Shown one piece after another: positions 1 through 64,000 of a stretch of DNA of 64,000 nucleotides. A program made the position numbers and the translations under genes. Numbering within the stretch: position 1 is the first letter of the stretch; the number at the start of each line of letters is the position of its first letter. Under the pieces are notes generated by a model. That model saw nothing but the letters and a program-made list of their open reading frames with translations, was not told the origin of the DNA and made no database searches. The stretch is from positions 13,590-77,589 of the IMG/VR virus record IMGVR_UViG_3300036828_000771; one strand, written 5' to 3'. This DNA is from a virus.

Positions 1-29
1 AATCCCACCCCAGCCAACAAAGACTTCGC

Positions 30-1259
30 ATGACCACTGCCCAGCGACAGCCCTTCGCGAGGAACATGAACCGCTTTGCGCGGGACAAGTTCTCTGCCCA
101 GCAGCAGGTGATGAAGAAGTCGCTGCCGGCGACCATCGTCGAGATGGACCCGACCAACACCATCGCCACGGTGCAGTTCGAGATCGACAGCCAGTTCACG
201 CTGCCGCAGGTCAAGATGCCGGTCTATGGGCCGCAGTACGTGCGCTGGCCGCTGAAGAAGGGCGACAAGGGCGTGGTGCTGTCGGGCGATACGGCGCTCG
301 GCGCGATGTCGGGACTGGGCGAGGGTGTGGCGACGCTGGCGACGCAGTTCAACCTGTCGACCGGCGTCTTCTTCCCGATGGGCAACACCGGGTTCGACGA
401 CACCGACGATGCCAAGGCGACACTGGTCTATGCGCCGAACGGCGTGATCCTGCGCGACGACCAGAAGAAGTCGGTGCTGACGCTGACGCCGACGCAGATC
501 GAGTACAAGCTGAACGACTACGTCAACGTCCACATCGACAAGGACAAGCTGCTGCTGTCGTTCAAGAATGCGGGCGGCGACTGCACGATGACCATGGACG
601 CCAACGGAATCCGGCTCGACGCCTTCGGCAACGAGATCAAGATCGACCAGAACGGCGTCACCAACAGCCACGGCAACAACACGCACTTCATGACGCTCAC
701 GGACGGCGGCTTCGTGTTCAGCACACCGGCCAACATTCAGGAGGCCTGTGTCAATTACACGATGAACGCCAGCGCCAATTACACGATGAACGCCAGCGGC
801 GCGGCGGCGCTCACCGCCCCGACCATGAACGTGACGGGCACCTCGACGGCCAACTACAACGGCCCCTCGGGCTACGCGCTCCAGTTCAACGGCAGCAGCG
901 GCACGCTCTACGGCAACGGCACGAACATGCAGGTGGCACCGAGCCAAGCCAGCATCGGTACGCCATGGGCCAACCTCACGATGAACAGCAGCAACGGCCT
1001 CTTGCAGTACGGTGGTGGTCCGTATGTCCAAGTGACCGGCGGGAACGCCACCATGAATGTCAGCGGCGCGACCGTGCAATGTGGGGGGAACGCCATCGCC
1101 CTCAGCAGCGCGGGCACCATCGGCATCAACTCGCCGAACGGTCAGGGAATCAACATGGACCCGGGCCGGGTCGGTATCCAAGGCATGGACTTCAAGCAGC
1201 ACCAGCACGGCGGCATCCAGACGGGCGGCAGCTACACGCAAGGCCCCTCCGGGCCATGA
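30..1259 (+). CDS. Baseplate central spike (gpV/Gp138-like): OB-fold, long beta-helix and HxH apex
   Basis: N-terminal LPATIVEMD...GDKGVV OB-fold, Gly/Asn-rich beta-repeats, C-terminal FKQHQHGGIQTGG metal-binding tip; heads the baseplate cluster. Confidence 0.85.
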   Translation: MTTAQRQPFARNMNRFARDKFSAQQQVMKKSLPATIVEMDPTNTIATVQFEIDSQFTLPQVKMPVYGPQYVRWPLKKGDKGVVLSGDTALGAMSGLGEGVATLATQFNLSTGVFFPMGNTGFDDTDDAKATLVYAPNGVILRDDQKKSVLTLTPTQIEYKLNDYVNVHIDKDKLLLSFKNAGGDCTMTMDANGIRLDAFGNEIKIDQNGVTNSHGNNTHFMTLTDGGFVFSTPANIQEACVNYTMNASANYTMNASGAAALTAPTMNVTGTSTANYNGPSGYALQFNGSSGTLYGNGTNMQVAPSQASIGTPWANLTMNSSNGLLQYGGGPYVQVTGGNATMNVSGATVQCGGNAIALSSAGTIGINSPNGQGINMDPGRVGIQGMDFKQHQHGGIQTGGSYTQGPSGP

Positions 1260-1263
1260 CCTG

Positions 1264-1617
1264 ATGCGCACCTACGGTCGGCCCGACAATCCTGATGGCA
1301 CCAAAGGTCCGTGGACGATGGTCATGACCGACGCCAACGGACTGAACGACATGGTGATGCTGACGACGTTGGCGCAGGTGCTGAAGCTCAACCTCGGCGA
1401 GTCGCCGTTCTTCGCCAACTACGGCATCCCGGCGGTCATGTCGGTGATGACGCAGATACACCCGGACTACAACGTCGCCTTCACCCAGCAGGCGTTCTCG
1501 CGCCAGTTCGCCTCGCTGCTGGTCGCCAAGCGCGACGACCCGACGCCGACCTACGACATCTATGTGACGACGAAGCTGGGCGTTAAGCTCACCGTCTCGA
1601 TCCCCGTCCCGACCTAG
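1264..1617 (+). CDS. Baseplate wedge/gp25-like protein
   Basis: Starts MRTYGR at ATG 1264; LKLNLGESPFFANYGIP motif; lies between spike and J genes. Confidence 0.7.
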   Translation: MRTYGRPDNPDGTKGPWTMVMTDANGLNDMVMLTTLAQVLKLNLGESPFFANYGIPAVMSVMTQIHPDYNVAFTQQAFSRQFASLLVAKRDDPTPTYDIYVTTKLGVKLTVSIPVPT

Positions 1618-1627
1618 AGGCCAGCGC

Positions 1628-3655
1628 ATGGCGAACGACCTCTCCGAAGACATCGGCAATCTGCCTCTGGTCCTCGGACCGGCCGGACTGATGCCGCAAT
1701 CGCCGGCCGATCTGCGCGCCCAACTGATCGCGCTCGTCAGCAAGACCAACCCCGACTACACCGCGAACCTGCCGGGCTCGCTGGTCGAGGACATCGCCTC
1801 GACCGATGTCGCCGCGCTGATCCTGATCGACCGCATGCGAGTCGAGATGCTGAACTCGCTGACGCCGAGGGGGTGCAACGCCTTCGTGCTGAACCAGCTT
1901 GGCCAGATTTACGGCGTGCAGGTCGGCCAGTCGACGAACACCTCGGTCTATGTCCGCTTCACTGGCCTGCCGGGCTTCGTCGTCGGCAAGGGCTTCACCG
2001 TCACCGATGGCAACTTCCAGTACGCCCTGAGCGATGGCGGCGTGTGCGGCTCTGACGGCAACACCCCGCCGCTGTTCGCGCTCGCCACCCAGCCCGGCAT
2101 CTGGGCGGTGCCCGCCGGCACTGTCACAGGAATCATCTCCTCGGTGCCGAGCGGCTTCACGCTCAGCGTCGTCAACGATGAGCCGGGCTTCCCCGGCACC
2201 GATGTCGAGACGATCACGAGCTATCGCTCGCGCGTGCTGATGGCTGGACTCGCGGCCAGCCAAGGCATGGGCCGCTACCTGCGCACGCTGCTGGGCAACG
2301 TCCCCGGCGTCCAGCCGCGACTGATTGGCATCCAGCAGCAGCCGAACGGGCAGTGGTCGATCATCGTGGGCGGCGGCGATCCCTATCAGGTCGCCTACGC
2401 GATCTACACCGCGCTGTTCGACATCAACAATCTGGTGGGCTCGACGCTGGGTGTCGTGACGATCAGCCAAGCCAATCCGGGGCTGGTCACACTCAACCTC
2501 AACCACCTCTACATGCCCGGCCAGCCAGTCACCATCGCCGGGGTGACGCCGCCGACCTACAACGGCAGCTTCGCCGTCATCGACACGCCGACGCAGCAGA
2601 GCTTCCACATCGGCACGCCCTACTCGAACAATGCGATCCAGAGCTTGGTGTGGGCAGCCACTGCGGCACCGGGTGCCAACGGCGCGCTCTCCCAGACGGC
2701 GGGCGGCGCGCTGGCCGCACGAACGCTGTATGTGCGCAGCACATGGGTCACGCCTTTGGGCGAGACGACTGCCGCACCCGAGACTTCGCTCGCTGTGCTG
2801 GCGAACAATCTCCTGAACGTCGCGGCACCAGCGTCGCCACCTTCCGGCGTCACGGGCTGGAACGTCTATGTCTCTAACGCCACCGGCACAGAGACCAAGC
2901 AGAACACCACTCCCATCGCGCTAGGCGCAACTTGGGTTCAGCCCGTTAGCGGCATCATCACCACGGGTTCGGCTTTGCCGTCGAGCAGCACAGCAGGCGG
3001 CGTGGCGACGGCGGTGACGCTCGCACCGCACGGTGTGACGGTCGGCTCGACGTTTGCGATCTCGGGGGCCACGCCGGCCGGCTGGAACAGCACCGCTCTG
3101 GTGGCGACCGCTGGCACAGCCGGGACGACGCTGAACTGGGCGCTGGCGGCCAGCCCGGGAGCGGCGACGGTGAACGGCCAGCTTGTCGCTGGCGTGGCTC
3201 TGTTCAACACCAGCGGCCTCGCGGCCTACGTCAGCGGCGGCGTGGTCACGCCGAACCTGCGCAACAACATCGTGACGCTGTCCGACTACCCGGACACCTA
3301 CCAGATTCCGTTCATCATCCCGCCGCAGCAGACCATCGCCTCGACCGTGCAGTGGCACACGACGAGCCCGAACTTCGTGTCGGCGGCGGCGGTGGCGCAG
3401 TTGGCGATCCCGGCGCTGGTCGACTACATCAACAGCATCCCGGTCGGCCAGCCGATCAATCTCTACGCGATGCAGGACGTGTTCACCGATGCGGTCGAGC
3501 CCGTCCTGCCGGCGTCGCTGATCTCGACCATCATCATCTCGATCTCGATCAACGGCGTCGGCACGCCCGTGACGCCGGGCACGGGCCTGTTCAATGGCGA
3601 CCCGCAGTCGTACTTCTTCGCCACGTCGTCGAACTTCAACATCGTTCAGATATAA
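1628..3655 (+). CDS. Baseplate J-like protein with inserted beta-rich accessory domains
   Basis: LNQLGQIYG, VRFTG..GFVV.KGFTV, GTDVETITSYRSRV and GGGDPYQVAYAIY motifs; ~270-aa insertion. Confidence 0.85.
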   Translation: MANDLSEDIGNLPLVLGPAGLMPQSPADLRAQLIALVSKTNPDYTANLPGSLVEDIASTDVAALILIDRMRVEMLNSLTPRGCNAFVLNQLGQIYGVQVGQSTNTSVYVRFTGLPGFVVGKGFTVTDGNFQYALSDGGVCGSDGNTPPLFALATQPGIWAVPAGTVTGIISSVPSGFTLSVVNDEPGFPGTDVETITSYRSRVLMAGLAASQGMGRYLRTLLGNVPGVQPRLIGIQQQPNGQWSIIVGGGDPYQVAYAIYTALFDINNLVGSTLGVVTISQANPGLVTLNLNHLYMPGQPVTIAGVTPPTYNGSFAVIDTPTQQSFHIGTPYSNNAIQSLVWAATAAPGANGALSQTAGGALAARTLYVRSTWVTPLGETTAAPETSLAVLANNLLNVAAPASPPSGVTGWNVYVSNATGTETKQNTTPIALGATWVQPVSGIITTGSALPSSSTAGGVATAVTLAPHGVTVGSTFAISGATPAGWNSTALVATAGTAGTTLNWALAASPGAATVNGQLVAGVALFNTSGLAAYVSGGVVTPNLRNNIVTLSDYPDTYQIPFIIPPQQTIASTVQWHTTSPNFVSAAAVAQLAIPALVDYINSIPVGQPINLYAMQDVFTDAVEPVLPASLISTIIISISINGVGTPVTPGTGLFNGDPQSYFFATSSNFNIVQI

Positions 3656-3658
3656 GCC

Positions 3659-4738
3659 ATGGCCGAGATTCAAATCTGGCCGCTGGCGATCTCCGAGGTC
3701 CCGGTCGCGTCCAAGCCGGTCACGGTGCTGTACGGCCCCTGCCTCGGCGGCTTCATCCAGAACCCCGCGTCGGCGCGCGATCAGGGACTGGCCATTGTCG
3801 AGGCCCTCTTCGTCAACATGAGCGGCCCGGCGACGCCGTTCGTGACTGGCACGACGTTCGCCGTCCAGCCCGGGCAAATCTGGCAGGTGCCGTTCAACTT
3901 CGCGGGTGATCTCAGCGTGACGGCGGCGTCGTCGCATCACCGCTTCGCTGGCATCGTGATGCAGCCGCAGACGGTGTTCTCCCGTTCCGAGGCCTTCGAG
4001 GAGGGGCTGGTCTTCCCGCCGGCCGGGCCGGTGACGTTGCAGCGGACGATCCCGTCGTACCTCTACCAGCAGTACAACGACGACGACGACTTGCAGGCCT
4101 TCGTCAACGCCTACAACACGATGACCCAGCAGTACGCGCTGTGGATGTCGAACATCAACCTCGCCGTCTACACCGGCGACAACATCTCGGGCGCACTGCT
4201 CGACTGGGTGGCGGAGGGGCTCTACGGCATCAAGCGAGGTGCCCTCAGTACCGGACATGGCCGAACGGTTGGCCCGTTCAACACCTACGCCTTCAACACG
4301 ACAGTGCTGAACGTGCTCAAGAACATCCCGCCGACCGACTACTCGCTGACGAACGACGACATCTTCAAGCGCATCATGACGTGGCACATCGACAAGGGCG
4401 ACGGCAAGGTCTTCGACATCCGCTGGCTGAAACGGCGCGTCCAGCAATTCCTCACCGGCACCAACGGCAGCGAGGGCCAGACCGATACGACCTATCCGGT
4501 GTCGGTCACGTTCGGAGCCGGCAATCAGGTCAACATCAACCTCCAGCCGAACCGCAGGCGCTTCGTCAGAGGGGCGCTCCTCGGCACCTTCCTGATGAAC
4601 AGCGTGCCGCTCAACGACTTCGAGTCGTCTCTGACGCAGGTCCCGGTGAGCCCCTACGCGCCGATCCTGAAAGCAGCCATCGCTGCGGGCGTGTTGGAGC
4701 TACCGTTTCAATTTACGTTTGTGGTCAATATTAGTTAG
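3659..4738 (+). CDS. Baseplate I/DUF2612-like wedge protein with an extra N-terminal domain
   Basis: GALLDWVAEGLYGIKR and NDDIFKRIMTW motifs; follows J; N-terminal 100 aa paralogous to 5930-6238. Confidence 0.7.
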   Translation: MAEIQIWPLAISEVPVASKPVTVLYGPCLGGFIQNPASARDQGLAIVEALFVNMSGPATPFVTGTTFAVQPGQIWQVPFNFAGDLSVTAASSHHRFAGIVMQPQTVFSRSEAFEEGLVFPPAGPVTLQRTIPSYLYQQYNDDDDLQAFVNAYNTMTQQYALWMSNINLAVYTGDNISGALLDWVAEGLYGIKRGALSTGHGRTVGPFNTYAFNTTVLNVLKNIPPTDYSLTNDDIFKRIMTWHIDKGDGKVFDIRWLKRRVQQFLTGTNGSEGQTDTTYPVSVTFGAGNQVNINLQPNRRRFVRGALLGTFLMNSVPLNDFESSLTQVPVSPYAPILKAAIAAGVLELPFQFTFVVNIS

Positions 4739-4752
4739 CGAGGCTCTGACCC

Positions 4753-5916
4753 ATGGCCCAACTGATCTTCAAAAACAACGCCCAGAGCACGCTGGCCGGA
4801 TCGATCAGCAACACTGCCACGTCAATCCAGCTTGCAGCGGGCACTGGCATCCTGTTCCCCAGCCCGGCAGCCGGGCAGTATTTCGTCGCCACCTTGATCG
4901 ACGCCGCGACCGGACTCGTCAACGAGATCGTCTGGTGCACGCAGATGGTTGGCGACATCGCCACCGTGGTGCGCGCGCAGGAAGGCACCACGAACAAGCC
5001 GTGGAACGCCAACGACGCCTTCGCCGAACTGTGGACCGCTGGCCAAGCCGGCCAGATGCTTCAGCAAGGCCAGAACCAAGCGCAGAGCGGCAACTACGGC
5101 ACCGACGTTGGCAGCCAGAATGCCGTGCGTGTCGTGCTCAACCCGCCGCTCACCTCGCCCATCCCGGGCATGCCGATCCGCGTGCTGATCGCGAACACCA
5201 ACACCGGCGACTCCACTCTCGATCCCGGTCCCGGCCCGGCGCAGATCATGCAGGGCAACGGCGTCCCGCTGCCTCCTAACGCGCTGGTTGCCAACTTCAT
5301 CTCGGAGTTCGCGTGGAACGGCACCAAGTACGAACTGATCGCACCGAATCTCGCGCAGGCGATAGCGCCCGGCACGGTCGCGCATTACGCGGGCTCCAAC
5401 CCACCGGGCGGTTGGCTGTTCTGCGATGGCTCATCGCAGGTGCAGGCGAACTTCCCCGCCCTGTTCGCGGTCATCGGCACGATCTACGGCTCGGTCGACG
5501 GCACGCACTTCAATCTGCCCGACGTGCGCGGCCGGGTGATCGCGACGCTTGATGGTGGCGTCGGCCGCCTGACCACTGCATCGATCAATACGCCCAACGC
5601 GCTCGCCGGTGTCGGCGGTGCCCAGTCGAACAGCGCCAGTATCAGCGGTACGGCGAGCGGCACCCTCAGCGTGAGCACGAGTGTGAGCGTGGGTGGTTCC
5701 GGCAGCACCGGCGGCGAGAACGTCGAGAGCAACGCCAACTCCGGGCCGGGCGGCAGCTTCAACTTCCCCGCAGTCGGTCACGCCCACAACTTCAGCGTCA
5801 ATTCCAACGGCAGCGGCTCAGGCAGCGCCAGCGGCAATATGGGCGTGAGCGGTGGGACGGCGAGCTTCATCATCGTCCAGCCGACGATCATGATGAACAC
5901 CATGATCAAGACCTGA
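4753..5916 (+). CDS. Tail fibre protein with tail-collar domain
   Basis: NNAQSTLAGSI N-terminus; collar motif PGGWLFCDG...LFAVIGTIYG...FNLPDVRGRV; ends QPTIMMNTMIKT. Confidence 0.85.
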   Translation: MAQLIFKNNAQSTLAGSISNTATSIQLAAGTGILFPSPAAGQYFVATLIDAATGLVNEIVWCTQMVGDIATVVRAQEGTTNKPWNANDAFAELWTAGQAGQMLQQGQNQAQSGNYGTDVGSQNAVRVVLNPPLTSPIPGMPIRVLIANTNTGDSTLDPGPGPAQIMQGNGVPLPPNALVANFISEFAWNGTKYELIAPNLAQAIAPGTVAHYAGSNPPGGWLFCDGSSQVQANFPALFAVIGTIYGSVDGTHFNLPDVRGRVIATLDGGVGRLTTASINTPNALAGVGGAQSNSASISGTASGTLSVSTSVSVGGSGSTGGENVESNANSGPGGSFNFPAVGHAHNFSVNSNGSGSGSASGNMGVSGGTASFIIVQPTIMMNTMIKT

Positions 5917-5929
5917 GCGGGAGCGCGCC

Positions 5930-6238
5930 ATGGCAGTCAATCCTCAACCCGGCACGAACTCGGTGGTGTCGCAAGCCGGCGTCGCCGTGCAAGCCGTGCC
6001 CGCGAATCCGCAAGGCGGCGGCATCATCACCAACCCGGTGAGCAACACCGATCAGGGTATCACCGGGGCCTCTGAGCCGCTCTACGTCTGCCCGAACGGC
6101 TCGGCAGCGCTACAAGGCAACGGCACGACCTTCGCGCTCGCGCCCGGCCAGTCGTGGAACGTGATCCCCGGCCAGATCACTGCCACCAGCGTCAACGCTG
6201 CCACCGCCGGGCACAAGTTCAGCGTCGTGTGGTGGTAG
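5930..6238 (+). CDS. Small tail/baseplate-associated beta protein
   Basis: Position in the tail module; aligns with the N-terminus of 3659-4738. Confidence 0.6.
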   Translation: MAVNPQPGTNSVVSQAGVAVQAVPANPQGGGIITNPVSNTDQGITGASEPLYVCPNGSAALQGNGTTFALAPGQSWNVIPGQITATSVNAATAGHKFSVVWW

Positions 6239-6241
6239 ACC

Positions 6242-7789
6242 ATGCCTGACGGTAGCCAGAAGGCCTCGCAGTTCCTGAGCGGTGCTGCGCCGGTGGCGAC
6301 GACCACGACCGTGGTCGCCACACCCGGCCCGGGGGCTCCGCCGAGTCCGTGGATACAAAACGGCCCGACTGTCTCCTACGATCAAGGTGGCGCGGTCGTT
6401 CCGAGCAGCGTGCCCGGCGGCACCAAGGGCGTGGGCTCGATCAACGCCGAGGCGATCTACATCAACGGCCAGCCACTCGCGACTTCGGAAGTGACGGTCA
6501 GACTCTTGCAAGGCGTCGGCATCGCCCTCACGCCGAATCCGATCCTCAGCGACGGCACGATTGCGCTGGCGAACACGGTCGTGACACCGAGCAGCTACGG
6601 CGATGCCGGGCACGTCGCAGGCTTCACGGTCGATCAACAGGGCCGGCTGACGGCGGCTGGCAACATCGCGATCACGCCCAGTGCCATCGGCGCGCAGCCC
6701 GCCGGGAATTACGTGGTCGAAGCGCCCTCGGACGGCAACACCTATGGCCGCAGCAATGCTGCGTGGGTTCTCGTTGGTGGCGGGAGCGGTGTGGGCAATA
6801 CGACCGAGTACAGCTTCAACGCCACCACGACATCGCCGCCAAGCAGCGGTCAGATCAGGGCCAATACCACCGACCAGACGCTGGCGACCGCGCTCTATAT
6901 GAGCGGCACCAACGCGCCGGGGGTCAATGTCTACAATTACCTGATGGCCGAGTTGTCTGCTGGCGGAAAGCTCTACCTGCAAACCAAGGACGACAGCACA
7001 AAGTACGTCACCTACCTCATCGCAGGGCCGCCGGTCGGTAACACGACATGGGTGAACGTGCCGGTCACGTACCAAAGTGGACCGGGCGGTGTGGCGGCAG
7101 GTCAGCGCTGTATCATCGTCAACATCAGCAGCGGTGGCGGTGCCAGCATCACGATTTCGGACACTCCCCCGGCTTCACCGACTGCCGGTGCGCTGTGGTG
7201 GAACTCTACCCTTGGGCAGATGTTCATCTGGTTCACAGACCCGACAAGCTCCCAGTGGGTGCCTGCTTCGCCGTCGGCCAGCGCGCAGACGATTCCGCCC
7301 GGCGCGCTCATGGACTTCGCCGGAACGACCGTGCCGACCGGCTGGCTGATGTGCGACGGCTCGCAGGTGAGCCGCACGACCAACGCACCGCTGTTCTCGG
7401 CCATCGGCACGACCTACGGCGCGGGCGACGGCAGCACGACGTTTAACCTGCCCGACTGTCGCGGGCGCGTGACGGCGGGCCTCGATCCGGGTGGGACAGC
7501 GGGACGATTGACGGCGGGCGGCTCGGGCATCGCTGGTCAGACGTTGGGTGCGGCGGGCGGGATCGAGACTGAAACGCTGACGGCGGCACAAATGCCATCG
7601 CACAACCACACGCTCGGCGGTAACACTGTCTCGTTCCTCGCCAGCGGCGGCAATCTTTGGTCAGCCTTGGCAAATGCGCCTGCCGCTATAAATGCTTGGT
7701 ACATCTCCCAAACTGACACTGCTGGCAGCGGCGCTGCGCATCAAAACACCCAGCCGACCATCATCATGAACAAGATCATCAAGACGTAA
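6242..7789 (+). CDS. Tail fibre protein with C-terminal collar domain
   Basis: FTVDQQGRLTAAG and EAPSDGNTYGR fibre motifs; collar PTGWLMCDG...FNLPDCRGRV; ends QPTIIMNKIIKT. Confidence 0.85.
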   Translation: MPDGSQKASQFLSGAAPVATTTTVVATPGPGAPPSPWIQNGPTVSYDQGGAVVPSSVPGGTKGVGSINAEAIYINGQPLATSEVTVRLLQGVGIALTPNPILSDGTIALANTVVTPSSYGDAGHVAGFTVDQQGRLTAAGNIAITPSAIGAQPAGNYVVEAPSDGNTYGRSNAAWVLVGGGSGVGNTTEYSFNATTTSPPSSGQIRANTTDQTLATALYMSGTNAPGVNVYNYLMAELSAGGKLYLQTKDDSTKYVTYLIAGPPVGNTTWVNVPVTYQSGPGGVAAGQRCIIVNISSGGGASITISDTPPASPTAGALWWNSTLGQMFIWFTDPTSSQWVPASPSASAQTIPPGALMDFAGTTVPTGWLMCDGSQVSRTTNAPLFSAIGTTYGAGDGSTTFNLPDCRGRVTAGLDPGGTAGRLTAGGSGIAGQTLGAAGGIETETLTAAQMPSHNHTLGGNTVSFLASGGNLWSALANAPAAINAWYISQTDTAGSGAAHQNTQPTIIMNKIIKT

Positions 7790-7792
7790 TCC

Positions 7793-9055
7793 ATGATCGA
7801 CTTCCCGAACAGCCCTGCCGATCAGGCCATCTTCAACGGCCCTAACGGCGTGATCTATCAGTGGATCGCCGCGTCGAACCTGTGGAAGGCGCTGGGGGTG
7901 GGCCAGCAGAGCATTGTCGTGGGCGACACCGCCCCGGCCAGTCCGTTCAACGGGATGATGTGGTGGAACAGCACACTGGCGCAGTTGTTCATCTACTATA
8001 ACGATGGCAACTCCAGCCAGTGGGTGCCAGCAGTGCCACCCGCCACCCAGCTGCTGACGACTCCGGGCGGCGACTTCTTCGCCTATCACAGCGCGCCGCC
8101 GTCATTGGGTACTGCACTCACGCAGATGATTCCCAATACGATCTACTCGGGAAATTCAGGGAATTGGTATAATCCATCCAATGGCCGTTACACGCCGCCG
8201 CCCGGACGCTATCTGCTGATGGCGGGATATGTGAGTTACGCGGGTTCAGCGACGACCGCTCAGCTTTGGTTGCGCAAGAACGGCGTGAATTTGGGCGGCG
8301 CTGGCAGCACCCTTCTCGGCATTGGCATGCAGGTTCCTGCTGGAGCGAGTTGGCAAGGTGATCCGCAAGGCACGGCCATCGTCGATGCCAATGGCACGGA
8401 TTACTTCGACTACGTTGTCCAGAACAACGCGGCTTCGACCGTCCTTTCTGAGTGGTTCGGTGCCTTCCCGATCTCCGGCGTGCAGGGACCAGCGGGGCCG
8501 CCGGGCGTGGTGGGCACGACGTGGCGGCAGTTGCAGCGCACGGTGATCTCGGCTGCTCAGCCCTCGTTCGACATCACCGGCATCCCCGCCGACATCAACG
8601 AACTGATGTTCACCTACGACCTGACGCCAGTGACAGCCTCTGGCCTCGTCTTCCAGTTCTACAACAACACCGGAACGCTGGACGCCACCGGCCCCTACGG
8701 ATGGGTCGGCAAGTGGGCGAACAATGCGATGGCGGGTGGCGCGGCGGTCGTCACCTACAGCGGCAATTCTCAGGGCTTTACTACAGGTGTCGTCTTCAAT
8801 GGTTCGGTTGCTGGATGGGGCGTCAGCACCACGAGCGGCGGTCGCGGTAGAGGACAGGTGGTCAACATCAGGGACACGACGCGCGGTAAGAACGTGGATT
8901 TCGCGTGCAGTTGGGTCGACCAGACGAACTCCTATCTGGGCACGTTCGATGGCCAAGGCTGGCGCGGTACTGTTGGTGCGATCACCGGCCTGCGCCTGTC
9001 GTTCGGCACCGGCAACATCGCCTCCGGCGCGGTCGAAGTGTGGGGTTCACCATGA
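7793..9055 (+). CDS. Receptor-binding/tail fibre protein (one C1q-like module, collagen-like linker)
   Basis: MIDFPNSP start; NGRYTPPPGRY...VDANGTDYF module; GVQGPAGPPG linker; ends EVWGSP. Confidence 0.7.
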   Translation: MIDFPNSPADQAIFNGPNGVIYQWIAASNLWKALGVGQQSIVVGDTAPASPFNGMMWWNSTLAQLFIYYNDGNSSQWVPAVPPATQLLTTPGGDFFAYHSAPPSLGTALTQMIPNTIYSGNSGNWYNPSNGRYTPPPGRYLLMAGYVSYAGSATTAQLWLRKNGVNLGGAGSTLLGIGMQVPAGASWQGDPQGTAIVDANGTDYFDYVVQNNAASTVLSEWFGAFPISGVQGPAGPPGVVGTTWRQLQRTVISAAQPSFDITGIPADINELMFTYDLTPVTASGLVFQFYNNTGTLDATGPYGWVGKWANNAMAGGAAVVTYSGNSQGFTTGVVFNGSVAGWGVSTTSGGRGRGQVVNIRDTTRGKNVDFACSWVDQTNSYLGTFDGQGWRGTVGAITGLRLSFGTGNIASGAVEVWGSP

Positions 9056-10560
9056 TCGACTTCCCGAACAGCCCATCGGACGGCCAGACGTTCCTCGCAC
9101 CGACCGGCGTGCAGTATCGCTGGGTGGCGGCGTCCGGGCTGTGGCTGGCCACCTCGGGCACGACTCCGGGCGGGGATTTTAGCGCGTTAATACCGTCAGG
9201 CTCTAGTTTGACGACGGCCTACACCACGATCCTCTTTAGCGTCATCACTTCGGGGAACAGCGGGAATTGGTACAACCCAGCCAATGGTCGCTTTACGCCC
9301 CCCGCAGGTCGCTACAATTTGTCGGCCGGTTATACTGGTGGCGGTTCTGCACAGTTGAACCTGCAAGTTCGCAAGAACGGAGTTAATATCGTACCTGCGA
9401 TTTCGTATGGGACCGCCGGAGCGTCGCAAGCTGGTGGCGTTGACATCAACATCAACGTGGATGCCAACGGCACTGATTACTTTGACGTGCAAGCATCGGC
9501 GACTGTAGCGGGGCAGATTTTCAGCGGTTATTTCACTGCCTTCCCGCTCTCCGGCATTCAAGGTCCGCCGGGTCCGGTCGGGCCAGCGTCGGCGGGGGAT
9601 TTCTTTGCGGCTGGAACAGGAACAATCCCGACCACGCAAACACCTGTTGCGCTGCCTGTTCTTACTGGAAATTCGGGCGGCTGGTACAACGCAGCCAATG
9701 GTCGGTTTACGCCACCGGCTGGTCGCTACTTTCTGTATGGCGGAGCAACCGCTAGCAGTTCGGCGTCAGGGGGTGTGGCTATTGGCTATCTTCGTAAGAA
9801 CGGCACTGTCTTCAACCAAGCTAGCAGTAACTATTACACAGCCAATGCGGCCTCCGAGATTTCGGTACAGGCGACAGTCGATGCCAATGGCAGCGACTAT
9901 TTTGAGTTCGCCACAGCAGGCAACATCGCTACCAATGTCGCGCAGCAGATGTTCTTTGGTGCCTTCCCCATCACCGGCATTCAAGGTGTGCAGGGTCCGC
10001 CGGGACCGGGCAATGCGTGGCGCATCCTACAGCGGCAGGTGGTGAGCACGGCACAGGCTTTCGTTGAGTTGCAGAGTATCCCGAGCGACATCAACGAGAT
10101 CGAGGTCCACTTCGATCTGCTGCCGGTGACTAACGCGGTCGATCTTTTTTGCGCGTTCTATGGCGCGAATGGCGTGCTCGATGTGACGGCGAACCACTAC
10201 ATCGGGGTCGTCTACGGCCAGACTAATACAGCGTCAGCTAACACCACTGTCGTTTCTGAAGGTTCTAGTGCTAGTGGTTATAGTACTGCTATGGCGTTGA
10301 GCTACGCATCGGCGGGCAACAACATCTCGAATACGGCAGGCTACGGCATCAAGGGACATTTTATGGTCCCCAACATCAAGGGCGCGGCGCAAAAGGATTT
10401 GATGGGGCAGTCCAGCTATATAGTCACTGGCAATACCTTTTGGTGGATGCTCACCGTCGGCGGTTCTCGGCAGGTCGTCGAGGCGATCACCGGGCTCCGT
10501 CTGTTTTTCACCAGTGGCAACATCGCCAGCGGCAGCTTCGAAGTGTGGGGCTCGCCGTGA
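9052..10560 (+). CDS. Receptor-binding/tail fibre protein paralog (two C1q-like modules)
   Basis: ATG 9052 overlaps the upstream stop; same start and end motifs as 7793-9055; RFTPPAGRY module occurs twice. Confidence 0.7.
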   Translation: MIDFPNSPSDGQTFLAPTGVQYRWVAASGLWLATSGTTPGGDFSALIPSGSSLTTAYTTILFSVITSGNSGNWYNPANGRFTPPAGRYNLSAGYTGGGSAQLNLQVRKNGVNIVPAISYGTAGASQAGGVDININVDANGTDYFDVQASATVAGQIFSGYFTAFPLSGIQGPPGPVGPASAGDFFAAGTGTIPTTQTPVALPVLTGNSGGWYNAANGRFTPPAGRYFLYGGATASSSASGGVAIGYLRKNGTVFNQASSNYYTANAASEISVQATVDANGSDYFEFATAGNIATNVAQQMFFGAFPITGIQGVQGPPGPGNAWRILQRQVVSTAQAFVELQSIPSDINEIEVHFDLLPVTNAVDLFCAFYGANGVLDVTANHYIGVVYGQTNTASANTTVVSEGSSASGYSTAMALSYASAGNNISNTAGYGIKGHFMVPNIKGAAQKDLMGQSSYIVTGNTFWWMLTVGGSRQVVEAITGLRLFFTSGNIASGSFEVWGSP

Positions 10561-10569
10561 GGTCAACGC

Positions 10570-10845
10570 ATGAGCGACAGGCCGCCGTTCGACACGCACC
10601 GCTGGGGCTTCATCCTGCTGTTCACCGTGGTCATCATCTACGGCCTCGTGATCCTGTCGGGCATGGGCGCGTGCATCTGGTTCATGGACAGCGTGGTCAG
10701 CGGCAAGTTCAAGTGCGATGCTGACTCTCGACTGGTCGACTTGCTCGCGCAGTTGCTCGCCGCATCGCTCGGCTACGTCGCGGGTCGCATGCCGCCGCCA
10801 GATCAGAAGCCGCCGCGAGATCGAAACAAAGGAGAGACTCCATGA
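10570..10845 (+). CDS. Small two-TM membrane protein, possible holin
   Basis: Two hydrophobic segments and a charged C-terminal tail; end of the late operon. Confidence 0.35.
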   Translation: MSDRPPFDTHRWGFILLFTVVIIYGLVILSGMGACIWFMDSVVSGKFKCDADSRLVDLLAQLLAASLGYVAGRMPPPDQKPPRDRNKGETP

Positions 10846-11177
10846 CGACGACCTACAAGGTACTCGACGCCGAAGGCCCCAAGCTCACGGTCAAGTACAG
10901 CGATGGCACCCGCTCGATGACTCTCGAACGCATGTGGGACGGCAAGGTCCCCATCGACGAGTTCCTTGGCGGGTTCGATCCGCTGCCGCCCGTGGCCACA
11001 GGTCCGGCCGCCGACACCAGCGGGCTCGTCGGCAAGACCGGCACCGCCCAGATGCCGGTCCCCTTGGCCGCGCCGCCGATCACCCCGCCACCGGCAGCGT
11101 CAGCGCCAAATCCGGCCCCCACGGTGCCGCCGGCCGCCGACGCGCCGCCGCCCACCGCCCCGGCTACCTCCCCCTAA
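10842..11177 (+). CDS. Hypothetical protein with Pro/Ala-rich C-terminus
   Basis: RBS GGAGA, ATGA overlap, typical codon usage. Confidence 0.6.
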   Translation: MTTTYKVLDAEGPKLTVKYSDGTRSMTLERMWDGKVPIDEFLGGFDPLPPVATGPAADTSGLVGKTGTAQMPVPLAAPPITPPPAASAPNPAPTVPPAADAPPPTAPATSP

Positions 11178-11362
11178 AGTCGGCCGAGTTACAGGGGGGA
11201 AATCGATTAAATGTCACAGGGTACAGGAACAAACCCGGACTCCGGGAACGGACCCGGAACCTGATTTCCTCGCCAGAGAGCATCCCCTCGGGTGGCACTA
11301 CACCCTCAAGCCTCTGCGAAATTCGCTCAGGCGGCCCTACCGGGGGCCGGGAAACAGCATCT

Positions 11363-11635
11363 TTAGCGCGGCCCGCCTTCTGGTTTGGCGGGCAAGACGC
11401 CGCCGGGACATTTTCTTGCGTCATTGGCGACGATGATCCGGGCGAGGATGACCTCCTGAAACACCGCCAGCCGCTTGCGCAGGTCGGTGATCGTCTTAAG
11501 CGCCTCAGCGAATCCGTCGACCTGCGGCTGAAGCTCCGAGATCGTCGCCCAGTCCTCGCGTTGGAAGGCCTCGTCCCGGGTCGCGGCGAGCTTGTCGCGC
11601 TGGGCCGCCAGCCAGTCGGTGATGTCGGCCATCAC
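11363..11635 (-). CDS. Hypothetical coiled-coil protein
   Basis: Last ORF of the leftward arm. Confidence 0.55.
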   Translation of the reverse strand: MMADITDWLAAQRDKLAATRDEAFQREDWATISELQPQVDGFAEALKTITDLRKRLAVFQEVILARIIVANDARKCPGGVLPAKPEGGPR

Positions 11636-11867
11636 TTACCTCGGCACCAGCGATAGATCATCCATGTCGTCCAGAATGGCAGCACGAGGAGAGTTGCCAC
11701 GGTCATTGCCATGAGGGTTGCGATCCACAAAACGATCTTCACCGTGACCGACATTACATCACTGACCTCCTCCGAGCATCGCCCACCAGCCAAGGCCGAC
11801 AGCGCTGGCGAAGCCGAACGCGATGATGACCCAGAACACGATGGAGTCGCGGCGGGTGGAGTGCAAC

Positions 11868-12194
11868 CTAGGCACCGGGCACGACCTTGATGTCGGCGTG
11901 CGCACCACGCAGATCGGGCAGCCGGAACTCGCCGGGGCGATACGCATCGGCAGGGCCGGGTAGGCTGAGCAGCCGGCGCAGCCATTGCCTGAACGGCGTC
12001 TCGGGCCACAGCGTGTAGCGCAGGCCGATGACCTCGAACAGTTGCGGGTAGTCTTCGCGTCGCACCACCCGGCCGTCGAACACGATCCAGCCTTCAGGCA
12101 GTGGCGAGCCCTCGATAATGGGCATGATCATGCCGATGGGCTGCCCGGGGTCGCTGGCGTTGCCTGCCGGCGTCAAGGTGATGACTGGTTCCAT
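11868..12194 (-). CDS. Stand-alone phage tail-collar domain protein
   Basis: PIGMIM...PEGWIVFDGRVVRREDYPQLFEVIG...FRLPDLRG matches the collars of the fibre genes. Confidence 0.75.
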   Translation of the reverse strand: MEPVITLTPAGNASDPGQPIGMIMPIIEGSPLPEGWIVFDGRVVRREDYPQLFEVIGLRYTLWPETPFRQWLRRLLSLPGPADAYRPGEFRLPDLRGAHADIKVVPGA

Positions 12195-12199
12195 CTGCG

Positions 12200-12439
12200 T
12201 CAGTTCTTCCTCTCGCTGCGGTGATCGGTCACTTCCAGCCCGGGGATGAGGTCCAAGAACTTCTTGGCCAGCGCGTCCTCGGTCGGCCCCACCACGATGA
12301 CGATCTCACCCTCGTAGCCCAGTTCATCGCCGTGGATGTGGATCGGCAGCCCTTCGCGCATCTTGGTGATGTTGATCTCGGACAAGCCGAGCACGATCAG
12401 ATTGCGCCCGTTCGGCCGCGTGCCGCTGAACTTGATCAT
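12200..12439 (-). CDS. Hypothetical protein
   Basis: Tightly packed ORF in the leftward operon. Confidence 0.6.
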   Translation of the reverse strand: MIKFSGTRPNGRNLIVLGLSEINITKMREGLPIHIHGDELGYEGEIVIVVGPTEDALAKKFLDLIPGLEVTDHRSERKN

Positions 12440-12443
12440 GCGA

Positions 12444-12665
12444 CTAGTCCCAGTACAAGGACACGAAGGCTCCCCCGAGCATGGCGCTGAGGCCCGCCAT
12501 GATCGCAGCGGCCTTCCACCAAGTCATGGACAGCGGCTCGACGCCGTCCACCGGCGGAATCAAGCTGCCGTTATCGTAGCAGTTCCTGATGAACTCATCG
12601 GTGAGCGGCGCGAGCGGCGGGTGCTGGTCGCTGGGCTTCCGGCCGTACCAATCATGCCGTAGCAT
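12444..12665 (-). CDS. Hypothetical protein with C-terminal TM helix
   Basis: WWKAAAIMAGLSAMLGGAFVSLYW. Confidence 0.5.
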   Translation of the reverse strand: MLRHDWYGRKPSDQHPPLAPLTDEFIRNCYDNGSLIPPVDGVEPLSMTWWKAAAIMAGLSAMLGGAFVSLYWD

Positions 12666-12906
12666 TTTCGATCTCTTCCTCCAGCGCCTCGACGCTCGAC
12701 TGGCAGCGGTCGATGATTCGACCGTAGAACTCGACGGCCTGCTGCTTGCTCATCAGGGCTGGCGCGCAGTGAGCATCGACTCCATCCATGGCGTCCTCGA
12801 ACGCTTCATCCAAACTCATCGCGATGAACGGCCGCTTGGTCTTCACCCGCGCCTTGGCCACCTTGCGCTTCGCCTTGGCCTTCGCCTTCTTCTTTCCCTT
12901 CGCCAT
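12652..12906 (-). CDS. Hypothetical protein, basic N-terminus and acidic C-terminus
   Basis: RBS GGGGAG; Lys/Ala-rich start. Confidence 0.6.
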   Translation of the reverse strand: MAKGKKKAKAKAKRKVAKARVKTKRPFIAMSLDEAFEDAMDGVDAHCAPALMSKQQAVEFYGRIIDRCQSSVEALEEEIENATA

Positions 12907-12918
12907 GATGTACTCCCC

Positions 12919-13164
12919 TTACTTCCTCGGTGGAATGATGGTGAAGCCGCCGTTGCTGTCCGGCAGGATCGTGGTGCCGTCCGTGCAGCGCACATTGCCG
13001 AAGCTGTCCTTGATGCAGCGGACGTTCTGCGGCGGCGGCGGGCGGCGTACCTCCGGCACCGGCTGGCGCGGTTGCTGGGCGTGCGCCGCGTTCACGCACT
13101 CGCCGAGGCCGAAGCCGATGAGCGCCACCACGGCAGCCAATAGAGCGGCGCGGATCATCGGCAT
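12919..13164 (-). CDS. Small exported protein
   Basis: Signal-peptide-like MIRAALLAAVVALIG...AHA; CIKDSFGNVRC hairpin. Confidence 0.5.
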   Translation of the reverse strand: MPMIRAALLAAVVALIGFGLGECVNAAHAQQPRQPVPEVRRPPPPQNVRCIKDSFGNVRCTDGTTILPDSNGGFTIIPPRK

Positions 13165-13595
13165 CAGTTGGGTCTCTTCAGCCGGGTGAGATCGCCATCG
13201 AGCGGCTCGATGAACTCGACGATCAGCGCACCGTCCTCGGTGCGCGAAGTCCACGACGGCAGATTCTCCAACGGGTGCTTGAAGCCGAACTCCTGAAGGA
13301 TCACCTGCACCGCTACCGGGTTCGGGCCGAAGCCGGGCTGCGCGTCCTCGACGCTGATGCTGATGTGCGCGCACACGCAGTCCTCGCGCTGCTTCTCCTG
13401 CGTATAGGTCACATGGAAGCCGCGCGGGATCGTGATCGTGAAGGCGTTGTTGGCGTCGTCGGTCTCGACGCCGGCCGCGCGCCGCTCACCACCAGCGCGC
13501 ACGGCCTCCAGCGGTGTGATGTGGCGGCTGGCCTTGTCGATCAGGTGGCTGATGCGCAGGCGAGCGCCGTCGTCGATCAGGAGCGCGCGGGTCAT
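13164..13595 (-). CDS. Hypothetical protein
   Basis: Start MTRALLID; packed between neighbours. Confidence 0.6.
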   Translation of the reverse strand: MTRALLIDDGARLRISHLIDKASRHITPLEAVRAGGERRAAGVETDDANNAFTITIPRGFHVTYTQEKQREDCVCAHISISVEDAQPGFGPNPVAVQVILQEFGFKHPLENLPSWTSRTEDGALIVEFIEPLDGDLTRLKRPN

Positions 13596-13942
13596 CACAG
13601 CGGCTCCGTCAGGCGTTCGCTGATCTTCTTCTCGGTGGTCTCGCCGAGGATATGCTGCACGTCGACCACGTCGCCGTCCTGAAGCTCGTGCCAGTGCTCG
13701 TAGATGTAGTTGTGCGCCGTTGCATAGGTGCGCGCGTTGCCGCGCCAGCCATACGGGTCGTTCCAGATGGGAGCGCCTGACAGGTCGAGATGCGTCATGG
13801 CGACGTTCGGCCGACCGTCGAGCGGGAAGCCCAAGCGGCGCAGGTAGTAGCGCTGGGCCTCGTTCGCCGGGTCGTTCATGTTCACGCAGAGGACGGGGAC
13901 GCACGTCGCCTCGTCCCTGATCTCCAGAATCTTGATGTCCAT
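13595..13942 (-). CDS. Hypothetical phage protein
   Basis: MDIKILEIRD...DPYGW...LQDGDVVDV; typical codon usage. Confidence 0.65.
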   Translation of the reverse strand: MDIKILEIRDEATCVPVLCVNMNDPANEAQRYYLRRLGFPLDGRPNVAMTHLDLSGAPIWNDPYGWRGNARTYATAHNYIYEHWHELQDGDVVDVQHILGETTEKKISERLTEPL

Positions 13943-13944
13943 GT

Positions 13945-14292
13945 TCAGTGCTTCTTCTCGGTAGGAGGAGTTTCGGCCTGCCCTTCCATGAGGGCGATCA
14001 TCGGCCCGGCGATCATCGAGCCGTACAGCCGGCAGATGTCGTCCCTGAGCGCCATCATCAGGTCGAGCGGCACGTCGATGTCCGCGCCGTCCTTGTCCTT
14101 CAGGGCGTGAATCTGCTTGGCCAGCATGTGCCGCAGCATGTGCTCGTCGCGCGAGCGCGGCGGCTTGGTGGGATCGCCGGGCTGCACGGCGGCGTTGATC
14201 AGCACGAGCCCCACCGTCCAGATGGTCTTGCCGTCCGGCGTCCGCATCGGCTGGCCGTCGAAGTCGACCAGCGTCTTGTTCTTCACGATCAT
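13945..14292 (-). CDS. Hypothetical protein
   Basis: Overlapping start/stop with neighbours. Confidence 0.6.
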   Translation of the reverse strand: MIVKNKTLVDFDGQPMRTPDGKTIWTVGLVLINAAVQPGDPTKPPRSRDEHMLRHMLAKQIHALKDKDGADIDVPLDLMMALRDDICRLYGSMIAGPMIALMEGQAETPPTEKKH

Positions 14293-14624
14293 GCCGCAAG
14301 CCTTTCCGCCGCGCGCTGCTGTGCACGCTGTGCGGCGCGCTCCTCCTTCTCGACCTCGGCGACCTTGACGTTCAGATCGTTCTGCACGCCAGCAACGATG
14401 TCGGCGTGCTTGTCGAGCTTGTCCTTCAGCATCCGCCAGTAGTCGCGCTGGAACGTCGACTTGCCGGCGACCCAGCGGCGGCTGGTGCGCAGGTTGACCT
14501 TGAGCGACCGCCCGAGGTCGGACTTCCAGCGCTTGCCGAAGATAGCCTTCCCCACCCGCGTCAGAAGTTGGATGTCGGCACGCTTACTCATTTCGGAATC
14601 CTTGTCGTTCATCAGAGGGTACAT
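14289..14624 (-). CDS. HTH DNA-binding protein, candidate repressor
   Basis: FGKRWKSDLGRSLKVNLRTSRRWVAG HTH plus coiled coil; a palindromic operator abuts the 5' end. Confidence 0.65.
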   Translation of the reverse strand: MYPLMNDKDSEMSKRADIQLLTRVGKAIFGKRWKSDLGRSLKVNLRTSRRWVAGKSTFQRDYWRMLKDKLDKHADIVAGVQNDLNVKVAEVEKEERAAQRAQQRAAERLAA

Positions 14625-14640
14625 GCCCTAATATAAGGCT
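14625..14640. promoter_or_regulatory. Operator-like palindrome GCCCT-AATATA-AGGCT
   Basis: Near match to the genome-wide GYCCT-N6-AGGRC consensus. Confidence 0.55.
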
Positions 14641-14688
14641 CCCGCTGCCCTGTAAACAGGGCCGCCGTGCTGATGAGCCGCATTTTCT

Positions 14689-15222
14689 CTACGCGACCTT
14701 GGCGACAGCCAGAGCCTGCTTCGCCTCGGTCAGTGCCCGGCGCAGCTTCGCCTTGATCTCGGCGAAGTAGGCGCAGCGCACTTCGGCGCGCACCAGCATC
14801 AGCGACCGGCCGAGGTTGTTCGCGCCGACACCGTTGCAGACTCCCCAGCAGGTGTCGTTCCACGTATTGCCCTCGATCAGGTGGGCCTCGTCGGTCGACA
14901 TCAGCTTGCCAGCCAGTTCGGCATCGCTGAACTTGATGCGCAGCAGGTCGATCATGATGTCGTACTTCACGGTCTCCCAGTCGCGGCGCAATGCGATGCC
15001 GAAGCGGTCGAACTGCCGGGCCTGTCCCAGCCACTTCGCCTGACCCGGCGTTTCGGCGAGGCGGATTTTCTGCTGGTAGTTCGTGTCGTGCGTCTTCGCC
15101 GCCTGATAGGCGTGCTCGGTCGTTGGCCAAAGCTGGCCCCGCCATTCGATGCGGTGCAGGTAGAAGTTCGACAGCCACTCGTAGGGCGGGGCGTCGAAGT
15201 AATCGATGGTCTTCTCAGTCAT
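14689..15222 (-). CDS. NADAR (YbiA-like) family N-glycosidase/ADP-ribosylhydrolase
   Basis: WLSNFY, WPTTEHAYQAAK, KF, LIEGNTWNDTCWG and GANNLGRSLM motifs. Confidence 0.9.
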   Translation of the reverse strand: MTEKTIDYFDAPPYEWLSNFYLHRIEWRGQLWPTTEHAYQAAKTHDTNYQQKIRLAETPGQAKWLGQARQFDRFGIALRRDWETVKYDIMIDLLRIKFSDAELAGKLMSTDEAHLIEGNTWNDTCWGVCNGVGANNLGRSLMLVRAEVRCAYFAEIKAKLRRALTEAKQALAVAKVA

Positions 15223-15236
15223 TGTCTTGTCCTTTT

Positions 15237-15563
15237 TCAAATGTCGTCCATGAACTCGTTGTCGCCGAACAGCACCACGACCGGACCGGCGAGCCAGTCG
15301 TCGATGGGATGCGGCAAGCCGCGCTGCCACACCGTGGTCGCCACGACGTTGAGCCGCAGCCCCTTGTTCTTGCCGTCCTCGTCGCAGAACGCGACACAGC
15401 GGTGCACTGCGCCGCCGAGACTGATCTTGTCGAAGTAGGGCACGATCTCCAGCGAGCCGCCGTCGAGCCCGCCCTTGATGATGTCGAGTTCCGGTCGGCC
15501 GTCGATGTCGACGCGCTTTGTCGCGAAGCTCGCCGGATAGATCACCAGCATAGTGCCCTTCAT
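15237..15563 (-). CDS. DUF3846-like protein
   Basis: GGSLEIV...CDEDGKNKGLRLN..AT...LAGPVVV. Confidence 0.65.
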   Translation of the reverse strand: MKGTMLVIYPASFATKRVDIDGRPELDIIKGGLDGGSLEIVPYFDKISLGGAVHRCVAFCDEDGKNKGLRLNVVATTVWQRGLPHPIDDWLAGPVVVLFGDNEFMDDI

Positions 15564-16822
15564 GGAATCCTCGCTTGGTGGTCGAGCTTGACCACGTAAT
15601 CCTTTTTCACCCATCCTAAGCTGGCATCGCCTCGGACGTGCTCGTGGATGAACCGGCCGTAGGCCATGCACTTGCCGCACAGGCGATAGCCGTCGACATG
15701 GTCGTACTCCCAGTCGTGCTGCTCGGCCGCGCAGTGCTGCTCGTGCAGGTACGTGCGCCAGTGGCCACGCACCTCGTGCGCCCGGTGCTTGCGCTCGACG
15801 TTACTGAGGTAGCGTTCGAGGTACGGGATCGGCCTCGTCTTCGGCAGCCGCAGCGTGCACTTGTGGTAGTCGACGAAGTTGTGGCGCGTCGCACCGGCAC
15901 GCATCGAGTGACTGGGCTGGATGTGATCGGTGCGCACCGGCACTTCGTTCAGCATCCCGAGCGCCGCGACCAGCCAGCGAATCTGGCCCATGAACTCGCG
16001 GGCCTCGATGACCGTCGCCCGATTCAGATTGTCTTCCTGTCCGCGATGGACGAACACGTCGAAGAACGAGGCATGCAATCGGCTGAGGCCCAGAACACCA
16101 TGGCGTTCCAGAAAGACCGGCGTCTTCAGTCCTCGCGGATCGAGAAGCTCGCTGACGCTGCCAGCCCTCTTGCGTGTCTCCAGCTTGCCGTCAGCGTAGC
16201 CCCACAGGGCCGCCGTCCGCAGGAAGGCAGGAAGGCTGGGAGAGAATGGCGTACAACCGAAATGGTCGGTGGTGAAGTCGCGCTCGACCGTCGAGAAGAA
16301 GTAGGACACCTGATGCGGCAGCACTCCGTTCGCGATCTCGCTGACCAGCGAGCACACCGCGTCGGTGTCGTTGATCCGCTGGATCAGCATCCCGAGTCTC
16401 GGCGGAACATCGCTCAGGTCTGATGGGGTGCCCGCGATCTCATTCGCGACGCGCACCTTCACCCGGCAATCGAACTCGATCCACGTCGTCTCGTAGGGCA
16501 GCGTGGCGTACTGCAATCGCGCGAGCGTCTTCTCCGCCGTGGCAGCGGCCATGCGGGTGACGTACTCGGTGAACTCGTTGTCGAGCACGAAGCGGTGGGC
16601 CTTGCGCATGTCGATGCGGTACTGCAACAGCGCGGCCTCGGCCTGCCTCTTGTATCGCCCGGGCATCCCGATGAAGGGAGTAGGCAGCTTGTAGGTGGCG
16701 GCCATGAACTGGTCGGCCAGCGTCGGCTCCTCCTTCCCCATGTTGCCGAGGATGTGCGAAGCAACCGCCAAGGCTGGCGATTGCTTGAACAGTTCTTTAT
16801 CGATTGGCAGAGGCGGCTTCAT
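15560..16822 (-). CDS. Conserved phage protein with C-terminal HxVRGHWR motif
   Basis: RAHEVRGHWR...CGKC...HEHVRGD; probable start ATG 16822 just downstream of a promoter. Confidence 0.7.
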   Translation of the reverse strand: MKPPLPIDKELFKQSPALAVASHILGNMGKEEPTLADQFMAATYKLPTPFIGMPGRYKRQAEAALLQYRIDMRKAHRFVLDNEFTEYVTRMAAATAEKTLARLQYATLPYETTWIEFDCRVKVRVANEIAGTPSDLSDVPPRLGMLIQRINDTDAVCSLVSEIANGVLPHQVSYFFSTVERDFTTDHFGCTPFSPSLPAFLRTAALWGYADGKLETRKRAGSVSELLDPRGLKTPVFLERHGVLGLSRLHASFFDVFVHRGQEDNLNRATVIEAREFMGQIRWLVAALGMLNEVPVRTDHIQPSHSMRAGATRHNFVDYHKCTLRLPKTRPIPYLERYLSNVERKHRAHEVRGHWRTYLHEQHCAAEQHDWEYDHVDGYRLCGKCMAYGRFIHEHVRGDASLGWVKKDYVVKLDHQARIP

Positions 16823-16823
16823 G

Positions 16824-16860
16824 ATGTCCCTAATATAGGGCACCCTATATTAGTTCTCAA
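16824..16860 (-). promoter_or_regulatory. Leftward sigma70-type promoter overlapped by operator/inverted repeat
   Basis: Minus strand TTGAGA-N17-TATATT; perfect 11-bp inverted repeat 16830-16853. Confidence 0.6.
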
Positions 16861-16871
16861 GGGCTCGTCGC

Positions 16872-17261
16872 TCATGGCGACACTATCCCCAGCGCCATCG
16901 CGAAGAACCATCCGACCGGCAGGAGCACGATCAGGCTCACCGCGATGAGAGCAAGGCTGCCGGTGCTGGCGGCGGGCGACGGCGGGACCACCACCGCCTT
17001 GCCACCAGAAGCCGCCACGGCGGCCAGAAGCTCGCGGTGCTGTTGGTCGCGCTTGGCGACCTCGGCGTTGGTCTCACCCGAGCACGCCCAGATGAAGGCG
17101 ATGAACCAGCCGATCAGAGTCCAGCCGAGGCACAGGTTGACGAAGAACACGCCAGTCGTGCCGTTGGCCTTGCCGCGCACCGTCGCGATGACGGTCGGCA
17201 GGAAGTAGCAGGCCAGCGCGATCAGAATCAGGATCAGGCCGCCCGTTGCGTCGGCGTTCAT
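16872..17261 (-). CDS. imm: Superinfection immunity protein (T4 Imm-like family)
   Basis: YFLPTVIA..RG...VFFVNLCLGWTLIGWFIAFIWA signature. Confidence 0.85.
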   Translation of the reverse strand: MNADATGGLILILIALACYFLPTVIATVRGKANGTTGVFFVNLCLGWTLIGWFIAFIWACSGETNAEVAKRDQQHRELLAAVAASGGKAVVVPPSPAASTGSLALIAVSLIVLLPVGWFFAMALGIVSP

Positions 17262-17586
17262 GGCCGGCTCCACGCGCTCAGGTCGGCCGGCAAGTTGAGC
17301 GAGTCAAACCCCGCAGGCATGCTGCCATGGTAGCTGCTGATAGCAGCCGCCAGCGCCACGACAGCGACAGCGACAGCAAGAAAGGTCAGAAACGCGCGCC
17401 CTTCTACGCGCTTGTTGTAAAACACAGGTCTCTCCAGTTGACAGTTAATGGGCGGAATTGCCCTTCGACTCCGTGCGAGCACCGCACGGTTCAGCGCCTC
17501 GACCGAGCCTTGCCCGAAGTCCGGGTGCGGTTCGGTCGCGCGGTCCTGACGTGCCCGAATCTCGGCCATCACTTCGTCGATCTTTT

Positions 17587-17952
17587 TCACGCAGCGGCCT
17601 GCCAAGCGTCGGCAAGGTTGCTGCTCGATGGCGCGAGAATGTTGTACCAGTCACACTCATAGACACGCTCGCGCTCAGCGTCGGGGTCGACGCCGGGCGG
17701 CATGTAGCCCGGGCGGCCCGTCTCTCTGGCGACCACCAGACAGTTGAGCAGCGGCAGGTCGTTCTGCTGGCAGTATTGCAGGATGCAGCCAAGGATTTCG
17801 TCGAGCACGCCATGGCTGCGGCGGTGGAACATCAACTCGCCCAGTTGGGCGTAGGTGATGGTCTGTCGGTTCATGCCGTGTCCAATGAGGATTTGCCACG
17901 CCTGAACGGCCCGCACGGGCCGCACGCTGCTCGGATTGAAACGTACACTCAT
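17587..17952 (-). CDS. Winged-helix-like hypothetical protein
   Basis: ITYAQLGELM...LGCILQYC...LPLLNCLVV..TGRPG pattern. Confidence 0.55.
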   Translation of the reverse strand: MSVRFNPSSVRPVRAVQAWQILIGHGMNRQTITYAQLGELMFHRRSHGVLDEILGCILQYCQQNDLPLLNCLVVARETGRPGYMPPGVDPDAERERVYECDWYNILAPSSSNLADAWQAAA

Positions 17953-17985
17953 CTCGACACTCCCTTTCTATCGGGCGGAATTGCC

Positions 17986-18040
17986 CTTCGACTCCTAAAG
18001 CCCGCGCCAGCTTTTCAGGGCTGGGCGGGCTGGTAGGGCG
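17986..18040 (-). repeat. Bulged leader hairpin, copy 1
   Basis: AGCCCGC-g-CCAGC-loop-GCTGG-GCGGGCT preceded by CTTCGACTCC on the + strand. Confidence 0.6.
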
Positions 18041-18216
18041 GGGGAACCAACTTGCCTTCAATGCAGACGGTCTGGCAGAAGACCGCCGCGTGACTCGGTT
18101 TGACCATGGCCTCGTCCAACGACTAGGGGAGGGAAACGAGGCTTAGGCAGCAGTGGCTTGGTGTTCCGGGCTGCCCCCGGGCAACCCTGAAAGCGTCACG
18201 CCCCTCCTGAAGAAGT

Positions 18217-18240
18217 GACCCGGGGCCGTAACCCCGGGCC
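18217..18240 (-). terminator. GC-rich hairpin, possible weak intrinsic terminator
   Basis: GGCCCGGGG-loop-CCCCGGGTC followed by ACTTCTT, just after the DUF932 stop. Confidence 0.45.
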
Positions 18241-18246
18241 GTCGCG

Positions 18247-19335
18247 TTACTGGGCCAGTTCGAGGAGCTTGCCGCCCTCCTTCTCCAGTTCGACGCGGGC
18301 GTCCTGATGGACGATGCCGCGCGCCTTGGCCGTCACTGCCGTGGCCGCATCGAACAGGGTCTCAATCGGGCGACCCTCTTCGAGCTTGTGGACCTCCTGA
18401 AGCTGGGCAGCCATGCCGCGCGAGAAGCGCTTGGCCAGCCACTCATCGACGTTGTCGATGCGCTTTTCCTTGGCGGCCTCGATAGCCTTCACGACGTTCG
18501 TCGCCGAGGAGTTCGCGTAGCTCGTCAGAGCCGGGGCCATCTGCTCCAGCCACTTGTCGGGAGCGCTCACCGTGTGGCGGATGGTGATCTGCTTGTACTC
18601 GGCAGCACCCCACACGATGCGGTTCATGCAGACGTAGTCGAACAGGAAGGTCGCCACGCCGAAGGTCTTGTCGCCGACCTCCGAGTTCCACACGAAGAAC
18701 CCGCGAGCCATCGCGCCGGTCTCGCCGTTGCGGCGATTCGGAATCTCGATGCGGTTCTGCTCGTCGGCGAGGAACACGAACATATCGCGGTCGCCGGCAT
18801 AGAGCGTGGTGTTGGACTTGTTGACCGTCACGGCCTTGCCGAACTCGCCCGGCACCTTGAACCGGCCGGTGACGCCATCGCCCACCGCCTGAATCAGGCC
18901 GCGCACGATGCCAGAGTTCCAGATGCGGCCATAGTTCGGGCCGGTGGCGCAGCGCAGGATGTTGCTGCCGTTCTGCTGGAGCAGGACGCCAACGTCTTCC
19001 ACGTCGCGCTTGTACTGGAGTCCGTAGTTGATGCAGTCGGCGGCCAGAGGGGCCGGCAACGTGCGGAGGTAGCCGCCCGGCGACTTCGCGAGGCTCGCGA
19101 GTTGGCCGAAGGCGTGGTTGGTGGGAGCGTAGGCGTGCCCGTTGGGGCCGACTACCATGAGCGCCTTGCTGTCGCTCGGGACAGGCTGCAACTCGATCTT
19201 GCGGCTCGACACCGTCAGGGCGCGAGACTGCTCACGGACCCGGTCGAAATGCTCCTGCATCTCGGGAAGGGACGTAAACCGCTCGTCATCCGGTCGGCTC
19301 GACCACTGGTGGCTGGCTTGCATTAACGTAGACAA
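18247..19335 (-). CDS. DUF932-like phage/plasmid protein
   Basis: QWSSRPDDERF, LYAGDRDMFVFL, RGFFVWNSEVG, DYVCMNRIVWG and IRH motifs. Confidence 0.75.
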   Translation of the reverse strand: MSTLMQASHQWSSRPDDERFTSLPEMQEHFDRVREQSRALTVSSRKIELQPVPSDSKALMVVGPNGHAYAPTNHAFGQLASLAKSPGGYLRTLPAPLAADCINYGLQYKRDVEDVGVLLQQNGSNILRCATGPNYGRIWNSGIVRGLIQAVGDGVTGRFKVPGEFGKAVTVNKSNTTLYAGDRDMFVFLADEQNRIEIPNRRNGETGAMARGFFVWNSEVGDKTFGVATFLFDYVCMNRIVWGAAEYKQITIRHTVSAPDKWLEQMAPALTSYANSSATNVVKAIEAAKEKRIDNVDEWLAKRFSRGMAAQLQEVHKLEEGRPIETLFDAATAVTAKARGIVHQDARVELEKEGGKLLELAQ

Positions 19336-19372
19336 CTGATCTTCTCCTTGGTGGGCGGAAATGCCCGTTTCG

Positions 19373-19425
19373 ATGTCCTCTATTTAGGGTGTCCACGTCC
19401 TGATTGCAAGCCCTAATTTTAGGGC
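19373..19425 (-). promoter_or_regulatory. Leftward promoter with two operators
   Basis: Minus strand TTGCAA-N17-TAAATA; palindromes at 19375-19390 and 19410-19425. Confidence 0.7.
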
Positions 19426-19440
19426 CGGTTTTACGGGGTT

Positions 19441-19860
19441 TCACTCGCCTCGCAGGTCGACCGACGCGGGTTCCTGTTGCGGCTCCTCGTCGTCGAGCGC
19501 CGACTGGAACGACTGGCCGATGTATTCCTTGATGAAGTTGCGGTCGCGCCCGGAGACCGAAAGATGGAAGCAAAACGCCAGACTGGGCAGCACCGTCACG
19601 GTGTGCTCGGTCCAGCCGTCGTACATGCCGTTCTCGTCCATGTGATGGAACGAGGTCGTGAAGACGAGCTTGTCCCCATTGGACTTGTCGAGATCGATCT
19701 TGGTGCCGGCGTCGAAGCCTCCGCCGCTCGGCAGGTGATCGCGCACCAGCTTGAGCAGCCGCTCCTCGTGGCGCTCTCGCCATTCCGCCTTGTCGGTATC
19801 GATGCAGGCCTTGCGGGCCATCACCAGACTGGCCAACGCTTGGTAAAGTTTCCTTCTCAT
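19441..19860 (-). CDS. Hypothetical phage protein
   Basis: HLPSGGGFD...FHHMDENGMYDGW. Confidence 0.65.
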   Translation of the reverse strand: MRRKLYQALASLVMARKACIDTDKAEWRERHEERLLKLVRDHLPSGGGFDAGTKIDLDKSNGDKLVFTTSFHHMDENGMYDGWTEHTVTVLPSLAFCFHLSVSGRDRNFIKEYIGQSFQSALDDEEPQQEPASVDLRGE

Positions 19861-20138
19861 GGTGTCGCCTCATCCTCGGCATAGGCCGATTCGATGCGCT
19901 GGCCTGTGTCGGAACAGAACAGCGCCGGGTCCTCCCAGTTGATGTCGACGCCGGCCGGCAGCCAGCCGTCGTTGTCGTGGTCGCGGATCGATTCGAGGAT
20001 CAGCCGGCGGTTCGTCTTCGCTGACTCGAAGCTCAGCGCCTCGCCGTCAGCCATCACGAAGTAGCGCGGGTAGCCACCGGGCCACGCCCATTTGCCGTAG
20101 CGCATGTCGCGCCGGAAGTCGGAGATGGTGTAGGTCAT
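19857..20138 (-). CDS. Hypothetical phage protein
   Basis: WAWPGGYP...DGEALS...INWED...RIESAY; ATGA overlaps on both sides. Confidence 0.65.
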   Translation of the reverse strand: MTYTISDFRRDMRYGKWAWPGGYPRYFVMADGEALSFESAKTNRRLILESIRDHDNDGWLPAGVDINWEDPALFCSDTGQRIESAYAEDEATP

Positions 20139-20419
20139 GCGTCCCTCCGGGCCGTCCGGGCATCGACCTGAGCGCTGATGTTCAGGGCGATAGCCAGAAG
20201 CTCGCTGCGCACTTTCTCCAGCGCGGCGATGCGCGCGGCGTGCTGGGCGAAGGCCGTCGAGGCGGCCTCGCTGCTGATCGGGTAGTAGTCCCGACCGTGG
20301 CAGGTGATGGCCTTCGTGAAGTCGATGGCCGTCTGGACGGCATCCATGGCGAGCATGTATTCGGCCAGCAGTTGCGGACCATGGGTGCCGTTCAGGTTGA
20401 TGCGGGGGAATTGGGTCAT
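20135..20419 (-). CDS. Hypothetical phage protein
   Basis: PRINLNGT...HGRDYYP. Confidence 0.6.
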   Translation of the reverse strand: MTQFPRINLNGTHGPQLLAEYMLAMDAVQTAIDFTKAITCHGRDYYPISSEAASTAFAQHAARIAALEKVRSELLAIALNISAQVDARTARRDA

Positions 20420-20422
20420 GGC

Positions 20423-21046
20423 TTAGACCTCGCCCGGATCGGCGTTGATCGCTTCGTCGCGCGCGTCGGAGAGCTTCGACTCGTACTCTTCGTCGGCTTC
20501 GCGCTGGCGCTCGGCGCAGTCGCTCTGGTAGTCCTCCCACAGGAGGTACGCCCATTCGATCAGGTCGCCCAGTTCGGCCGGCTGCGGCGTCGCATCGTTG
20601 TCGAGGAACTCCTCAAACGCCGGATGCTCCGCTTCCTCGCGCGTGACTTCATCGAGGTTCTCGATGTCGCTCGCCCATGATTCGCAGTTGTCGATGCGCT
20701 CCTGCAACATCTCGCCGGTCGCGCCCTGCTGGAGTCCTTCCGGCATATTGTCCAGCGACGACTGGCACTCCTCGCCAAGCTCGCGGATGCGGCCGGCGAT
20801 GTCCTGAAGCGAGTCGCTCAAGGTTTCGTCGAGCGCCAGTTCGGCGATCTCCTCTTGGAAGCCGCGCCACTGCGACTTGAAGTTTGAACGCGTCAATTGG
20901 CTGGGCTTGGGGTACGTCTTGCTGACGACCTTGGTCCCCGGGCCAGTCTGATTCTTGAACGTCCACCAGAAATAGCTGTCGCCCGGCACGACGCCGATGC
21001 TCGGTATGGCCTTGCGGGCCTTCTCGACTTTGTTGACTCTCGGCAT
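20423..21046 (-). CDS. Early protein with basic N-terminus and very acidic helical C-terminus
   Basis: First gene after a regulated promoter; RBS AGGA; SLDNMPEGLQ motif. Confidence 0.65.
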   Translation of the reverse strand: MPRVNKVEKARKAIPSIGVVPGDSYFWWTFKNQTGPGTKVVSKTYPKPSQLTRSNFKSQWRGFQEEIAELALDETLSDSLQDIAGRIRELGEECQSSLDNMPEGLQQGATGEMLQERIDNCESWASDIENLDEVTREEAEHPAFEEFLDNDATPQPAELGDLIEWAYLLWEDYQSDCAERQREADEEYESKLSDARDEAINADPGEV

Positions 21047-21070
21047 TGATGAAAATTCCTGTTTCCTTTG

Positions 21071-21113
21071 CTGCCCTAGATGTAGGACATGCAATGTCCT
21101 AAATCAAGCCCTG
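21071..21113 (-). promoter_or_regulatory. Leftward promoter with tandem operators over -10 and -35
   Basis: Minus strand TTGATT-N17-TACATC; palindromes at 21073-21088 and 21096-21111. Confidence 0.7.
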
Positions 21114-21262
21114 CAACCGTTCTAGGGTGCCGAGGTAGTTAGCGGGCCTGAAGCCGCCGCGATCAATCCACACCGCGAGATCGAGCAAGCCTAGCGTCGC
21201 TTCCTCGAAGTCGCGGTCGGAGATCGCTCGCTCGATGCGCTCCATGCAGGCGTTGGGGTCCA

Positions 21263-21877
21263 TTACTTCCACCTCTTGAGCCAGCTAGGGCCGAACTGGT
21301 TGCGGACTTGCCGCAGCAGGTGGCCGTTCGGCTCGCGCGCGTCGGCACCGTTCATCCAGCAGGTGATCAGGTGCTCTTTCCAGCCGCCACTTTTGGTCGC
21401 GTATTTGACGGCGAAGGCCTGCACGGCTTGAAGCTGCTCCGGGGTCGGGGTCTGGCTCAGGTCGGTGTCGTTGGCGTTCACGATCATCGCCATGGAGTAG
21501 TTGCCGAACGGCTTGAACTGCTCGACGCCCTCGTAGACGTACAGCCGGCGCTTGACGATCTTGCCATCCACCTCGGTGGTGATGGTCTTGTCCGTGCGGG
21601 CCTTGATCGGGAAGTGCGCGAAAAGCTGACTGTCGCCAGTGAAGCTGTCGCTGTAGGTCTTGCCGACCTCGAAGCGTTTGACGGTCGGCGGGTTCACCAT
21701 TTCTTCCGGCGCATTGATGCCGTAGCCGCCGCGATGCACCTTGTCCGGGTCGACCTTCTCGCGCTCGGCGATCCAGTCCTCGGCTTGCTTCACGGTGTCG
21801 ACGCGGGCGACGACCACCAGCCGGTCGCCCGGTTTGGTCGCGCTCTCTTCGTCGGTGATAGTCACTTGCTTGCGCAT
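21263..21877 (-). CDS. Hypothetical composite protein
   Basis: RBS GAAAGGA; three apparent small domains. Confidence 0.6.
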   Translation of the reverse strand: MRKQVTITDEESATKPGDRLVVVARVDTVKQAEDWIAEREKVDPDKVHRGGYGINAPEEMVNPPTVKRFEVGKTYSDSFTGDSQLFAHFPIKARTDKTITTEVDGKIVKRRLYVYEGVEQFKPFGNYSMAMIVNANDTDLSQTPTPEQLQAVQAFAVKYATKSGGWKEHLITCWMNGADAREPNGHLLRQVRNQFGPSWLKRWK

Positions 21878-21884
21878 GTCATTG

Positions 21885-21940
21885 TCCTTTCGACGCCTCG
21901 ACCCCGCACCGGGTTCTCAGGCCCGGGCGGGGTTGGCTTC
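21885..21940 (-). repeat. Bulged leader hairpin, copy 2
   Basis: GACCCCGC-a-CCGGG-loop-CCCGG-GCGGGGTT adjoining the RBS. Confidence 0.75.
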
Positions 21941-22012
21941 AGATGTGGATCACTGCGTCGAGCAGGATCATCAGCAGGGTGAGGACGAGCGCGGCCATCA
22001 GCATGGGACTCC

Positions 22013-22216
22013 TTACTGCCGGATCGTCTCGACGAAGGTGGCGATACGGTCGCCCAGCACTTCGTCGGTGACGCCCTCGGCGATGGCCTTGTGGCCCTCG
22101 CGGAAGACCTTGCCGATGTCCATCACACTGATCTGGACACCGCAGCAGCGGGTTCTGTAGGCCTCCTCGATTCGCAGGTCGTCGCGCTTGGCCTGAGCCT
22201 TGGTCGGTTTACGCAT
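22013..22216 (-). CDS. Hypothetical protein
   Basis: RBS GAGGAG; coupled to the upstream ORF. Confidence 0.6.
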   Translation of the reverse strand: MRKPTKAQAKRDDLRIEEAYRTRCCGVQISVMDIGKVFREGHKAIAEGVTDEVLGDRIATFVETIRQ

Positions 22217-22415
22217 TGGCCGACTCCTCGTTGAACTTGCGACCCGTGCCTTCCCAGTAGGTCGCCGTCACTTGGAAACCCTCGCTCTCGGGGAACCGAT
22301 GGCGGATCGAGGCGAGCACGTCCAAGACGTGAGCGCGGTCGGTGCCGCTGCGGGGCGCGGTAGCGAAAAAGTGTCGGCCGTTCAGGCTGACGTTGATCTC
22401 GACGTGGCTTTGCAT
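22209..22415 (-). CDS. Hypothetical protein
   Basis: EINVSLNGRHFFAT...RFPESEGF; RBS GAAAGGA. Confidence 0.65.
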   Translation of the reverse strand: MQSHVEINVSLNGRHFFATAPRSGTDRAHVLDVLASIRHRFPESEGFQVTATYWEGTGRKFNEESANA

Positions 22416-22422
22416 GGTGTAG

Positions 22423-22472
22423 TCCTTTCGACTCCTCGACCCCGCTCACGGGTCCTAGCCGTGGCGGGGTTG
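22423..22472 (-). repeat. Bulged leader hairpin, copy 3
   Basis: GACCCCGC-t-CACGG-loop-CCGTG-GCGGGGTT adjoining the RBS. Confidence 0.75.
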
Positions 22473-22478
22473 TTGGGG

Positions 22479-22676
22479 TTACTGCGCGTCGACCTGAGCC
22501 TGAAGCTCCTCGACCTTGGCCTCGGCTTCCTGCCAGAGCATCACGATGCTCGACAGGCTGGGCCGGTGGCCGGTCTCGGTCTTGTACCGGGCGATGAAGT
22601 CGAACGCGGCTTGCGCCTTGCTGACCTGCGAGACCACGTTGAAGGCCTCGACCGCTGCCACGATTTTGTCGTTCAC
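22479..22676 (-). CDS. Hypothetical protein
   Basis: RBS GAAAGGA then GTG 22676; start uncertain. Confidence 0.5.
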   Translation of the reverse strand: MNDKIVAAVEAFNVVSQVSKAQAAFDFIARYKTETGHRPSLSSIVMLWQEAEAKVEELQAQVDAQ

Positions 22677-22706
22677 TTGATTGACCATCCTTTCGTTGTT
22701 GCTACT

Positions 22707-22756
22707 GACTCCTTGACCCCGCTCAGCGGTGTCATGCGCTGGCGGGGTTGAGGGTC
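22707..22756 (-). repeat. Bulged leader hairpin, copy 4
   Basis: GACCCCGC-t-CAGCG-loop-CGCTG-GCGGGGTT. Confidence 0.75.
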
Positions 22757-22905
22757 GGACAGGAGAGGCTGGAGCAGGCGGGGCTTTTCGCGTTTCCAAA
22801 TGTTAAGGCGAAGTAGCCGGTCGGCTTTTCTCCTGATCTCTCACTGGGAGGGACCGTGCCGGGGTCGCCGGCCGCTTCGTCCCTCCCCACTAAGATGGGG
22901 ATGGC

Positions 22906-22972
22906 ATGCCCTAAATCAAGGGCATGTGGATAACCTTTCCTGCCGTTTGCACATGCCCTGCATTTAGGGCAC
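22906..22972. promoter_or_regulatory. Two operator palindromes flanking a DnaA-box match
   Basis: GCCCTAAATCAAGGGC 22908-22923, GCCCTGCATTTAGGGC 22955-22970, TGTGGATAA 22925-22933. Confidence 0.6.
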
Positions 22973-23489
22973 GGGCCAGCCCGCGCTCCCGGGCACGTAG
23001 CTTGCGCAGCGCCGTCGCTGCGCGCTTGGCCTTGGTCTCCCAGCGCTTGATGGATGCCCGGGTGGCGTCGAGCTTGGCCGAGCGGGCCTCGACCGGGCTG
23101 GGCTTGGGCGGCGCAGCCTTGACCGGCTTGGGCAGGTGCCAGCCCTTGGCCAGCACATGCTGAATCATCTCCAGTTCGAGGGCGGCGTGCCGGGCGCTGT
23201 GCGCCTTGAACCACCTCTTGCCGTGCCGCCGCTCGAACACCCAATGCGAGGCGTCGTGCACCATGCGCGGCAGACCGTTGCCTCGGGCGTACTGGGTGTC
23301 GGTGCCCTTCGGCGCAGCCCACGCGCGGTTCACGCGGTGACTCCACCATGGCCCTCGCAGGTGCTTGCCGCCGAATTTCTTCAGCAGCTTGTCGAAGATC
23401 GGCTTGGCCTCGGCGGCGGTGACGGGAGGCAACTTGACGTTGCCCCACGCATCGTTCACGTCGCTGTAGGAGGTGAGCGATTCCATCAC
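22911..23489 (-). CDS. Hypothetical basic protein (HDxxH, SprT-like?)
   Basis: MVHDASHW...AHSARH; C-terminal coiled coil. Confidence 0.55.
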   Translation of the reverse strand: MMESLTSYSDVNDAWGNVKLPPVTAAEAKPIFDKLLKKFGGKHLRGPWWSHRVNRAWAAPKGTDTQYARGNGLPRMVHDASHWVFERRHGKRWFKAHSARHAALELEMIQHVLAKGWHLPKPVKAAPPKPSPVEARSAKLDATRASIKRWETKAKRAATALRKLRARERGLARALNAGHVQTAGKVIHMPLI

Positions 23490-23818
23490 GACACCTTCCT
23501 GCCCTTGGCGATCAGCAGTCGCCAGTCGGCCATGCTGATCGTGACCTCATGCGTGCCGTCGCGGATGTGCATCTTGGCCGAGCCGTCTTCGGCTTCCGCC
23601 GCCCACACGAGGCGCTTGCCTGAGCCGAGCTTGGCCAGAGCGCTGGCCTTGGTGTTCGTGATGAACACTTCCCACCGCTCGGCATCGGCCCATCGCTCGC
23701 CTTCCGGCCGTGCGGCCTTCGGGAGCTTCTTCCATCTCCGCTCCTTCACCTTCTTCGCTGGCCCGCTGCGGATCAGGAAGGTGGGGATCGTGAGATCGTC
23801 GTTCGATTGAAATAGCAA
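23486..23818 (-). CDS. Hypothetical protein
   Basis: DDLTIPTFLIR N-terminal motif; RBS GGAG. Confidence 0.55.
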   Translation of the reverse strand: MLFQSNDDLTIPTFLIRSGPAKKVKERRWKKLPKAARPEGERWADAERWEVFITNTKASALAKLGSGKRLVWAAEAEDGSAKMHIRDGTHEVTISMADWRLLIAKGRKVS

Positions 23819-23836
23819 CTTAGACTCCGTTTGTTG

Positions 23837-23911
23837 ATGTCCACATTATAGGGCATGTCAACAACAAAGTCCATCCGCTGCATTTTGTGGTGTGTCCTAA
23901 TTTAAGGGCAC
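23837..23911 (-). promoter_or_regulatory. Leftward promoter with two operators
   Basis: Minus strand TGGACT-N17-TATAAT; palindromes at 23839-23854 and 23894-23909. Confidence 0.7.
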
Positions 23912-24127
23912 TATCGTTGGGATGACTTGGAGTTCCTGCTCGAACTCGCGCAGCTTCTCCTCGTCATCGGTCTGCGGCTGCAACGCCATCACGAACACCA
24001 CACAGGCAATGCCGCTGTCGGTCATGCCGTGCCAGATGCGACATGGGGTGAACTCCATGCCCTCATCAACGAGCAGGCTCGTCGGAATCTCAACGAAGTC
24101 TTCGGTCGATTCGATTACGATCTTCAT
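23897..24127 (-). CDS. Hypothetical acidic protein
   Basis: RBS GAGG; MKIVIEST...CRIWHG. Confidence 0.55.
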   Translation of the reverse strand: MKIVIESTEDFVEIPTSLLVDEGMEFTPCRIWHGMTDSGIACVVFVMALQPQTDDEEKLREFEQELQVIPTIVPLN

Positions 24128-24153
24128 GATTGCTACCTCTTGGTCGTCATGCG

Positions 24154-24516
24154 TCACACCATGATCTTGGGCGGCAGTGGGATCGTCGCACGATGGGGTC
24201 GCCAGATGTGCAAGACATTCGGGTGGATGTTGATGTGATCGTCGACCGGCACATGGAGTTGCATCGCCACTTCGGTCGGCTTGAAGAACATCCGCTTGAC
24301 GTACTCCATCTCCGCCCACGTCGGCGTGCGACCAGCGACGCTGACGCTGACGTGGTCCCAGCCCTCGCCGTTGCTCGCGATGCAGCGCATGTAGAACAGG
24401 CCACACGGAATCGCGAACGCGCCGCCACGGTCGTTGCCCTTGCCGCCGTACCTCCACGGCTCCGGGCAGTCTTTCAACGGCACCCGGTACTGTTCGAGTT
24501 CGCTGAGCTTCTTCAT
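24154..24516 (-). CDS. Conserved phage hypothetical protein
   Basis: GWDHVSVS...RTPTWAEM..VKRMFF...HINIHPNVLHIW. Confidence 0.7.
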   Translation of the reverse strand: MKKLSELEQYRVPLKDCPEPWRYGGKGNDRGGAFAIPCGLFYMRCIASNGEGWDHVSVSVAGRTPTWAEMEYVKRMFFKPTEVAMQLHVPVDDHINIHPNVLHIWRPHRATIPLPPKIMV

Positions 24517-24709
24517 TGCTTGGGCTCGAACTGTGACGGTGCCGGTGCATTCGCTCGTCTTTCCCCGGCCGCCATCCGCAGATATCTCAGGTATCTCAGT
24601 ACCTGCTCGACGGTGATTCCGACCTCAAGGCAGAGCGCCAATTCCTCGGCGATCTCGTCCGCCAGCTTTTCCGGCTCTGTGATAGGCTCGCTCATTGGAG
24701 GACTCCATC

Positions 24710-25156
24710 ATGCCAACCGAAATGCTCAGTCCCCATTTCGCCCTCAGCGAGTTCACGATCAGCGAGACCGCAGGCCGTCACGGTCTCGACAATACGCCGC
24801 CGCCCGAGATCGTCGAGGAACTGCGCAAGATGGCGGCGCTGATGGAGAGGGTGCGCACCTTGCTCGGCGACAAGCCGATCCAGATCACCAGCGGCTACCG
24901 TGCGCCTGCGGTCAACGCTGCGGTCGGCTCCAGTGCGTTCTCGCACCACTGCAAGGGACAGGCCGTCGATTTCATCTGCCCGGGATTCGGGACGCCGCGT
25001 GAGATCGCCGAGGCGTTGCTGCCGCACCTGCACACCCTCGAAATCGATCAACTGATCTGGGAGTTCGGATCGTGGGTCCATCTCAGCCACCATGACACGC
25101 CCCGCAAGATGGCGCTGACGATTGATCATGGTGGCACCCGGTCAGGGATCGGCTGA
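24710..25156 (+). CDS. Endolysin, peptidase M15 (Zn D-Ala-D-Ala/L-Ala-D-Glu peptidase fold)
   Basis: LSPHFALSEF, ITSGYR..VN.AVG..SHH..G.AVD and WVHLS motifs; RBS GGAGGA. Confidence 0.85.
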   Translation: MPTEMLSPHFALSEFTISETAGRHGLDNTPPPEIVEELRKMAALMERVRTLLGDKPIQITSGYRAPAVNAAVGSSAFSHHCKGQAVDFICPGFGTPREIAEALLPHLHTLEIDQLIWEFGSWVHLSHHDTPRKMALTIDHGGTRSGIG

Positions 25157-25158
25157 CT

Positions 25159-25443
25159 TCACGGCTCGACCGGCTGCTCTCCTTCATCCAGTTCTGGCGG
25201 TTGGTTCTTGTGCAAGCGCCACACCTCCATGTGCTCGGCGCACACCAGCGCTTCCTTGACCTGAGCCTCGTCGTCGGCAGGCTTTTCGCCCGCGTCGATG
25301 GCCTCCTGCCGGCGGACCGCCCACAGGCGCACGAGATTGGCGGCAGCAGGATCGCGCCCCATCAGCAGGAAGTAGGGCTCGTCCGGTTCGAGGTTGGCGT
25401 AGCAGTCGTAGGGACTCGGCCTTGCCTTGGTTCCCATGGTCAT
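25159..25443 (-). CDS. Conserved phage hypothetical protein
   Basis: DCYANLEPDEPYFLLMGRDPAA motif. Confidence 0.65.
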   Translation of the reverse strand: MTMGTKARPSPYDCYANLEPDEPYFLLMGRDPAAANLVRLWAVRRQEAIDAGEKPADDEAQVKEALVCAEHMEVWRLHKNQPPELDEGEQPVEP

Positions 25444-27227
25444 CCCTCCTTCAGAAAACAGATGCTGGTGGCGGCAACAGTCTGCGGCGTCGGGTAGTCG
25501 AGTACGCCCATGGCGCGCAGCCGGCCGAGGTTCTGGGCGAACGAGCCCGAGCCCGGCGACACGCCGACCGTCTCCGCGAGGTCCTGCTTGCCCGGCGCGC
25601 GCGGCCAGACCCGGATCAGTTCCCGCATGATGCTGGCCCTTGCAGGCGTCAGGCGGGAGAACAGCGCTGCGTGGACCTCCTCCTGCGAGGCGGTGGTCCT
25701 GCGGGCCTGTATCTCGCCCTGTGGCGTCAGCGCCGCCGTGTCGGGGCTTGGGTAGGCCAGCAGACCCGAGGCCTTCAGGGCGGCCAGATTCTGGGCGTAG
25801 CTGCCCGATCCCGGGCTCACCCCGGACCACAGCGCCACCTGAGCCTTGGTCGGCTGACCGACCCGCATGGCGGCGAAGAAGGCCAGCATGTTGAGGATGC
25901 GCTGCTGGGCCGGCGGCAGGCTGCCGTCGCCGTGAGCAACTTTCTTTTCCGTAGCTCGGGATGCAGTAGCTGGGCGCAGCACCTCGGGCGGCTCGCCAGT
26001 CCATGGCGTGTCGGGCACCGGGTGCGCCGGCCGCTCACCTTTTCCCCCGGCGCGGTGGTACTGAGGATTCTCTTCTCTGTGAGCGGGCTCTGCGGTCGCG
26101 CCGGCCGTGATGCCGACGCGCATCGTGTGGGAGATGACCTTGATCTCCTCCTCGATCTTGTCGCGCAGCGCGAACAGCTTCTCCCGGGCATCGTTGAACG
26201 CCGGGATCGCGGCCTCCATGGCCAGTCGCCGACCGTGCTCGCGGACGCTGGCGATCAGCTTGTCGTCCAGCATGGGCGGCACCGGGGCCTTCAGTCGCGC
26301 CTCCAGTTCGGCGACGCGACGGCGCAACTCGGTGGGATCGTTGGCCTTGAACTCGGCCTCGATCTGCGGCAGTTCGCCGAGCAGCTTGGTGACGAAGCTC
26401 TCGACGTTCACCGGCTGGGTTTTGACCTTGACCTCGCCGCGCAGCACCCGGCGATCCGGGTGGAAGGAATCCTTGGGCGGCACCTTCACCAGCACCGGCT
26501 TGTCGGAGCGCTCCAGCCACACCCAGCACTGGCCGGTCGGCAGCGTGGCCAGAGTCTTGATGATTGGCTTGGCGTCCTGCACATCGGCGATGTCGAACCA
26601 CTTCGACAAATTCATTAGCGAGTTGCGGCCTTTCTGCCGGTGCAGGAACAGGTTGTCGCACAGTTCGAGGACGGATTTGTTCACCTCTTCGGAGCGCTGG
26701 TTGATCAGCGTGCAGCCCAGCCGCTGATTGCCGCCCAGCCGCACCAGCCGCTCCACCTCGGCGTAGACCAGCCCGTCGTTGATCCGCTGCGGCACGAACT
26801 CGGCCGCCTCCTCGATGAAGACATGACGCAGGCCATGGTCATGGTTCTTGTTCATAAGCAGGCGCACGCAGTCGCGCACGATGCGCCGCCAGTCGGCCTT
26901 GCTGAGATCGCCGGCAAGGTTCAGCACCAACGACACGCCGCTCTGGAGCGCGGCCTCGACGATCTTCGGAGCCGTCATCGGATTGAGCGGCATGTCACCA
27001 TGCTCACCGACCACCACGACAGGCCGACCCTTGCCTTTCCCGGGCACACGCAGGAAGCGCCAGACGCCGGTCGGATCGAAGACGGTCAGCGGGATTCCGG
27101 CGTCGTACAGATGCTCGGCGATCTCCGTCCCGGTGTATGTTTTCCCTGAATCCCGTATCCCGAGGATGCCATTGGCGCGGCTGCCGATCTCGACTGGGTC
27201 GAGCTTCAGGCTGCCGAACTTGAACAC
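25440..27227 (-). CDS. HerA/FtsK-like (DUF87) ATPase with tandem C-terminal wHTH
   Basis: Walker A GIRDSGKT, VFDPTG, Walker B VFIEEA, NQRS; duplicated GVSPGSGS(Y/F)AQNL units. Confidence 0.8.
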   Translation of the reverse strand: MFKFGSLKLDPVEIGSRANGILGIRDSGKTYTGTEIAEHLYDAGIPLTVFDPTGVWRFLRVPGKGKGRPVVVVGEHGDMPLNPMTAPKIVEAALQSGVSLVLNLAGDLSKADWRRIVRDCVRLLMNKNHDHGLRHVFIEEAAEFVPQRINDGLVYAEVERLVRLGGNQRLGCTLINQRSEEVNKSVLELCDNLFLHRQKGRNSLMNLSKWFDIADVQDAKPIIKTLATLPTGQCWVWLERSDKPVLVKVPPKDSFHPDRRVLRGEVKVKTQPVNVESFVTKLLGELPQIEAEFKANDPTELRRRVAELEARLKAPVPPMLDDKLIASVREHGRRLAMEAAIPAFNDAREKLFALRDKIEEEIKVISHTMRVGITAGATAEPAHREENPQYHRAGGKGERPAHPVPDTPWTGEPPEVLRPATASRATEKKVAHGDGSLPPAQQRILNMLAFFAAMRVGQPTKAQVALWSGVSPGSGSYAQNLAALKASGLLAYPSPDTAALTPQGEIQARRTTASQEEVHAALFSRLTPARASIMRELIRVWPRAPGKQDLAETVGVSPGSGSFAQNLGRLRAMGVLDYPTPQTVAATSICFLKEG

Positions 27228-27228
27228 G

Positions 27229-27588
27229 TCAGAACCACACCTTGGCGTCGAACAGCACGGCCGGGCCGTAGATCGCAGGCGGATCGATCAGCGCCGGATT
27301 CTCCGGGTCGTGCGTGCGCATGTTGTTGAGGTAGATTTTGGTTGCCTTGTCGTTGCGCGGCAGCCCCTTCAGAGCGCTCATCTCGTCCACGAACATATCG
27401 AGGTACTGGCCGGTCCAGAACACGTTGACATGCTCGTACTCCTCCGCCGGTTCGAGCGCCGTCAGGATGTAGGGCTTCAGGAGTTCAAACACCGGCGTGC
27501 CGTCCGGGTTCAGTTCGACCGAGATCAGTTTCCCGGTCTTCTTCCCGGCCGCCGTCATCACGATCATCTGCAACAGCGTTTGCGCCAT
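27229..27588 (-). CDS. DUF3846-like protein, paralog of 15237-15563
   Basis: MFVDE...KGLPRN.KAT...IYGPAVLF. Confidence 0.6.
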   Translation of the reverse strand: MAQTLLQMIVMTAAGKKTGKLISVELNPDGTPVFELLKPYILTALEPAEEYEHVNVFWTGQYLDMFVDEMSALKGLPRNDKATKIYLNNMRTHDPENPALIDPPAIYGPAVLFDAKVWF

Positions 27589-27730
27589 CTCACGCCTCCC
27601 CGGATAAATCGGCCCGACCTAACCGCATCGGGGTTCTTTCTACCCCTTAGCGGGCTACTGGGCCGGGCCGACTCGTCCACCGGGGCCGTTGTCAGGTCCC
27701 CGGTAGCTAGTGACGGGTGTACCCGACCCG

Positions 27731-28006
27731 TCAGTGTTTCGTTTCTACCGCTTCGCCAACCTCGACGCCCGCCGCTTTGAACATCTCTTTGTTGCCGGCG
27801 ATGTCGTCGTCCTGCAATTCCTTCCACTCGCCCTCAGTATAGGGCAGGGAAGGATGATAGGGCATGCGTCCCGTCAAGGTCATGACGCCCTTCCGCTTCT
27901 CGTAGATCAGCGCCGTGCGCGGACAGCACCACACCCCGCCCTCTTGCAGCGAGTCGAACAGTTTCTCCGCCCATGCGATGCAGGCCGGATTGGTTGGGTA
28001 AATCAT
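27731..28006 (-). CDS. Hypothetical protein
   Basis: Coupled to the upstream ATPase gene. Confidence 0.6.
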   Translation of the reverse strand: MIYPTNPACIAWAEKLFDSLQEGGVWCCPRTALIYEKRKGVMTLTGRMPYHPSLPYTEGEWKELQDDDIAGNKEMFKAAGVEVGEAVETKH

Positions 28007-29034
28007 TGCTCGCTCGCGCGCGGCGGCTCAGCGCCGGGCTTGCCGCCAGCGCGCAGGTGCAAGCGCCAAGCGTTGGCCACGTCGAACAGGCGCTTGTGCT
28101 CGGGCGGCCGGTTCTTCGCCAGCCACTGCACCTGCTTCTGGACCTGCGGTTCGGCCATGATCGCGTCGACCTTCTCCCCGGTGTCCTGCTCTTTGATGCG
28201 CTTCAATAACTCGGTGACGCCCTGCGTGATCTTGTCGGGCGCACCTTTTGCCCACAGTGCCAGATACGCGCCGGGCTGCTCGCCGATCTGCACGCCGTCA
28301 GGAAAGTAGCCGAGATGGTCCTCGTGAATCTTGCGCGGCAGCTTGTAGTCGACGACACCCGGTGCGGCGCTGCTCAGCGTGATCAGCGTCGTCAACTCGA
28401 ACATGAAACGCTGATCGCCGATGGGCTGCCAGCCCAGCGACTGGATGCCGCCGCCGGTGGTCGGCTTCACCCGCTCCTCGGCGCGGAAGCAGAAGATGAT
28501 CGGGATTTTCCTCTGAAGGAAGCTGTTCACCATCGACTTGTGCGCCGACTTCGGCTTGATCCACGCGCGCATGTTCTGGCGCTCACGCTTGGCCTCGTCT
28601 TCGCCTGCGAACCTGTCGAGTTCGTGGTCATGCCATTCCAGCACGCCGCCATCGCCCGCCCACTCATGGCTCATCGAATCGATGATCAGGCAGTCGTACT
28701 TGGCAGCCTCGGCGTCCTCGGCCAGCTTGCGGAAGACCGGCGGCTCGAACGGCGGCAGGATGTCGGTGACATCGAACTTGTCGTGACCGGCGTAGTAGCT
28801 CATGCGGCGGCCCTCGGTGTCGCCCGCTGCAATCCTGCCGTTCGGCCCAACCATGCCACGCGCCAGCCTGAGCGCTGACTTGGTCTTACCCGAGCCGGTG
28901 CCACCGGCCAATCCGACGAACACATTGATGTTCTCGCGCTTGGCCGGCTGGAAGTTGTAGCGAATGACGTTGCTGTTGGTGTTGGTTGGCGGAGGGGATT
29001 GCTGCTCTTTCGGTGGTGTTGGTGTCTTGGCCAT
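28003..29034 (-). CDS. AAA_24/Sak4-like recombination ATPase
   Basis: GGTGSGKTKSAL, DTE, IIDSMSHEW; downstream of RecE-like nuclease. Confidence 0.8.
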   Translation of the reverse strand: MAKTPTPPKEQQSPPPTNTNSNVIRYNFQPAKRENINVFVGLAGGTGSGKTKSALRLARGMVGPNGRIAAGDTEGRRMSYYAGHDKFDVTDILPPFEPPVFRKLAEDAEAAKYDCLIIDSMSHEWAGDGGVLEWHDHELDRFAGEDEAKRERQNMRAWIKPKSAHKSMVNSFLQRKIPIIFCFRAEERVKPTTGGGIQSLGWQPIGDQRFMFELTTLITLSSAAPGVVDYKLPRKIHEDHLGYFPDGVQIGEQPGAYLALWAKGAPDKITQGVTELLKRIKEQDTGEKVDAIMAEPQVQKQVQWLAKNRPPEHKRLFDVANAWRLHLRAGGKPGAEPPRASEQ

Positions 29035-29045
29035 GCGAGTCCTCT

Positions 29046-29351
29046 TCATGCGTTGCCTTCCGCTGGGCTGTCGAGGGCGAGGAACATGGCGCGGTAGCGT
29101 GCCACCGCCGCCTCGTCGCCCTTGACCGTATGATCGAAGAAGTGCCGGCACGCCGCGATCATGCTGGCACGGTCGTCGTCGGTCTCGGAGGTGCAGATGC
29201 GCGTGTAGATCACGCCCAGCAGGGCATTGATCTCGACATCAGCCTCGGGCTTCTGGTTCCGACAGATGCCGTACACGTCGAGGATCACCATCAGGTGCTC
29301 GCCCAGCGCCTTGACCTCGACCTCGTCAGGGAACGTGACCTCTTTCTTCAC
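29046..29351 (-). CDS. Hypothetical protein
   Basis: GTGA overlap with the nuclease stop. Confidence 0.55.
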   Translation of the reverse strand: MKKEVTFPDEVEVKALGEHLMVILDVYGICRNQKPEADVEINALLGVIYTRICTSETDDDRASMIAACRHFFDHTVKGDEAAVARYRAMFLALDSPAEGNA

Positions 29352-30307
29352 TGCGGCCTCTGCCAAAGGGCGATGCGGTTCAGTGCGTCGAGCCGGCGCT
29401 GCTCCTTCAGGTTCGAGCGCCAGAACGCGGGATCGAGCGGCGCGGCGTCGCTGTCGTAGCCGGGCCATTCGTTCTTGGCCATGCAGACCGACCACATATC
29501 GATGCCGACCTCGACCAGTGTCGAGGCTTCGAGCGCCGCCTGATTGCCCATCCTGACGATGGACAGCCCGTAGGGCGGCTTCTGTTCGAGCACGATCCAC
29601 ATGAACTCGACCGTTTGGATGCTCGGCAGCAGTGCCTTCAGGCCGCGCTCGTAGAATCCCGCCTGATAGTCGTAGGCTTGGTCGAAGAATACCGACTGCC
29701 AGTCCAGCGGGTGCGCAGAGCCGGCCGTCGTCTTCAGTTCTGGCACCGTGATGTGAGTGCCGCCCTTGCGCACTTCGTCGTGCAGGTAGTCGAGCCGACT
29801 GCGGCACCACACGCCGCCGCGATCCTTCCACGCCATGGTGAGTTCGGCCTGTCCGCCGGTGAACAGCTTGTCGAGACCTTCGTTGGCCAGTTGCTCCTTG
29901 GCCGCCTTCTCGATCTCCAGCACGATCTCCATGTCCGGGTTCACGAGCGGGATGAGCCCGGCGTCGCGCGCCTCGTCGCGTTCGTCCTGCGCGTCATGCT
30001 TCTTGTAATCATCGTAGGGGATCACGGCGATGTTCGCGCCCTCGCCGAGGATCAGCGAGTGAACCGCCGACCCGATGTCCCTCACCCGGTTGGTTTTCTC
30101 TTCTGTCTCCAGAATGTTCGGGTTGAGTCTTGGGTGCCAGTAGCGTGCGTGGCGCGGCGAGCGGTTCACCATCATCTTGCAGATGGTGTTGTTGAGCGAC
30201 GGCTCGACCACCGGGTCCTCCAGATAGCGGGGCTCGGAGATGCCCGGGTAGAAGCCGGGCTTGTCGATGACCTTGGGTGGTTTGGGTGGGCGCTTGGTTC
30301 TTGCCAT
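29348..30307 (-). CDS. RecE/exonuclease VIII-like PD-(D/E)XK nuclease (DUF3799)
   Basis: GSAVHSLIL, CRSRLD, ELKTT and YDYQAGFY motifs. Confidence 0.85.
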   Translation of the reverse strand: MARTKRPPKPPKVIDKPGFYPGISEPRYLEDPVVEPSLNNTICKMMVNRSPRHARYWHPRLNPNILETEEKTNRVRDIGSAVHSLILGEGANIAVIPYDDYKKHDAQDERDEARDAGLIPLVNPDMEIVLEIEKAAKEQLANEGLDKLFTGGQAELTMAWKDRGGVWCRSRLDYLHDEVRKGGTHITVPELKTTAGSAHPLDWQSVFFDQAYDYQAGFYERGLKALLPSIQTVEFMWIVLEQKPPYGLSIVRMGNQAALEASTLVEVGIDMWSVCMAKNEWPGYDSDAAPLDPAFWRSNLKEQRRLDALNRIALWQRPQ

Positions 30308-30316
30308 GGTTCACAT

Positions 30317-30838
30317 TTAGGGCATCTGCCAGTTTCTGTCACTGTGGACAGTTTCCGGCTGCTGGCGTGAGCGCGTGCTCACTTTGGGCCGCCCGAAGTA
30401 GCGCCATGGCTTCTCCGACCTGTCGACGCGAAGCATGAGGCCCAGCATCGCAGCGTTGTCCTGAAAGCTGATCGCCTGCCAACCCAGCACCGGCAGCATT
30501 TCGGGGCGGGTCACGCCTTCAGGACGCATCAAGTGGCGCTCGATCATCTTCATCTTGCTGCCGCGTGTGGTCTTCAGGGGCTCCTCGGGCTCCTCGGGGA
30601 GCGGCTCGTCCTTGCGGCCTTTCAGGTAGCTCTCGATCAACGGCAGGCAATGCCGGCAGAAGTGGCTGACCGTCGTGGTGTCGATCAGTTTGTCGGGCCG
30701 GTCGACTTTGGTGGTCTCGACGCGCAGCCAGCCTCGTGGGAGTCGGACAAATGACTTGTCGTCCGTTAGCTTGATGCCGTCGCTCTCGATGACCTTGCAG
30801 CCATCACAGCGGAAGCGGCCGATAGACTTGAAACTCAT
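30317..30838 (-). CDS. Zn-finger plus DUF3489-like wHTH protein
   Basis: CDGC...CRHC; LMRPEGVT..EM...LGWQ. Confidence 0.55.
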   Translation of the reverse strand: MSFKSIGRFRCDGCKVIESDGIKLTDDKSFVRLPRGWLRVETTKVDRPDKLIDTTTVSHFCRHCLPLIESYLKGRKDEPLPEEPEEPLKTTRGSKMKMIERHLMRPEGVTRPEMLPVLGWQAISFQDNAAMLGLMLRVDRSEKPWRYFGRPKVSTRSRQQPETVHSDRNWQMP

Positions 30839-30940
30839 CTCATCCTCCAGAAAAAATTGCCGGTCGCGAGTAGCTTCCCACGCCAACTCCACCGGCCCTC
30901 GACTCCACGGCACACCCATATCGTGGCGTCGAGCAGTCCA

Positions 30941-31144
30941 TCATGGGCGCTTCTCGAAATCGAAGACCTTGTTGTTGTCGTCCGTGATCGACACGCGCGG
31001 CCGACCGGCCCGCAACTGCCGGCGCACCTTGCGCCGCACGGAGCGCTTGGCGTTGATCTTCAGGTCGGTCCATGCCCGCTTGACCGATGGGAAATACTCG
31101 CCGTTGACGAGGACTTTGATGCGCGATCTGTCAAAGTCCATCAT
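30941..31144 (-). CDS. Small basic hypothetical protein
   Basis: VNGEYFPSVKRAW, resembling a NUMOD-type DNA-binding motif. Confidence 0.45.
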   Translation of the reverse strand: MMDFDRSRIKVLVNGEYFPSVKRAWTDLKINAKRSVRRKVRRQLRAGRPRVSITDDNNKVFDFEKRP

Positions 31145-31336
31145 GAGGTTCCTTGATCAGCGTTGCACACTCCTGCACCATCAGGTCGCGGCCGGCTCCG
31201 AACGGCAGGAAGCACGGGGCATGGCGGACCTGCCAGACCATCAGGATGACGATCAGCAGGGCGATAATCGCGAGTTGCAGGAACCGATATGTCATAGTCC
31301 ACAATGCCCCAAATATGGGGCATCATACCGACAGGA

Positions 31337-32008
31337 TCAAGTGTGCGGCTTGGTAGCGATCTCGATAGTCTGGCCATCTGGTGAGCGAAGCACCGTCTTC
31401 GTCATGCCCGTGGCGCTCGGCTCGCCCTCGAACTCGACGGTATAGGCCAGCCTGTCTACGAGCTTGTTGATCCGGGTCTGCTTCATCTCGGGACTCGCTT
31501 TCGAGTCTCTTTCGTACCAGCCCTCGCCGGTCAGGCTGGGCGGCGCGAGGAAGATGGAATCTCGTTCATTGAACCGGATCAGGGCGGCCTTGCGCTGACG
31601 GTCGATGTAGCGCCGCAGCGCCGGATCACGGTGCGCGTCGGGGTAGTCCGGGTCGACCCATATCTGGATGACTTCCATCTCAATCGTCTCGCCAGTGTCG
31701 TGGCGCACCATCTCGACGAGGTCCGGCATGATGTCGATCACGTAGTGCACGCGGTCCGGGCGTTGCATGTCGTGCGTGTCGTTGTTCACCAGCCAGCGGC
31801 AGTTCCAGATCGAGCACGAGTACGGCATGGCCTTGGTGCCATGGAGCTTGCAGCCCACACCGTGCTTCTGGTGCGGGCAGCGCTGTCCCGCCTTCTTGTT
31901 CAGCGCTCCCGGCATCTGTAGCGTCCTGCCGTCGCTGGTGATGATGTTCGCGCCATCGGCAACCGGCAGCAGGACGCAGCAAAGCTGACAGTCGCCGCAC
32001 TTACGCAT
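31337..32008 (-). CDS. YkgJ-like Cys-cluster (CxxCxxCC) protein
   Basis: CGDCQLCC...CPHQ...GC...CSIWNCRW. Confidence 0.7.
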   Translation of the reverse strand: MRKCGDCQLCCVLLPVADGANIITSDGRTLQMPGALNKKAGQRCPHQKHGVGCKLHGTKAMPYSCSIWNCRWLVNNDTHDMQRPDRVHYVIDIMPDLVEMVRHDTGETIEMEVIQIWVDPDYPDAHRDPALRRYIDRQRKAALIRFNERDSIFLAPPSLTGEGWYERDSKASPEMKQTRINKLVDRLAYTVEFEGEPSATGMTKTVLRSPDGQTIEIATKPHT

Positions 32009-32522
32009 CGGTGCGAAGTCCTTCGAGAAGACGGGGTGTACGGTCGGTGATTTGGCAGCAGACCCACAGCGTCGTCTCAGCGCTGTTGGCTCCCCTATAG
32101 CGAGCATAATAGACATTGTCTTTCAACTCTTTCAGTTCACGCTCCAGCATCTTGCGCGTTGCCTTCCACATCGTTTTGACGTGGTCATTGAAGTCTGGCT
32201 GCCATGTCGAGTCGAAGGTCCATCTTCGATATCTTTTTGTCCCGCGCTGTTGCCACTTGAAGGTCGGCTCATTCACCAGCACCTTGGGCGCGGGAGGTAA
32301 CACCATGGCTTTGAGTTCTGCCTTCAGCCGAGCGATCTTCGGGGCGTACTTCTGCTCAACGATGACTTGCGTTACACCCAGAAAATTGTACCGAGAGCGA
32401 CCGCCGTACCACGCATCTCGCTGACCTGAAGACCATCTGCTACACGCCTCATAACATGATTTGCAGAGGCCGAACCGCTCAGGTCTTCCCGGTGTACGGC
32501 AGACAACGCAATAGCGTCTCAC
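32001..32522 (-). CDS. Hypothetical protein with N-terminal Zn finger
   Basis: CVVC...CKSC; more AT-rich codon usage. Confidence 0.5.
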   Translation of the reverse strand: MRRYCVVCRTPGRPERFGLCKSCYEACSRWSSGQRDAWYGGRSRYNFLGVTQVIVEQKYAPKIARLKAELKAMVLPPAPKVLVNEPTFKWQQRGTKRYRRWTFDSTWQPDFNDHVKTMWKATRKMLERELKELKDNVYYARYRGANSAETTLWVCCQITDRTPRLLEGLRTDA

Positions 32523-32782
32523 TCGCCTGATTCCTCTGTGACGAGGTTGATCGTCTTGACTTCACCGATACCGCGTCGCGCATACTCCAGATCAAGGTAG
32601 GCCGCCGAAATGATCTGAGCGCTCACCTGCGCCATGACGCGAGCGCGATTCCAGTCTCCGATTCCCGCCCCCAATAAATCCAACTGATGGAACAATGCTT
32701 CGCGCAATCCGTCGCTGGTGCGCCTTACCCGGTTCACGACAACAGACGGCGCAGACGGCGGGGATGATGATGGCTTACGCAT
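32519..32782 (-). CDS. Hypothetical protein
   Basis: LREALFHQLDLL...AQIISAA; coupled ORFs. Confidence 0.55.
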   Translation of the reverse strand: MRKPSSSPPSAPSVVVNRVRRTSDGLREALFHQLDLLGAGIGDWNRARVMAQVSAQIISAAYLDLEYARRGIGEVKTINLVTEESGE

Positions 32783-33242
32783 CGGCGAGAGCCCTGAACA
32801 GGCCCGGTCCCTTCGGCGCGTTCGCGCGCACGTTGTCGATGAAGTGCATCACCTTGGGCTGGCGGCCGGTCTGGCCCAGCTTGCCTCTGGGCTTGACGTG
32901 CGCCCCCAGTTTCTCGATGCCTTTTGGTGCTCTGAGGATGAAGTCGCCGGCTTCCATGCGACCGCCCCGGTCGAAGATCATCAACTCGGTGTAGAGATTG
33001 CCCGGCGTGATGAAGCGCAACCAGTAGCCGTCCCGGCGCTCGACGTAGGTCTTCGTCTTGTAGACCATCGCCTGCCTGAAATGCTCCTGCCGGCACAGGG
33101 CGTTGGCGGCGGCGCAGGCCGCGTTGTCGCGCCGCTTGGCCGACTTGATATCGGATTCTGTGACGGTGACGATGAGATCGCGCGTGGCATCCTTCAAGGG
33201 TGCGTTGGGGTTGGGCCGCTGAGGTCTCGGTGATCGTGCCAA
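32775..33242 (-). CDS. Hypothetical protein
   Basis: VTESDIK...CAAANAL. Confidence 0.6.
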   Translation of the reverse strand: MARSPRPQRPNPNAPLKDATRDLIVTVTESDIKSAKRRDNAACAAANALCRQEHFRQAMVYKTKTYVERRDGYWLRFITPGNLYTELMIFDRGGRMEAGDFILRAPKGIEKLGAHVKPRGKLGQTGRQPKVMHFIDNVRANAPKGPGLFRALADA

Positions 33243-33431
33243 GGGTTCGCCTATGTGATTGTGGAGGAGAAGTTCTGCTAGTTTTTTGCAATACCCTAAA
33301 TTGTAGCCACGGGCAACTGGTGCAGTTTCACATCCGTCGTTCGCTTGGGTAATAGGTCCAGCCCTGATCGACGCAGGCGTAGACGAAGGCCAGCAGCATC
33401 ACGACAAGGCACAGGTTGACGAAGAGGGGTT

Positions 33432-33686
33432 TCATTCGACCTTGCGCCACGTTTTGTAGATGGAGCGCCAGTGCTGCCACACGCTCTCGGTGTGCGGCCG
33501 GTCGGGCAGTTCGGGGATTATCGGTGTACCCGTCAACGTCAGGGCATGGCTGCCGGCCGCGACCTTGAGCAAGGCGGCGCGCATTTCGACGGCCTGCGGG
33601 CTGGTGTCGTACTTGAGCAGGATGAGCGTATAAATCATGGCCTCGCCGCGCACTTTGGCGGCCTGCCACGCCGGGACCTGCCTCAT
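33432..33686 (-). CDS. Hypothetical protein
   Basis: RBS GGAGG; overlap with upstream stop. Confidence 0.5.
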   Translation of the reverse strand: MRQVPAWQAAKVRGEAMIYTLILLKYDTSPQAVEMRAALLKVAAGSHALTLTGTPIIPELPDRPHTESVWQHWRSIYKTWRKVE

Positions 33687-34042
33687 TGGGCTTCCTCCAC
33701 GATCATCGGCAACTGGCGCAGCTTGGCGCGCACCATCGCCACCGCCGAATTGTGCATGTTGATCGCTTGATCCCACGTCGCGCAGCGCGTCTGGTAGCGG
33801 TCCCACTGATCGGTTGGGAAGATCATGGTCTCGAACAGGATCGGCGGAGCGTCGGCGTCGCCGTGGATGATCGCCGCGTGATTGTGATCGAGGCCGAGGA
33901 ACGTCGTGCTGACAAACGCGCCACCGATCTCGTCGCCGGCCACATGCCGGTCGTCACCGAACGTCATCGCCCAGTCCACCACGTCGTCGCCGCACGGGAC
34001 CGCGAGCTTGCCGAGCAACTTGTAGAACATCGGACGGTGCAC
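33683..34042 (-). CDS. Conserved phage hypothetical protein
   Basis: VSTTFLGLDHN...PILFETMIF...RCATW..A..H. Confidence 0.7.
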   Translation of the reverse strand: MHRPMFYKLLGKLAVPCGDDVVDWAMTFGDDRHVAGDEIGGAFVSTTFLGLDHNHAAIIHGDADAPPILFETMIFPTDQWDRYQTRCATWDQAINMHNSAVAMVRAKLRQLPMIVEEAQ

Positions 34043-34043
34043 G

Positions 34044-34304
34044 TTATCGTCCCTCGACGACCTCGTCGTCGGCTTCGCCGTTCAGAGCCCGAACCTTGGT
34101 GATCAGCGACTTCACGGAATCGCGCAGCGTCTCGGATACCTGCAAGAGGGTGCTGAAGTCGATCTCGTCCGGGGTCTTGAACTCGACGCGCCGGAGGACC
34201 GTGCCGTTCTGGAAGAACTCGAACGCCTTGACGCGCGGGCAGGCCATGTCGCCGTGCGTGGACTGGCCGCACCACTGGCAGCGAGGCTGGGGGGCTGTGG
34301 TCAT
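34044..34304 (-). CDS. Small Zn-ribbon protein
   Basis: CQWCG...H...CPRVKAFEF...G..RRVEF. Confidence 0.55.
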   Translation of the reverse strand: MTTAPQPRCQWCGQSTHGDMACPRVKAFEFFQNGTVLRRVEFKTPDEIDFSTLLQVSETLRDSVKSLITKVRALNGEADDEVVEGR

Positions 34305-34357
34305 GAGGACAAGAGGGTGCCGGACCCGGCAGGAACCGGGTCCGACCTCTGACAGAA

Positions 34358-35050
34358 TCAGGGTTTCGCTTGCGGTGTCGGCACGGCACCACCGGATGGC
34401 GGATTGTACGGAGGGCCGACTTTCTGGACCGCCCACCGCAGACCTTCCGGCGTCTTGACGATCACCAGAACAGTTCCGACCGGCACGCTGTCGGGCGGCG
34501 GCAAGGTCGGCGGCTGGTTGGGCGGCGGCAGCACGATGGGATGCTCGGGAACCGGCGGCGATCCACCCGGCGCAATCGGATGACCGACGCTGACATTGGG
34601 TGGCCACACCACGGGCGGCGGCAGCACGATGGGATGCGACGGCACGCCGGGTGAAACGGCATCCGGAGGGATCACGATGGGATGCGCCGGCTGACCGGGG
34701 CCGGGCCAGACTTCGGGTGGCAGCGGCGGCAGCACAATCGGGTGCGTCGGCACGCCGGGGCCAATCGCCTCGGGCGGGATCACAATGGGGTGGCCCGGTT
34801 GAACCGGAATGTAGATCGGATGGCTCGGTGTGCCGGGCGCAATCGCATCGGGCGGAATCGGCAGCACGATGGGCTGGGTCGGAAAGCCGGGGCCTTGGCT
34901 CGGGCCGGGCGGCGGGCCGCCGGGGGCGATGGGATGCGCGGGGTAGCCGGGGCTCGGCCAGATTCCGGGCGGCGGTCCACCCGGGGCAATCGGGTGGGTC
35001 GGTTCACCGCCGCTGGCGAGCGGAACAATATAGGCGAGAAATGCATTCAT
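34358..35050 (-). CDS. Proline-rich HPI-repeat protein
   Basis: Nine HPI units plus one QPI unit; RBS AGGAG. Confidence 0.7.
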   Translation of the reverse strand: MNAFLAYIVPLASGGEPTHPIAPGGPPPGIWPSPGYPAHPIAPGGPPPGPSQGPGFPTQPIVLPIPPDAIAPGTPSHPIYIPVQPGHPIVIPPEAIGPGVPTHPIVLPPLPPEVWPGPGQPAHPIVIPPDAVSPGVPSHPIVLPPPVVWPPNVSVGHPIAPGGSPPVPEHPIVLPPPNQPPTLPPPDSVPVGTVLVIVKTPEGLRWAVQKVGPPYNPPSGGAVPTPQAKP

Positions 35051-35299
35051 TGAGGTCTCCTGTTCAGGTCGGTACGATTTTAGGGCGCGGTCTCATCTCT
35101 CCCTTACCCTAGGGCCGCTTGGAACGCACGCCCCTCTTCTTCGCCTGCGGTGGATGAGGGAAGACAATATCGAGGGCAGACACGCTAATGTCATACGCGC
35201 GACGGCACGCCAGCAACCGACGATATCGGCGATGGAAATCGCGGATGAGCACCGCAAGCTCCATCGCCTGTGCGCGGTGCCACTTCGGCTTCGGCCGCA

Positions 35300-36346
35300 C
35301 TAGACCGCAACGAACTCGGGCGGTGTATTCGGCAGCTTCGGCAGCTTCGGATAATCGGAATCCGGTTCAACCGACTTCCCTAAATCATTCGGCCCGAGCG
35401 TGTGCCCGGTCATGGACTTGCTTAGCGCCCGTGCGATCATGATGTTGCGGATGTTCTCGTGCAGTCGACCCTCAGCCCTCTGCATGCGCTCGTGCACACG
35501 CTTCACCAGCTTGGCGGCGTTCGAGCGAGCCCGTGTGCCTTCCGTCATCATGCTGTTGGCGAACTCCACGACGCGGCCCCAGTGCGAAGCGCTGACGCTG
35601 CCATAGAGGTAGAAGAATGCCGCCAGCGCACCGGCCGGGAAATTGCGCTGGCCCTTGAGCATGGTTTCCTTGGAGACTGTGCGAGCAAGTTCAATGGACC
35701 GTGCGAACAACTTGTCCGCCTGATAGCGATCTTCCCAGTAGGCCCGCATCTCCTCGTTCTGGATCACGAGACCACGATTGTGCGGCGTCTCGGACGACAG
35801 GATGGTGAGCCAGCGAATCGCACCGGCAACCGTGCCAGCGTTGGTGACGCCAAGCGCTTCGAGCACGTTGGCGTTGGTCCGCTTGCGGCCCATGTCGAGG
35901 AAGCTGAAGGCGCTGTCCTCGACGCCGAACACGGCGAGCACCCGCAGTTTCTTGCCCGACATCGCCGTTGCAGCCAGCCGTTGGTAGCCGTCGAGCAGCA
36001 CGCCCGTCTTCGAGAAGATGATGGTCTGGCCGGTAAGGCCGAACCAATCGTTGCTGATCATCGCCTCAGCATACTGCTTGATCTTGGCCGCCGAGGTCTT
36101 GCGATTCAGCCGCTTGAAGTCGTCGAGGATGTGCTGGGCGAGTTGTGGGGTGACGGTGATGGTTCGAGCGAAGGGCTCGACCTTGCCGTGCCACCCGCCG
36201 GCATCGACCATGTGCGCCAGCATGGTCTTCTGTTCGTCGATAGTCTGGTTGGTGGGATTGAGATAGAGCTTAGGACGCAGCGCATTTTCGTGCATTGGCA
36301 CGGTGTTGCCGTCAGGCATGGGACGTACTCCAAATGCCGCTGACAT
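35300..36346 (-). CDS. ParB-like N-terminal domain protein
   Basis: VTPQLA...NR...YAEAM...W...IIFSKTGVLLDGYQRLAA. Confidence 0.7.
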   Translation of the reverse strand: MSAAFGVRPMPDGNTVPMHENALRPKLYLNPTNQTIDEQKTMLAHMVDAGGWHGKVEPFARTITVTPQLAQHILDDFKRLNRKTSAAKIKQYAEAMISNDWFGLTGQTIIFSKTGVLLDGYQRLAATAMSGKKLRVLAVFGVEDSAFSFLDMGRKRTNANVLEALGVTNAGTVAGAIRWLTILSSETPHNRGLVIQNEEMRAYWEDRYQADKLFARSIELARTVSKETMLKGQRNFPAGALAAFFYLYGSVSASHWGRVVEFANSMMTEGTRARSNAAKLVKRVHERMQRAEGRLHENIRNIMIARALSKSMTGHTLGPNDLGKSVEPDSDYPKLPKLPNTPPEFVAV

Positions 36347-36449
36347 GCCCAGCGGCGTGGCGGCGTCAAATTAGGGCGTCCGCCAAGTTCTGGCAATCAA
36401 CAAAATAGGGCGTGCCTAAAGTAGGCGGTGAAGTGCTATAGGTAGCCCC

Positions 36450-36689
36450 ATGCCAGCACCACGAGAATTTCGCCGGGCCGTGCGCCTGCTCGGCGGATCA
36501 CACCGTACTGCCAAGATGTCCGGGGTCGGCCGCACGCGCATCGACTACTGGCTCAACAAGAACGTCCCGCGCTGGGCGAAAGACGATGTCGAGCGTATCA
36601 TCAGCTTGGCGCAAGATGCCAAGAACTGGAAAGAGGGGAACTGCCATGGCGAAACGCAAGGCAAGGCCAAAGACAAAGCGCGCCACTGA
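36450..36689 (+). CDS. Cro-like HTH regulator
   Basis: AVRLLGGSHRTAKMSGVGRTRIDYW; first gene right of the divergent junction. Confidence 0.65.
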   Translation: MPAPREFRRAVRLLGGSHRTAKMSGVGRTRIDYWLNKNVPRWAKDDVERIISLAQDAKNWKEGNCHGETQGKAKDKARH

Positions 36690-37323
36690 CCACGCCGACT
36701 TCGCGGGGTCGAAGGCCGACAAAGCCGAGGTCAAGCGGCTGGCCGCCGCTGGCGAGGCCAAGAACCGCAAGGGTCGTAAGAAGGCCAACGGTTCCAGTCC
36801 GGGCCTGCCGCTCACCGGCGGTGGTAACGTCGGCCAGCCCAGCGTCGAGTCCGTCAGCCGGCACATCAAGGACATCCGAGGCGCGATCAATCGCTACAAC
36901 AAGGCGTCGCAGACTGCTCGCGATCTCAAGAAGGTCGTGAACAACTACTTCAAGACCGCCGAGACCGATGGCCTCGACATCAAGGCGCTGAAGAAGAAGT
37001 TCGCCGACGAGAATCGCCCAGTCGGTGAGGTCATCGCCGAACGCCGCAACATCGCCCGCTACGAGAAGATCGACGGCGGTGGGATCGGCACCCAGTGGAA
37101 TCTGCTCAACGACGAGGGCGTGGCGAACAAGATCGACGCCTACGCTTCGGGCGAGCACGCCGGCATGAACGGTGAGCCGCGCGACAACAACCCCAACATC
37201 CCGGGCTCCGATGACGCCCAGCGCTGGTCAGCCGGCCATGCTGCTGGAGCAGCCAAGGCCGACGCGGTCTTCGACAATGCTCGGCCGCCGCAGGAGCCGC
37301 CGCCCGAACCCGAAGCCGCGTGA
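36646..37323 (+). CDS. GapR(DUF2312)-like domain plus Rmf/CrpP-like C-terminus
   Basis: FKTAETDGLDIKALKK; AYASG..AG.NG....NP...W.AGH. Confidence 0.5.
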   Translation: MAKRKARPKTKRATDHADFAGSKADKAEVKRLAAAGEAKNRKGRKKANGSSPGLPLTGGGNVGQPSVESVSRHIKDIRGAINRYNKASQTARDLKKVVNNYFKTAETDGLDIKALKKKFADENRPVGEVIAERRNIARYEKIDGGGIGTQWNLLNDEGVANKIDAYASGEHAGMNGEPRDNNPNIPGSDDAQRWSAGHAAGAAKADAVFDNARPPQEPPPEPEAA

Positions 37324-37811
37324 GCGGCCGGCTCCTCGCCCTCGACCCCTCGAAGCAGGTCGGCTGGTGCCTGATGCTGCGCGATGAGACGCCGGATTTC
37401 GGCACCGTCGACTTGGAGAAGTATCCAACCCTGCACGAGCGGCTCGGCCGCTTCGGCGACTGGCTGATCGGCTTCCACCGCACCAGACCGTTCTCTGCGA
37501 TGTCGTGGGAAGCCCCGCTGCTCATGCCGCATGACAAGATGGAGCAACTGCTCCTGCTGTACGGCCTGCAAGCGCTCTGCCGTCACTTCGTGTGGACCCA
37601 TCACATGCCATGGCAGACTGTCACGCCCAGCATCGTCAAGGCCACGCTCACGGGCATGGCACGGGCTCCCAAGGGCGAGAAGATCGACAAAGACGCGATG
37701 ATCGCCGCCGCCTATAAGCTCGGCTGGGAAGTCCTCGATCACCATCAGGCCGACGCCGGTGGGGTCGGGCTCGCGACCTACTCGCTGATTTTCCCCAAGG
37801 TCGAAGCATGA
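37320..37811 (+). CDS. RuvC-like Holliday junction resolvase
   Basis: LLALDPS..VGW, WEAP, PSIVKATLTG and HQADA motifs. Confidence 0.75.
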   Translation: MSGRLLALDPSKQVGWCLMLRDETPDFGTVDLEKYPTLHERLGRFGDWLIGFHRTRPFSAMSWEAPLLMPHDKMEQLLLLYGLQALCRHFVWTHHMPWQTVTPSIVKATLTGMARAPKGEKIDKDAMIAAAYKLGWEVLDHHQADAGGVGLATYSLIFPKVEA

Positions 37812-38035
37812 TGGAGAGAACGATGGATTGGGCAGATATGGCATTTCTGGCAGGCGGCGTCGCGCTCGGAGTCGTGATCGCCATCGTCGCCTTCTTCGGT
37901 CTGGTGGCACTCGCTATGCCCGGCAATCCCGGCCGGCGCGACCCAGCGGAATACGAGCCGAGGAGCCGGCGTCGCTCGGTCTACTTCGACCCAAAAGAGG
38001 GGCCGCCGTGGAATCGCAAGCGCCCGATCCGCTGA
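37808..38035 (+). CDS. Small membrane protein
   Basis: Single TM segment. Confidence 0.45.
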   Translation: MMERTMDWADMAFLAGGVALGVVIAIVAFFGLVALAMPGNPGRRDPAEYEPRSRRRSVYFDPKEGPPWNRKRPIR

Positions 38036-38211
38036 CCGAGCGCGAGAAGAAACTGGAGGCGGTCCTGCGTCTAGGGCAAGAGATGCGGCGCGCACAGACC
38101 GACTACTTCAGCCTGCGCTCCCAAGCACTGCTGATCCGGTCGAAAGAGCTTGAGCGCCAATTCGACTATGAGGCTGCCGAAGCCCTCGACGAACCCGACC
38201 TATTCGGCTAG
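38008..38211 (+). CDS. Hypothetical protein
   Basis: MRRAQTDYF..RS...L..SKELERQFD...DLF; the ending resembles a clamp-binding motif. Confidence 0.55.
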   Translation: MESQAPDPLTEREKKLEAVLRLGQEMRRAQTDYFSLRSQALLIRSKELERQFDYEAAEALDEPDLFG

Positions 38212-38348
38212 ACCCTAAATTGTGCGGACAACGACCTGTCCATTGGTCGCTGCCCGGTGGGATAAGCAGGTCGTGGTTATCCCCAATGACCGCGCACCTT
38301 CTCCCCCTCCTGCCGGGCTAACGCACAGCCAGTCGACATGATATAAAA

Positions 38349-38391
38349 CTGCCGCGTCCTCCAGTTTGTCGACCGGGTTGGGACGCGGCAG
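38349..38391 (-). terminator. Intrinsic terminator
   Basis: 11-bp stem CTGCCGCGTCC/GGACGCGGCAG followed on the minus strand by TTTTATAT; between convergent genes. Confidence 0.65.
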
Positions 38392-38402
38392 GTAGTGGTT
38401 TT

Positions 38403-38942
38403 CTAAGCGGCGCGTTGCATCTCACGAATGAGCGCGTCTGCTTTCTTCTCGATCTTCACAAAGTCGGCTGCAATCTCGGCCATGCGACGCCTTACCGGCA
38501 TCGATGGTGCAGTCCGCGACACCGCTTCCAGCGCCTTCGACTCGTTGGCGCTCTTGCGATGCACTTCGCGTAGGGTACTGACGATACCAGCGTCGATGTG
38601 GCGTTTGTGATCTTCGTTGAAGATCGTATCCTTGTCGTCCCACAGGACAGCGTTGAAGCGATCCTCGTCGCCCTTCACCAGCACCTCGCGACCGTCCGCC
38701 ATATGCACTTTTCGAGTCGGTCTAGGCTGGCCGCGTCTCACATGCGGGATCGTCCATCCGTACTGCTCGGGATGCCTCCGCAGATACACTATGGCGTTAT
38801 CGACAACACCCTTCGAGATGCGCTCACCCAGATGGCGGCTGACCTTGCGAGCGAGTCCCTTGAGGGTTGTCGCAGGCAGGCAGTGCCATATAGCGTCGAT
38901 GATCGCATCACGACGAGTAGTCGGCTCGATTTTGTCTGTCAT
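38403..38942 (-). CDS. Hypothetical wHTH-like protein
   Basis: TLKGLARKV...ISKGVVDNAIVYLR. Confidence 0.55.
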   Translation of the reverse strand: MTDKIEPTTRRDAIIDAIWHCLPATTLKGLARKVSRHLGERISKGVVDNAIVYLRRHPEQYGWTIPHVRRGQPRPTRKVHMADGREVLVKGDEDRFNAVLWDDKDTIFNEDHKRHIDAGIVSTLREVHRKSANESKALEAVSRTAPSMPVRRRMAEIAADFVKIEKKADALIREMQRAA

Positions 38943-38988
38943 TTTCTCTCTTCACCTCCCTTCCCGGTCGAGTGATCGCGGCAGGCCT

Positions 38989-39819
38989 TCAGCCCGTCGC
39001 GACGTACAAGTGACCGCGCTTGTTCGGGCTCGCCTTGGCGAGCTTGTCCACAATTCCTTTCAGCAGGTTCATCGCCGTCAGCGCGTCCTCGCGGTACACG
39101 TCGAGCGCCGACTCACGCACACTGGAGAGAAGTTCCGTGGTCAACTTCCTGTCGATCTGCTTCACCAGTACGACCAGACCACCGAGGTCCGCCGACACAC
39201 CCGATTCGATGACCGCCTGCGGTTCGACTTCCTCGGTGATGATGCCGGTACGTGCGGGCGGCGGGCGGCGGGCCGCGATCTTCGCGGCTTCCAGCTTCTC
39301 AGCTTGCTCGGCGAGTTTGGCGCGAGCAGCGGCCTTGTCGGTCGCTTTGATGACGGCTTCGCGTGCCTCCTTGACGGCCTTCTTCTGCCGTTCGAGTTCG
39401 CGCTGAGTGCGCTCACGTTCGGCCTCGCGCTCCTTCTCTTCGACCCGGCGCTGGGCTGCGCGGACAGAGAGGATGTAAGGACCACCGATTTTCTTGCCCC
39501 TCGCGCCCTTCCTGATGGCGTCGAGCATGTCAGGCGTGCCTGCTACCCGGTGTGCATAGAAGGACAGGTCGGGATGACGCCGCGACTTTGGAAAGTCGTG
39601 GGCTGTTTGGCGGATGAAGCCTAGGGCGCGAGGATCGTAGTCCTCATAACCATGCAGTTCGAGGTAGGCGGCAGCAGCCGTCAGCTTCTCATAGCTGCCG
39701 TCATTCATATTCTGTTCGCTTGGCTTGCCGACTTCGGCCAGCAGTGCATCACCGATGGCCCACTTGGACTGTTGCTCCTTCTTCACCGCAGCGAGAAGCA
39801 GCGGATACTCTTTCTTCAT
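38989..39819 (-). CDS. Hypothetical coiled-coil protein
   Basis: WAIGDAL and LSFYAHR motifs; RBS AAGGAG. Confidence 0.6.
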   Translation of the reverse strand: MKKEYPLLLAAVKKEQQSKWAIGDALLAEVGKPSEQNMNDGSYEKLTAAAAYLELHGYEDYDPRALGFIRQTAHDFPKSRRHPDLSFYAHRVAGTPDMLDAIRKGARGKKIGGPYILSVRAAQRRVEEKEREAERERTQRELERQKKAVKEAREAVIKATDKAAARAKLAEQAEKLEAAKIAARRPPPARTGIITEEVEPQAVIESGVSADLGGLVVLVKQIDRKLTTELLSSVRESALDVYREDALTAMNLLKGIVDKLAKASPNKRGHLYVATG

Positions 39820-40078
39820 CTCTTAATCTCCTTCCGAGGACGATCGTGTCGATGGTCCTCTATAACCCGTTGAAAAACCTTAGAAACCTCTAAGTGGCGA
39901 ACTACTTAGGGTGTTAAGGCACCCCGTCAACTCGTCGAGGTACGATGTAGGGCACGCCCTATATATCGTCAAGCTAACGATTGCCAGTTTTTTGCAGGAT
40001 TGGCCTTGTGCCGGTCAGACGACCAGCCTACATGGAGGCGGCCCTATTTTTGGGGCATAACACTTATGGAGACCACCG

Positions 40079-41173
40079 TTGTCTGAACTTCAGGATACCT
40101 ACGCCGCCGAATTGCGGCACTCTGTGCAGCAGAAAAACCGCTGGCACAGAATCGTCTTGGCCACCTGCTCAGTCGTGCAGGGCACCGCCGTCTACTTCGG
40201 CCTCGGCGGTCTGATGACCGACACCGGATTCGCCGGCACCACCATTCCCATCGTCGTCGGGCTCGGCACCGCCATCGTGCTCTACATGACATGGGACATC
40301 TTTTTCACCAATTTCCCGCTGCTCCACTCGCCAGTGCGTCAGGTTATGGCCGCCGCCTTCGCCATCGTCATGGGGCTGGCAACGGTCGGTATGTCGTCGT
40401 GGTTCATCGCCGCCGCCATCGGCGGGGATCAGGCCATCGTCGCCCACCAGCAGGACTACGTGAAGGAAGCGACGCGCCAGTTCGAGACCGCGCTGCACAA
40501 TTCCAAGCACGAGGATGCGGTGCAGACCAAGGCGTTGGAGATCAGCGCCTACTGGCGAGCCAAGGCCGAGGGCGAGGAGAAGTTCGGCTCCAGCAAGACC
40601 AAACCGGGTGCCGGTCCCGATGCGCTGCTGCTGACCAAGGTTGCAGCGAACGCTCAGGCGTTTGCCGCTCACGTTCAGGCGAAGCGCGACGAAGCCGACG
40701 CCTTGTACGCTCAGGGCAGTACGTTGATCGCCGACATGGGCAACATCACCGAGCCACACAAGTTCATCGCCGAAGCCGCCAAGCTCAAGGCGCTGCTGGT
40801 CAAGCTCGATGCCACCACGGCGGCACCTGATGCGATGAATCTCGGTATCGTCATCCCCGAGAGCAGGAGCGATGATCACTACTCCATCGAGAAGCAGACC
40901 ACCGACCTTCGCAAGGTCGCCAAGGAAGTCATCGGTGAGCACGAGAAGATCGTATTCGACGCCTTCGTGCCGATGTCACCCGCCATCGCCGTCATCCGCC
41001 ACGCTGGCGCGGCCCCCGGCGGCTGGATCGTCGGCGTCGTGCTCGACCTCGTACCCATGATCCTGCTGCTCGCCATGATGATGCTGCACGGCGAGGCGCG
41101 CGAGCCGTTCGTTCGGCGCACGCCCTTTGCCCCGTCAGCCGACGTGGTGCCGATGCGCCGGCCGGCGGAGTAG
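40079..41173 (+). CDS. Membrane protein with large coiled-coil domain
   Basis: Three N-terminal TMs, a helical region and a C-terminal TM. Confidence 0.65.
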   Translation: MSELQDTYAAELRHSVQQKNRWHRIVLATCSVVQGTAVYFGLGGLMTDTGFAGTTIPIVVGLGTAIVLYMTWDIFFTNFPLLHSPVRQVMAAAFAIVMGLATVGMSSWFIAAAIGGDQAIVAHQQDYVKEATRQFETALHNSKHEDAVQTKALEISAYWRAKAEGEEKFGSSKTKPGAGPDALLLTKVAANAQAFAAHVQAKRDEADALYAQGSTLIADMGNITEPHKFIAEAAKLKALLVKLDATTAAPDAMNLGIVIPESRSDDHYSIEKQTTDLRKVAKEVIGEHEKIVFDAFVPMSPAIAVIRHAGAAPGGWIVGVVLDLVPMILLLAMMMLHGEAREPFVRRTPFAPSADVVPMRRPAE

Positions 41174-41176
41174 ACC

Positions 41177-41365
41177 ATGCCCAACCCCATCATGACGGTC
41201 GCCAACTTGCGCTCGGTGCTCAGCAAGATCGGCCCAGAGTTCGATAACTGCCCGGTGGCCATCTGGCTCCCGGACAGCCGGGTCGATCTTCATCAGTTGA
41301 TCAGCAGGAAGCCAGTGCAAGGCTCGATCTTGATCGAAGGCAACCTGCGCCCCGGTGGCCGATGA
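41177..41365 (+). CDS. Hypothetical protein
   Basis: Packed ORF. Confidence 0.5.
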   Translation: MPNPIMTVANLRSVLSKIGPEFDNCPVAIWLPDSRVDLHQLISRKPVQGSILIEGNLRPGGR

Positions 41366-41595
41366 CCCCCGCCGCTCTCACCAACGTCATCGCCACGCTG
41401 CTTGAGCTTGCCGGTGATGCCATCACGGTTGATGTCTTCACCACGGAATCCAACGGCTGTTACACCGGGTTGGTTGTGCCACGCATCAACGACGGCACCG
41501 TGCTGGTGCTGAGGGATGCCAACGACGTGACCCGCGACTACGAGTGGTACATCGCCTGCGAGCACATCGTCGCGATCAGGATGGCCCAGCCATGA
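41362..41595 (+). CDS. Hypothetical small beta protein
   Basis: ATGA overlaps; WYIACEHIVAIR ending reminiscent of Sm-like folds. Confidence 0.5.
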   Translation: MTPAALTNVIATLLELAGDAITVDVFTTESNGCYTGLVVPRINDGTVLVLRDANDVTRDYEWYIACEHIVAIRMAQP

Positions 41596-41867
41596 CCCGC
41601 CTGATCGAGTGGCTGTTCCTCAGCCTCGTCCCCATCTTGCTGATCGCCGGCATCGCTGACCACGCCCACGCCCGGGATCGCAAGGTGGCGCAGGAGTTCG
41701 AGCGCCTCAACCCGTGCCCATCGACCGGCCGCACCCATGGCGCGTGCCCGGGCTACGTCCGAGACCATGTCATACCGCTCTGCAAGGGCGGCCCGGACTC
41801 CGTCGACAACATGCAGTGGCAGACCGTCGCCGAGGGCAAAGCCAAGGACAAATGGGAGTGCAAATGA
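41592..41867 (+). CDS. HNH-motif protein with signal-peptide-like N-terminus
   Basis: NPCPSTG...CPGYVRDHVIPLCKGGPDSVDNMQW. Confidence 0.75.
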   Translation: MTRLIEWLFLSLVPILLIAGIADHAHARDRKVAQEFERLNPCPSTGRTHGACPGYVRDHVIPLCKGGPDSVDNMQWQTVAEGKAKDKWECK

Positions 41868-41914
41868 CGCGCGAGGCAGCGCGCTGATTTCCCCAGAACA
41901 TACAGGAGACATCA

Positions 41915-42090
41915 AACCTTAACAGTCTTGATCCTGCTCCCAAAAGGCGCAGGGTCAGCGCTGCCGGGGACAAGAGGGCGACGGTCCTTTTCCCCAACCC
42001 ACCAGCCAGCCGACAGCGCTTCGGACCCCGACGCTGTTGGGTGCTGTTGGTGGAAGGATACCCGGCGGCGTCTCTACTGTTGAGGGGTTC
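41915..42090 (+). ncRNA. Putative structured RNA/leader upstream of proQ
   Basis: Four nested or adjacent stems identified by eye (see findings). Confidence 0.5.
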
Positions 42091-42091
42091 G

Positions 42092-42430
42092 ATGTCCGAG
42101 TTTCATCGCGCATTGGAGCTTTTAGCGGACCTCGGACACCCGTTGTTCATGCGCATGAACGCCGAACACCGCGCCGTGCCGATGGCCATCGGCATCGCCA
42201 AGACCGTCCTCGACAACATCGACACGCTGCGCCGCCCGGCCGTCAAGCGCTCGATCAGATCGCTGACCAACTCCTACCAGTATCTCGATGCGCTCAAGGC
42301 CGAGGGAGCCAAGCGCCACGATCTCGCCGGCAATCCGGTCGGGCCGGTCTCGTCTGACCATCAGACTGCCGCGCGCGAGCGGCTCAAGATCATGCACCGG
42401 AGGAAGCACCCACCCCAACCCAAGGGATAG
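42092..42430 (+). CDS. ProQ/FinO-domain RNA chaperone
   Basis: HPLF...PMAIGI...LTNSYQYL...GAKRHDLAGNPVGPVS..HQ.AA signature. Confidence 0.85.
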   Translation: MSEFHRALELLADLGHPLFMRMNAEHRAVPMAIGIAKTVLDNIDTLRRPAVKRSIRSLTNSYQYLDALKAEGAKRHDLAGNPVGPVSSDHQTAARERLKIMHRRKHPPQPKG

Positions 42431-42435
42431 ATGCA

Positions 42436-43587
42436 GTGCAGTACCATCCGCTTGCCAACATCTTCCCGCTGATCGACGGCGAAGCCTTCGACGCCCTGAA
42501 GGCCGACATCAAAGCGAAGGGCCTGCGCGAGCCCATCGCTCTCTACCAGAAGCAGATACTGGACGGCCGGAATCGTTTCCGCGCCTGCAAGGCCGTTCGC
42601 GTGCGCCCGAAGTTCGAGACCTATCGGGGCAAGGACCCGCTCGGCTACGTCATCAGCCTGAACGTCAAGCGCCGGCACCTCGACGAATCCCAGCGCGCCA
42701 TGGCCGGCGCGCGCGTCGCCACGCTGCCATGGGGTGTCCGCAAGGATCGGCAACAGGGACCAATTGGTCCCTCTATGACCATGCCCGAAGCGGCGAAGAT
42801 GATGAACGTCGGCACGATGTCGCTGAAGCGCGCCCGGCTGGTGCTGGACAAGGGCGACAAGGACATCATCGCCGCTGTCGAAGCTGGCGACCTCGCCGTC
42901 GATGCTGCTGCCGAAGCCATCAAGCTGGAGATCGAGGAGCGCCGCGAGATCGCCAAGCTGGCCCGCCTGAAGTCGGGACAGGGCCGCAAGCTCGTGCGCA
43001 AGGTCATCAAGCGTAGCAAGCGCCGCAAGGTCGAGGAGGCGCTCGCCGAGCAGATCGCCGCGCTGCCCGACAAGAAGTACGGCGTCATCCTCGCCGACCC
43101 GGAATGGAAGTTCGAGACGTGGTCGGACGATGGGCAGAACAAGAACGCCGCCCTCCACTATGCCGTGAGCGACCTCTCCGACATCAAGGCGCGCGACGTG
43201 CCCTCAATTGCGGCCAAGGACTGCGTACTGTTCCTGTGGGCAACCGTGCCCATGCTGCCGCAGGCACTGGAGGTCATGGCAGCGTGGGACTTCGAGTACA
43301 AGACCCACTTCGCGTGGGTGAAGGACAAGACTGGCACCGGCTACTGGAACAAGAACCAACACGAGCTTCTCCTGCTCGGCACCAAGGGCAACATCCCGTC
43401 GCCAGCCGATGGCACCCAATGGTCGACCGTCATCCATGCACCACGCGCCCGACACAGCGAGAAGCCCGAGAAGGCCCTCGAACTGATCGAGGCTTACTTC
43501 CCCAACCTGCCCAAGATCGAACTCAACCGGCGCGGCCCCGCTCGACCCGGCTGGGATGCTTGGGGAGCGGAGGCCGAGCATGCCTGA
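42436..43587 (+). CDS. ParB-like domain fused to MT-A70 adenine methyltransferase
   Basis: GLREPI...ILDGRNR; ILADPEW, LFLWAT, TGYW, HELLL and HSEKP motifs. Confidence 0.85.
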   Translation: MQYHPLANIFPLIDGEAFDALKADIKAKGLREPIALYQKQILDGRNRFRACKAVRVRPKFETYRGKDPLGYVISLNVKRRHLDESQRAMAGARVATLPWGVRKDRQQGPIGPSMTMPEAAKMMNVGTMSLKRARLVLDKGDKDIIAAVEAGDLAVDAAAEAIKLEIEERREIAKLARLKSGQGRKLVRKVIKRSKRRKVEEALAEQIAALPDKKYGVILADPEWKFETWSDDGQNKNAALHYAVSDLSDIKARDVPSIAAKDCVLFLWATVPMLPQALEVMAAWDFEYKTHFAWVKDKTGTGYWNKNQHELLLLGTKGNIPSPADGTQWSTVIHAPRARHSEKPEKALELIEAYFPNLPKIELNRRGPARPGWDAWGAEAEHA

Positions 43588-44179
43588 AGCCTATTCGATT
43601 CGCGGACTGCCCAACGACCGACAGAAGCATCTGATCCGGCTCACCGAGTTCGAGGAGACTGTCGCAGCGCGCATCGCGCACGACCGGCGCTCCATCAACA
43701 ACCGCTTCACCGTCCACCAGAATCCCGACCAGCAGTTACTGGGCGCTCGCGCCGAGATGGCGTTCTGCAAGGGCATGAACGTGTCGATCAAGCACCTCAA
43801 CGTCATAGAGGACTACGACGCCATCCTGTGCGGCCAGCGCTGCGACATCAAAGGCTACCGGCCGCACTACCAATACCATCATGTGGCAAAAACGCTGCGC
43901 CAAGTGTTCGAGCAGCGCGCGTTCGACTGGTACATGGCGATGGTCGCCCACGACGACGGCGCACTCGAATGGATCGGCGGCATGACCAAGGCCAGATTCG
44001 CCGCCTGCTATCACATCTCACCCGGACCCGAGCACGGCCATGATCTCGACGAAGGTACGCCGTGCGTGCCGTTCAGCATGCTGACCAAGCCGCAGCGTTG
44101 GTGCACCGCCGTCCAGTGCGGCCAGCGCTGCGACAAGCGCTGCCCGTGGAACGCAGAGGCTCAACAACCAACCCCGTGA
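43580..44179 (+). CDS. Putative PD-(D/E)XK nuclease-like protein
   Basis: GARAEMAF...DYD...CDIK pattern. Confidence 0.45.
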   Translation: MPEAYSIRGLPNDRQKHLIRLTEFEETVAARIAHDRRSINNRFTVHQNPDQQLLGARAEMAFCKGMNVSIKHLNVIEDYDAILCGQRCDIKGYRPHYQYHHVAKTLRQVFEQRAFDWYMAMVAHDDGALEWIGGMTKARFAACYHISPGPEHGHDLDEGTPCVPFSMLTKPQRWCTAVQCGQRCDKRCPWNAEAQQPTP

Positions 44180-44188
44180 GAAGGGACC

Positions 44189-44707
44189 ATGTGTAACCTG
44201 CATGCCGAACTGCATCGTGCGAATCTGCATTCCAGAAATCGGATGGTCGATGGCCTGCTAGCCACGCTGGTATCGCCCAAGCTGCGCACCGTGGTCGGTA
44301 TCGACCACGTCGAAATTTACGACGGCCACTATACGCCGTTGGCCGGCGGCTCGTTCGGCCTGATCATCGGTGTCGTCGAGTTCGGTGATCTCGTCGACCT
44401 CGCCGCCCTCGATCTTGACAGCGAGCGAATCGGCACCCGCCTCGGTGTCGGTCGTGCACTGGGCCATGATGCGCTGGACTACGCCCGCCACAATGGCACT
44501 ACGGTTTACCTGCGCGAGCGCGTGGTCGACTGGCTACACGAACCTGACGCCGCCGCCTTCATCCTCGACTGGTCGCTCGCCGGTCCGCTGCTCGGTGCTG
44601 ACATCGGTGACTGGCGGCTGCGCTGTGCAAGCTGGGACCTCGCCCACGTTGTCGCCAAGGTACTCGACCGGCCGTTGCCCCGGCCGCGCATCGAGGTTCA
44701 GCGATGA
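44189..44707 (+). CDS. Hypothetical replication-region protein
   Basis: DLVDLAA...G..RALG; coupled to the helicase gene. Confidence 0.6.
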   Translation: MCNLHAELHRANLHSRNRMVDGLLATLVSPKLRTVVGIDHVEIYDGHYTPLAGGSFGLIIGVVEFGDLVDLAALDLDSERIGTRLGVGRALGHDALDYARHNGTTVYLRERVVDWLHEPDAAAFILDWSLAGPLLGADIGDWRLRCASWDLAHVVAKVLDRPLPRPRIEVQR

Positions 44708-45978
44708 GCGCCGACGACGAATGGGACGACTATGATCAGGCCACTGGCGGCTCGAAGCGCTTCAAGGTCGTGCCCGGTTCGCCCGAGGGCAAGGGCTTTC
44801 CTCAGCCTCGTGTCATCACCGACGAAGACCTCGACGAAGACACGCTACCGCCTCGACGATGGCTCAAGGGCCGTAGTCTTATTCGCGGCGATCTCACTGG
44901 CATCGTCGGCGATGGCGGTGTCGGCAAGTCGAGCCTCGAACTGATGACCGCTATTTCCCTCATCACTGGCCGCGAAACACTGGTCGGCGAAATGATATAC
45001 GAGAACGGCCCGGTGTGGCTGCACAACTGCGAGGACTCCGTCGAGGAGGTCCGTCGCCGCCTGATCGCCATCCTCAAACACTTCAATATCCCGAACGATG
45101 ATGTCGTCAACCGGCTGTTCATCACCAGCGGCCTCGACAACGAGTTCATCGTCATGCGGCGCGACCGCTTCAGCGGTCTACTGGTCCCGACCCCGCATGT
45201 CGCGAACTGCATCGAACACATCAAAGACCTCGGCATCATCTACGCCAGCTTCGATCCGTTCGGCGGGTTGGTCGAGGACACCAACGAGAACAGCAATCTC
45301 GAAGTCCGCAAGGGTCTCACTCAGTTTAAGCAGATCGCCTACCAGACCAGCGCATCCATCGCCGTCGACCATCACACCGGCAAGGCACCGCGCGGCTACA
45401 AGAGCGATCCCACTGACCCCAACGTCGCACGCGGCGGCAGAGCCTTCGTCGACACTTGCCGAATCGTCCAGCAGATCACCACCATCACCGAGGCTGACGC
45501 CGATAAGTTCGAGATTCATACCGACGACAGGCATCTCTACCTGCGGCGCGACAACGGCAAGATCAATCTCTCGCTGCTCGATGGCAAAGCACTCGGCTGG
45601 TACAAGCGCGAGACCATCACCTTGCGCAACGGCGATGATGTCGGTGTCATCGTCCCGCACAAGTTCGGCAAAGGCGAGACCATCGAGGGCATCGAGGACG
45701 AGCGCGACGAGAACCTCATCCTCGCGCTGGTCGAACGCCGCTTCTCCGAAGGCCAGCCCTTGTCGTCCACGCCGCAGGCCGCCATGCGCTACCTGCCCGT
45801 CGTGATCGCCCAGTTGCCTATCGGCGAGAGAGTCGCCGAAGGCAGGGCCAAAAGGATCATGACCAAGCTCTATGCCCATGACCGAATCTGGGTCGTCACG
45901 ACCAGCAAGAAGGACAAGACCAAGGGCCTCTGCACAGCCCAGCAAGCCCGCACGCTCAACTTGCAAAAGGAGGAATAG
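44704..45978 (+). CDS. AAA_25 (RepA/DnaB-like) replicative helicase
   Basis: PPRRWL, Walker A GDGGVGKS, NCED, FDP, HHTGK and ARGG motifs. Confidence 0.85.
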   Translation: MSADDEWDDYDQATGGSKRFKVVPGSPEGKGFPQPRVITDEDLDEDTLPPRRWLKGRSLIRGDLTGIVGDGGVGKSSLELMTAISLITGRETLVGEMIYENGPVWLHNCEDSVEEVRRRLIAILKHFNIPNDDVVNRLFITSGLDNEFIVMRRDRFSGLLVPTPHVANCIEHIKDLGIIYASFDPFGGLVEDTNENSNLEVRKGLTQFKQIAYQTSASIAVDHHTGKAPRGYKSDPTDPNVARGGRAFVDTCRIVQQITTITEADADKFEIHTDDRHLYLRRDNGKINLSLLDGKALGWYKRETITLRNGDDVGVIVPHKFGKGETIEGIEDERDENLILALVERRFSEGQPLSSTPQAAMRYLPVVIAQLPIGERVAEGRAKRIMTKLYAHDRIWVVTTSKKDKTKGLCTAQQARTLNLQKEE

Positions 45979-46002
45979 TATTTTCAACCATCGGCTAGCG
46001 GA

Positions 46003-46113
46003 GCGGAAGTTCCAAGAGGGTCGCGGAAGTAGTTCCGGGGCCGTTGATAACAAAGCGGAAGTTCGCGGCGGAAGTTTCTCCCTAGAACCCTAGTGTGAGT
46101 CTTCGTCTCACAC
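46003..46113. repeat. Iteron-like repeats, candidate replication origin
   Basis: GCGGAAGT at 46003, 46023, 46055 and 46068; hairpin GTGTGAG/CTCACAC. Confidence 0.55.
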
Positions 46114-46191
46114 ACTCCCTACGGTCGTGTGAGATCGACTCACCCCGGCGATTACCAGAGTAATTTTATTACCCACTCGAAAGGATACCCC

Positions 46192-46398
46192 ATGACCCGC
46201 CTCGACCAGTACGACACCCTCCTCGATCTCCTCGTCCAAGCCGTCCGCACCCTCCATGCCCCGGTCGACGATGGCGAACCCTCGCCCATGATCGAGCACT
46301 ACCGCCACCACATCGGTCTCCAGCTTCAACTCACCGAGCGACTCGTCCACGACTACTTCGACATGCTTGACGTGACCAAAGCCGATGCCCCACATTAA
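46192..46398 (+). CDS. Hypothetical protein
   Basis: RBS GAAAGGA. Confidence 0.55.
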   Translation: MTRLDQYDTLLDLLVQAVRTLHAPVDDGEPSPMIEHYRHHIGLQLQLTERLVHDYFDMLDVTKADAPH

Positions 46399-46822
46399 GG
46401 GCATCTTGAAAGTCGTCGGCTGGCTCTGTGCCATCGCCTTTGCCCTGTGGGGATTCGCCATGCTCGACAGCCAGACCGCCTGCCAGTTGGCCTGCCAATG
46501 AACAGCGAAGCCCTGCGCGGCAGCACCAAGGTCGACGCTGGCGGACACATGCCCCACTTCGGCGACACCGAAAGGTTCGATGAACCAATGCTCGCCGGCC
46601 TGCTGTTCTCCGCCATCGCCCTCATCGTCATCGCCCTCATCGCCCTGCGGAGAAAACACCGATGAGCAAAATCGTCTACCAAGTCACCATCGAAACCAAA
46701 GGCAACGAGCCCGAGCCCGATGACGAACTCGCCGGCACTCTCGAATTTGTAATCCTCGAAGCCTACGCATCCGGCGATCCCATCACCGTCAAAGTCAAAG
46801 TCCTCGAACGCACCGACACGCC

Positions 46823-47086
46823 ATGACCCAACCCATCACCCGCAACGACGGCCAGCCGCTCCGCCTCAGCTTCTACGAAGCCATGCTCTACACCGGACTC
46901 GACCGAGCCCTCCTCAGCTTCATCCTCATCAACCATCTCAGCCTCAACGCCGTCGAACGCCGCAGCATCGCCATCGAAACCCTCGACCGCGCCACCCTCA
47001 TCGCCCGCCGATATCCCACCGGACCACCCCACAAATCCCAACCCGCAAGGCCCCTCCATCCGCGACAGATCGCACGTCGCGCTTGA
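46823..47086 (+). CDS. Hypothetical protein
   Basis: Packed ORF in the C-rich segment. Confidence 0.45.
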   Translation: MTQPITRNDGQPLRLSFYEAMLYTGLDRALLSFILINHLSLNAVERRSIAIETLDRATLIARRYPTGPPHKSQPARPLHPRQIARRA

Positions 47087-47209
47087 CAGGCACCCCGATG
47101 TTGTGGCTGGAATCCGCCCTGTCGCAAACTGTGGAACTGTCGGGGAGGCTCCAATGAGGGGTTCGTAGCACAAAGCGCACATTGCACTGTCCGGCAGGCG
47201 TGTACGGAG

Positions 47210-47229
47210 ATGTCCTAATTTAAGGGCAG
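47210..47229. promoter_or_regulatory. Operator palindrome upstream of the nusG paralog
   Basis: Core GTCCTAATTTAAGGGC is identical to 23894-23909. Confidence 0.65.
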
Positions 47230-47260
47230 GAGGTTCCCCCACCAACAGTAGTTCAGTTCA

Positions 47261-47797
47261 ATGTTCGCGTGGCATGTCGCTACCACAAGACCATTCTCCG
47301 AACTCATCGCAGAGAGACACCTCGAACAGCAACGCTTCCAAGCGTTCAACCCCAAGTGCCTCGATATGCGAATCGTCCGGGGTCGCCGTGTCACCGTCGA
47401 AAAGCCCTACATCCCCGGTTATATCTTCATCAATTTCGACGACACCGCCGAAAACTGGCAGTCCATCAACTACACGCGCGGCATCATCTCCCTCATCTAC
47501 GCCTCGCCCGAGCATCCCGCCGTCGTCAAACCCGACGCCATGCAAATCCTCATCGACCGATGCTCCGGTGGCCAGTACATCACCGAGCACGAGATCGACC
47601 AGCACATCGCCAAGCTCGTCCCCATCGCCGCTACCGTCCGCATCACCAGCGGCCCGTTCGACGGCCTCCACGGCATCGTCAAGTGGTCCCACCACCACAG
47701 AGTCGCCGTCCTCATGCGCTTCCTCGGCGTCGTCCGCGAAATTGACATCTCCGCCAAGGCTGTAGAGGTTATCTCCCCTCTGCCACCACGATCCTAA
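47261..47797 (+). CDS. NusG/RfaH-family transcription antiterminator
   Basis: NGN domain WHVATT..., PYIPGYIFI, INYTRGI; KOW VRITSGPFDGLHG. Confidence 0.88.
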   Translation: MFAWHVATTRPFSELIAERHLEQQRFQAFNPKCLDMRIVRGRRVTVEKPYIPGYIFINFDDTAENWQSINYTRGIISLIYASPEHPAVVKPDAMQILIDRCSGGQYITEHEIDQHIAKLVPIAATVRITSGPFDGLHGIVKWSHHHRVAVLMRFLGVVREIDISAKAVEVISPLPPRS

Positions 47798-47816
47798 ATG
47801 TAGTCGCGAGTAGATC

Positions 47817-48281
47817 ATGGCTCAGACCAGCGTTGTCCCGCTGCCCAAGCCTCGACCCGGTCCACCGAAAGGCGTCCGCTACGGCGGCAGGCAGAAAGGC
47901 ACACCGAACAAGCGCACACCCGAGATGGTGCTGCTCGCGCGGCAGTACGGACCAGAGGTGCTCGCCAAGTTCATCAACCTGCTGCGCAAAAGCGACGACG
48001 AGGACATTGTCCTAAGAGCAGGGCAGGAGATTCTCAACCGAGGCTTCGGCCGACCTCCAACCGCTGTTGCTTTGACCGGCCCACAAGGCGAGCCGCTCGA
48101 CTTCACGAGGCTCGATGATGGACAACTCCAACGGCTTCTCGCCCACCTCGAACAGTTTGTCCTTGGAACGGGCGAGGAGAGTCATCCCATACTTGAAGGC
48201 CGAGCTACAGAAGCGCGAACGATTGGCGAGGGAACGGCAGGACCTCGCGAACCGACTGGAGGAGATTCGCGAGAGGTGTGA
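47817..48281 (+). CDS. terS: Terminase small subunit
   Basis: GGRQKGTPNKRT, EILNRGFGRP, LTGPQGEPL; upstream of terL. Confidence 0.75.
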   Translation: MAQTSVVPLPKPRPGPPKGVRYGGRQKGTPNKRTPEMVLLARQYGPEVLAKFINLLRKSDDEDIVLRAGQEILNRGFGRPPTAVALTGPQGEPLDFTRLDDGQLQRLLAHLEQFVLGTGEESHPILEGRATEARTIGEGTAGPREPTGGDSREV

Positions 48282-49752
48282 GAACTTCGTCGGCTTCATC
48301 AAGGAAGCGTGGAACAAGCTCGAACCGACCACCAACTACAAGCCTTCGTTCCACCACGACGCCATCGGCGATCACCTGCACGCCGTCAATCTCGGCCAGA
48401 TACAGCGCCTCGTCATCAACCAGCCACCCGGCACGATGAAGTCGCTCACCGTCTCCGTGCTGTTGCAGGCATGGGAATGGGGACCGCGCAAAGCACCCGG
48501 CTTACGCTACCTCACTACCTCGTATCGCGAAGACTGGGCGCGGCGAGACTCGCGCAAGAGCCGCGATCTCATCCAGAGCGAATGGTATCGCACGCTCTAC
48601 CCAGAGATCGTGCTGATCCGCGACGGCGAGACCGACTTCGAGAACACCTTCCTCGGCACCCGCAAAGCGGTGCCCTTCAAGTCCCTCACCGCCGGGCGCG
48701 GCAATCGTGTCGTGGTCGACGATCCTCACTCCACCGAACAGGCTGAGTCGGATGCTGACCGCGAAGTAGCGACTCGTGTCTTTCGTGAATCGGTGACTAG
48801 TCGACTCAACGATCCCGAAAAGGACTGCATCATCATCTGCATGCACCGACTGCATCCAGACGATGTGTGCGGGGTCATCGAACGGCTCGGCCTGCCCTAC
48901 ACCAAGCTCGTGCTGCCCATGGAGTACAGCCGCAGCCTCGAAGTGCGCACGCCATGGTTCAAGGACCCGCGCACCAAGGAGAACGAGCTTCTCTGCCCCA
49001 ACCGCATCAACCGCGAGACCGTCGAGCAGAACAAGATCGAACTCGGCGACCACGCCTACGCCACCCAGTACCAGCAGCAGGCCAAGGCCCGCGAGGGCAG
49101 TTTCTTCTTCAACCCCGAGCACTTCCTCGTCGAGGTCACGCGCGAGGACGGCTCGAAGTTCTTCGCGCCGGCAGCAACGCCCACGATCTGCGATTCGGTG
49201 TTCGCCGTGATCGACACCGCGAGCAAGGTCGGCAAGGCGCGCGACGGCACAGGCTGCGGCTGGTACGCCTACACCAAGTATCCCGAGGAGCAACTGCGGC
49301 TCTTGGACTGGGACCTCATCCAGATCGAGGCGGCGGTGCTGGAGCACTGGCTGCCCGGCGTGCTGGAGCGCTGCGAGGAACTGGCCGCGCTCACCCACGC
49401 GCGCTACGGCCACACCGGCGCGTGGATCGAGGACAAGGACTCGGGCATCGTGCTGTTGCAGCAGGCAGCCAATCGCGACCTGCTCGCTCAGCCGATTGAG
49501 ACCAAGCTCACCGGCATGGGCAAGGATGCCCGGGCGCTGTACTGCTCGGGCGATATCTACAAGGGTAAATTCAAAGTGTGTCAGGAGGCTTACGACAAGA
49601 CGACCAGCTATCATGGTCGCACGCGCAATCACTTCTGGTGGCAGGCCACCAACTTCCGCATCGGCCACGGCACGCCGACCGACGAAGACGAAATGTTCGA
49701 CGTTTTGTGCTATGGAGCCGCCATTGCATTCGGGAACCCAGATCAACTCTGA
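48115..49752 (+). CDS. terL: Terminase large subunit (start uncertain, possibly TTG near 48163)
   Basis: NQPPGTMKS, VVDDPH, MHRLH, QYQQ, VIDTASK, IEDKDSG and DEMFD motifs. Confidence 0.92.
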   Translation: MMDNSNGFSPTSNSLSLERARRVIPYLKAELQKRERLARERQDLANRLEEIRERCENFVGFIKEAWNKLEPTTNYKPSFHHDAIGDHLHAVNLGQIQRLVINQPPGTMKSLTVSVLLQAWEWGPRKAPGLRYLTTSYREDWARRDSRKSRDLIQSEWYRTLYPEIVLIRDGETDFENTFLGTRKAVPFKSLTAGRGNRVVVDDPHSTEQAESDADREVATRVFRESVTSRLNDPEKDCIIICMHRLHPDDVCGVIERLGLPYTKLVLPMEYSRSLEVRTPWFKDPRTKENELLCPNRINRETVEQNKIELGDHAYATQYQQQAKAREGSFFFNPEHFLVEVTREDGSKFFAPAATPTICDSVFAVIDTASKVGKARDGTGCGWYAYTKYPEEQLRLLDWDLIQIEAAVLEHWLPGVLERCEELAALTHARYGHTGAWIEDKDSGIVLLQQAANRDLLAQPIETKLTGMGKDARALYCSGDIYKGKFKVCQEAYDKTTSYHGRTRNHFWWQATNFRIGHGTPTDEDEMFDVLCYGAAIAFGNPDQL

Positions 49753-50176
49753 TCTGCCGACTGCCGGGCGGGGCGAATCATTCCATGGACTACCGGGACG
49801 TGCTGGCGGCGATTGCCATCGTCGTGGTCTTGGTTATGCTCATCGTGTCGGTGAAGTTGATCTTCGAGGATGATGGGAACGGGAAGACATGAACCCAGCC
49901 AACGAGCGCGGCACGGTCGAGCAGGTGATGGCCTTTGCGAATAGGCTGCGTCCGCCGCAGGCTGGTGTCCATGTCCTAAATTGCTGGCATGATGGCGGTG
50001 ATCCGCACGACCTCGCCTACATGCTCGACGGCCTGATGTATCATCAATGGATTGAGCGGCATGGATTACGACAGTGACCTACTAGCCGGCATCATCTTCA
50101 TCCTGCTCTGTCTGGGCGTCGTGCTGGCTCTCCCTCTGGCCGACGACGAGAAGGATGATGAGAACGGCCCAGCGTC

Positions 50177-50434
50177 GTGGTGAACACCGAGGACGGCAAG
50201 CCGCTCGACTGCGAGACGCAGGGCGTCAAGACCATCGTGGCGCTCGACGAGAAGGGCGATGAGATCGGCCGCTGGCTGGTGGCCGCGAACGAGTTCCGCA
50301 TCTTCCTCGGCAGCGAGTGCAAGGCTTTCACGCAGCACAACGAGGGCGCGGTCCAACTGACGGTGCGCCACATGCCGCCGGTCAGCGCGCATACAGCCTC
50401 GCTGCTGGCGGCAGAGGAATCGATCAAGCACTGA
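50177..50434 (+). CDS. Hypothetical protein
   Basis: Good codon usage; between terL and portal. Confidence 0.5.
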   Translation: MVNTEDGKPLDCETQGVKTIVALDEKGDEIGRWLVAANEFRIFLGSECKAFTQHNEGAVQLTVRHMPPVSAHTASLLAAEESIKH

Positions 50435-50444
50435 GGAGCGAGCC

Positions 50445-50633
50445 ATGCCAGACCCCAAGCCCACCGCCAAGCCCGCCGCACAGCCCAAGCGGCGCTATGA
50501 GCCCATCAAGGACTATCGCACGCTGCCGCGCCATCGGATGGAGTTCGGTCGCGAGATCAGTGCGACCAACTACTGGAAGGACAAGATGCCCGAGACCAGT
50601 TCGATCAACCCTGAGCGGGTGCCGCGCCGGTGA
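50445..50633 (+). CDS. Hypothetical protein
   Basis: RBS GAGGAG. Confidence 0.5.
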   Translation: MPDPKPTAKPAAQPKRRYEPIKDYRTLPRHRMEFGREISATNYWKDKMPETSSINPERVPRR

Positions 50634-51772
50634 CGCCTCCCTACAAGCTGGTCGACCAAGCGACCGGCGAGGAAGTGTTCACCGACATGGACACCGCGCC
50701 CGGCCAGTTCATCGAAGTGTGGAGCGGACCGACGCCGTCGAATCCCGACAGTCGCATCAGTCCCGGTGCGCTCGAACGGCCCGGTGGCGAGACGCCACCT
50801 CAGCCCATCCCACCCGACCCCGGCCCCGATCCGATTCCTCCAACCCCCGGAGACAACGGCATGGACAGCGTCACCAATGAGACCCAACTGCGCGATGCGT
50901 TGCAGACCTACGCCAACGAGTCGCGCGTCGGCTCGCTGGGCAACAAGACGCCGATCACCATGACCCAACCTATCGTCATCAAACAGTTGAGCACGGACGG
51001 CTTCCCGTGGGGCGTCAACGCCAACTTCCTGCGCGTGCTGTGGAAGGGCGATGGCGGGCGCGACATGATCACCTACCAAGGAGTCGACGGCATCGGAAAC
51101 CGCTGCCTCTACGTCGAGAAGCTGTGCATGGATGGCAACGGCTGGGGCGCAGCGCCGGCCGGCTCGTGCCTCAAGCTCTATGCGCCAGACGGCGACCCGG
51201 GTTCGATCTACAAGTTCACGCTCAGGGACATCTTCACCGGCTACGCCACGCATGGCGTCACGTTGTCCGGGGCAGTGTTCGAGGGCCTGATGGAGAACAT
51301 CCACGCCGAGAACCACATCGGCGATGGCATCTTCATGGAGCACCTCGGGCTCGACGGCATGAGCCCGTGGAGCATCGTCTCGAACATCATGATCGTGCAC
51401 CCGAACTCTAGCCGCAACTTCGGCGCGGGCATGCGGCAGGTCTACAGCGTCAACAGCATCATGGGCAGCTACGTGCTCAACGCCGCAGGCGGAATCGTTG
51501 CGCCCGATGGCCTGCGCTCCGTGCTGGCCAGCAACGGCGAGAACACCGGCGAGCAACTGTTCGTGCTCGGCTCCAACGGCTACGGCTCGGTGGTCGAAGG
51601 CTGCGAGGCCTCGACCGATGCCAATACGCGGTGCCGCAAGTACGAGAACGGCCAGTGGGTCGATGTCGGCAAGCCGCTGCTCTACGGCATGAACGATGTC
51701 GGCGCGCACGAGGAAGGCAGCCACATCAGCTACTACGGCGACGGCACGCAGAACCCGCGCTGGATGAAGTAG
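50630..51772 (+). CDS. Right-handed beta-helix (pectin-lyase-like) protein
   Basis: Pro-rich linker then repeats such as LCMDGN, HGVTL, ENHIGDGIF, NFGAGM and NAAGGI. Confidence 0.6.
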   Translation: MTPPYKLVDQATGEEVFTDMDTAPGQFIEVWSGPTPSNPDSRISPGALERPGGETPPQPIPPDPGPDPIPPTPGDNGMDSVTNETQLRDALQTYANESRVGSLGNKTPITMTQPIVIKQLSTDGFPWGVNANFLRVLWKGDGGRDMITYQGVDGIGNRCLYVEKLCMDGNGWGAAPAGSCLKLYAPDGDPGSIYKFTLRDIFTGYATHGVTLSGAVFEGLMENIHAENHIGDGIFMEHLGLDGMSPWSIVSNIMIVHPNSSRNFGAGMRQVYSVNSIMGSYVLNAAGGIVAPDGLRSVLASNGENTGEQLFVLGSNGYGSVVEGCEASTDANTRCRKYENGQWVDVGKPLLYGMNDVGAHEEGSHISYYGDGTQNPRWMK

Positions 51773-51800
51773 GAACGACCACGCGAAGCACGCAACGGTC

Positions 51801-51844
51801 GGGGTAGGGGGCGAACCGCTCGCGTCAGAGCGCCCGCCTACCCC
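51801..51844. other. Stem-loop after the beta-helix gene
   Basis: GGGGTAGG...CCTACCCC arms with an inner CGCTC/GAGCG stem. Confidence 0.5.
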
Positions 51845-52056
51845 ATGGAGGGCGTCATGCATGAGCGCTCGATCTCACCCACTTGGGGATTCACGTTCTA
51901 CGCGCACCGCTCAGTCGTCGAGCAGGGCGTTGCCATGGTCGAGGAAACCATGCGCGACGCTGCGCCGGGCACTGACCTGAGCGGTGTCGACCCGGTCGCG
52001 GTGACGCTGCATGCGCAGGCGCACGCGCTGTGGACGGCAGACATCGCGGGGACGGC

Positions 52057-52317
52057 ATGACGAAGCCTGCTTTCCGCCTTGCCATGCGGAGCGAAGGCGA
52101 GTGGTGGGTCGCCTCGTTGGCCGCGATTGGCACGATGGAGGGCGCAAAGGAACTGTCGCGCATGCGCGTGACACTGGCGACAGACGAGACGGTCAAACAG
52201 ATGTTCATCGACTTCAACACGAAGGTGATGGCGCGCATCATCGAGCGCAGCGGCTCGAAGGTCGAGTATTGGGATGTCCACCAAGCGCCTGAACACGAGC
52301 GCAACGGGACAGGCTAA
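52057..52317 (+). CDS. Hypothetical protein
   Basis: RLAMRSEGEWW...APEHER. Confidence 0.6.
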   Translation: MTKPAFRLAMRSEGEWWVASLAAIGTMEGAKELSRMRVTLATDETVKQMFIDFNTKVMARIIERSGSKVEYWDVHQAPEHERNGTG

Positions 52318-52320
52318 GCC

Positions 52321-53937
52321 ATGGCGACACCGACGACCGTCATCATCAACTCGTCGGCGATGGGCTCGGCTTTGTCGTCGATGCTGACGACGAACGACGA
52401 CATCCAGCCGGGGAGTTCGCCGGGCTACGAGCTTTGCAAGACGATCTACCAGTACCATCCGCTGGGCGCGAAGCTGGTCGAGCGGCCCATCGAGATCGCG
52501 CAGAGCCAAGAGCGCGAGATCAGCGTGCCGGACTCGCCCGAGTCGCGCGTGGTCGAGGCGTTCAAGAACGAGCAGACGCGGCTCGGTGTGAACAACCACA
52601 TCAGGAACGTGATGCGGCTGGCGCGGGTCTACGGCGTGGCATCGCTCGGCGTGGTCGAGGACGGCAAGAAGTTCGCCGATCCGCTCGACTTTGAGAATCT
52701 GTTCAAGTCGCAGATCACCTTCAACGTCTACGATCCGCTGAACACGGCGGGCTCGCTGGTGCTGCATCAGGACCCGCTGGCCATCGACTTCCAGCATGTC
52801 ATGCAGATCGCGGTGAACGGCCAGCCGTTCCATCGCAGCCGGTCCATCGTGGTGATGAACGAGGAGCCGATCTACATCAGCTACACCAGTTCGGCGTTCG
52901 GCTTCGTCGGCCGCAGCGTCTACCAGCGCTCGCTGTTCCCGCTGAAGTCGTTCCTGCAATGCGTGATCACCGACGATCTGGTGGCGCGCAAGGTCGGCGT
53001 GCTGGTGGCGAAGATCAAGCAGCCCGGCTCGATCATCAACAACGCGATGATCAAGCTGTTCGGCCAGAAGCGCGCGGTGGTGAAGGAGGCGGAGACCGGC
53101 GGCGTGATCTCGATCTCGCCCGAGGAAGACATCGCCTCGCTGAACTTCCAGAACGCGGACGGCCCTTACGAGGTGGCGCGCAAGAACATCATGGAGAACA
53201 TCGCCAGTGCGGCGGGCATGCCGGCGAAGCTCTTGACCGAGGAGACATTCGCCGAGGGCTTCGGTGAAGGCACCGAGGACGCCAAGGCCATCGCGCGCTA
53301 CATCGACAGCGTGCGGACCTCGATGCAGCCGCTGTACGACTTCTTCGACCGGATCGTGATGTACCGGGCGTGGAATCCGAACTTCTACAAGATCATCCAG
53401 AGCCAGTACCCGGAGTACAAAACCATCCCGTATCAGCAGGCGTTCTATCGGTGGAAGAACAGCTTCTCGTGCAAGTGGCCGTCGCTGCTGACCGAGCCCG
53501 ATTCGGAACTGGTGAAGGTCGACGAGGTGCGGCTGCGCGCGGTGATGGCGTGGGTGCAGTTGATGATGCCGATAGCCGATCCCGACAACAAGGCGCGGGT
53601 CATCGAATGGGCGGTCGACAACTTCAACGCGCTCAAGTTCCTGTTCGATACGCCGCTGGTGATGGACTACGAGGAGCTTGCGAACTACGAGCCACCGCAG
53701 CCGGCGATGGGCATGCAGCCGCCCGGGCAGAAGCCCGGGCAGCCGGGCCAGCAACCGGGGCAGGGCGGGCAGAAGCAGAACATGATGGGAGGCATGGGCG
53801 GCGGCAACTTTGCGACGCTGCCCAAGAGCCACGCCAACGATGAGGCTGTGGCGGAGTTCACCAAGGCGGTCTCGCGCATGCTGGAGTCGAAGGGCCAGCG
53901 TCGCCTGAAACTGATCGAGAGCAAGCGCGAGAAGTAG
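52321..53937 (+). CDS. Portal protein (DUF1073-type)
   Basis: HPLGAKL, ARVYG, FHRSR, GRSVYQR, IASAAGMPAKLL and GTED motifs; position after terL. Confidence 0.88.
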   Translation: MATPTTVIINSSAMGSALSSMLTTNDDIQPGSSPGYELCKTIYQYHPLGAKLVERPIEIAQSQEREISVPDSPESRVVEAFKNEQTRLGVNNHIRNVMRLARVYGVASLGVVEDGKKFADPLDFENLFKSQITFNVYDPLNTAGSLVLHQDPLAIDFQHVMQIAVNGQPFHRSRSIVVMNEEPIYISYTSSAFGFVGRSVYQRSLFPLKSFLQCVITDDLVARKVGVLVAKIKQPGSIINNAMIKLFGQKRAVVKEAETGGVISISPEEDIASLNFQNADGPYEVARKNIMENIASAAGMPAKLLTEETFAEGFGEGTEDAKAIARYIDSVRTSMQPLYDFFDRIVMYRAWNPNFYKIIQSQYPEYKTIPYQQAFYRWKNSFSCKWPSLLTEPDSELVKVDEVRLRAVMAWVQLMMPIADPDNKARVIEWAVDNFNALKFLFDTPLVMDYEELANYEPPQPAMGMQPPGQKPGQPGQQPGQGGQKQNMMGGMGGGNFATLPKSHANDEAVAEFTKAVSRMLESKGQRRLKLIESKREK

Positions 53938-54128
53938 GGCATGCCGACGATGGTGTTCGCTGACCTCTACAACGGCTGCTCGGCGGCGTGGGTGCACGAC
54001 AGCTATCGCTGGCGCGGCAAGCTGTTGCTGGGCAGGTACGCGCACTGGTGCGACAACTGGGACGGCCTGCCGATTGACGAGACCTGCTTGGAATGGCCCT
54101 GCGGCTGTAGCCTCGCGGACGAAGACTG

Positions 54129-54968
54129 ATGGCGTCCGCATCTGCCGAGTTCATGGAGGTGCTGACCGAAGCCATCGCCGACTTCACCGAGCATGGCTTC
54201 GACAATATCGAGCGGCTGGTGATGTGGCAGGAGAAGCTGCGCGATGCGGCGCTGCGCTCGACGACACCGCCCAAGGTGATGGTCGACCTGCTGCGGGCGG
54301 CGCTGCGCAAGGTCTACGAGAAGCTGGTCGAGCAGGGGCGCGTCGTGAAGATGCACCCGGGGATTGGCCAGTTCACGCTGTCGAAGCTGAAGCCCGAACT
54401 GCACGCTGTGCTCGACCGTCACATCCATGCGTCGGCCGACCTGATCAAGCTCAATCGCGAGACGAGGATTGAACAGACATTACAGCGGTTCAGCGGCTGG
54501 GCATCATCGATTCCGGCGGGTGGCACGGATCAGGCGGATAAGCGCAAGACGGTGAAGGAGATCAAGCGCGGCATTGCTGGATTACAGTTCGAGGAGCGGC
54601 GGGTGCTGATCGATCAGGGCCACAAGCTCAACGCGGCGATCTCGCGCACCATCGCGGAAGGTGGTGGGGCGCTGGGCGGCTACTGGTTCAGCCACTGGCG
54701 TCAGCCGGGCTACGACTATCGTGAGGACCACAAGGAGCGCGACGGCGTGTTCTACGTGCAGCGCGACAACTGGGCGATGGAGCAGGGGCTGATGAAGCTG
54801 GGGGGACATGAGTACACCGACGAGATCACGCAGCCCGGCGAAGAGGTCTACTGCCGCTGCCTGTACCGCTACGCCTACAGCCTGCGCGACATTCCCGAGG
54901 AGTGCATGACGGCGCTGGGCACCAAGAAGCTGGCCGAGGTCCGCGCCTACATCGCGGGCGAACTTTAA
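54129..54968 (+). CDS. MuF/gp7-like head morphogenesis protein
   Basis: IDQGHKL, W.SHWR, REDHKERDG and QPGEEVYCRC motifs. Confidence 0.88.
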   Translation: MASASAEFMEVLTEAIADFTEHGFDNIERLVMWQEKLRDAALRSTTPPKVMVDLLRAALRKVYEKLVEQGRVVKMHPGIGQFTLSKLKPELHAVLDRHIHASADLIKLNRETRIEQTLQRFSGWASSIPAGGTDQADKRKTVKEIKRGIAGLQFEERRVLIDQGHKLNAAISRTIAEGGGALGGYWFSHWRQPGYDYREDHKERDGVFYVQRDNWAMEQGLMKLGGHEYTDEITQPGEEVYCRCLYRYAYSLRDIPEECMTALGTKKLAEVRAYIAGEL

Positions 54969-54983
54969 CCGCAGGAGACGATC

Positions 54984-55247
54984 ATGAGCGACACAGGACC
55001 GACCAAGACGCTGGCCGAGTGGATGGACTACGAGAAGACCGAGGCGGCGAAGCCAGCGACGGACGAACCCGAGGCAACGGCACCCAGCGAACCGATCAGC
55101 GACGAGCAGGCCGCGAAGTTCATGCATCACTACGGGGTGGGCGCGGAGCAGAAGATGGATCGCGCGACGCTCGACGCGCGCATGAAGGCGCTCAAAGACC
55201 TGCCCGACCCGGAGCCGCCACAGCCAGCCGCCGCGCCATCGGCCTAG
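54984..55247 (+). CDS. Hypothetical head-region protein
   Basis: RBS AGGAG. Confidence 0.6.
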   Translation: MSDTGPTKTLAEWMDYEKTEAAKPATDEPEATAPSEPISDEQAAKFMHHYGVGAEQKMDRATLDARMKALKDLPDPEPPQPAAAPSA

Positions 55248-55249
55248 CC

Positions 55250-55483
55250 ATGGCGATCTTCGCAGGCGCGGCCACGCCGGTGGTGATCATGGCGGTGGGC
55301 ACGACACCGCTGGCCGGCAAGGCGTCGCCCTATGCGGTGGTCAGCGGCAGGCCGATCAAGCCCGGCAAGCCGATGCCGATTGTCGTGGTGGCGGGCACCG
55401 TGCCGCTGCTGGCGGGCAATCAGATTCCGGTGACGGCGGTGGCCGGGCCGCCGAAGCCCGGCAAGCCGACGCCTGTTCGCTAG
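55250..55483 (+). CDS. Small internally duplicated protein
   Basis: Two copies of P(V/I)V..GT.PL..G...KPGKP.P. Confidence 0.55.
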   Translation: MAIFAGAATPVVIMAVGTTPLAGKASPYAVVSGRPIKPGKPMPIVVVAGTVPLLAGNQIPVTAVAGPPKPGKPTPVR

Positions 55484-55493
55484 GGAGGATGCC

Positions 55494-55805
55494 ATGCCGC
55501 TGACCGACAAGGGCGAGAAGATCATGTCCTCAATGAAGGGCACCTACCCGAGCGACAAGAAGGCGAAGGAGGTTTTCTATGCCTCGAAGAACGCCGGCAA
55601 GATCAGCGGTGTCGACGAGGGCGACATGGGCGTCGATGCGGGCGAGGTGCAGCACGCCTTCGACGAGACCGTGGACAAGACGCACAAGCTGGCGGCGCGG
55701 GTGAGCGCGATTGAAGCGCATGATGATCGGTCGGCCGAGGAGCACGCGAAGGCGGCGGAGTTCCACGAGGAAGAAGCCGAGCGGGGCGATGACTGCGCCA
55801 CCTGA
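55494..55805 (+). CDS. Small head-region protein carrying the heptad tag
   Basis: MPLTDKGEKIM...VFYASKNAGKI; RBS GGAGG. Confidence 0.7.
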   Translation: MPLTDKGEKIMSSMKGTYPSDKKAKEVFYASKNAGKISGVDEGDMGVDAGEVQHAFDETVDKTHKLAARVSAIEAHDDRSAEEHAKAAEFHEEEAERGDDCAT

Positions 55806-58800
55806 TCTTGAGGTTGCGGCCGGTCTGTTCGAGGTGTTCGACCGTCGTCTGGATGGACTGCTCGCGCGCCTCGACTTCGATCCGAGCGAGCCACGCGACG
55901 AGTCAGGGAAATGGACGGACGGCGGTGGCGGTGCTGCTGCCCTAAAAACCGGCATGAAGCCTGCCGAGCCCGAGGCGTTCGTCAAAGCGCGCGACAGATC
56001 GACACGCCAGCAGTTCCTGTCGGCTCACCCGGCGTCTGAACTTGCCGACCACACGCTGTTCACGAACGAAGAAGGAACGGTCGGAATATCGGTCGACCCC
56101 AAGGGCGACATCCAGAACGTGTTCAACAATGGCGGCCCTAAAGGTGGGGCATCAAAGGCTATGGTGGCGGCGATTGCGGCAGGCGGTCGCACGCTCGATT
56201 GCTACGACGGCTTCCTGCCAGCCTATTACAGCCAGTTCGGCTTTGCCGAAGACCAGCGCATGAAGTTCAACCGGGACTTCGCGCCGCCGGGCTGGGACTT
56301 CGCGAAGGCCGGCACCCCTGACATTGTATTCATGTCATGGCGTGGCTATATGGGGGATGGAGGTGCGCAAGGTGCCCTAAATAGTGCCGCATCGCACAGG
56401 AAGCCGCCGCCTCCAGAAAGGAGCGAGGTCTATGGCGACGATTGGGATGCAGCCAAAGAGCGCAGCCGAACAGCCGCAGCCGCAGCGGACTCCGGAAGAA
56501 CTCGCTCTGATAGCGTGGCTGGAATCGGGCGGGCGGAAGCTGACGGAGCAGGAGATCAACGTGGCTCTGGAGCAGGCGCGGGCGCTGGGCGAAATCTAGG
56601 GCTTCGCGCCGACGACGATCCGACCGACAGCGACCTGACGGTTGCTGCGGATGCCATCAGTGGGATGATGGCCCGGCTGGACGCATGGGACGAGAGCAGC
56701 CACCCGCGCGGCCAGCCGGACAATAAGGGCCAGTTCGTCACCAAGGGCGGTGAGACGGCTGGCGGGCTGACCATCCAGAAGACCGGGCAAGGCATGTACG
56801 ACGCGCGGGTCAACGGCGACTACGCCGGGCATGCGCACGTCGCCGAGGGCCATCCGTTCCTGTCGTCGATGCACGTCCATGAGGATCATGCCGGCAAGGG
56901 CATCGGCGCGGCGCTGCACGATCACGTCGAGAAGGAGCTTGGTCGGCCGCTGGTGCCGAATCCGCTGCACATGACCGACGAGCACAAGGAGATGTGGCAG
57001 AAGCGGCTGGCCGAGATGCCGCCCACGGATGCGGCGGCGCGCCTGACCGAGGCACGCAAGATCGGCAGCGACAAGTTCGGGCGCAAGCAGACCGACATCG
57101 ACAAGCTGCACAACAACCTGCGCGCCGTGGTCGGCGGCATGCAGCATCCCGGCGAAGGTTATAGCGCCCAGAGCTACATCGATGCGCTGGGCCGCATCCA
57201 CACCAGCAATGTGCAAGACGCGGCGCGCGCGCTGTACGAGAAGAAGTCGGTGGTGCTGAGCCAGCCTCGGCAGGTGTCGACGCTGATTGAGCACCTTGGC
57301 AAGGTGGCGGCCGAGTTCATCCGGCTGGGCGGCAAGGCCCCGACATTCGATCTGTGCAAGGTGAGCGTCGAGGGCACCAACCTGTTCTGCGCCGAGTCGA
57401 AGGGCATCCCGCGCGTGCAGATGCCGCAACTGGACAAGGAAGCGACCAAGCGGTTCCGCAAGTACCTCGAAGCCAAGGGCTTCAAGATCACGCGCGAGAA
57501 GGAGAAGGCGAGCTACCTGCGCGCGACGCAGGACGAACTGAACGGCGCGAAGGTGGCGGCGAACGCAGCGTCCTACGACAAGGGCAAGGAGCCGCGCCGC
57601 ATCATCGTGAGCCGCGACAACTACATCCTCGACGGCCATCACAAGTGGGCCGCGATGCTGGGCATCGACTCGCGTGACGGCAAGTTCGGCGACAAGGACA
57701 TGAAGGTCTCGCGGGTCGACGCATCGATCACGGAGTTGCTGGCGGAGACGCAGGCGTTCGGGGCGACCACCGGGGCGAGCGTCGAATCGGGAACACCCGG
57801 CGGCGCTCAGCCAGCAGCGCGTACCGATGAAGGGCTGACGTTCGACATCCCCGACTTGCGCGGGCGGGTTCGCCCGCTCCAGTTCATGCGCACCGACGCC
57901 TACAATCCGAACGAGGCGCGCATCCCCAAGGGCGAGCCCGGTGGCGGGCAGTGGACATCAGGCGGCGGCGGGCTGGGCTTCACCAAGAACGAGAGCAAGA
58001 GCGGCCCGTCGTACACCATCTGGAACCATGATGAGGGCAATCTGTCGGTCCAGACCGCCACGGGAAAATGGCGTTGGAGCGGGAAAGAGGGCGGCGACAT
58101 CGAGACGACGTATGGCGACGACGAGGAGTCGCTGAACAAGTTCATCAACGCGCACAAGGACGCGCTGAAGGTCAAGCCGCACGACATCAATATGGAAGTC
58201 GCCGATGTCGGCGGCGACGAATGGAACAAGGCGACCGGCAAGCGGATGGAGTTCGAGTACGTGAAGGCGGCGCATCACCTCGACAAGCTGGTGCGCGACA
58301 AGGTCGCGTCGGGCGAGGTCGACCCCGCGCCCGCACCCGAGAAGGACGAGGACGAGGAGCCGCCTGAGAACGAGTACGGCTATTCGTACCCGCCCGATGA
58401 CTGGGACATGCTGTCGGGCGAGCATCAGTCGGACGCAGAGAAGCAGTGGATCGAGAACAACAAGAGCGACTACGTCGAGAGCGAGGAGCAGAACTGGCAC
58501 GAGAACGGCGACGCCAAGGCGCAGGCCGCGAGCCAGTTGGCCGACGACATCACCAACGGCAACCCGGGCGGTGAGTTCTTCGAGGACGCGACCGAGGAAT
58601 GGGTCAAGGAGTGGAACGAGGAGCACCCAGACGATCCGGTGCGCTACACGCCGCACGACCTGTTCATGTCGACGGTCGTCGAGGACGGCAGCAAGTACAA
58701 GGACTGGGGCGCGGGCAGCAGCAACGCCGGCCAGCCGGACATCTCGTTCACCGACGATATGCTCGACAAGCCGCTGGGCTACGAGCCGCCGGACCCGGCG

Positions 58801-61800
58801 CAGATGAACCTGCCCGGTGTGCCCGAGCACATCCCGCCGAAGCCCGGCCAGTTTTTCACCGACGATCAGAAGGCATCGCTGACCGCGCATTTGGAGAAGG
58901 CGTTCGACGATGAGGCCGACAAGCAGGAATACAATCTCGAAGCGCCTGACTACATCAGCGAGCAGGCCGAAGAACAGATGGGCGAAGTCTGGGATCAGAT
59001 GGACGACAAGCAGAAGTTCAAGATCGCAAAGGACGTGCTCACCAGCGGCATCTTCGAGGAGCCCGGCCCGGCGCAGCAGGACGAGGAGGTCGACGAGGAT
59101 TCGGACGCGATCATCGCCGAGCCGCCGAAGCACTACGACCCGCTGAACACCGGGCACGACATGACCGACTACCGGCGCACGCAGGCGCTCGCGCGCACGG
59201 TGTCCATCGACCGGGGTGTCGAGCTTCTGATGGAGCGCGGCGTGCTCAAGACGGGCAAGCCGCACACATGGCAGGACACGGCGAAGATACTGAAGGACGG
59301 CGAGCGCTTCACACCACAGCAGATCGCCGATGCAGTGGGCCGGAATGCAAACCCGGAGTTGGCTGAGCAACAGGGCGAGCATGGCTTGGCCATGCAGTTG
59401 CGGCTGACCAAGGAATTGGCGAACACATCTGTGGCGCTGGGTCTTGCGATGACGCCCTACGCTGTGGCGCTTCAGCTAGACGGGCCGGGAAAGACCAAGC
59501 TGTCGCGCGACTTCGCGGCGAAGGTGGTGAACGCGATGAAGCCCAACATCGAAGGCGAAGGCGAGAACACCTACCTGAACGGCGTCGGCTTCGACGAGGA
59601 GAAGCTGAAGGAGTCGCTGGGCAGGCCCGGCGCAAGGGAATACTTCGACGCGGTGAAAGACGACATCGGCGCGAAGCTGAACGCCTACCTCAATGATCGG
59701 CACCATGAACTGGCGGCAAAGGGCGCGCAGTACAATTTAGGGCGCGAGCACACCATCGGCGATACGCTTGCCAAGTTTACCGAGGCGCAGGCTAAGTGGG
59801 ATGCGGAGTCGCTGGGCAAGCTGATCGATCAGGGGACACCCAGCACCTCGGTGTCGCCGGACCTGCAAGAGGCGGCGCGTTACGCCTACACGCTGTACTC
59901 GTCAGGACCCGTCGAGGACATCGCCTACAAGGCCAAGGGCTACCCGAACCCGAAGCCGATGCCGACCGAAGCGAAGCGCGCCTCGGCCATGTACGCCGGG
60001 AAGCTGGCGATGGCGCTGCGCATGAGGCGCGGGGTGGACGACAAGCCGACCGAAGTGACGTTCGATCAGCCGACCCTCGACAAGGAGATGCACGATCCGT
60101 GGGAGCGCGACTACTTCCAGCAGAACAAGGAGAAGCTGGTGCAGGCGGCCTCGCAGTACCTGTACGACCGGCACAATGCGCTGGCCGAAGACACCGGCAA
60201 GGGTGTCGCCGATCTGCGCGCGGCGGTGAAGCGGCGCGACCGTGAGATGTGGGAAGCGTGGAAGGGAAGCTCGACCTCGACGCTGGGCAAGCTGATCCAG
60301 ATCGGCTCGGCGGATGAACTGGGCGGCCGGGTGCGCATGCCCCAGAGAGTCAAGCTCGACTTCGACGAGGACAAGGTCGAGATGCCGAACTTCGGCGAGG
60401 TGCTGGCCGCCAATGCGGTGCCAGCCGCGACGCTCCCCGGCGGCCATGTGGTGAACGTCAAGGCAGCGCTGACCGAGCAACTGAGCAACAACGTCATGGA
60501 CCTGCCGGTCGCGGATCGCATGACGTTGAACGACAAGTTTGTGAAACTCTCGAAAGAGCAGGGCCATCCATACGAGAAGCTGGACTGGTCTTTGACGACG
60601 GCGGAGTTGGTTGGCCACGCCAAGCTCAGCTACAACCCGGAGAAGGGACCGACGACCGGCGGGCTCGTGATCAAGGTGAACGAGGACGACCTGTCGCCGC
60701 CCGCGAAGTTCCTGTGGCAGTCGCGACGGCCTGAGATCAAGACAGCGATGCTGAAGGGCATGCTGTCCGAGGCGAACGCGGTGCATAGGGATCGCGTCAC
60801 CGTGGCGAAGAGAGCGGCGATCCTGAAGGCTGGCGGCTACAAGCCGCTGCCGCTGTCGAGCACGCTGGACGCCGCCAAGAGCGGAGTCGGTTCGGCCACG
60901 TCGCGCATCCGCAACCAGTTGGATGATGTTCTGAGGGGGATACCGGAGATCAAGCCGGACTACGCCCACGATATATCGACGAAGCTCGGCGATCCGTCAT
61001 CGTGGTCGACGGCGGTGAAGATCGGCGACGACGACAAGTTCCATTTCGATGGCGACAAGGTGATCGCCAACTTCTTGGCGAGGAACCCGAACTACAACCC
61101 CGAGACCAATCCGGCCACCGGCCCTGTGCGCGAGGCAATGACGACCTCGCTGAACGCGCTGAAGGAGCGCAAGGCGGAGATCGAGAAGGCACTCCAGACG
61201 GGGATGCAGGTCTACCAGTCCGTGCGCGAGGACAACGCCAAGTCGGCGGCGGAGCAGAAGTACCTCGATGCGAATCAGTACGCATGGGAGCCGAAGGAGG
61301 AACTGATCGCGACGGCCGACAAGACCCTGAAGGACATCGGCGGCTACGCGGGCCTGAAGGCACTGCTGCGGGCGAAGTGGGAGACCACGCAGTGGCTGCT
61401 CGACAAGGCGGGCATCCACACAGTGAAGGTCTACCGGGGCATGGAGATTCCATCGCTCGACAATACCCGCGAGAAGGCGGTGATCGGCAAGAGCGGGCAT
61501 GACTACAAGAGCCTGCCCGAGGCCAACATCATTCGGCCCGGCGCGCACTCGACCTCGCTCGACGCCAAGGTCTCGAACGGCTGGCGCGGCAACAACCGCA
61601 TCGTGCTGCGCATGGAAGTGCCGCGCACGGCAGTGCTCTCGATCCCGGCCTATGGCATCAACGTCCACGGCGAACACGAACTGGTGGTGACGGGCACGGC
61701 GTGGAAGAACTGGGACGCATGGCGCACGACCGCGCCGACGTTCGATCAGATTCCGATAGCGTCGCATGTGCACAAGCCCGAGGGCGTACCAGCGACGCCA

Positions 61801-61815
61801 ACCGAGAGTCAGTGA
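55789..61815 (+). CDS. Large polyvalent protein: GNAT-like, GNAT, ParB-like, acidic region and C-terminal R-S-E ADP-ribosyltransferase
   Basis: LDCYDGFLPAYYSQFGF; VHEDHAGKGIGAAL; ATQ...IIVSRDNYILDGHHKWAA; VYRG...STS...GEHELVV; downstream of MuF. Confidence 0.8.
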   Translation: MTAPPDLEVAAGLFEVFDRRLDGLLARLDFDPSEPRDESGKWTDGGGGAAALKTGMKPAEPEAFVKARDRSTRQQFLSAHPASELADHTLFTNEEGTVGISVDPKGDIQNVFNNGGPKGGASKAMVAAIAAGGRTLDCYDGFLPAYYSQFGFAEDQRMKFNRDFAPPGWDFAKAGTPDIVFMSWRGYMGDGGAQGALNSAASHRKPPPPERSEVYGDDWDAAKERSRTAAAAADSGRTRSDSVAGIGRAEADGAGDQRGSGAGAGAGRNLGLRADDDPTDSDLTVAADAISGMMARLDAWDESSHPRGQPDNKGQFVTKGGETAGGLTIQKTGQGMYDARVNGDYAGHAHVAEGHPFLSSMHVHEDHAGKGIGAALHDHVEKELGRPLVPNPLHMTDEHKEMWQKRLAEMPPTDAAARLTEARKIGSDKFGRKQTDIDKLHNNLRAVVGGMQHPGEGYSAQSYIDALGRIHTSNVQDAARALYEKKSVVLSQPRQVSTLIEHLGKVAAEFIRLGGKAPTFDLCKVSVEGTNLFCAESKGIPRVQMPQLDKEATKRFRKYLEAKGFKITREKEKASYLRATQDELNGAKVAANAASYDKGKEPRRIIVSRDNYILDGHHKWAAMLGIDSRDGKFGDKDMKVSRVDASITELLAETQAFGATTGASVESGTPGGAQPAARTDEGLTFDIPDLRGRVRPLQFMRTDAYNPNEARIPKGEPGGGQWTSGGGGLGFTKNESKSGPSYTIWNHDEGNLSVQTATGKWRWSGKEGGDIETTYGDDEESLNKFINAHKDALKVKPHDINMEVADVGGDEWNKATGKRMEFEYVKAAHHLDKLVRDKVASGEVDPAPAPEKDEDEEPPENEYGYSYPPDDWDMLSGEHQSDAEKQWIENNKSDYVESEEQNWHENGDAKAQAASQLADDITNGNPGGEFFEDATEEWVKEWNEEHPDDPVRYTPHDLFMSTVVEDGSKYKDWGAGSSNAGQPDISFTDDMLDKPLGYEPPDPAQMNLPGVPEHIPPKPGQFFTDDQKASLTAHLEKAFDDEADKQEYNLEAPDYISEQAEEQMGEVWDQMDDKQKFKIAKDVLTSGIFEEPGPAQQDEEVDEDSDAIIAEPPKHYDPLNTGHDMTDYRRTQALARTVSIDRGVELLMERGVLKTGKPHTWQDTAKILKDGERFTPQQIADAVGRNANPELAEQQGEHGLAMQLRLTKELANTSVALGLAMTPYAVALQLDGPGKTKLSRDFAAKVVNAMKPNIEGEGENTYLNGVGFDEEKLKESLGRPGAREYFDAVKDDIGAKLNAYLNDRHHELAAKGAQYNLGREHTIGDTLAKFTEAQAKWDAESLGKLIDQGTPSTSVSPDLQEAARYAYTLYSSGPVEDIAYKAKGYPNPKPMPTEAKRASAMYAGKLAMALRMRRGVDDKPTEVTFDQPTLDKEMHDPWERDYFQQNKEKLVQAASQYLYDRHNALAEDTGKGVADLRAAVKRRDREMWEAWKGSSTSTLGKLIQIGSADELGGRVRMPQRVKLDFDEDKVEMPNFGEVLAANAVPAATLPGGHVVNVKAALTEQLSNNVMDLPVADRMTLNDKFVKLSKEQGHPYEKLDWSLTTAELVGHAKLSYNPEKGPTTGGLVIKVNEDDLSPPAKFLWQSRRPEIKTAMLKGMLSEANAVHRDRVTVAKRAAILKAGGYKPLPLSSTLDAAKSGVGSATSRIRNQLDDVLRGIPEIKPDYAHDISTKLGDPSSWSTAVKIGDDDKFHFDGDKVIANFLARNPNYNPETNPATGPVREAMTTSLNALKERKAEIEKALQTGMQVYQSVREDNAKSAAEQKYLDANQYAWEPKEELIATADKTLKDIGGYAGLKALLRAKWETTQWLLDKAGIHTVKVYRGMEIPSLDNTREKAVIGKSGHDYKSLPEANIIRPGAHSTSLDAKVSNGWRGNNRIVLRMEVPRTAVLSIPAYGINVHGEHELVVTGTAWKNWDAWRTTAPTFDQIPIASHVHKPEGVPATPTESQ
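56432..56599 (+). CDS. Nested out-of-frame small gene inside the polyprotein linker
   Basis: RBS AAAGGAG/GAGG, ATG, GC3-rich codons and an amphipathic helical product. Confidence 0.55.
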   Translation: MATIGMQPKSAAEQPQPQRTPEELALIAWLESGGRKLTEQEINVALEQARALGEI

Positions 61816-61816
61816 C

Positions 61817-62026
61817 ATGGCTGACAACGACATCGACATCGCGCTGGCCGACACCATCGCGGGACGACACTGGCTGCATCCGGCGGTGCGCCATCACGGC
61901 AACCCGCGCATGGAGGCGATCCGCGCGAAGTACCGGGCGCTGCATCAGGCTGGCAAGATGATGGGCAAGATCGGCGACAAGACCGACAAGCTGACGAAGC
62001 GGCTCGACACGCTGGATGACAAATGA
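61817..62026 (+). CDS. Small head-region protein carrying the heptad tag
   Basis: Ends MGKIGDKTDKLTKRLDTLDDK; ATGA overlap with the next gene. Confidence 0.6.
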   Translation: MADNDIDIALADTIAGRHWLHPAVRHHGNPRMEAIRAKYRALHQAGKMMGKIGDKTDKLTKRLDTLDDK

Positions 62027-63960
62027 TTCGCGCAGCCGGCGTCATGATCGTGAGCGCTGGCGGCAAGGTGCTGTTTCTGAAGCGGTCGAAGTCGGGCGAT
62101 CAGGCTGGCAAATGGTGCTTTCCGGGCGGCGGCATCGAAGGCAACGAAACGCCAAAGGAAGCGGCGATCAGAGAACTGGACGAGGAGGCAGGAGTCCGGG
62201 CGGAGCCTGAGCATCTGACGTTCTGGACGCGGCGGGTGAAGGACGACGTGGACTTCACGACGTTCATCGTGCGCAACGTGGTCGAGTTCGAGCCCTACCT
62301 CAACGCCGAGCACACCCAGTACCTGTGGGCCGAGCCGCACCGGGCACCGCGCCCGCTCCATCCCGGCTGCGAGGTCTGCCTCGACAAGCTGGAGAGTGAC
62401 GAGCTTTGGGTGGCGCGGCAGATGCGCGACGGCGAGCTTCACGGCCCGCAGCAGTACGAGAATCTGTGGCTGTTCGCGCTGCGCATCACCGGCACCGGGC
62501 AGGCGTTCCGGCACAAGTGGGACGAGTACGTCATCCGTGATCCGGCGCTCTACCTGAACGAGGACTTTCTCGCGCGCTGCGCCGGCCTGCCGGTAATCCT
62601 CGAACATCCCGAGACCTCGGTGCTGAACACCGAAGAGTTCAAGGACCGCACGGTTGGTACGATCATGCTGCCCTATATCAAGGGCGACGAAGTCTGGGGC
62701 ATCGCGAAGATTTACGATGCCGATGCCGTCAACATCATGCTGAACGAGCAGTTGTCCACGTCACCGGCGGTGGTGTGGAGAGACCCAGACGTGAACTCCG
62801 AGCAGGAACTTGAGAACGGACTGACATCCCTGCGCGAAGGAAAGCCGACTTTGGTGGATCACCTCGCCATCTGCAAGGTCGGCGTCTGGGACAAAGGCGG
62901 GAAACCCGAGGGCATAGACTTAGGAGGCCTAATCATGCCTGATAATGCGAAGCCAAAAGTCGCCGCCGATGATGCAGACAAGGGCGGCATGGGAAGATTG
63001 CTGAAGGGCCTCGAAGCGCTCAACAGCAAGATCGATTCCATCTTCACGCGCGTCGACTCCATCGAGGCCAAGCAGGCCAAGAAGAAGGCGCGCGCCGATG
63101 ATGACGATGAAGGGGGCGGCGAGGACAAGCCGAAGCCGCCGCTGCCGACGCCCGGTGCTGAAGGCGAGCCGTCTCCTGTCGCGGCCGACAAGAAGCGGAA
63201 GGACGACGATCAAGCCGTCCCGCCGAAGGCGAAGGCTGCGCCAGTGCCACCGATGCCACCGCCCAAGCTCGATGACGATGATGACGACGAGGGCGAGGAC
63301 AAGAAGATGCCGCCGGAGTTCCTGAAGAACATCAAGAAGGACGACGACGACGATGAAGGCGACGACAAGGAGGAGAAGGAAGAGGAGGAGAAGGAAGTCG
63401 CCGACGACGCCGGTGGGAAGAAGGTCGCATGGGGCAAGGGCAAGTCGCGCGCCGATGGCACGGTGCGCGTCAAGACCACCGACCTGAACGCCCTGCGGCG
63501 CGAACTCGCCGAGGTCCGGTCTCGCCTGCCCAAGGATCGCGGCGACGAGGACGCGGCTGCCATGGCCGAGGATCAGGCGCGCTGCGATTCGGTGGCGCTG
63601 ATGTTCGGTGCGTCGGCCCCTCGGCCGCTCGCCGGTGAGGCGCGCGCTGCCTACCGGCTGCGCATGTTGGAGCCGTACAAGAAGTACAGCGCCAACTGGA
63701 AGGACGTGCCGCTTGAAGTGGTGGCCGTCGATGAGGCCGCATTGGGCGTGGTCGAGAAGCAGATTTACGACACTGCTCGACTGGCCGCGCGCGATCCCGC
63801 CAGCGTCCCGGTGGGCACGCTGCGGGCTGTTCAAACCCGCACGCCCACGGGTCATCTTGAGACCCGCTTCATGGGCAGCCCGAGCGTCTGGCTGAACCGT
63901 GGCACCCCCAACCGGCGCTACGTCAAAGCCATCAACCTGATGAAGGATAACCGGCCATGA
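62023..63960 (+). CDS. Nudix hydrolase - DUF2213 prohead protease - scaffold fusion
   Basis: Intact Nudix box GGIEGNETPKEAAIRELDEEAGV; PVILEHP, LSTSP, DHLAIC..GVWD; acidic, charged scaffold tail. Confidence 0.85.
   Translation: MIRAAGVMIVSAGGKVLFLKRSKSGDQAGKWCFPGGGIEGNETPKEAAIRELDEEAGVRAEPEHLTFWTRRVKDDVDFTTFIVRNVVEFEPYLNAEHTQYLWAEPHRAPRPLHPGCEVCLDKLESDELWVARQMRDGELHGPQQYENLWLFALRITGTGQAFRHKWDEYVIRDPALYLNEDFLARCAGLPVILEHPETSVLNTEEFKDRTVGTIMLPYIKGDEVWGIAKIYDADAVNIMLNEQLSTSPAVVWRDPDVNSEQELENGLTSLREGKPTLVDHLAICKVGVWDKGGKPEGIDLGGLIMPDNAKPKVAADDADKGGMGRLLKGLEALNSKIDSIFTRVDSIEAKQAKKKARADDDDEGGGEDKPKPPLPTPGAEGEPSPVAADKKRKDDDQAVPPKAKAAPVPPMPPPKLDDDDDDEGEDKKMPPEFLKNIKKDDDDDEGDDKEEKEEEEKEVADDAGGKKVAWGKGKSRADGTVRVKTTDLNALRRELAEVRSRLPKDRGDEDAAAMAEDQARCDSVALMFGASAPRPLAGEARAAYRLRMLEPYKKYSANWKDVPLEVVAVDEAALGVVEKQIYDTARLAARDPASVPVGTLRAVQTRTPTGHLETRFMGSPSVWLNRGTPNRRYVKAINLMKDNRP
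62935..63960 (+). CDS. Probable in-frame nested scaffold protein
   Basis: Strong internal RBS TAGGAGG upstream of in-frame ATG (MPDNAKPK). Confidence 0.6.
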   Translation: MPDNAKPKVAADDADKGGMGRLLKGLEALNSKIDSIFTRVDSIEAKQAKKKARADDDDEGGGEDKPKPPLPTPGAEGEPSPVAADKKRKDDDQAVPPKAKAAPVPPMPPPKLDDDDDDEGEDKKMPPEFLKNIKKDDDDDEGDDKEEKEEEEKEVADDAGGKKVAWGKGKSRADGTVRVKTTDLNALRRELAEVRSRLPKDRGDEDAAAMAEDQARCDSVALMFGASAPRPLAGEARAAYRLRMLEPYKKYSANWKDVPLEVVAVDEAALGVVEKQIYDTARLAARDPASVPVGTLRAVQTRTPTGHLETRFMGSPSVWLNRGTPNRRYVKAINLMKDNRP

Positions 63961-64000
63961 CGATCAGCATCTCTCCCCAGATCACCAAGACGGCGGCGGG
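63957..64000 (+). CDS. Start of next head gene (partial; decoration or capsid protein expected)
   Basis: ATGA overlap; MTISISPQITKTAA truncated by the window end. Confidence 0.45.
   Translation, partial: MTISISPQITKTAA

Follow-up and report, generated by a model that had tools for sequence, protein, structure and literature searches.

Covarying bulged hairpins with a conserved 3′ tail form an RNA family between non-structural, probably early, genes of soil phages

What are the similar hairpins that recur between the genes of an uncultured soil phage, and what might read them? The window analysed here is a stretch of 64,000 nt (positions 13,590 to 77,589 of IMG/VR record IMGVR_UViG_3300036828_000771) from a phage genome of 77.6 kb, and the original prediction, made from the sequence alone, had described four covarying bulged hairpins in it, each placed just before the RBS of an early gene. 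All four were recovered at the predicted places by a repeat-family search, a pattern search and a covariance model (R1) alike, and every one is on the minus (coding) strand, with R1 scores of 55.6–69.6 bits. The next-best R1 matches in the window were only the reverse complements of these same copies and reached at most 17.7 bits, so the window holds exactly four copies; the pattern search found no additional match across the whole 77.6-kb genome. As had been claimed, the copies have one architecture, in which a 1-nt bulge on the 3′ side separates an outer stem of 7 bp from an inner stem of 5 bp that is closed by a loop of 7–8 nt, and they fold at −21.6 to −24.8 kcal/mol, with fold z-scores of −2.4 to −3.4 when ∼100-nt flanks are included. 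A GG(A/C)GUC motif and a purine run lie 3′ of each hairpin, the motif being GGAGUC or GGCGUC at 3–4 nt after it, but the RBS follows as described only in copies 2 and 3, where GAAAGGA stands 7–8 nt before AUG, and it is further downstream in copies 1 and 4.

In transcript order, with all coordinates on the minus strand, copy 4 comes first (22716–22748; 55.6 bits, −22.1 kcal/mol), ∼160 nt downstream of a promoter-like region with paired operator palindromes at 22907–22971. Behind a C-rich, G-poor leader (22749–22775), it has the outer stem ACCCCGC/GCGGGGU, the inner stem CAGCG/CGCUG, a bulged A and the loop CAUGACAC; its tail at 22702–22715 reads CAAGGAGUC, with GGAGUC at 22707–22712 and then AGUAG, and is followed by the RBS GAAAGGA and a start at AUG 22691 or GUG 22679. 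Copy 3 (22439–22470; 57.2 bits, −21.6 kcal/mol) begins 8 nt after the UAA of the upstream gene and has the inner stem CACGG/CCGUG, a bulged A and the 7-nt loop CUAGGAC; the relative G004 repeats this inner stem with UUAGGAC as its loop. The purine run in the tail of copy 3 (22425–22438, CGAGGAGUCGAAAG) is the RBS of a 68-aa gene that starts at 22415. By direct reading, a 21-codon hydrophobic ORF ends in UGA 5 nt before copy 2 (21901–21933; 69.6 bits, −24.8 kcal/mol), which has the inner stem CCGGG/CCCGG, a bulged U and the loop CCUGAGAA, and the purine run of its tail (21887–21900, CGAGGCGUCGAAAG) is likewise the RBS of the following gene, of 204 aa, starting at 21877. Copy 1 (17999–18031; 67.3 bits, −23.3 kcal/mol) has the outer stem AGCCCGC/GCGGGCU, the inner stem CCAGC/GCUGG, a bulged C and the loop CCUGAAAA, and its tail at 17969–17998 (UUAGGAGUCGAAGG, then a mini-hairpin GGGC-AAUUCC-GCCC) leads to the RBS GAAAGGGAG and an AUG at 17952. 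The compensatory swap that had been noticed in its outer stem is a change of one pair, C-G to G-C, and a copy with the same swap occurs in G004 at a similar place, 3′ of a gene of ∼400 aa; the four inner stems, too, were found exactly as first read. C-rich tracts similar to the leader of copy 4 precede copies 3, 2 and 1 (22471–22478, 21934–21939 and 18032–18050), and the order of the module on the coding strand is stop codon, C-rich tract of ∼18 nt, hairpin, tail and RBS. Promoter-like sites in the window are located at 23873, 19444 and 16860, and none at the four copies.

Together the four elements represent an RNA family found neither in Rfam 15 nor in the deposited phage records searched. 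The Rfam scan proposed with the original prediction matched no family, neither anywhere in the window at gathering score nor on the hairpins (17800–23100) at E-values up to 5, and blastn against 50,697 deposited phages did not find the element. R1 gave no match of at least 30 bits in 75 loci of unrelated phages (∼1.3 Mb). In 596 Gb of bacterial genomes, a loop-anchored pattern had 79 matches, of which only six had four or more inner pairs and none had the tail, that is, no family members; a host repeat of the REP/BIME type was rejected on this absence of chromosomal copies.

With the covariance model, 46 copies were collected from about 20 contigs of uncultured soil phages, related or unrelated to the 78-kb window phage, and the expected covariation was strong in the 45 distinct copies among them: 99.3% of cells are paired, seven of the 12 pairs have changed on both sides, and none of 500 shuffles reached the observed covariation score. 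Ranked by mutual information, the top six column pairs all belong to the predicted fold. Moreover, when metagenomes were scanned with the loop as anchor and with no requirement for pairing, all five inner pairs formed in 25 of 104 matches, where about one was expected. All 46 model matches lie on a single strand, their reverse complements scoring at least 45 bits lower, and the fold is a real, strand-specific structured element.

It had been suggested that structure rather than sequence is conserved, and this holds for the 5-bp inner stem, in which the sequence is free and pairing is kept, but not for the remainder. Conserved in sequence are five outer pairs, CCCGC/GCGGG, although the invariance of this stem core was partly imposed by the two search patterns, together with the tail and a loop U followed by two purines. 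The loop, of 7–8 nt, is mostly CCUGARAA, equivalent to a GNRA tetraloop closed by U-A, and the subtypes CCUGARAA, AUUGAGCC and YUAGGAC are each conserved across phages. The bulge is fixed in position and variable in base, and the tail has the consensus YRRGG(A/C)GUC followed by a purine run; in some copies this run doubles as the RBS of the next gene. The 35 nt upstream of the hairpin contain 43% C and 22% G in 44 members, and CCCC occurs there in 29 of the 44, as against 3 of 42 controls. The element is probably recognised by a trans-acting factor, to judge from the conservation of its stem core, bulge position, loop U and tail.

All copies whose context was checked lie between cistrons, in the orientation of the flanking genes, and the element is probably transcribed within non-structural, presumably early, operons as part of a putative polycistronic message. 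Genomes carry 1–4 copies, three of those in the window falling within 850 nt of one operon. The median distance is 18.5 nt from the stop codon to the hairpin and ∼34 nt from the hairpin to the next start, and the former spacing is the tighter one; from tail to start the distance ranges from ∼20 to >70 nt, and a promoter can intervene. In the relative G002, one copy precedes a promoter and operator and has no RBS, so the element is not tied to the next RBS. The hairpin cluster begins 3′ of a conserved pair of genes, of 110 and 192 aa, in G000, G002, G004 and G005; its position is kept among related phages, and the genes between and after the hairpins mostly differ. No protein common to all hairpin phages was found by BLASTP, and the distant carriers G009 and G013 have almost nothing but tail-fibre/tail proteins and an M15-type lysin in common with the window phage; no close relative of this lysin was found in bacterial genomes. 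The earlier idea of a recombination anchor agrees with these data, both in the variable genes around a cluster that stays behind a conserved gene pair and in the occurrence of the module in phages with almost no shared proteins.

The reading that we prefer, tentatively and with a probability of roughly 0.4, is that the element is a portable module of message punctuation which is read by a host factor and flanks exchangeable accessory genes. The module would be transcribed inside polycistronic early messages and would separate cistrons, the hairpin acting as a barrier to 3′-to-5′ decay, as a marker of the processed end of the upstream message, or both, and the fixed tail placing the next ribosome-binding region in a purine-rich stretch without structure. 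The reader would most likely be a factor of the host, for example a nuclease, the ribosome or RNA polymerase, because no phage protein tracks the element and its distant carriers share only tail-fibre and lysin genes. The conserved linker of 45–60 nt between small variable genes probably also serves as a site at which accessory genes are exchanged among phages. Decay-barrier hairpins are found in the puf operon of Rhodobacter and, as C(UUCG)G hairpins, between T4 genes, and like the present element these are very stable, tetraloop-type hairpins directly 3′ of a stop codon within an operon; in contrast to it, they show no conservation of bulge, stem core or tail and form no sequence family across unrelated genomes. 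A plain decay barrier would need neither a fixed bulge position nor a conserved core or tail, which speaks against punctuation and leaves the design partly unexplained. The tail is also not AU-rich, unlike classical RNase E sites. A bolder version, which we regard as possible but doubtful, is that the element is a self-contained and horizontally mobile RNA signal that works without a phage protein, itself recruits or modifies a host machine, and belongs, as one family, to a broader and still undescribed class of early-operon cistron separators with conserved loops and covarying stems. If so, it would act in a put- or nut-like way on RNA polymerase or Rho, or else on a nuclease or the ribosome.

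A signal of this kind could also act during transcription, the nascent hairpin and tail working on RNA polymerase either as a nut- or put-like antitermination site or as a pause or attenuator that grades operon expression, with the C-rich leader as a possible Rho-loading tract. In the cro-nutR-tR1 region of lambda, boxB lies between rutA and rutB, and the present element resembles the nut sites of lambda and P22 in its GNRA-like loop closed by U-A (the core U-GARA-A is similar to both boxB loops), in its location in early-operon leader or intercistronic RNA, and in the strongly C-rich, G-poor sequence adjoining the hairpin. The promoter/operator region upstream of copy 4 suits this mechanism, as does the second hairpin that follows immediately 3′ in class II copies, as in put RNAs, and a host-read, protein-independent signal would explain the presence of the element in unrelated phages. 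We nevertheless consider such an elongation signal rather doubtful, because a boxA-like core within 50 nt was found in none of the 46 copies, the conserved single-stranded motif follows the hairpin, an N-like protein was not found, and the 7+5-bp bulged stem with its 7–8-nt loop differs from the 5-bp stem of boxB; processive modification would also not need the three copies found within 850 nt of one operon, and the G002 copy lies upstream of a promoter. Stem, loop, boxA and copy number all speak against a lambda-type nut site. The copies are not intrinsic terminators, since a U-tract is present in only one of the 46, and a terminator consensus scan flagged none of the four in the window. Unlikely as well, in our estimation, is an operator at which a trans-acting RNA-binding protein sets translation of the downstream gene, a shared tag of a subset of early genes comparable to SAS/ESAS or to the targets of T4 RegA. 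A fixed bulge position with a variable base is typical of hairpins that bind proteins, as is a conserved loop U, and the maintenance of each loop subtype across phages agrees with such a protein. The combination of a hairpin with an asymmetric conserved motif that adjoins or overlaps the RBS, only at non-structural genes and in one orientation, also favours an operator, and SAS/ESAS of cluster K mycobacteriophages have been described in the same terms (PMC3203893). Likenesses extend to an inverted repeat with a short spacer ahead of the motif, confinement to the non-structural half of the genome and several copies per genome; the function of SAS/ESAS is still untested (PMC12699233). SAS is a 13-nt consensus, GGGATAGGAGCCC, at 3–8 nt before the start codon (PMC3203893). 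The element has no similarity to GGGATAGGAGCCC, its own YRRGGMGUC-plus-purine tail stands at variable distances from the start, its bulged hairpin of fixed geometry is the shorter one, at 12 bp, and has undergone clear compensatory changes, its copies number 1–4 per genome against 11–19, it lies nearer to the upstream stop than to the start, and it is common to phages with almost no joint genes. Against an operator we count the lack of a co-occurring protein by BLASTP, the wide range of tail-to-start distances with a promoter that may intervene, and a spacing that is tighter from stop to hairpin than from hairpin to start.

RNase III sites of T7 consist of an upper and a lower stem, ∼20 bp in all, with an internal loop between them, and sites of this type were one of the readings first proposed for the hairpins here; the flanks would form the lower stem and the cut would fall in the internal loop. 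As in T7, several related hairpins per genome stand between early genes of what would be one polycistronic message, the upper stem is constant at 12 bp, and minimum-free-energy folds of the four copies add 2–6 flank pairs, with long lower stems in a few relatives. The helix of ∼20 bp that the flanks had been expected to provide is nevertheless unsupported, as flank pairing did not exceed that with swapped partners (p 0.07–0.24), shuffled flanks or upstream partners taken from coding sequence (p 0.19). This pairing at control level argues against a T7-type site, as does the conservation of loop and single-stranded tail, neither of which RNase III needs, and we hold the possibility to be slight. 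A classical RNase III site needs a longer helix than these 12 bp. The window encodes a ProQ-domain protein at 42041–42430 (56 bits, above the Pfam cut-off), and FinO-domain proteins bind hairpins that carry single-stranded tails; both points favour the earlier proposal that the phage's own ProQ/FinO protein binds these sites. The domain is absent, though, from each of 10 other hairpin-bearing phage records, six of them 97–100% complete, and ProQ recognition is mainly structural and would leave the conserved loop unexplained, which makes this the least credible of the readings. A purely DNA-level element, either a recombination site or a cruciform with no function as RNA, is very improbable, although the genes around the hairpins have been shuffled among relatives. 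In T4-type phages, the PeSL (promoter-early stem-loop) cassettes show that exchange of this kind can run through conserved intergenic stem-loop modules (PMC2839356). Like PeSLs, the present modules are conserved between genes, have a GC-rich stem-loop and adjoin small variable genes where the early region is plastic, and either could plausibly link genes in modular exchange. A PeSL includes a sigma-70 promoter and a stem-loop that has been shown to terminate transcription (PMC2839356), whereas the four window copies have neither promoter nor U-tract, and promoter/operator modules are located in other gaps. A single-stranded (RNA) fold is indicated by compensatory changes that preserve pairing of the inner stem, by G-U pairs that are tolerated on just one strand (13 at the outermost pair in the 45 distinct copies), by a bulge on one side, by a loop and tail specific to one strand and by the strict co-orientation with transcription, and an attC-type GTTRRRY core was absent on direct reading of the element.

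Two variations on the common form were seen within the family. Class II copies have a second hairpin directly 3′ of the first, and one diverged copy has a GCAA tetraloop in place of the 8-nt loop, with its tail unchanged.

All four hairpin copies (window 17999–18031, 21901–21933, 22439–22470 and 22716–22748, minus strand) lie within the minus-strand non-structural block of the genome; their transcript-sense sequence is that of the strand complementary to the window. The source record, of which the window is bases 13590–77589, is 77,589 bp and complete by CheckV; in a GC3-based gene map the block spans ~11.3–36.3 kb and encodes an AAA_24 ATPase, a PDDEXK nuclease, a NADAR protein, a DUF932 protein and many small ORFans, and the structural genes (terminase, portal, tail) are on the plus strand. 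A repeat search groups the four copies into one 44-nt family, and it agrees with a stem-anchored pattern and a covariance model on the sites that had been predicted; the pattern found no matches beyond these four in the window or the whole genome. Each copy has the architecture of the original prediction, 7 bp plus 5 bp with a single-base 3′-side bulge and a loop of 7–8 nt. The prediction was likewise right on the inner stems, on the compensatory change from C-G to G-C in copy 1 and on the GG(A/C)GUC motif followed by ribosome-binding sites. Folded alone, the hairpins have energies of −21.6 to −24.8 kcal/mol, and folded with ~100-nt flanks they gave z-scores of −2.4 to −3.4 against shuffles. 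The covariance model (R1, built from the 21-copy alignment A2 and run without filters) scored them at 55.6–69.6 bits. The next-best matches in the window were the reverse complements of the same four copies, at ≤17.7 bits, hence the element is strongly strand-specific and is present in exactly four copies in the window.

Related copies were obtained by scanning IMG/VR with two patterns, one of stem plus tail and one of stem plus loop. By the covariance model, 2–4 copies are present in each of five phage records of 57–79 kb (G001–G005) and single copies in several further records, and the metagenome scan added at least ~20 copies. The pattern of that scan set no condition on inner-stem pairing, and the inner-pair counts of the 104 distinct metagenome matches listed were bimodal: 79 had 0–4 inner pairs, a chance-like result, and 25 had all five, with ~1 expected. 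In the model-based family alignment (46 hits, 45 distinct), 99.3% of cells were paired and two-sided changes were seen in 7 of the 12 pairs; the observed covariation score was reached by none of 500 shuffles, and pairing fell to 27–45% in slid registers. Moreover, structure-free mutual information ranked the column pairs 12-25, 11-26, 14-23, 10-27, 4-34 and 13-24 highest, which comprise the whole inner stem and a single pair of the outer stem, and the other strongly coupled columns were tail neighbours only. The two outermost pairs, which lie outside every search pattern, covary as well (A-U 18, G-U 13 and G-C 12 for one; C-G 36, G-C 8 and U-A 1 for the other). That the five central outer pairs, CCCGC/GCGGG, do not vary is in part a product of the search patterns; these pairs were kept in model-only hits, save one U-G. 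The covariance model and the search of related phages, which had been proposed together with the prediction, yielded a family with strong covariation.

The element is highly specific. No model hit of ≥30 bits was found in 75 NADAR-bearing loci of unrelated phages (~1.3 Mb), and a close relative among the NADAR-bearing loci, L076 of record G015, has a diverged 27-bit copy. Among 596 Gb of bacterial genomes, a loop-anchored pattern retrieved no true member, and blastn against 50,697 records of deposited phages gave chance matches only. Rfam 15, also named in the prediction as a place to look, gave no match at the gathering score nor at permissive E-values. The hairpin is a real RNA motif family with a distinctive architecture, new to Rfam 15 and to the deposited phage records searched, and is a candidate for a new Rfam family.

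For six full genomes and six single-copy records, detailed inspection showed every copy to be co-oriented with its flanking genes, with a stop codon before it and the next start after it; the median distances over 46 copies are 18.5 nt from stop to hairpin and ~34 nt from hairpin to start. The upstream 35 nt are 43% C and 22% G, with CCCC in 29 of 44 compared with 3 of 42 control stretches, and with a copy of the 5′-arm core (CCCGC or CCGCC) in 21 of 44 compared with 5 of 42 controls. Every loop contains U followed by GA or AG, and each of the recurrent subtypes, CCUGARAA (the majority), AUUGAGCC, YUAGGAC and CRUGACAM, is kept across phages. A stop-codon role, real or reserve, for the UGA or UAG in every loop was considered and rejected, as these triplets fall evenly into the three reading frames of the upstream gene; the signature is read as U plus two purines instead. 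A GNRA tetraloop with a U-A closing pair is a possible reading of most loops, and a diverged copy in locus L079 (9243–9284) has a plain GCAA tetraloop without the bulge and with the tail unchanged. The bulge is constant in position and variable in base (C 23, A 15, U 7, G 1). Main-class tails have the consensus Y-R-R-G-G-(C/A)-G-U-C, then six or seven purines, and in window copies 2 and 3 this purine run is the RBS. In a second class (L157, L161, L163, L302, L336, L391 and L395) the tail, GGUGCC, forms the 5′ arm of a further hairpin, so that a two-hairpin element precedes the RBS; the second stem varies yet stays paired (GCCAGC/GCUGGC, GCCAG/CUGGC, GCCGGGC/GCCCGGC).

A strand-specific, structurally selected RNA module occupies a fixed place between the cistrons of non-structural operons. 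We tentatively infer, with a probability of about 0.4, that it is a host-factor-recognised punctuation of polycistronic early messages and also an accessory-gene linker. In such punctuation, the very stable hairpin would block 3′-to-5′ decay or mark a processed end, the conserved tail would lead into the next ribosome-binding region, and the host factor would recognise the conserved stem core, bulge, loop U and tail; the module would in addition serve as a linker for accessory-gene exchange. BLASTP presence and absence of this phage's proteins in eleven other carriers revealed no protein common to all, and PHROGs gave no regulator family in common for the genes directly upstream of hairpin clusters. 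Almost the only proteins that this phage has in common with the distant carriers G009 and G013 are tail-fibre or tail proteins and the M15-type lysin (41–46% identity), which are host-range functions; no close relative of the lysin was found in bacterial genomes. This suggests a common host group with a host-encoded reader, or module exchange during co-infection, and carriers that otherwise share only host-range genes point to a host factor together with exchange of the module itself. The predicted role as a recombination anchor is consistent with the data: in this genome (G000) and in G002, G004 and G005 the cluster starts after the same conserved pair of 110-aa and 192-aa genes, and the small genes between and after the hairpins are mostly unrelated among these four. 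For one 70-aa family, the hairpin is behind the gene in 3 of 3 phages, with three different loop subtypes.

Several other readings were weighed against host-factor-recognised punctuation. Control of elongation by the module is possible, if on balance doubtful, and might take the form of a put-like, protein-independent signal. The antiterminator site that had been proposed is opposed by the absence of a boxA-like core within 50 nt in all 46 copies, by the presence of several copies per operon, and by a copy in G002 that is followed by a −35/−10 promoter with an operator palindrome and not by an RBS. An intrinsic terminator was rejected because 45 of 46 copies are without a U-tract. The copy at L162 1501–1547 (record G012) is full-scoring (53.6 bits, same loop and bulge) and is set in a non-coding stretch of ~550 nt, in a contig of lower GC (~50%); it is followed by the U-tract UUUUCCCAUU, which gives it a terminator-like appearance. 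A function as translational operator is rather unlikely. An element acting as DNA only is very improbable, and an attC-like recombination site was dismissed because GTTRRRY/RYYYAAC cores are absent.

Classical RNase III processing, as at the T7-type sites of the original prediction, is improbable. The conserved helix is just 12 bp, and the proposed extension by the flanks, followed by constrained folding and duplex energies, gave no signal in the lower stem: flanks paired with their own partners no better than with swapped ones (p 0.07–0.24), no better than shuffled flanks, and no better than coding sequence 120–240 nt upstream (p 0.19). A helix of this length with control-level flank pairing does not support a T7-type two-turn substrate. 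Binding by a phage ProQ is scarcely credible; a ProQ/FinO-domain protein is encoded here (window 42041–42430, plus strand, 56 bits) and in none of 10 other carriers. Among structural candidates, a loop–tail pseudoknot was discarded as mutual information is nil between loop, bulge and tail columns, and a tRNA minihelix mimic (7 + 5 bp) for its wrong-strand bulge and the lack of a CCA-like tail. A mimic of CRISPR type I-E repeats, which have the same CCCCGC/GCGGGG stem, seems unlikely, as the flanks differ and the bacterial scan showed no arrays.

Hairpins between early genes are conserved in a few model phages, such as the RNase III sites of T7, lambda nut, the PeSL of T4 and the SAS/ESAS of mycobacteriophages, and for several of them we know of no reader. 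In layout the nearest described analogue is SAS/ESAS of cluster K mycobacteriophages, without sequence relationship; this is an asymmetric start-associated motif after an inverted repeat, restricted to non-structural genes and to one orientation (PMC3203893), and its function is still untested (PMC12699233). The PeSL of T4-type phages is likewise a conserved stem-loop linker between ORFans, and its cassettes hold promoters and working terminators (PMC2839356). Further points of comparison are the T7 RNase III sites, the nut/tR1 region of lambda and the decay-barrier hairpins found between cistrons. The present family is a clean case: covariation is strong, and the fixed geometry of two-tier stem, positioned bulge, U-purine-purine loop and fixed tail is unusual. 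As a compact, mutable object of ~50 nt it is suited to studying how cistrons are separated or tuned in phage early operons, and also to asking how accessory genes get swapped; its interest, at present moderate, would be greater if the host-factor or elongation-control reading were true.

In the early block, an intergenic gap is taken up by a module of one of two kinds, promoter/operator or hairpin. Paired palindromes TGCCCTAAAT..ATTTAGGGCA overlap sigma-70-like promoters in the block (22907–22971, 21068–21116, 19375–19425, 16809–16860 and 23822–23873), with promoters at 23873 (TGGACT-17-TATAAT), 16860 (TTGAGA-17-TATATT) and 19444 (GTGAAA-17-TAAAAT), and the same palindrome also comes after a hairpin in the relative G002. 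The M15-type peptidase, the probable lysin, lies inside the minus-strand block on the plus strand (24695–25156). The window has 8 occurrences of the GGMGUC-purine motif where 2.3 would be expected, and one of them, in the gap 30896–30906, is the 3′ strand of another hairpin. On the minus strand, GGAGUCGAAGG with the mini-hairpin GGGC-AAUUCC-GCCC is found twice, 3′ of hairpin copy 1 (17969–17995) and behind a different 5-bp hairpin (17446–17475), and the related GGGC-AUUUCC-GCCC is upstream of the RBS of the DUF932 gene (19349–19370, minus). Immediately 3′ of the DUF932 gene, a 7-bp GC-rich hairpin, CCCGGGG..CCCCGGG, with a pyrimidine-rich tail (18215–18246, minus) may be a weak terminator, and a structured gap of ~200 nt separates it from hairpin copy 1. 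A 30-codon ORF of high GC3, MVKPSHAAVF... (18015–18107, minus), a candidate gene only, terminates at the UGA within the loop of copy 1. Immediately upstream of copy 2, a very hydrophobic 21-codon ORF, MLMAALVLTLLMILLDAVIHI (21940–22005, minus), has the Shine-Dalgarno AAGGAGUC and is, judged from its sequence, a candidate small membrane peptide.

Follow-up and report, generated by a model that had tools for sequence, protein, structure and literature searches.

The window, by which is meant the whole 64,000-nucleotide stretch analyzed (positions 13,590 to 77,589 of IMG/VR record IMGVR_UViG_3300036828_000771), carries a phage head module with the following genes:

54129 to 54968, plus strand: MuF-like head morphogenesis protein (phrog_324 'head morphogenesis', E 2.1e-24).
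55494 to 55805, plus strand: 103-aa small protein, an N-terminal 'MPLTxKGxKI...VFYASKN' module followed by a tag.
55789 to 61815, plus strand: polyvalent protein, proposed to be cargo; about 2008 aa when translated from ATG 55789, the likely start (TTG at 55711 opens the ORF).
61817 to 62026, plus strand: 69-aa small protein (86 aa from ATG 61766), a 'HWLHP...IRAKYRA' core with a C-terminal tag.
62023 to 63960, plus strand: Nudix hydrolase - prohead protease - scaffold fusion of 645 aa (Pfam NUDIX, E 3.8e-18).

The MuF-like gene forms the upstream border of the cargo insert; the polyvalent ORF starts 821 bases past its end, with two small ORFs in between. In the cultured relatives PdC23 and QDWS, the MuF-like gene directly abuts the Nudix-protease-scaffold gene. 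The major capsid protein of the window's phage belongs to the PF09950 family, and a Megablast search against cultured phages returned no close relative of the window.

The fusion protein was matched by phrog_6216 across its full length (E 5.9e-134). In an AF2 model, a Nudix domain (residues 1-125) is followed by a protease domain (127-300), a helix (323-360), a disordered stretch (361-482), and a folded C-terminal domain (483-626). The following features lie within the gene:

62401 to 62922, plus strand: prohead serine protease domain, DUF2213-related, with the assemblin/T4 gp21 fold.
62922 to 62937, plus strand: Shine-Dalgarno sequence AGGAGG and ATG at 62935 (Met305), read from the sequence.
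62989 to 63066, plus strand: scaffold tag helix (MGRLLKGLEALNSKIDSIFTRVDSIE), of which 63010-63066 is the segment first reported.
63580 to 63594, plus strand: RCDSV, a second conserved motif of the form [RK]-x-D-S-V, within the C-terminal domain of the scaffold.

The original prediction had named a DUF2213 protease, and the call as a protease proved sound: 13 of 21 homologues match DUF2213, the fold is gp21/assemblin-like, and His195, Ser247, and His280 are invariant. The best homologue reached E 1.8e-8 with Pfam PF09979 (DUF2213), and the window protein itself scored 16.3 bits against a cut-off of 22 bits. Searches of the protease domain against PDB sequences by phmmer and HMMs gave no match, and a fold search with the full-length model returned Nudix enzymes only; a model of the protease domain was needed to find gp21. 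The best structural match of that AF2 model (pTM 0.72) was T4 gp21 (5JBL), with a Z of 8.2, modestly above background, over 130 residues (rmsd 4.0, Foldseek probability 0.94), followed by the KSHV, EBV, VZV, and HCMV proteases. His195, Ser245/Ser247, and His280 are invariant in the 21 homologues, and by analogy His195, a Ser, and His280 were assigned as a putative catalytic triad.

A nested scaffold protein of 341 aa probably starts at Met305, judging from the ribosome-binding site and from the conservation of this residue in at least 90% of the 21 homologues. The two exceptions have Val at this site, where a GTG start would therefore be allowed. Many relatives encode the scaffold as an ORF of its own, beginning shortly before the tag.

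Of 59 dereplicated relatives, 58 have the tag motif directly after the protease domain, with the consensus LDxILxxLDxLxKRMDAME in their scaffolds. The 3-4 spacing of hydrophobic residues is strict across the 19 tag residues. Across the family, the consensus of the tag ending reads RMDA[MF]E, and 45 of 66 scaffold tags have E at position 19. Among 21 homologues of 35-47% identity, D345 never varies and R343 is kept in at least 90%. Scaffold residues 323-360 were predicted to form a helix, with pLDDT below 50 in the AF2 monomer model. In the last six residues of the tag, the heptad phase places Arg at g, hydrophobics at a and d, and Glu at e, and the Asp residues at tag positions 2, 9, and 16 form one exposed stripe of b positions. 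Farther downstream, D522 of the RCDSV motif is conserved in at least 90% of the 21 homologues, and D522, S523, and V524 are invariant in a 3-sequence alignment.

A motif of the form Arg(g)-h(a)-x-x-h(d)-Glu(e), of which 'R-LDALE' is a cited example, was described by Kammerer and co-workers as a general structural determinant of coiled-coil trimerization (PMC3653964). The last six residues of the tag fit this motif in both sequence and heptad phase. The fit is exact in RVDSIE of the scaffold and RVSAIE of the 103-aa protein, the 69-aa protein has RLDTLD, with Asp where the motif has Glu, and the tag copies of the polyvalent protein showed no fit. The motif does not cover the invariant Asp at b, which a coiled-coil core leaves unexplained, nor the tails of separately encoded proteases in this group, which have no Glu at heptad position e.

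The original prediction had recognized the helix in five segments of the window. Translation reproduced all five peptides exactly, and the heptad hydrophobics, the invariant Arg14, and the Asp16 present in four of the five had been read correctly. The copies outside the scaffold are as follows:

55659 to 55715, plus strand: tag copy of the 103-aa protein, ending in R-VSAIE, recognized by an independent scaffold matrix.
55828 to 55881, plus strand: segment 1, N-terminal tag-like helix of the polyvalent protein, ...LLARLDFD, recognized by orthology with the closest relative, L003.
56635 to 56736, plus strand: segment 2 and an HPR junction, ..ARLDAWDESSHPRGQPDNKGQF, between the first domain and the GNAT domain of the polyvalent protein.
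61961 to 62017, plus strand: C-terminal tag copy of the 69-aa protein, ..KLTKRLDTLD, recognized by the independent scaffold matrix.

With leave-one-out matrices, each omitted segment ranked 1st to 3rd among 20,728 proteome positions. A further, independent matrix drew only on other phages, using the motif that follows the protease in their scaffold homologues, and contained nothing from the window. In the window proteome (20.7k positions), this matrix ranked the tag of the 69/86-aa protein 1st (23.3 bits), the window's own scaffold tag 2nd (22.0 bits, with the preceding heptad at 13.1 bits), segment 2 of the polyvalent protein 4th (12.1 bits), and the tag of the 103-aa protein 5th (10.3 bits). 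Two of the top five matches thus fell in the scaffold and the other three in cargo segments, of which there are four; the next best score was 8.2 bits. Shuffled proteomes gave 0, 0, 0.06, and 0.1 matches at 23.3, 22.0, 12.1, and 10.3 bits, respectively. Segment 1 failed the independent matrix (-1.8 bits). The view that all five segments are one tag holds for the scaffold and the two small proteins, whereas the two segments of the polyvalent protein are weak or ambiguous.

The polyvalent protein contains a region matching phrog_2563 (residues 106-210), a Pfam GNAT domain (357-410), and a ParB-like region matching phrog_2859 (532-685), so that at least two effector-type domains lie in one polypeptide beside a MuF head gene. 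The ParB-like part has matches among the internal virion proteins of Pseudomonas podophages. Beyond the GNAT and ParB-like domains there is a long remainder. A Pfam search of the C-terminal third gave no matches, and an R-S-E ADP-ribosyltransferase in that third is a tentative reading.

Given its failure with the matrix, segment 1 is rescued as a tag only by orthology. The orthologous N-terminus in L003, ..KIEALLARMDGFDPE, nearly copies the L003 protease tail. Its two best matches among 25.7k positions were the C-terminal tag of L003's own protease (score 48) and its own scaffold tag (score 30), with noise scoring 22 or less. In the window's phage, several non-homologous proteins share the tag: the scaffold, the two small proteins, which are unrelated, and probably also the polyvalent protein at its N-terminus. 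Segment 2 overlaps a consensus that precedes HPR junctions in other loci, [RK]xDAx[FW]xExxHPR, and its L003 counterpart has no R-x-D; it is doubtful as a loading tag and belongs to a separate HPR junction motif. The repeated junction pattern of the polyvalent protein also occurs at 55882-55932 and 56692-56736, [RK]ADA precedes HPR junctions, and a further site was read from the translation:

57889 to 57954, plus strand: third HPR-type junction, RTDAYNPNEAR...GGGQW, with no heptad helix before it.

Of 100 homologues of the 103-aa protein, 38 have, behind the N-terminal module, a tag that scores 12 bits or more with the scaffold matrix, and close homologues show RCDAIE or RCDALE at the tag's place. 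In many loci an orthologue is encoded shortly before the protease gene, and a tblastn search with the 103-aa protein gave a single weak match. The N-terminal module itself is widespread. Homologues of the 69-aa protein keep the core and mostly miss the tag; the L003 orthologue ends in ..GRKLDAMVKK. Within both families, the tag behaves as a module that some members have and others lack. In the small proteins of the window and of L003, Asp16 is changed to S or K, and R-h-x-x-h-[ED] is retained. The position of the tag varies: the 69-aa protein and split proteases carry it at the C-terminus and the 103-aa protein carries it internally, and only in the polyvalent protein and some relatives does it stand at the N-terminus.

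At least 11 dereplicated loci have separate protease and scaffold genes, and here a tag copy was found on both products: the protease ends in ..FAERLDKFMTRRDLMVR and the scaffold begins with ..LADAIAKMDALTKRMDALE. A separately encoded protease must be co-assembled, and its C-terminal tag copy was counted as a natural positive control. Matches of at least 12 bits in an ORF within 3 kb upstream occurred at 21 of the 58 loci, the carriers being unrelated proteins, and in about a third of the related loci such tagged proteins sit between the MuF and protease genes. In all, the relatives present at least eight different carrier proteins. The match density is 3 per 10,000 positions in the upstream zone, compared to at most 0.27 elsewhere, and 160 of the matches in related loci lie on the plus strand versus 1 on the minus strand. 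In line with the predicted confinement to head modules, the motif is all but missing elsewhere in the six whole genomes considered. About 335,000 positions in six frames, from five related complete genomes, gave no match of at least 12 bits outside the scaffold gene. Cargo tags are no closer to their own scaffold tag than to those of other phages (mean score 32.3 versus 29.3). With no such co-variation there is no pairing signal, and pairing is neither supported nor excluded.

The most likely reading of these comparisons is that a short scaffold helix would act as a label that loads neighbouring proteins into the young capsid. That the helix is copied onto cargo, which then co-assembles in the prohead, is somewhat more likely than not. 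The motif would be the N-terminal oligomerization helix of the scaffold, built from two to three phi-D-x-phi heptads that close with R(g)-h(a)-D-x-h(d)-E(e). The scaffold would probably be made twice from one gene, in a short version as the nested 341-aa protein and in a long version as the C-terminal portion of the Nudix-protease fusion; both would carry the helix and co-assemble, and the protease and the Nudix enzyme would enter the prohead in this way. Copies of the helix would have been acquired by the two small proteins and by the N-terminus of the roughly 2000-aa polyvalent effector and, in relatives, by separately encoded proteases and various unrelated proteins. By presumed helix pairing, the copies would join the helical bundles of the scaffold under the capsomers and so build their carriers into the prohead, and these would be packaged. 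The protease would finally destroy the scaffold, perhaps also cutting off the tag, and the cargo would stay inside to be ejected with the DNA. The predicted entry of cargo by copying of the scaffold helix is in line with the conservation, recurrence, modularity, and specificity of the motif; the RxD cutting that was predicted with it is unsupported.

Cutting by the protease after RxD had been proposed together with a clustering of further RxD sites in linkers. RxD was observed 10 times in the polyvalent protein (9.3 expected) and 6 times in the scaffold protein (4.3 expected). Because this frequency does not exceed chance, cutting after RxD is unsupported, and Asp16 is replaced in the small proteins while R-h-x-x-h-[ED] stays. 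RxD as an over-represented cut motif was ruled out by the same counts. Cleavage by enzymes of the T4 gp21 type follows a Glu, and the residue at P3 is small or aliphatic (PMC10052503); the final Glu of the tag is therefore a candidate cut site at least equal to RxD. By analogy, the tag end [AS]-phi-[ED] would be compatible with a site for Glu-specific enzymes of this type.

One alternative is that the conserved R-x-D-[AS]-phi-E marks self-release of the protease from the scaffold and trimming of its neighbours, with loading through, say, MuF, the portal, or the HPR junction. The motif lies exactly at the protease/scaffold boundary, and its invariant Asp345 and near-invariant Arg343 exceed what a coiled coil needs. 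The fold is nearest to T4 gp21, a Glu-cutting type of enzyme (PMC10052503), and the tag ends in [AS]-phi-E. The second [RK]xDSV, in the C-terminal scaffold domain, brings to mind the R and M sites that occur as a pair in substrates of herpesvirus assemblin, and [RK]ADA also stands ahead of HPR junctions. However, neither RxD nor [RK]xD[AS] exceeds composition in the scaffold or the polyvalent protein, and a predicted helix with strict 3-4 spacing over 19 residues is atypical of a protease site. In split proteases and the 69-aa protein, the motif is at the extreme C-terminus, where a cut would remove 1 to 3 residues, and the small proteins of the window and of L003 lose Asp16 with R-h-x-x-h-[ED] kept. 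We consider this alternative unlikely.

Cargo can also be held by the shell itself, as with the encapsulin cargo-loading peptide and the HK97 protease tail. The helix might likewise dock directly to the inner capsid surface or the portal, each carrier alone and with no scaffold pairing, although this seems improbable. In phage Pa193, a gp24 fragment touches the capsid A-domains via many salt bridges (PMC11456595), the b-position Asp stripe could meet a basic shell patch, and the missing co-variation of cargo and scaffold tags fits a common third partner. Against direct docking, the tag-like helix of Pa193 forms a bundle and a different helix faces the shell, and at its C-terminus the scaffold possesses a separate folded domain, well conserved and of the kind that usually binds the coat. 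A third alternative, that generic amphipathic helices, local duplications, or chance produced the similarity and that the neighbours are ordinary assembly factors or non-virion proteins, could draw on the after-the-fact choice of the five segments, the matrix failure of segment 1, the other motif that explains segment 2, and a chance-level look-alike pair in PB1 (rank 5), but is very unlikely and, for the scaffold and the two small proteins, already largely refuted by the independent matrix ranks, the strand bias, the five whole genomes, and the conservation of the tag in orthologous small proteins across many loci.

Pseudomonas phage Pa193 offers a structural precedent. The Pa193 head module resembles that of the window in its MuF, DUF2213, and decoration proteins and its DUF2184/PF09950 capsid protein. 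Below each penton, the post-protease helix of Pa193 gp24 (a DUF2213 'scaffolding protein', PDB 9B40), ..KAILARLEG.., assembles into a pentameric bundle, and below the hexons there is trimer-like density that was left unassigned (PMC11456595). Its ..ILARLEG.. recalls ..LLARLD.. of the window, but tagged cargo was not described for Pa193 (PMC11456595). Homology of the Pa193/PB1 helix with the tag was not demonstrable: the matrix skips the helix of PB1 gp22, and when the family was compared with this protein by hhalign, only the catalytic-His segment aligned. PB1/Pa193 was also tried and rejected as a second, cultured example, the gp20 tail and gp22 helix ranking only 5 of 23.9k positions.

The protease reaches the prohead via scaffold sequence in the nested or overlapping protease-scaffold genes of lambda (C/Nu3), Mu (I/Z), and herpesviruses (UL26/UL26.5), and the window gene, with its conserved internal start and strong ribosome-binding site, is like these. 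In those systems only the protease shares scaffold sequence, by in-frame overlap, whereas in the group of the window a short piece of the scaffold is copied onto split proteases, small proteins, and a polyvalent effector.

Head entry of large polyvalent effectors or injected proteins is, to our knowledge, understood in few model phages, through the T4 capsid-targeting sequence (CTS), the P1 Dar proteins, and MuF/portal fusion. The T4 CTS is an N-terminal sequence of about 10-19 residues on the internal proteins IPI-III and Alt that ends in an (L/I)xE cut site and, in experiments, loaded foreign proteins (Mullaney and Black 1996, cited in PMC10052503). Like the CTS, the tag of the window is a short helical peptide common to several non-homologous proteins of one phage, with a gp21-fold protease encoded alongside and effector-type enzymes among the cargo; in T4 the carriers travel in the head and are injected, as is proposed for those of the window. 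In contrast to the strictly N-terminal CTS, it comprises 19-26 residues of heptads in N-terminal, internal, or C-terminal position, and is a copy of the scaffold's own N-terminal helix, with loading and removal proposed from sequence. The large protein of the window also resembles the polyvalent proteins, multi-domain effectors (GNAT, ParB-like, and more) encoded beside MuF/portal genes and expected to be packaged and injected. For these, packaging was deduced from gene context and a metallopeptidase was proposed for processing (Iyer, Burroughs, Anand, de Souza, Aravind 2017; PMC5512222). A term search of PMC5512222 found no mention of scaffold, coiled coil, or HPR motif; compared with that account, the tag would offer a concrete loading route. 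A search of the open-access literature, which also covered DUF2213 biology, returned no prior description of a scaffold-copy tag or of the HPR motif.

It is conceivable, at slightly less than even odds in our judgement, that DUF2213-type head modules in general use a portable capsid-loading tag of about 20 residues, copied from the N-terminal oligomerization helix of the scaffold, and that its carriers are built into scaffold bundles under the capsomers and reach the next host. Such a tag would account for carriers from 70-aa peptides to 2000-aa polyvalent effectors, as well as for the protease itself, and since it does not co-vary by phage, it would be interchangeable across a wide phage group. 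If this is correct, it would explain the scaffold-like helix that ends separately encoded proteases of this family and would supply a loading rule, both simple and open to testing, that covers a large group of phages, most of them uncultured. Virion-borne effectors would then be predictable from sequence alone, and the helix would be a candidate tag with which to package chosen proteins into capsids.

The head genes of the window, which forms the final 64 kb of a single-contig virus record of 77.6 kb, lie on the + strand without exception, and the capsid gene (PF09950/DUF2184) sits at the contig start. MuF and the Nudix-protease-scaffold gene are immediate neighbours in two cultured relatives, Pantoea phage PdC23 and Shewanella phage QDWS, and the four ORFs that separate them in the window are therefore an insert.

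Head gene module and insert
52321-53937, +, portal (head gene)
54129-54968, +, MuF-like protein (head gene)
54984-55247, +, 87-aa ORF between MuF and 103-aa genes, coding-like (GC3 0.85)
55494-55805, +, 103-aa ORF, tagged small protein
55789-61815, +, ~2000-aa multi-domain ORF, the polyvalent protein or polyprotein (GNAT, ParB-like/phrog_2859, phrog_2563)
61817-62026, +, 69-aa ORF, tagged small protein
62023-63960, +, Nudix-protease-scaffold fusion, 645 aa (head gene)

The original prediction described a scaffold-like heptad segment ending in R-[LV]-D (the tag) at five places in four head proteins, and all five quoted peptides were found exactly as given in the window translation. In leave-one-out matrices, every left-out segment ranked 1st to 3rd among 20,728 proteome positions, a ranking biased by the prior choice of the segments. 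For an unbiased test, 80 loci were fetched, each encoding a scaffold-protein homologue. All 80 share a motif a little downstream of the protease-domain GVWDKGG, with the consensus G-x-K-L-D-x-I-L-x-x-L-x-x-L-x-K-R-M-D-A-M-E. Copies of this post-protease motif, 26 non-redundant ones and none from the window, went into an independent matrix, which was scored over the window proteome.

Best matches to the independent matrix (rank, match, score, number expected in shuffles)
1, tail of the 69/86-aa protein, 23.3 bits, 0
2, own scaffold, 22.0 bits, 0
3, heptad preceding the scaffold tag, 13.1 bits, 0.02
4, polyprotein segment 2, 12.1 bits, 0.06
5, 103-aa protein, 10.3 bits, 0.1
6, next-best match, 8.2 bits, 0.34

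With the scaffold matrix, polyprotein segment 1 scored -1.8 bits, and a weak tag-like stretch in the 87-aa ORF (..LDARMKALKDL) only -4.7 bits. The observation of five tag segments is considered largely real.

After dereplication, the scaffold-zone motif was present in 58 of 59 loci, and one or more ORFs up to 3 kb upstream contained a match of at least 12 bits at 21 of 58 loci. Match density per 10,000 positions was ~3 upstream, 56 in the scaffold zone, and at most 0.27 elsewhere, with 160 matches on the + strand versus one on the - strand. Five complete related genomes, searched in six frames (~335,000 positions), yielded zero matches of at least 12 bits outside the scaffold gene. D345 never varies in a 21-sequence alignment (35-47% identity), and R343 is at least 90% conserved; both belong to the very few conserved residues beyond the folded domains. 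Many loci encode protease and scaffold in separate genes; there, the protease ends in its own tag copy (..FAERLDKFMTRRDLMVR), directly followed by the stop codon, and a tag copy also opens the scaffold ORF.

Among upstream carriers, the 103-aa protein family is the most frequent; in its members, the tag follows an N-terminal MPLTxKGxKI...VFYASKN module (e.g. ..CDALAKRLDAFE). The tag was found in 38 of 100 database homologues, the remainder having different tails or none, and homologues of the 69-aa protein keep the HWLHP core mostly without the tag. Since homologues of both small proteins often lack it, the tag behaves as a movable module. Among the further carriers in relatives are proteins from 78 to 570 aa long. 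One of them, a 414-aa protein upstream of the protease gene (locus L028:3-1247), has a domain of the ribosome modulation factor family (PF04957; E 2.4e-7, scoring above the cut-off) and might be packaged to modulate translation. A 1236-aa database protein (P0101) holds 17 repeats of the HWLHP segment, which spans residues 13-32 in the 69-aa protein. Phage PB1 encodes a 68-aa ORF, gp20, between MuF and the DUF2213 protease (L083:4277-4483). Tagged proteins at loci L012, L018, and L054 start with the same N-terminal module as gp20 (MPL..GTS...KQAVAIAYS). The likeness of the gp20 C-terminal helix to the helix of gp22 was not significant.

The nearest relative, locus L003 (65% identity), encodes orthologues of the two small proteins; their tails, ..RRMKKLD and ..RKLDAMVKK, are tag-like. 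Its protease is split from the scaffold and ends in ..KIEHLLARMDAVFPE, and its 1626-aa polyvalent protein has ..KIEALLARMDGFDPE at the N-terminus. The top two matches of this N-terminus among 25,708 positions were the protease tail (48) and the scaffold tag (30), with noise at or below 22. Orthology with it supports window segment 1 (..LLARLDFDPSE, 55828-55881) as a putative tag. The L003 counterpart of segment 2 (56635-56691), ..ILRSAAADDFVEEDHPR, lacks RxD, and segment 2 also matches the general sequence preceding HPR...GxF junctions at other loci, [RK]xDAx[FW]xExxHPR; it was therefore assigned to this junction motif. Three HPR/EPR ... G-[KQ]-[FW] ... GGG junctions divide the polyvalent protein (55882-55932, 56692-56736, and 57889-57954). 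At loci L015, L030, L038, L044, L053, and L076, the junction motif (consensus ..ADAEFKESDHPRxxDGKFGSGGG) links N-terminal add-on modules to the Nudix domain. By eye, the polyvalent C-terminus (61000-61815) resembles an R-S-E ADP-ribosyltransferase (..YRG.., ..STS.., ..EHE..); Pfam returned zero matches there at E up to 1.

An AF2 model of the 645-aa fusion consists of a Nudix domain (1-125), a beta-rich domain (127-300), a long low-confidence helix (323-360), disorder (361-482), and a folded C-terminal domain. Modelled alone, the middle domain matched T4 gp21 best (Z 8.2, 130 residues; Foldseek probability 0.94), followed by herpesvirus proteases. Protease residues His195, Ser247, and His280 are invariant in the 21-sequence alignment, and DUF2213 was matched in 13 of the 21 homologues. 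Inside the fusion gene, a perfect AGGAGG lies 7 nt upstream of an in-frame ATG at 62935 (62922-62937), encoding Met305, which is kept in 19 of 21 homologues and replaced by Val in two. These features point to a likely nested scaffold protein, starting 18 residues upstream of the tag, that would mirror the split genes of relatives. Some alignment members bear extra modules ahead of the fusion (a PBECR1 nuclease domain in one, E 4.3e-9; DUF6321 in two), so the protease-scaffold protein itself appears to be a carrier for swappable enzymes.

Most economically, the tag is read as the bundle-forming helix of the scaffold, and proteins with a copy would be built into scaffold bundles. With its hydrophobic residues 1/4/8/11/15/18 at heptad positions a and d, the tag has Arg14 at g and Glu19 at e, and so fits a trimerisation motif from the literature, Arg(g)-h(a)-x-x-h(d)-Glu(e), for which R-LDALE is among the cited examples (PMC3653964). 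That motif also accounts for the tolerance of Ser at position 16 in the 103-aa protein; it explains neither the invariant Asp of scaffolds nor the protease tails without Glu. A structural precedent is provided by phage Pa193, which has the same type of head module: in gp24, its DUF2213 protein, the post-protease helix (..KAILARLEG..) assembles into a pentameric bundle beneath each penton, while the hexons have trimer-like density beneath them that is unassigned (PMC11456595; PDB 9B40). Homology of this helix to the tag was sought and was not demonstrable.

The tag may instead, or in addition to bundle formation, be a protease site. T4 gp21-type fold relatives of the enzyme cut after Glu (PMC10052503), the tag ends in [AS]-phi-E, and the scaffold C-terminal domain holds a second conserved [RK]-x-D-S-V motif, RCDSV (63580-63594), in a helix, which could be a second protease site. 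However, a simple count of RxD fits chance expectation, so the clustering of RxD in the original prediction did not hold, and its proposed cleavage after RxD is unsupported.

No prior description of the tag was found in the open literature searched, and the terms scaffold, coiled coil, and HPR are absent from the polyvalent-protein paper (PMC5512222). The tag would work in like manner to the T4 capsid targeting sequence, yet it falls outside that class, being longer, scaffold-derived, and not restricted to the N-terminus. Judged from sequence, a role as a capsid-loading device for cargo is plausible, and the nested protease/scaffold principle would here be extended to separate genes.

Follow-up and report, generated by a model that had tools for sequence, protein, structure and literature searches.

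Within seconds of the start of an infection, enzymes carried in the phage head disarm the host; to our knowledge, how such enzymes are chosen, loaded and released is known only for T4, for P1 and for a small number of giant phages. The T4 cut-site consensus is L/I-x-E. The T4 protease gp21 strips N-terminal peptides from internal proteins and from Alt (PMC9958956). In giant phages (e.g. SPN3US gp245) a T4-like prohead protease with a short, phage-specific consensus cuts many of the proteins inside the head, which are then ejected, as outlined in PMC10052503 and PMC7411985. The P1 Dar system (DarB, DdrB, DarA) consists of large virion-carried proteins, some of which are processed before or during incorporation into the head, as summarised in PMC5512222; the same source outlines the phage-type polyvalent proteins, for whose processing zincin-like metallopeptidase domains are proposed (Iyer, Burroughs, Anand, de Souza, Aravind 2017). 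The polyvalent protein gp47 of phi24B (2,811 aa) has been detected in virions, and a preprint reports no processing of it. Finally, the MuF polymorphic toxins of temperate phages are effectors associated with the MuF head protein, with swapping of the C-terminal enzymes (PMC12226406).

The locus described here encodes a predicted cargo protein in which successive modules are headed by a short conserved tag. We give a probability of roughly 0.55 to the reading that the tagged cargo is loaded in the procapsid, cut at Asp sites by a gp21-like neighbour, and ejected with the DNA. Packaging, cutting, the exact position of the cut, ejection and the role of the tag are what we infer; that a lineage-specific candidate site, (A/M)-R-x-D(-A), stands before every tag can be read from the sequence itself. 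We found no published description of a junction that combines a cut site with such a tag.

The predicted cargo gene and its head-gene neighbourhood

The source is an uncultured tailed phage of about 78 kb (a 77.6-kb genome), and the window is the whole 64,000-nucleotide stretch of it that was analysed. The genes that define the neighbourhood are as follows.

48115..49752, + strand: terminase large subunit (phrog_38, E 4.6e-40)
52321..53937, + strand: portal protein (PF06381, E 6.8e-18; phrog_146, E 1.8e-53)
54129..54968, + strand: MuF-like head morphogenesis protein, a separate gene (phrog_324, E 2.1e-24)
55789..61815, + strand: cargo (polyvalent) protein gene, 2,008 aa from the ATG at 55789
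62023..63960, + strand: NUDIX, DUF2213 and acidic scaffold-like protein of 645 aa (from Pfam, PHROG and position)

The open frame around the cargo gene spans 55711-61815 (+), and record P0002 is the exact 2,008-aa cargo protein. The terminase, portal and MuF-like genes lie upstream, and the NUDIX-DUF2213-scaffold, capsid and tail genes downstream, with the capsid gene directly following the NUDIX-DUF2213-scaffold gene across contig ends. The same protease-scaffold-capsid order is present in the cultured relative PdC23, a phage that makes heads without the cargo gene. As one part of our favoured reading, the cargo gene would be an insertion between the MuF-like and protease-scaffold genes of an otherwise Certevirus-like head module.

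The original prediction was of a MuF-linked effector polyprotein, and the flanking genes do place a polyvalent protein in the head module. It combines at least two unrelated effector domains in one chain (a GNAT, an ART-like C-terminus and a ParB-like block, phrog_2859), lies beside virion genes, and has portal- or MuF-fused relatives. The MuF link holds as one of neighbouring genes, the 279-aa MuF-like product being encoded two ORFs upstream, but not as a fusion, since Pfam and PHROG comparison gave no MuF match within the 2,008-aa protein. That the cargo is instead a late-expressed cytoplasmic multi-enzyme protein merely sited in the head operon, and not a virion component, would agree with the building of heads by PdC23 and other cultured relatives that lack the gene, but we consider this very improbable: homologous modules are portal-fused in relatives, among the matches of the ParB-like module are proteins with a structural or virion-internal annotation, and the gene sits between the MuF-like and protease-scaffold genes.

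Header tags and the modules behind them

The cargo protein had been proposed to contain three related motifs, each directly after an R-x-D site, that divide it into three segments. All three are present at the predicted positions and each heads one module.

55876..55932, + strand: header tag 1, FDPSEPRDESGKWT plus a Gly run; motif at aa 30-43 (nt 55876-55917), with LLARLD before it
56683..56751, + strand: header tag 2, AWDESSHPRGQPDNKGQFV plus TKGG; motif at aa 299-317 (nt 56683-56739), with MMARLD before it
57898..57969, + strand: header tag 3, AYNPNEARIPKGEPGGGQWT plus SGGG; motif at aa 704-723 (nt 57898-57957), with QFMRTD before it

Each tag thus has (A/M)-R-x-D before it and a Gly run after it, and the pattern itself consists of an aromatic residue with D/N, then (H/E/Q)-(P/A)-R, then G-x-(W/F)-(T/V), and then the Gly run. 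A loose regular expression applied to the six reading frames of the 64-kb window matches the three tags and only two further places, both in non-gene frames. When the genome was scanned with a profile made from 13 occurrences in other phages, the window being left out, the cargo ORF was the sole match among 1,064 stop-to-stop frames (full-sequence E 1e-16), with three matching stretches at 25.0, 28.3 and 10.4 bits; the next-best frame has an E of 0.25. The idea that the tag is a DNA-binding signal is unlikely because the tags, as read from sequence, are net acidic.

The modules behind the tags, and the conserved parts of the third, are these.

55933..56658, + strand: module 1 (phrog_2563; PHROG and sequence matches), enzyme-like, no assigned function
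56752..57123, + strand: module 2a, GNAT acetyltransferase domain (PF00583, aa 335-384)
57136..57813, + strand: module 2b, ParB-like (DdrB-type) domain with DGHH (phrog_2859, E 1.3e-25)
58195..59247, + strand: module 3, conserved acidic block, aa 803-1153, kept in all relatives compared
60217..60336, + strand: module 3, conserved WKGSSTS...GK.LQ..ELGGR block, upstream of the ART in relatives
61303..61767, + strand: C-terminal R-S-E ADP-ribosyltransferase-like domain (R1883, S1921, E1962, E1964)

Segment 1 had been described as GNAT-like, for which Pfam, hhalign, PDB sequences and the Atlas provide no confirmation. Neither the window sequence nor three homologues give a Pfam GNAT match in module 1, the hhalign probability in comparison with GNAT models or the GNAT of module 2 is 0.06 (with shallow profiles), the Atlas matches are to viral hypothetical clusters only, and an acetyltransferase-type label is found only in the annotation of Streptomyces phage Conan gp77. 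The GNAT of segment 2, by contrast, is borne out by a PF00583 match above the Pfam cut-off (24.4 bits against 20.7), as is also seen in the homologue P0003. For the ParB-like domain predicted beside it, the DGHH motif and a kinship with DarB-like and PLxRFG virion giants stand (from tblastn matches), whereas Pfam gives no ParBc match in module 2b. DGHH is invariant in the three sequences compared (n=3 only), and at this motif the PDB profile matches serine kinases of the ParB/Srx fold only weakly, with E of about 1-2.

Module 3 is a 1,300-residue block, in which D and E make up 25% of aa 830-1160, with the ART-like domain at its end. The ART motifs are in order and where they had been predicted (YRG at 61432, STS at 61549 and EHE at 61672), and the R, S, E and E columns are 90–100% conserved across 21 relatives. 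The domain of the window matches ADPrib_exo_Tox under the cut-off (E 0.039, 13.7 bits), and four of the 21 relatives match DRAT (best E 4.2e-6). For a predicted model (pLDDT 68.5) the matches are nearly all to ART folds both in VIA, where every Z is below 6 (best 4eyy_Q, Z 5.6, rmsd 3.1 over 91 aa), and in Foldseek, at E of at least 0.026. Conserved residues and model together support an R-S-E ART-like domain as the C-terminus of the cargo.

A 30-position tag profile searched against cluster representatives (E<=1e-3) matches 582 of them. The 150 best of these carry 2–10 copies each, and for the best 149 of the 582 the median tag spacing is 243 aa; 51% have their first tag no more than 60 aa from the N-terminus, and in only 1.3% does a last tag fall 40 aa or less from the C-terminus. 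Modules in the tagged proteins include ART-PolyVal, GNAT, MuF, portal, DUF2213, NUDIX, Zeta toxin and Acb1, and in the relatives P0006, P0011 and L002 the tagged modules are fused behind portals. That relatives exchange modules at the motifs is supported: P0003, L005, L004 and L002 have modules reordered or exchanged at tags, and the borders of BLAST homology blocks (starts and ends) fall at tags about four times as often as expected by chance. Two of the same modules are joined without a tag in P0003, and therefore the tag is not obligatory at every joint.

The coincidence of block borders with tags would also be expected if the cargo were packaged and active as one uncut giant, with the tags and Gly runs serving as flexible insulating joints and as recombination points. 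Such joints would be consistent with the presence of the same type of tag before different modules (e.g. DPSEPRDESG-W before module 1 here and before ART-PolyVal in L005), and phi24B gp47 suggests by analogy that large polyvalent proteins can be carried uncut, which counts against cutting. A pure linker is, however, needless before a first module, where so many of the best 149 proteins have one while almost none have it C-terminally; the portal fusion of P0006, which carries tagged modules of some 2,000 aa in total, would be hard to square with a functional 12-mer portal unless cut; and the aromatic, P-R, G and W/F positions are kept across very distant phages more strictly than a linker needs. 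We regard an uncut giant as unlikely.

Alternatively, the tag could be mainly an address label, used to load modules onto the scaffold core, to keep them in the head, or to thread them through portal and tail, with cutting secondary, elsewhere or absent. Its closest analogue would be the T4 capsid targeting sequence, which is N-terminal on internal proteins (PMC9958956). The strictly module-heading position of the tag, its presence on otherwise unrelated enzymes, and its location at the start of separate genes elsewhere (e.g. L002 ORF 10749-12128 and L004 ORF 7920-11069) all fit this explanation, which is nevertheless doubtful: a loading label would be redundant on modules covalently tied to a portal or MuF, and the tag is kept in phages whose portals belong to different families (PF06381 and PF05136), which speaks against docking at a particular portal.

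A predicted prohead protease and the candidate cut sites

Our favoured reading requires an enzyme and sites for it, and the following features are candidates.

55789..55875, + strand: N-terminal leader, aa 1-29, ending RRLD...ARLD; from its sequence a candidate propeptide or targeting helix
56671..56682, + strand: ARLD, candidate protease site before tag 2, from sequence
57886..57897, + strand: MRTD, candidate protease site before tag 3, from sequence
62398..63012, + strand: DUF2213 domain, predicted prohead protease with the T4 gp21/herpesvirus assemblin fold (alignment, AF2, Foldseek, VIA)

DUF2213 is still catalogued as a domain of unknown function. What is new here is that structural modelling supports a T4 gp21-like prohead protease fold for the DUF2213 domain of the gene next to the cargo. 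In an alignment of 32 sequences H70, S120 and S122 are invariant (S-T-S-P) and D154-H155 nearly so. The AF2 model (pLDDT 87.3) matches T4 gp21 (5jbl_A) in VIA with Z 10.6 and rmsd 2.7 over 130 of 165 residues; the next rows have Z 7.9, and herpesvirus proteases at Z 6–8 fill the Foldseek and VIA lists. We thus predict that this DUF2213 domain is a prohead protease of the gp21/assemblin fold; with such a fold in the next gene, the phage would have a credible candidate for cutting at the Asp sites.

The sites themselves give a mixed picture. R-x-D alone occurs at chance frequency (10 in the cargo protein versus 8.6 expected), a lack of enrichment that also favours the uncut giant, whereas [AM]R[LTMS]D occurs four times (aa 26, 295, 677 and 700), three of them directly before a tag and the other being a second ARTD near tag 3 (aa 677-680). 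At positions -1 and -2 relative to the tag, agreement is far higher within a protein (0.45) than between proteins (0.14–0.18), a likeness that could reflect duplication of the junction rather than protease specificity. Leaders resembling that of the cargo are present in P0003, P0004 and L005, and the scaffold part of the neighbouring protein has two R-x-D-(S/T) sites that are conserved in L005. The original proposal of cutting at R-x-D into three fragments is made more plausible by the protease fold in the next gene. The cargo chain would be built into the procapsid and cut at its Asp sites by the gp21-like domain of the neighbouring NUDIX-protease-scaffold protein, and the tagged modules would remain in the head and then enter the host with the DNA, where they would acetylate, act on DNA and ADP-ribosylate host targets.

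More broadly, and only tentatively, we speculate that the header tag is a general, hitherto undescribed signal of capsid-carried effectors, placed immediately after a lineage-specific head-protease site and marking them for retention or ejection, with DUF2213 as a not yet named prohead protease family of such systems. If the tag heads every module it offers a sequence handle for injected effectors in metagenomes; the tagged modules here include GNATs, ARTs, NUDIX, Zeta toxin and the anti-CBASS protein Acb1. One short profile could then catalogue the enzymes that thousands of phages inject, and the tag could be used for loading foreign proteins into capsids. The window adds a case in which DUF2213 is the candidate cutting enzyme.

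Comparison with described systems

The cargo resembles the polyvalent proteins, as PMC5512222 outlines them, in having a GNAT, a putative DdrB-type ParB-like domain and an ART-like domain in one chain beside late virion genes, with portal/MuF-fused relatives and predicted delivery with the DNA. It differs in that it contains no HExxH and its candidate protease comes from a neighbouring gene, and the searched text of PMC5512222 makes no mention of a junction tag. With the P1 Dar system, in the summary of the same source, it shares the large size and, putatively, the DdrB-type ParB domain, but the domain sets differ and the system as described there comes with no report of a header tag. Effector domains and modular swapping are common to the MuF polymorphic toxins and this locus, although here MuF is separate and the effector chain is free of a MuF domain. 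The head proteins of giant phages are encoded by many separate genes, and a shared tag after the site is not part of their description as outlined in PMC10052503 and PMC7411985. T4 head cargo offers several parallels: a (here predicted) gp21-fold protease beside scaffold and capsid genes, an R-S-E ART or ART-like domain among the cargo, a short N-terminal leader, and candidate sites that end in an acidic residue. In T4, however, the cargo genes are separate and the leader is removed, whereas here three modules form one chain, the candidate site reads R-x-D, NUDIX and scaffold are part of the same protein as the predicted protease, and the conserved tag follows the presumed cut, so that it would stay on the mature module.

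The giant gene and its repeated motifs

The window forms the final 64 kb of a 77,589-bp IMG/VR record rated complete by CheckV, and the polyvalent cargo protein studied here (the giant) is encoded among the head genes as listed below. Its open frame extends from 55711 to 61815 on the plus strand, giving 2,008 amino acids from the ATG at 55789, and the product is identical letter for letter to a recorded protein (P0002).

Head-region genes in the window, and tags and motifs of the giant
48115-49752: terminase large subunit, upstream of the giant
52321-53937: portal (PF06381), upstream of the giant
54129-54968: MuF-like head morphogenesis gene (phrog_324), upstream of the giant
55789-61815 (+): the giant, 2,008 aa
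62023-63960: NUDIX + DUF2213 + acidic protein, 645 aa, downstream of the giant
Tag 1, aa 30-43: FDPSEPRDESGKWT, preceded by LLARLD, followed by a Gly-rich run
Tag 2, aa 299-317: AWDESSHPRGQPDNKGQFV, preceded by MMARLD(A), followed by a Gly-rich run
Tag 3, aa 704-723: AYNPNEARIPKGEPGGGQWT, preceded by QFMRTD(A), followed by a Gly-rich run
ART motifs of the giant: YRG 61432, STS 61549, EHE 61672

The phage is contractile-tailed, with the major capsid protein, tail sheath, tape measure and baseplate hub encoded downstream, past the contig ends. The capsid protein shares 53% identity with its counterparts in the cultured Certevirus-type phages Pantoea PdC23, Klebsiella Chronis and Yersinia vB_YenM. 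The gene order in PdC23 (L010, 1-7223) is TerL, portal, a 272-aa protein, a 553-aa 'NUDIX hydrolase', one further gene and the capsid protein, such that PdC23 and window 48115-64000 have a common head order (TerL, portal, MuF-like, NUDIX-scaffold, capsid) but the giant gene is absent from PdC23. Because cultured relatives have this order without the giant, we regard the giant as an accessory insertion in a conserved head module, placed between the MuF gene and the protease-scaffold gene. Its description as MuF-linked in the original prediction thus applies to the neighbourhood but in no other sense, the MuF-like gene being separate (54129-54968). A megablast search of 12 kb against cultured phages gave no match.

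We note that the portal C-terminus (53700-53937) has a low-complexity tail rich in Pro, Gln and Gly, QPPGQKPGQPGQQPGQGGQKQNMMGGMGGG, after which comes a basic helix. A 103-aa ORF (55494-55805) immediately precedes the giant gene and begins with MPLTDKGEKIMSSMKGTYPSDKKAKEVFYASKNAGKISGV, and a polyprotein of the viral contig L004 begins with another short helical motif ending in GHPQKQAEAIA; both starts look like recurrent small phage head-region peptides.

The three tags, each heading a module, and the YRG, STS and EHE motifs lie where they had been predicted. When all six frames of the window are read, a loose tag pattern has just two matches outside the giant, and neither of these falls in a plausible gene. 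A profile of 13 instances from other phages, with the window excluded, matches the giant alone out of the genome's 1,064 stop-to-stop frames (three stretches, E 1e-16; runner-up frame, E 0.25). The repeat is thus real and specific to the giant. The tags had been described as following an RxD site, and here the tags stand but R-x-D alone occurs at chance frequency (10 seen versus 8.6 expected, not a significant enrichment); it is the longer form (A/M)-R-x-D that stands out, with three of its four copies in the giant immediately preceding a tag. We favor, with a probability of roughly 0.55, a cut-and-carry junction, in which a protease site would be followed by a header retained on each released module.

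Modules of the giant and their exchange

The sole Pfam match in the giant is a GNAT domain at aa 335-384 (24.4 bits against a cut-off of 20.7), as predicted for the second segment; neither an NCBIfam search of the giant nor a PDB sequence search with the whole protein returned anything useful. The DGHH block of module 2 (aa about 450-675) matches phrog_2859 (E 1.3e-25) as well as giant virion proteins of F116-like and other phages, labelled structural, PLxRFG, DarB-like or methyltransferase. The proposed ParB-like identity of this domain draws on this kinship, but a profile search of PDB sequences finds ParB/Srx-fold serine kinases at the motif only with E values of about 1–2, and from sequence the assignment is plausible but not firmly shown. 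That the giant is not itself carried in the virion appears very improbable.

For module 1 (aa about 49-290) there are matches to phrog_2563 and to a gene of a Streptomyces phage that bears the label acetyltransferase. Its earlier label of GNAT-like found no support in Pfam, PDB sequences, named Atlas clusters or an hhalign comparison with the module 2 GNAT. Module 3 contains three blocks (aa 803-1153, 1477-1516 and 1839-1993) that all relatives conserve in one and the same order, separated by long lineage-specific stretches and with no internal repeats by BLAST. The first is an acidic block of ~350 aa (58195-59247; D+E 25% over aa 830-1160) that matched no known family and is present in every relative, invariably upstream of the C-terminal ART. 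Across 21 aligned relatives the Y-R-G Arg, the S-T-S Ser and both E-x-E Glu are 90–100% conserved, and four of these relatives match Pfam DRAT (best E 4.2e-6), the giant's own domain giving a sub-threshold hit to ADPrib_exo_Tox (E 0.039). The AF2 model is moderate (pLDDT 68.5) and retrieves almost exclusively ART folds, with low scores (best Z 5.6, rmsd 3.1 over 91 aa; Foldseek E 0.026 or above). We accept the C-terminus as an R-S-E ART-like enzyme, in agreement with the original prediction.

Exchange of modules at the motifs, a check set beforehand, is apparent among the relatives. First, P0003, a database protein with related modules, has the order 2, 1, 3. Secondly, the closest contig, L005, has tag-GNAT/ParB, continues with a DPSEPRDESG-W tag and an ART-PolyVal replacing module 1, and then has another tagged module with a second ART-PolyVal before tag-module 3. 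Thirdly, L002 has a portal-tag-ParB fusion, then tag-module 1-tag-C3-like ART, and in L004 module 1 and NUDIX sit in a second polyprotein. BLAST borders against the window (q29, 42, 43, 293, 321, 703 and 727) are tag edges. In an all-against-all BLAST of 155 tag proteins (3,124 HSPs of at least 80 aa), 21% of HSPs start 10–30 aa before a tag end and 18% end 10–30 aa after a tag start, versus 5.3% and 4.3% for randomly placed HSPs; the HSPs are non-independent, so that this is a strong trend and not a P-value. The one exception is P0003, in which modules 2 and 1 are joined without a tag. An explanation in which the giant stays uncut and the tags are simply linkers and recombination joints is one that we consider unlikely.

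Two further observations concern these contigs. In L004 (7920-11069) the scaffold protein lacks NUDIX, which is instead a module of the second tagged polyprotein and lies downstream of the homologue of module 1, so that NUDIX looks like cargo attachable in different ways. In L005 (9860-9960) a frame change in the G-rich run just after a tag splits the polyprotein into two overlapping ORFs, reflecting either a homopolymer sequencing error or a real shift.

The header tag in other phages

We searched 1.84 billion cluster representatives with a 30-position tag profile (A1), built from 16 instances that come from the window and from four related viral contigs. The profile matches 582 proteins at E<=1e-3 (68 at E<=1e-10), a lower bound because it is too short for single-copy proteins to become significant, and there are 2–10 stretches in each of the best 150 of the 582. 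The top 149 proteins contain 506 tags (median three each) at domain-sized spacing (median 243 aa, 5–95% range 114–619); in 51% of them the first tag is no more than 60 aa from the N-terminus, and in only 1.3% does the final tag come within 40 aa of the C-terminus. These positions and spacings indicate that the tag heads modules, the first included, rather than trailing them, which favors a function connected with the beginning of every released module.

In homologues of the giant, repeated tags are found behind different portals, with four copies behind a lambda-type portal in P0006 and three behind a PF06381 portal in P0011; P0013 has six. The tag could be an address label for which cutting is not obligatory, although we think this improbable: the tag is conserved across phages whose portals belong to different families, which speaks against a portal-specific dock, and it also sits on modules that are already part of portal or MuF fusions, which speaks against a label for loading alone. 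The suggestion that the leader is a DNA-binding signal also appears unlikely, the tag sequences being net acidic.

A Pfam census of 37 sampled tag proteins (A3) gave ART-PolyVal (8), Phage_Mu_F (3), portal (2) and DUF2213 (2), together with GNAT, DUF7178, NUDIX, Zeta toxin, InPase, Acb1, topoisomerase IB and others, matching the repertoire of phage-type polyvalent proteins (PMC5512222). Candidate injected counter-defence enzymes thus cover a wide range, the tagged modules of other phages in this sample (P0033-P0181) comprising, among others, Acb1 (anti-CBASS), Zeta toxin, inorganic pyrophosphatase, topoisomerase IB, RadC, an HD domain and cysteine dioxygenase. A tblastn search of a 32-aa tag against cultured phages gave no match. 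L002 has a variant tag without Arg, (N/E)-(E/P)-(C/S)-H-D-P-x-x-G-E-F-(C/T) plus a Gly run, at 9851-9946, 10770-10865 and 11496-11591, with paired Cys in two of the three; these occupy the same junctions (portal-ParB, module 1, C3-like ART).

A proposed cut site and a candidate protease

The residues at -1 and -2 before the tag aromatic agree at 0.45 within proteins versus 0.14–0.18 between proteins, an agreement that has faded by -5. The pattern is R-x-D or A-A-D in the giant and its closest relatives, and V-x-K, or Phe, in other proteins. This fits a lineage-specific protease site, although the pattern could equally stem from within-protein duplication of junctions. Zincin-like self-processing is unlikely, as there is no HExxH in the giant.

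The known prohead protease families Peptidase_S78, S77 and ClpP have no match in the genome, and for this reason we examined the DUF2213 domain of the next gene (62398-63012; aa 126-330), a family still treated as of unknown function in published work (PMC8770471). Among 32 homologues a His and S-T-S-P are invariant and D-H nearly so. The AF2 model is confident (pLDDT 87.3); Foldseek retrieves herpesvirus proteases and T4 gp21 (probability up to 0.99, E 3e-3 and above), and VIA-align gives gp21 (5jbl_A) at Z 10.6, rmsd 2.7 over 130 of 165 residues, clearly ahead of herpesvirus proteases again at Z 7.9 and below. By this model the domain has the T4 gp21/herpesvirus protease fold. The gene lies directly before the capsid gene, which is the classical place of a head protease, and from fold and position together it is predicted to be a NUDIX-protease-scaffold fusion, with the NUDIX hydrolase at the N-terminus and the acidic scaffold-like region at the C-terminus. 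In the Atlas, fusions of NUDIX with DUF2213 make up large viral clusters.

Two R-x-D-(S/T) sites in the scaffold part are kept in L005. A predicted complex of the junction peptide (A1) and the DUF2213 domain (A4) scored 0.01, which carries no weight for or against binding. We infer that the DUF2213 domain may cut at the (A/M)-R-x-D sites. T4 gp21 cuts after Glu in L/I-x-E, so that the acidic last residue of the Asp-type site would be in character. gp21 trims N-terminal peptides off internal proteins and Alt (PMC9958956).

The literature covered on the motif, capsid targeting and polyvalent-protein processing holds no description of the tag or of its junction grammar, namely a lineage-specific site and then a widespread header tag. 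The giant joins the known class of polyvalent proteins as a new member. This window contributes an Asp-type site together with a DUF2213 domain of predicted prohead-protease fold.
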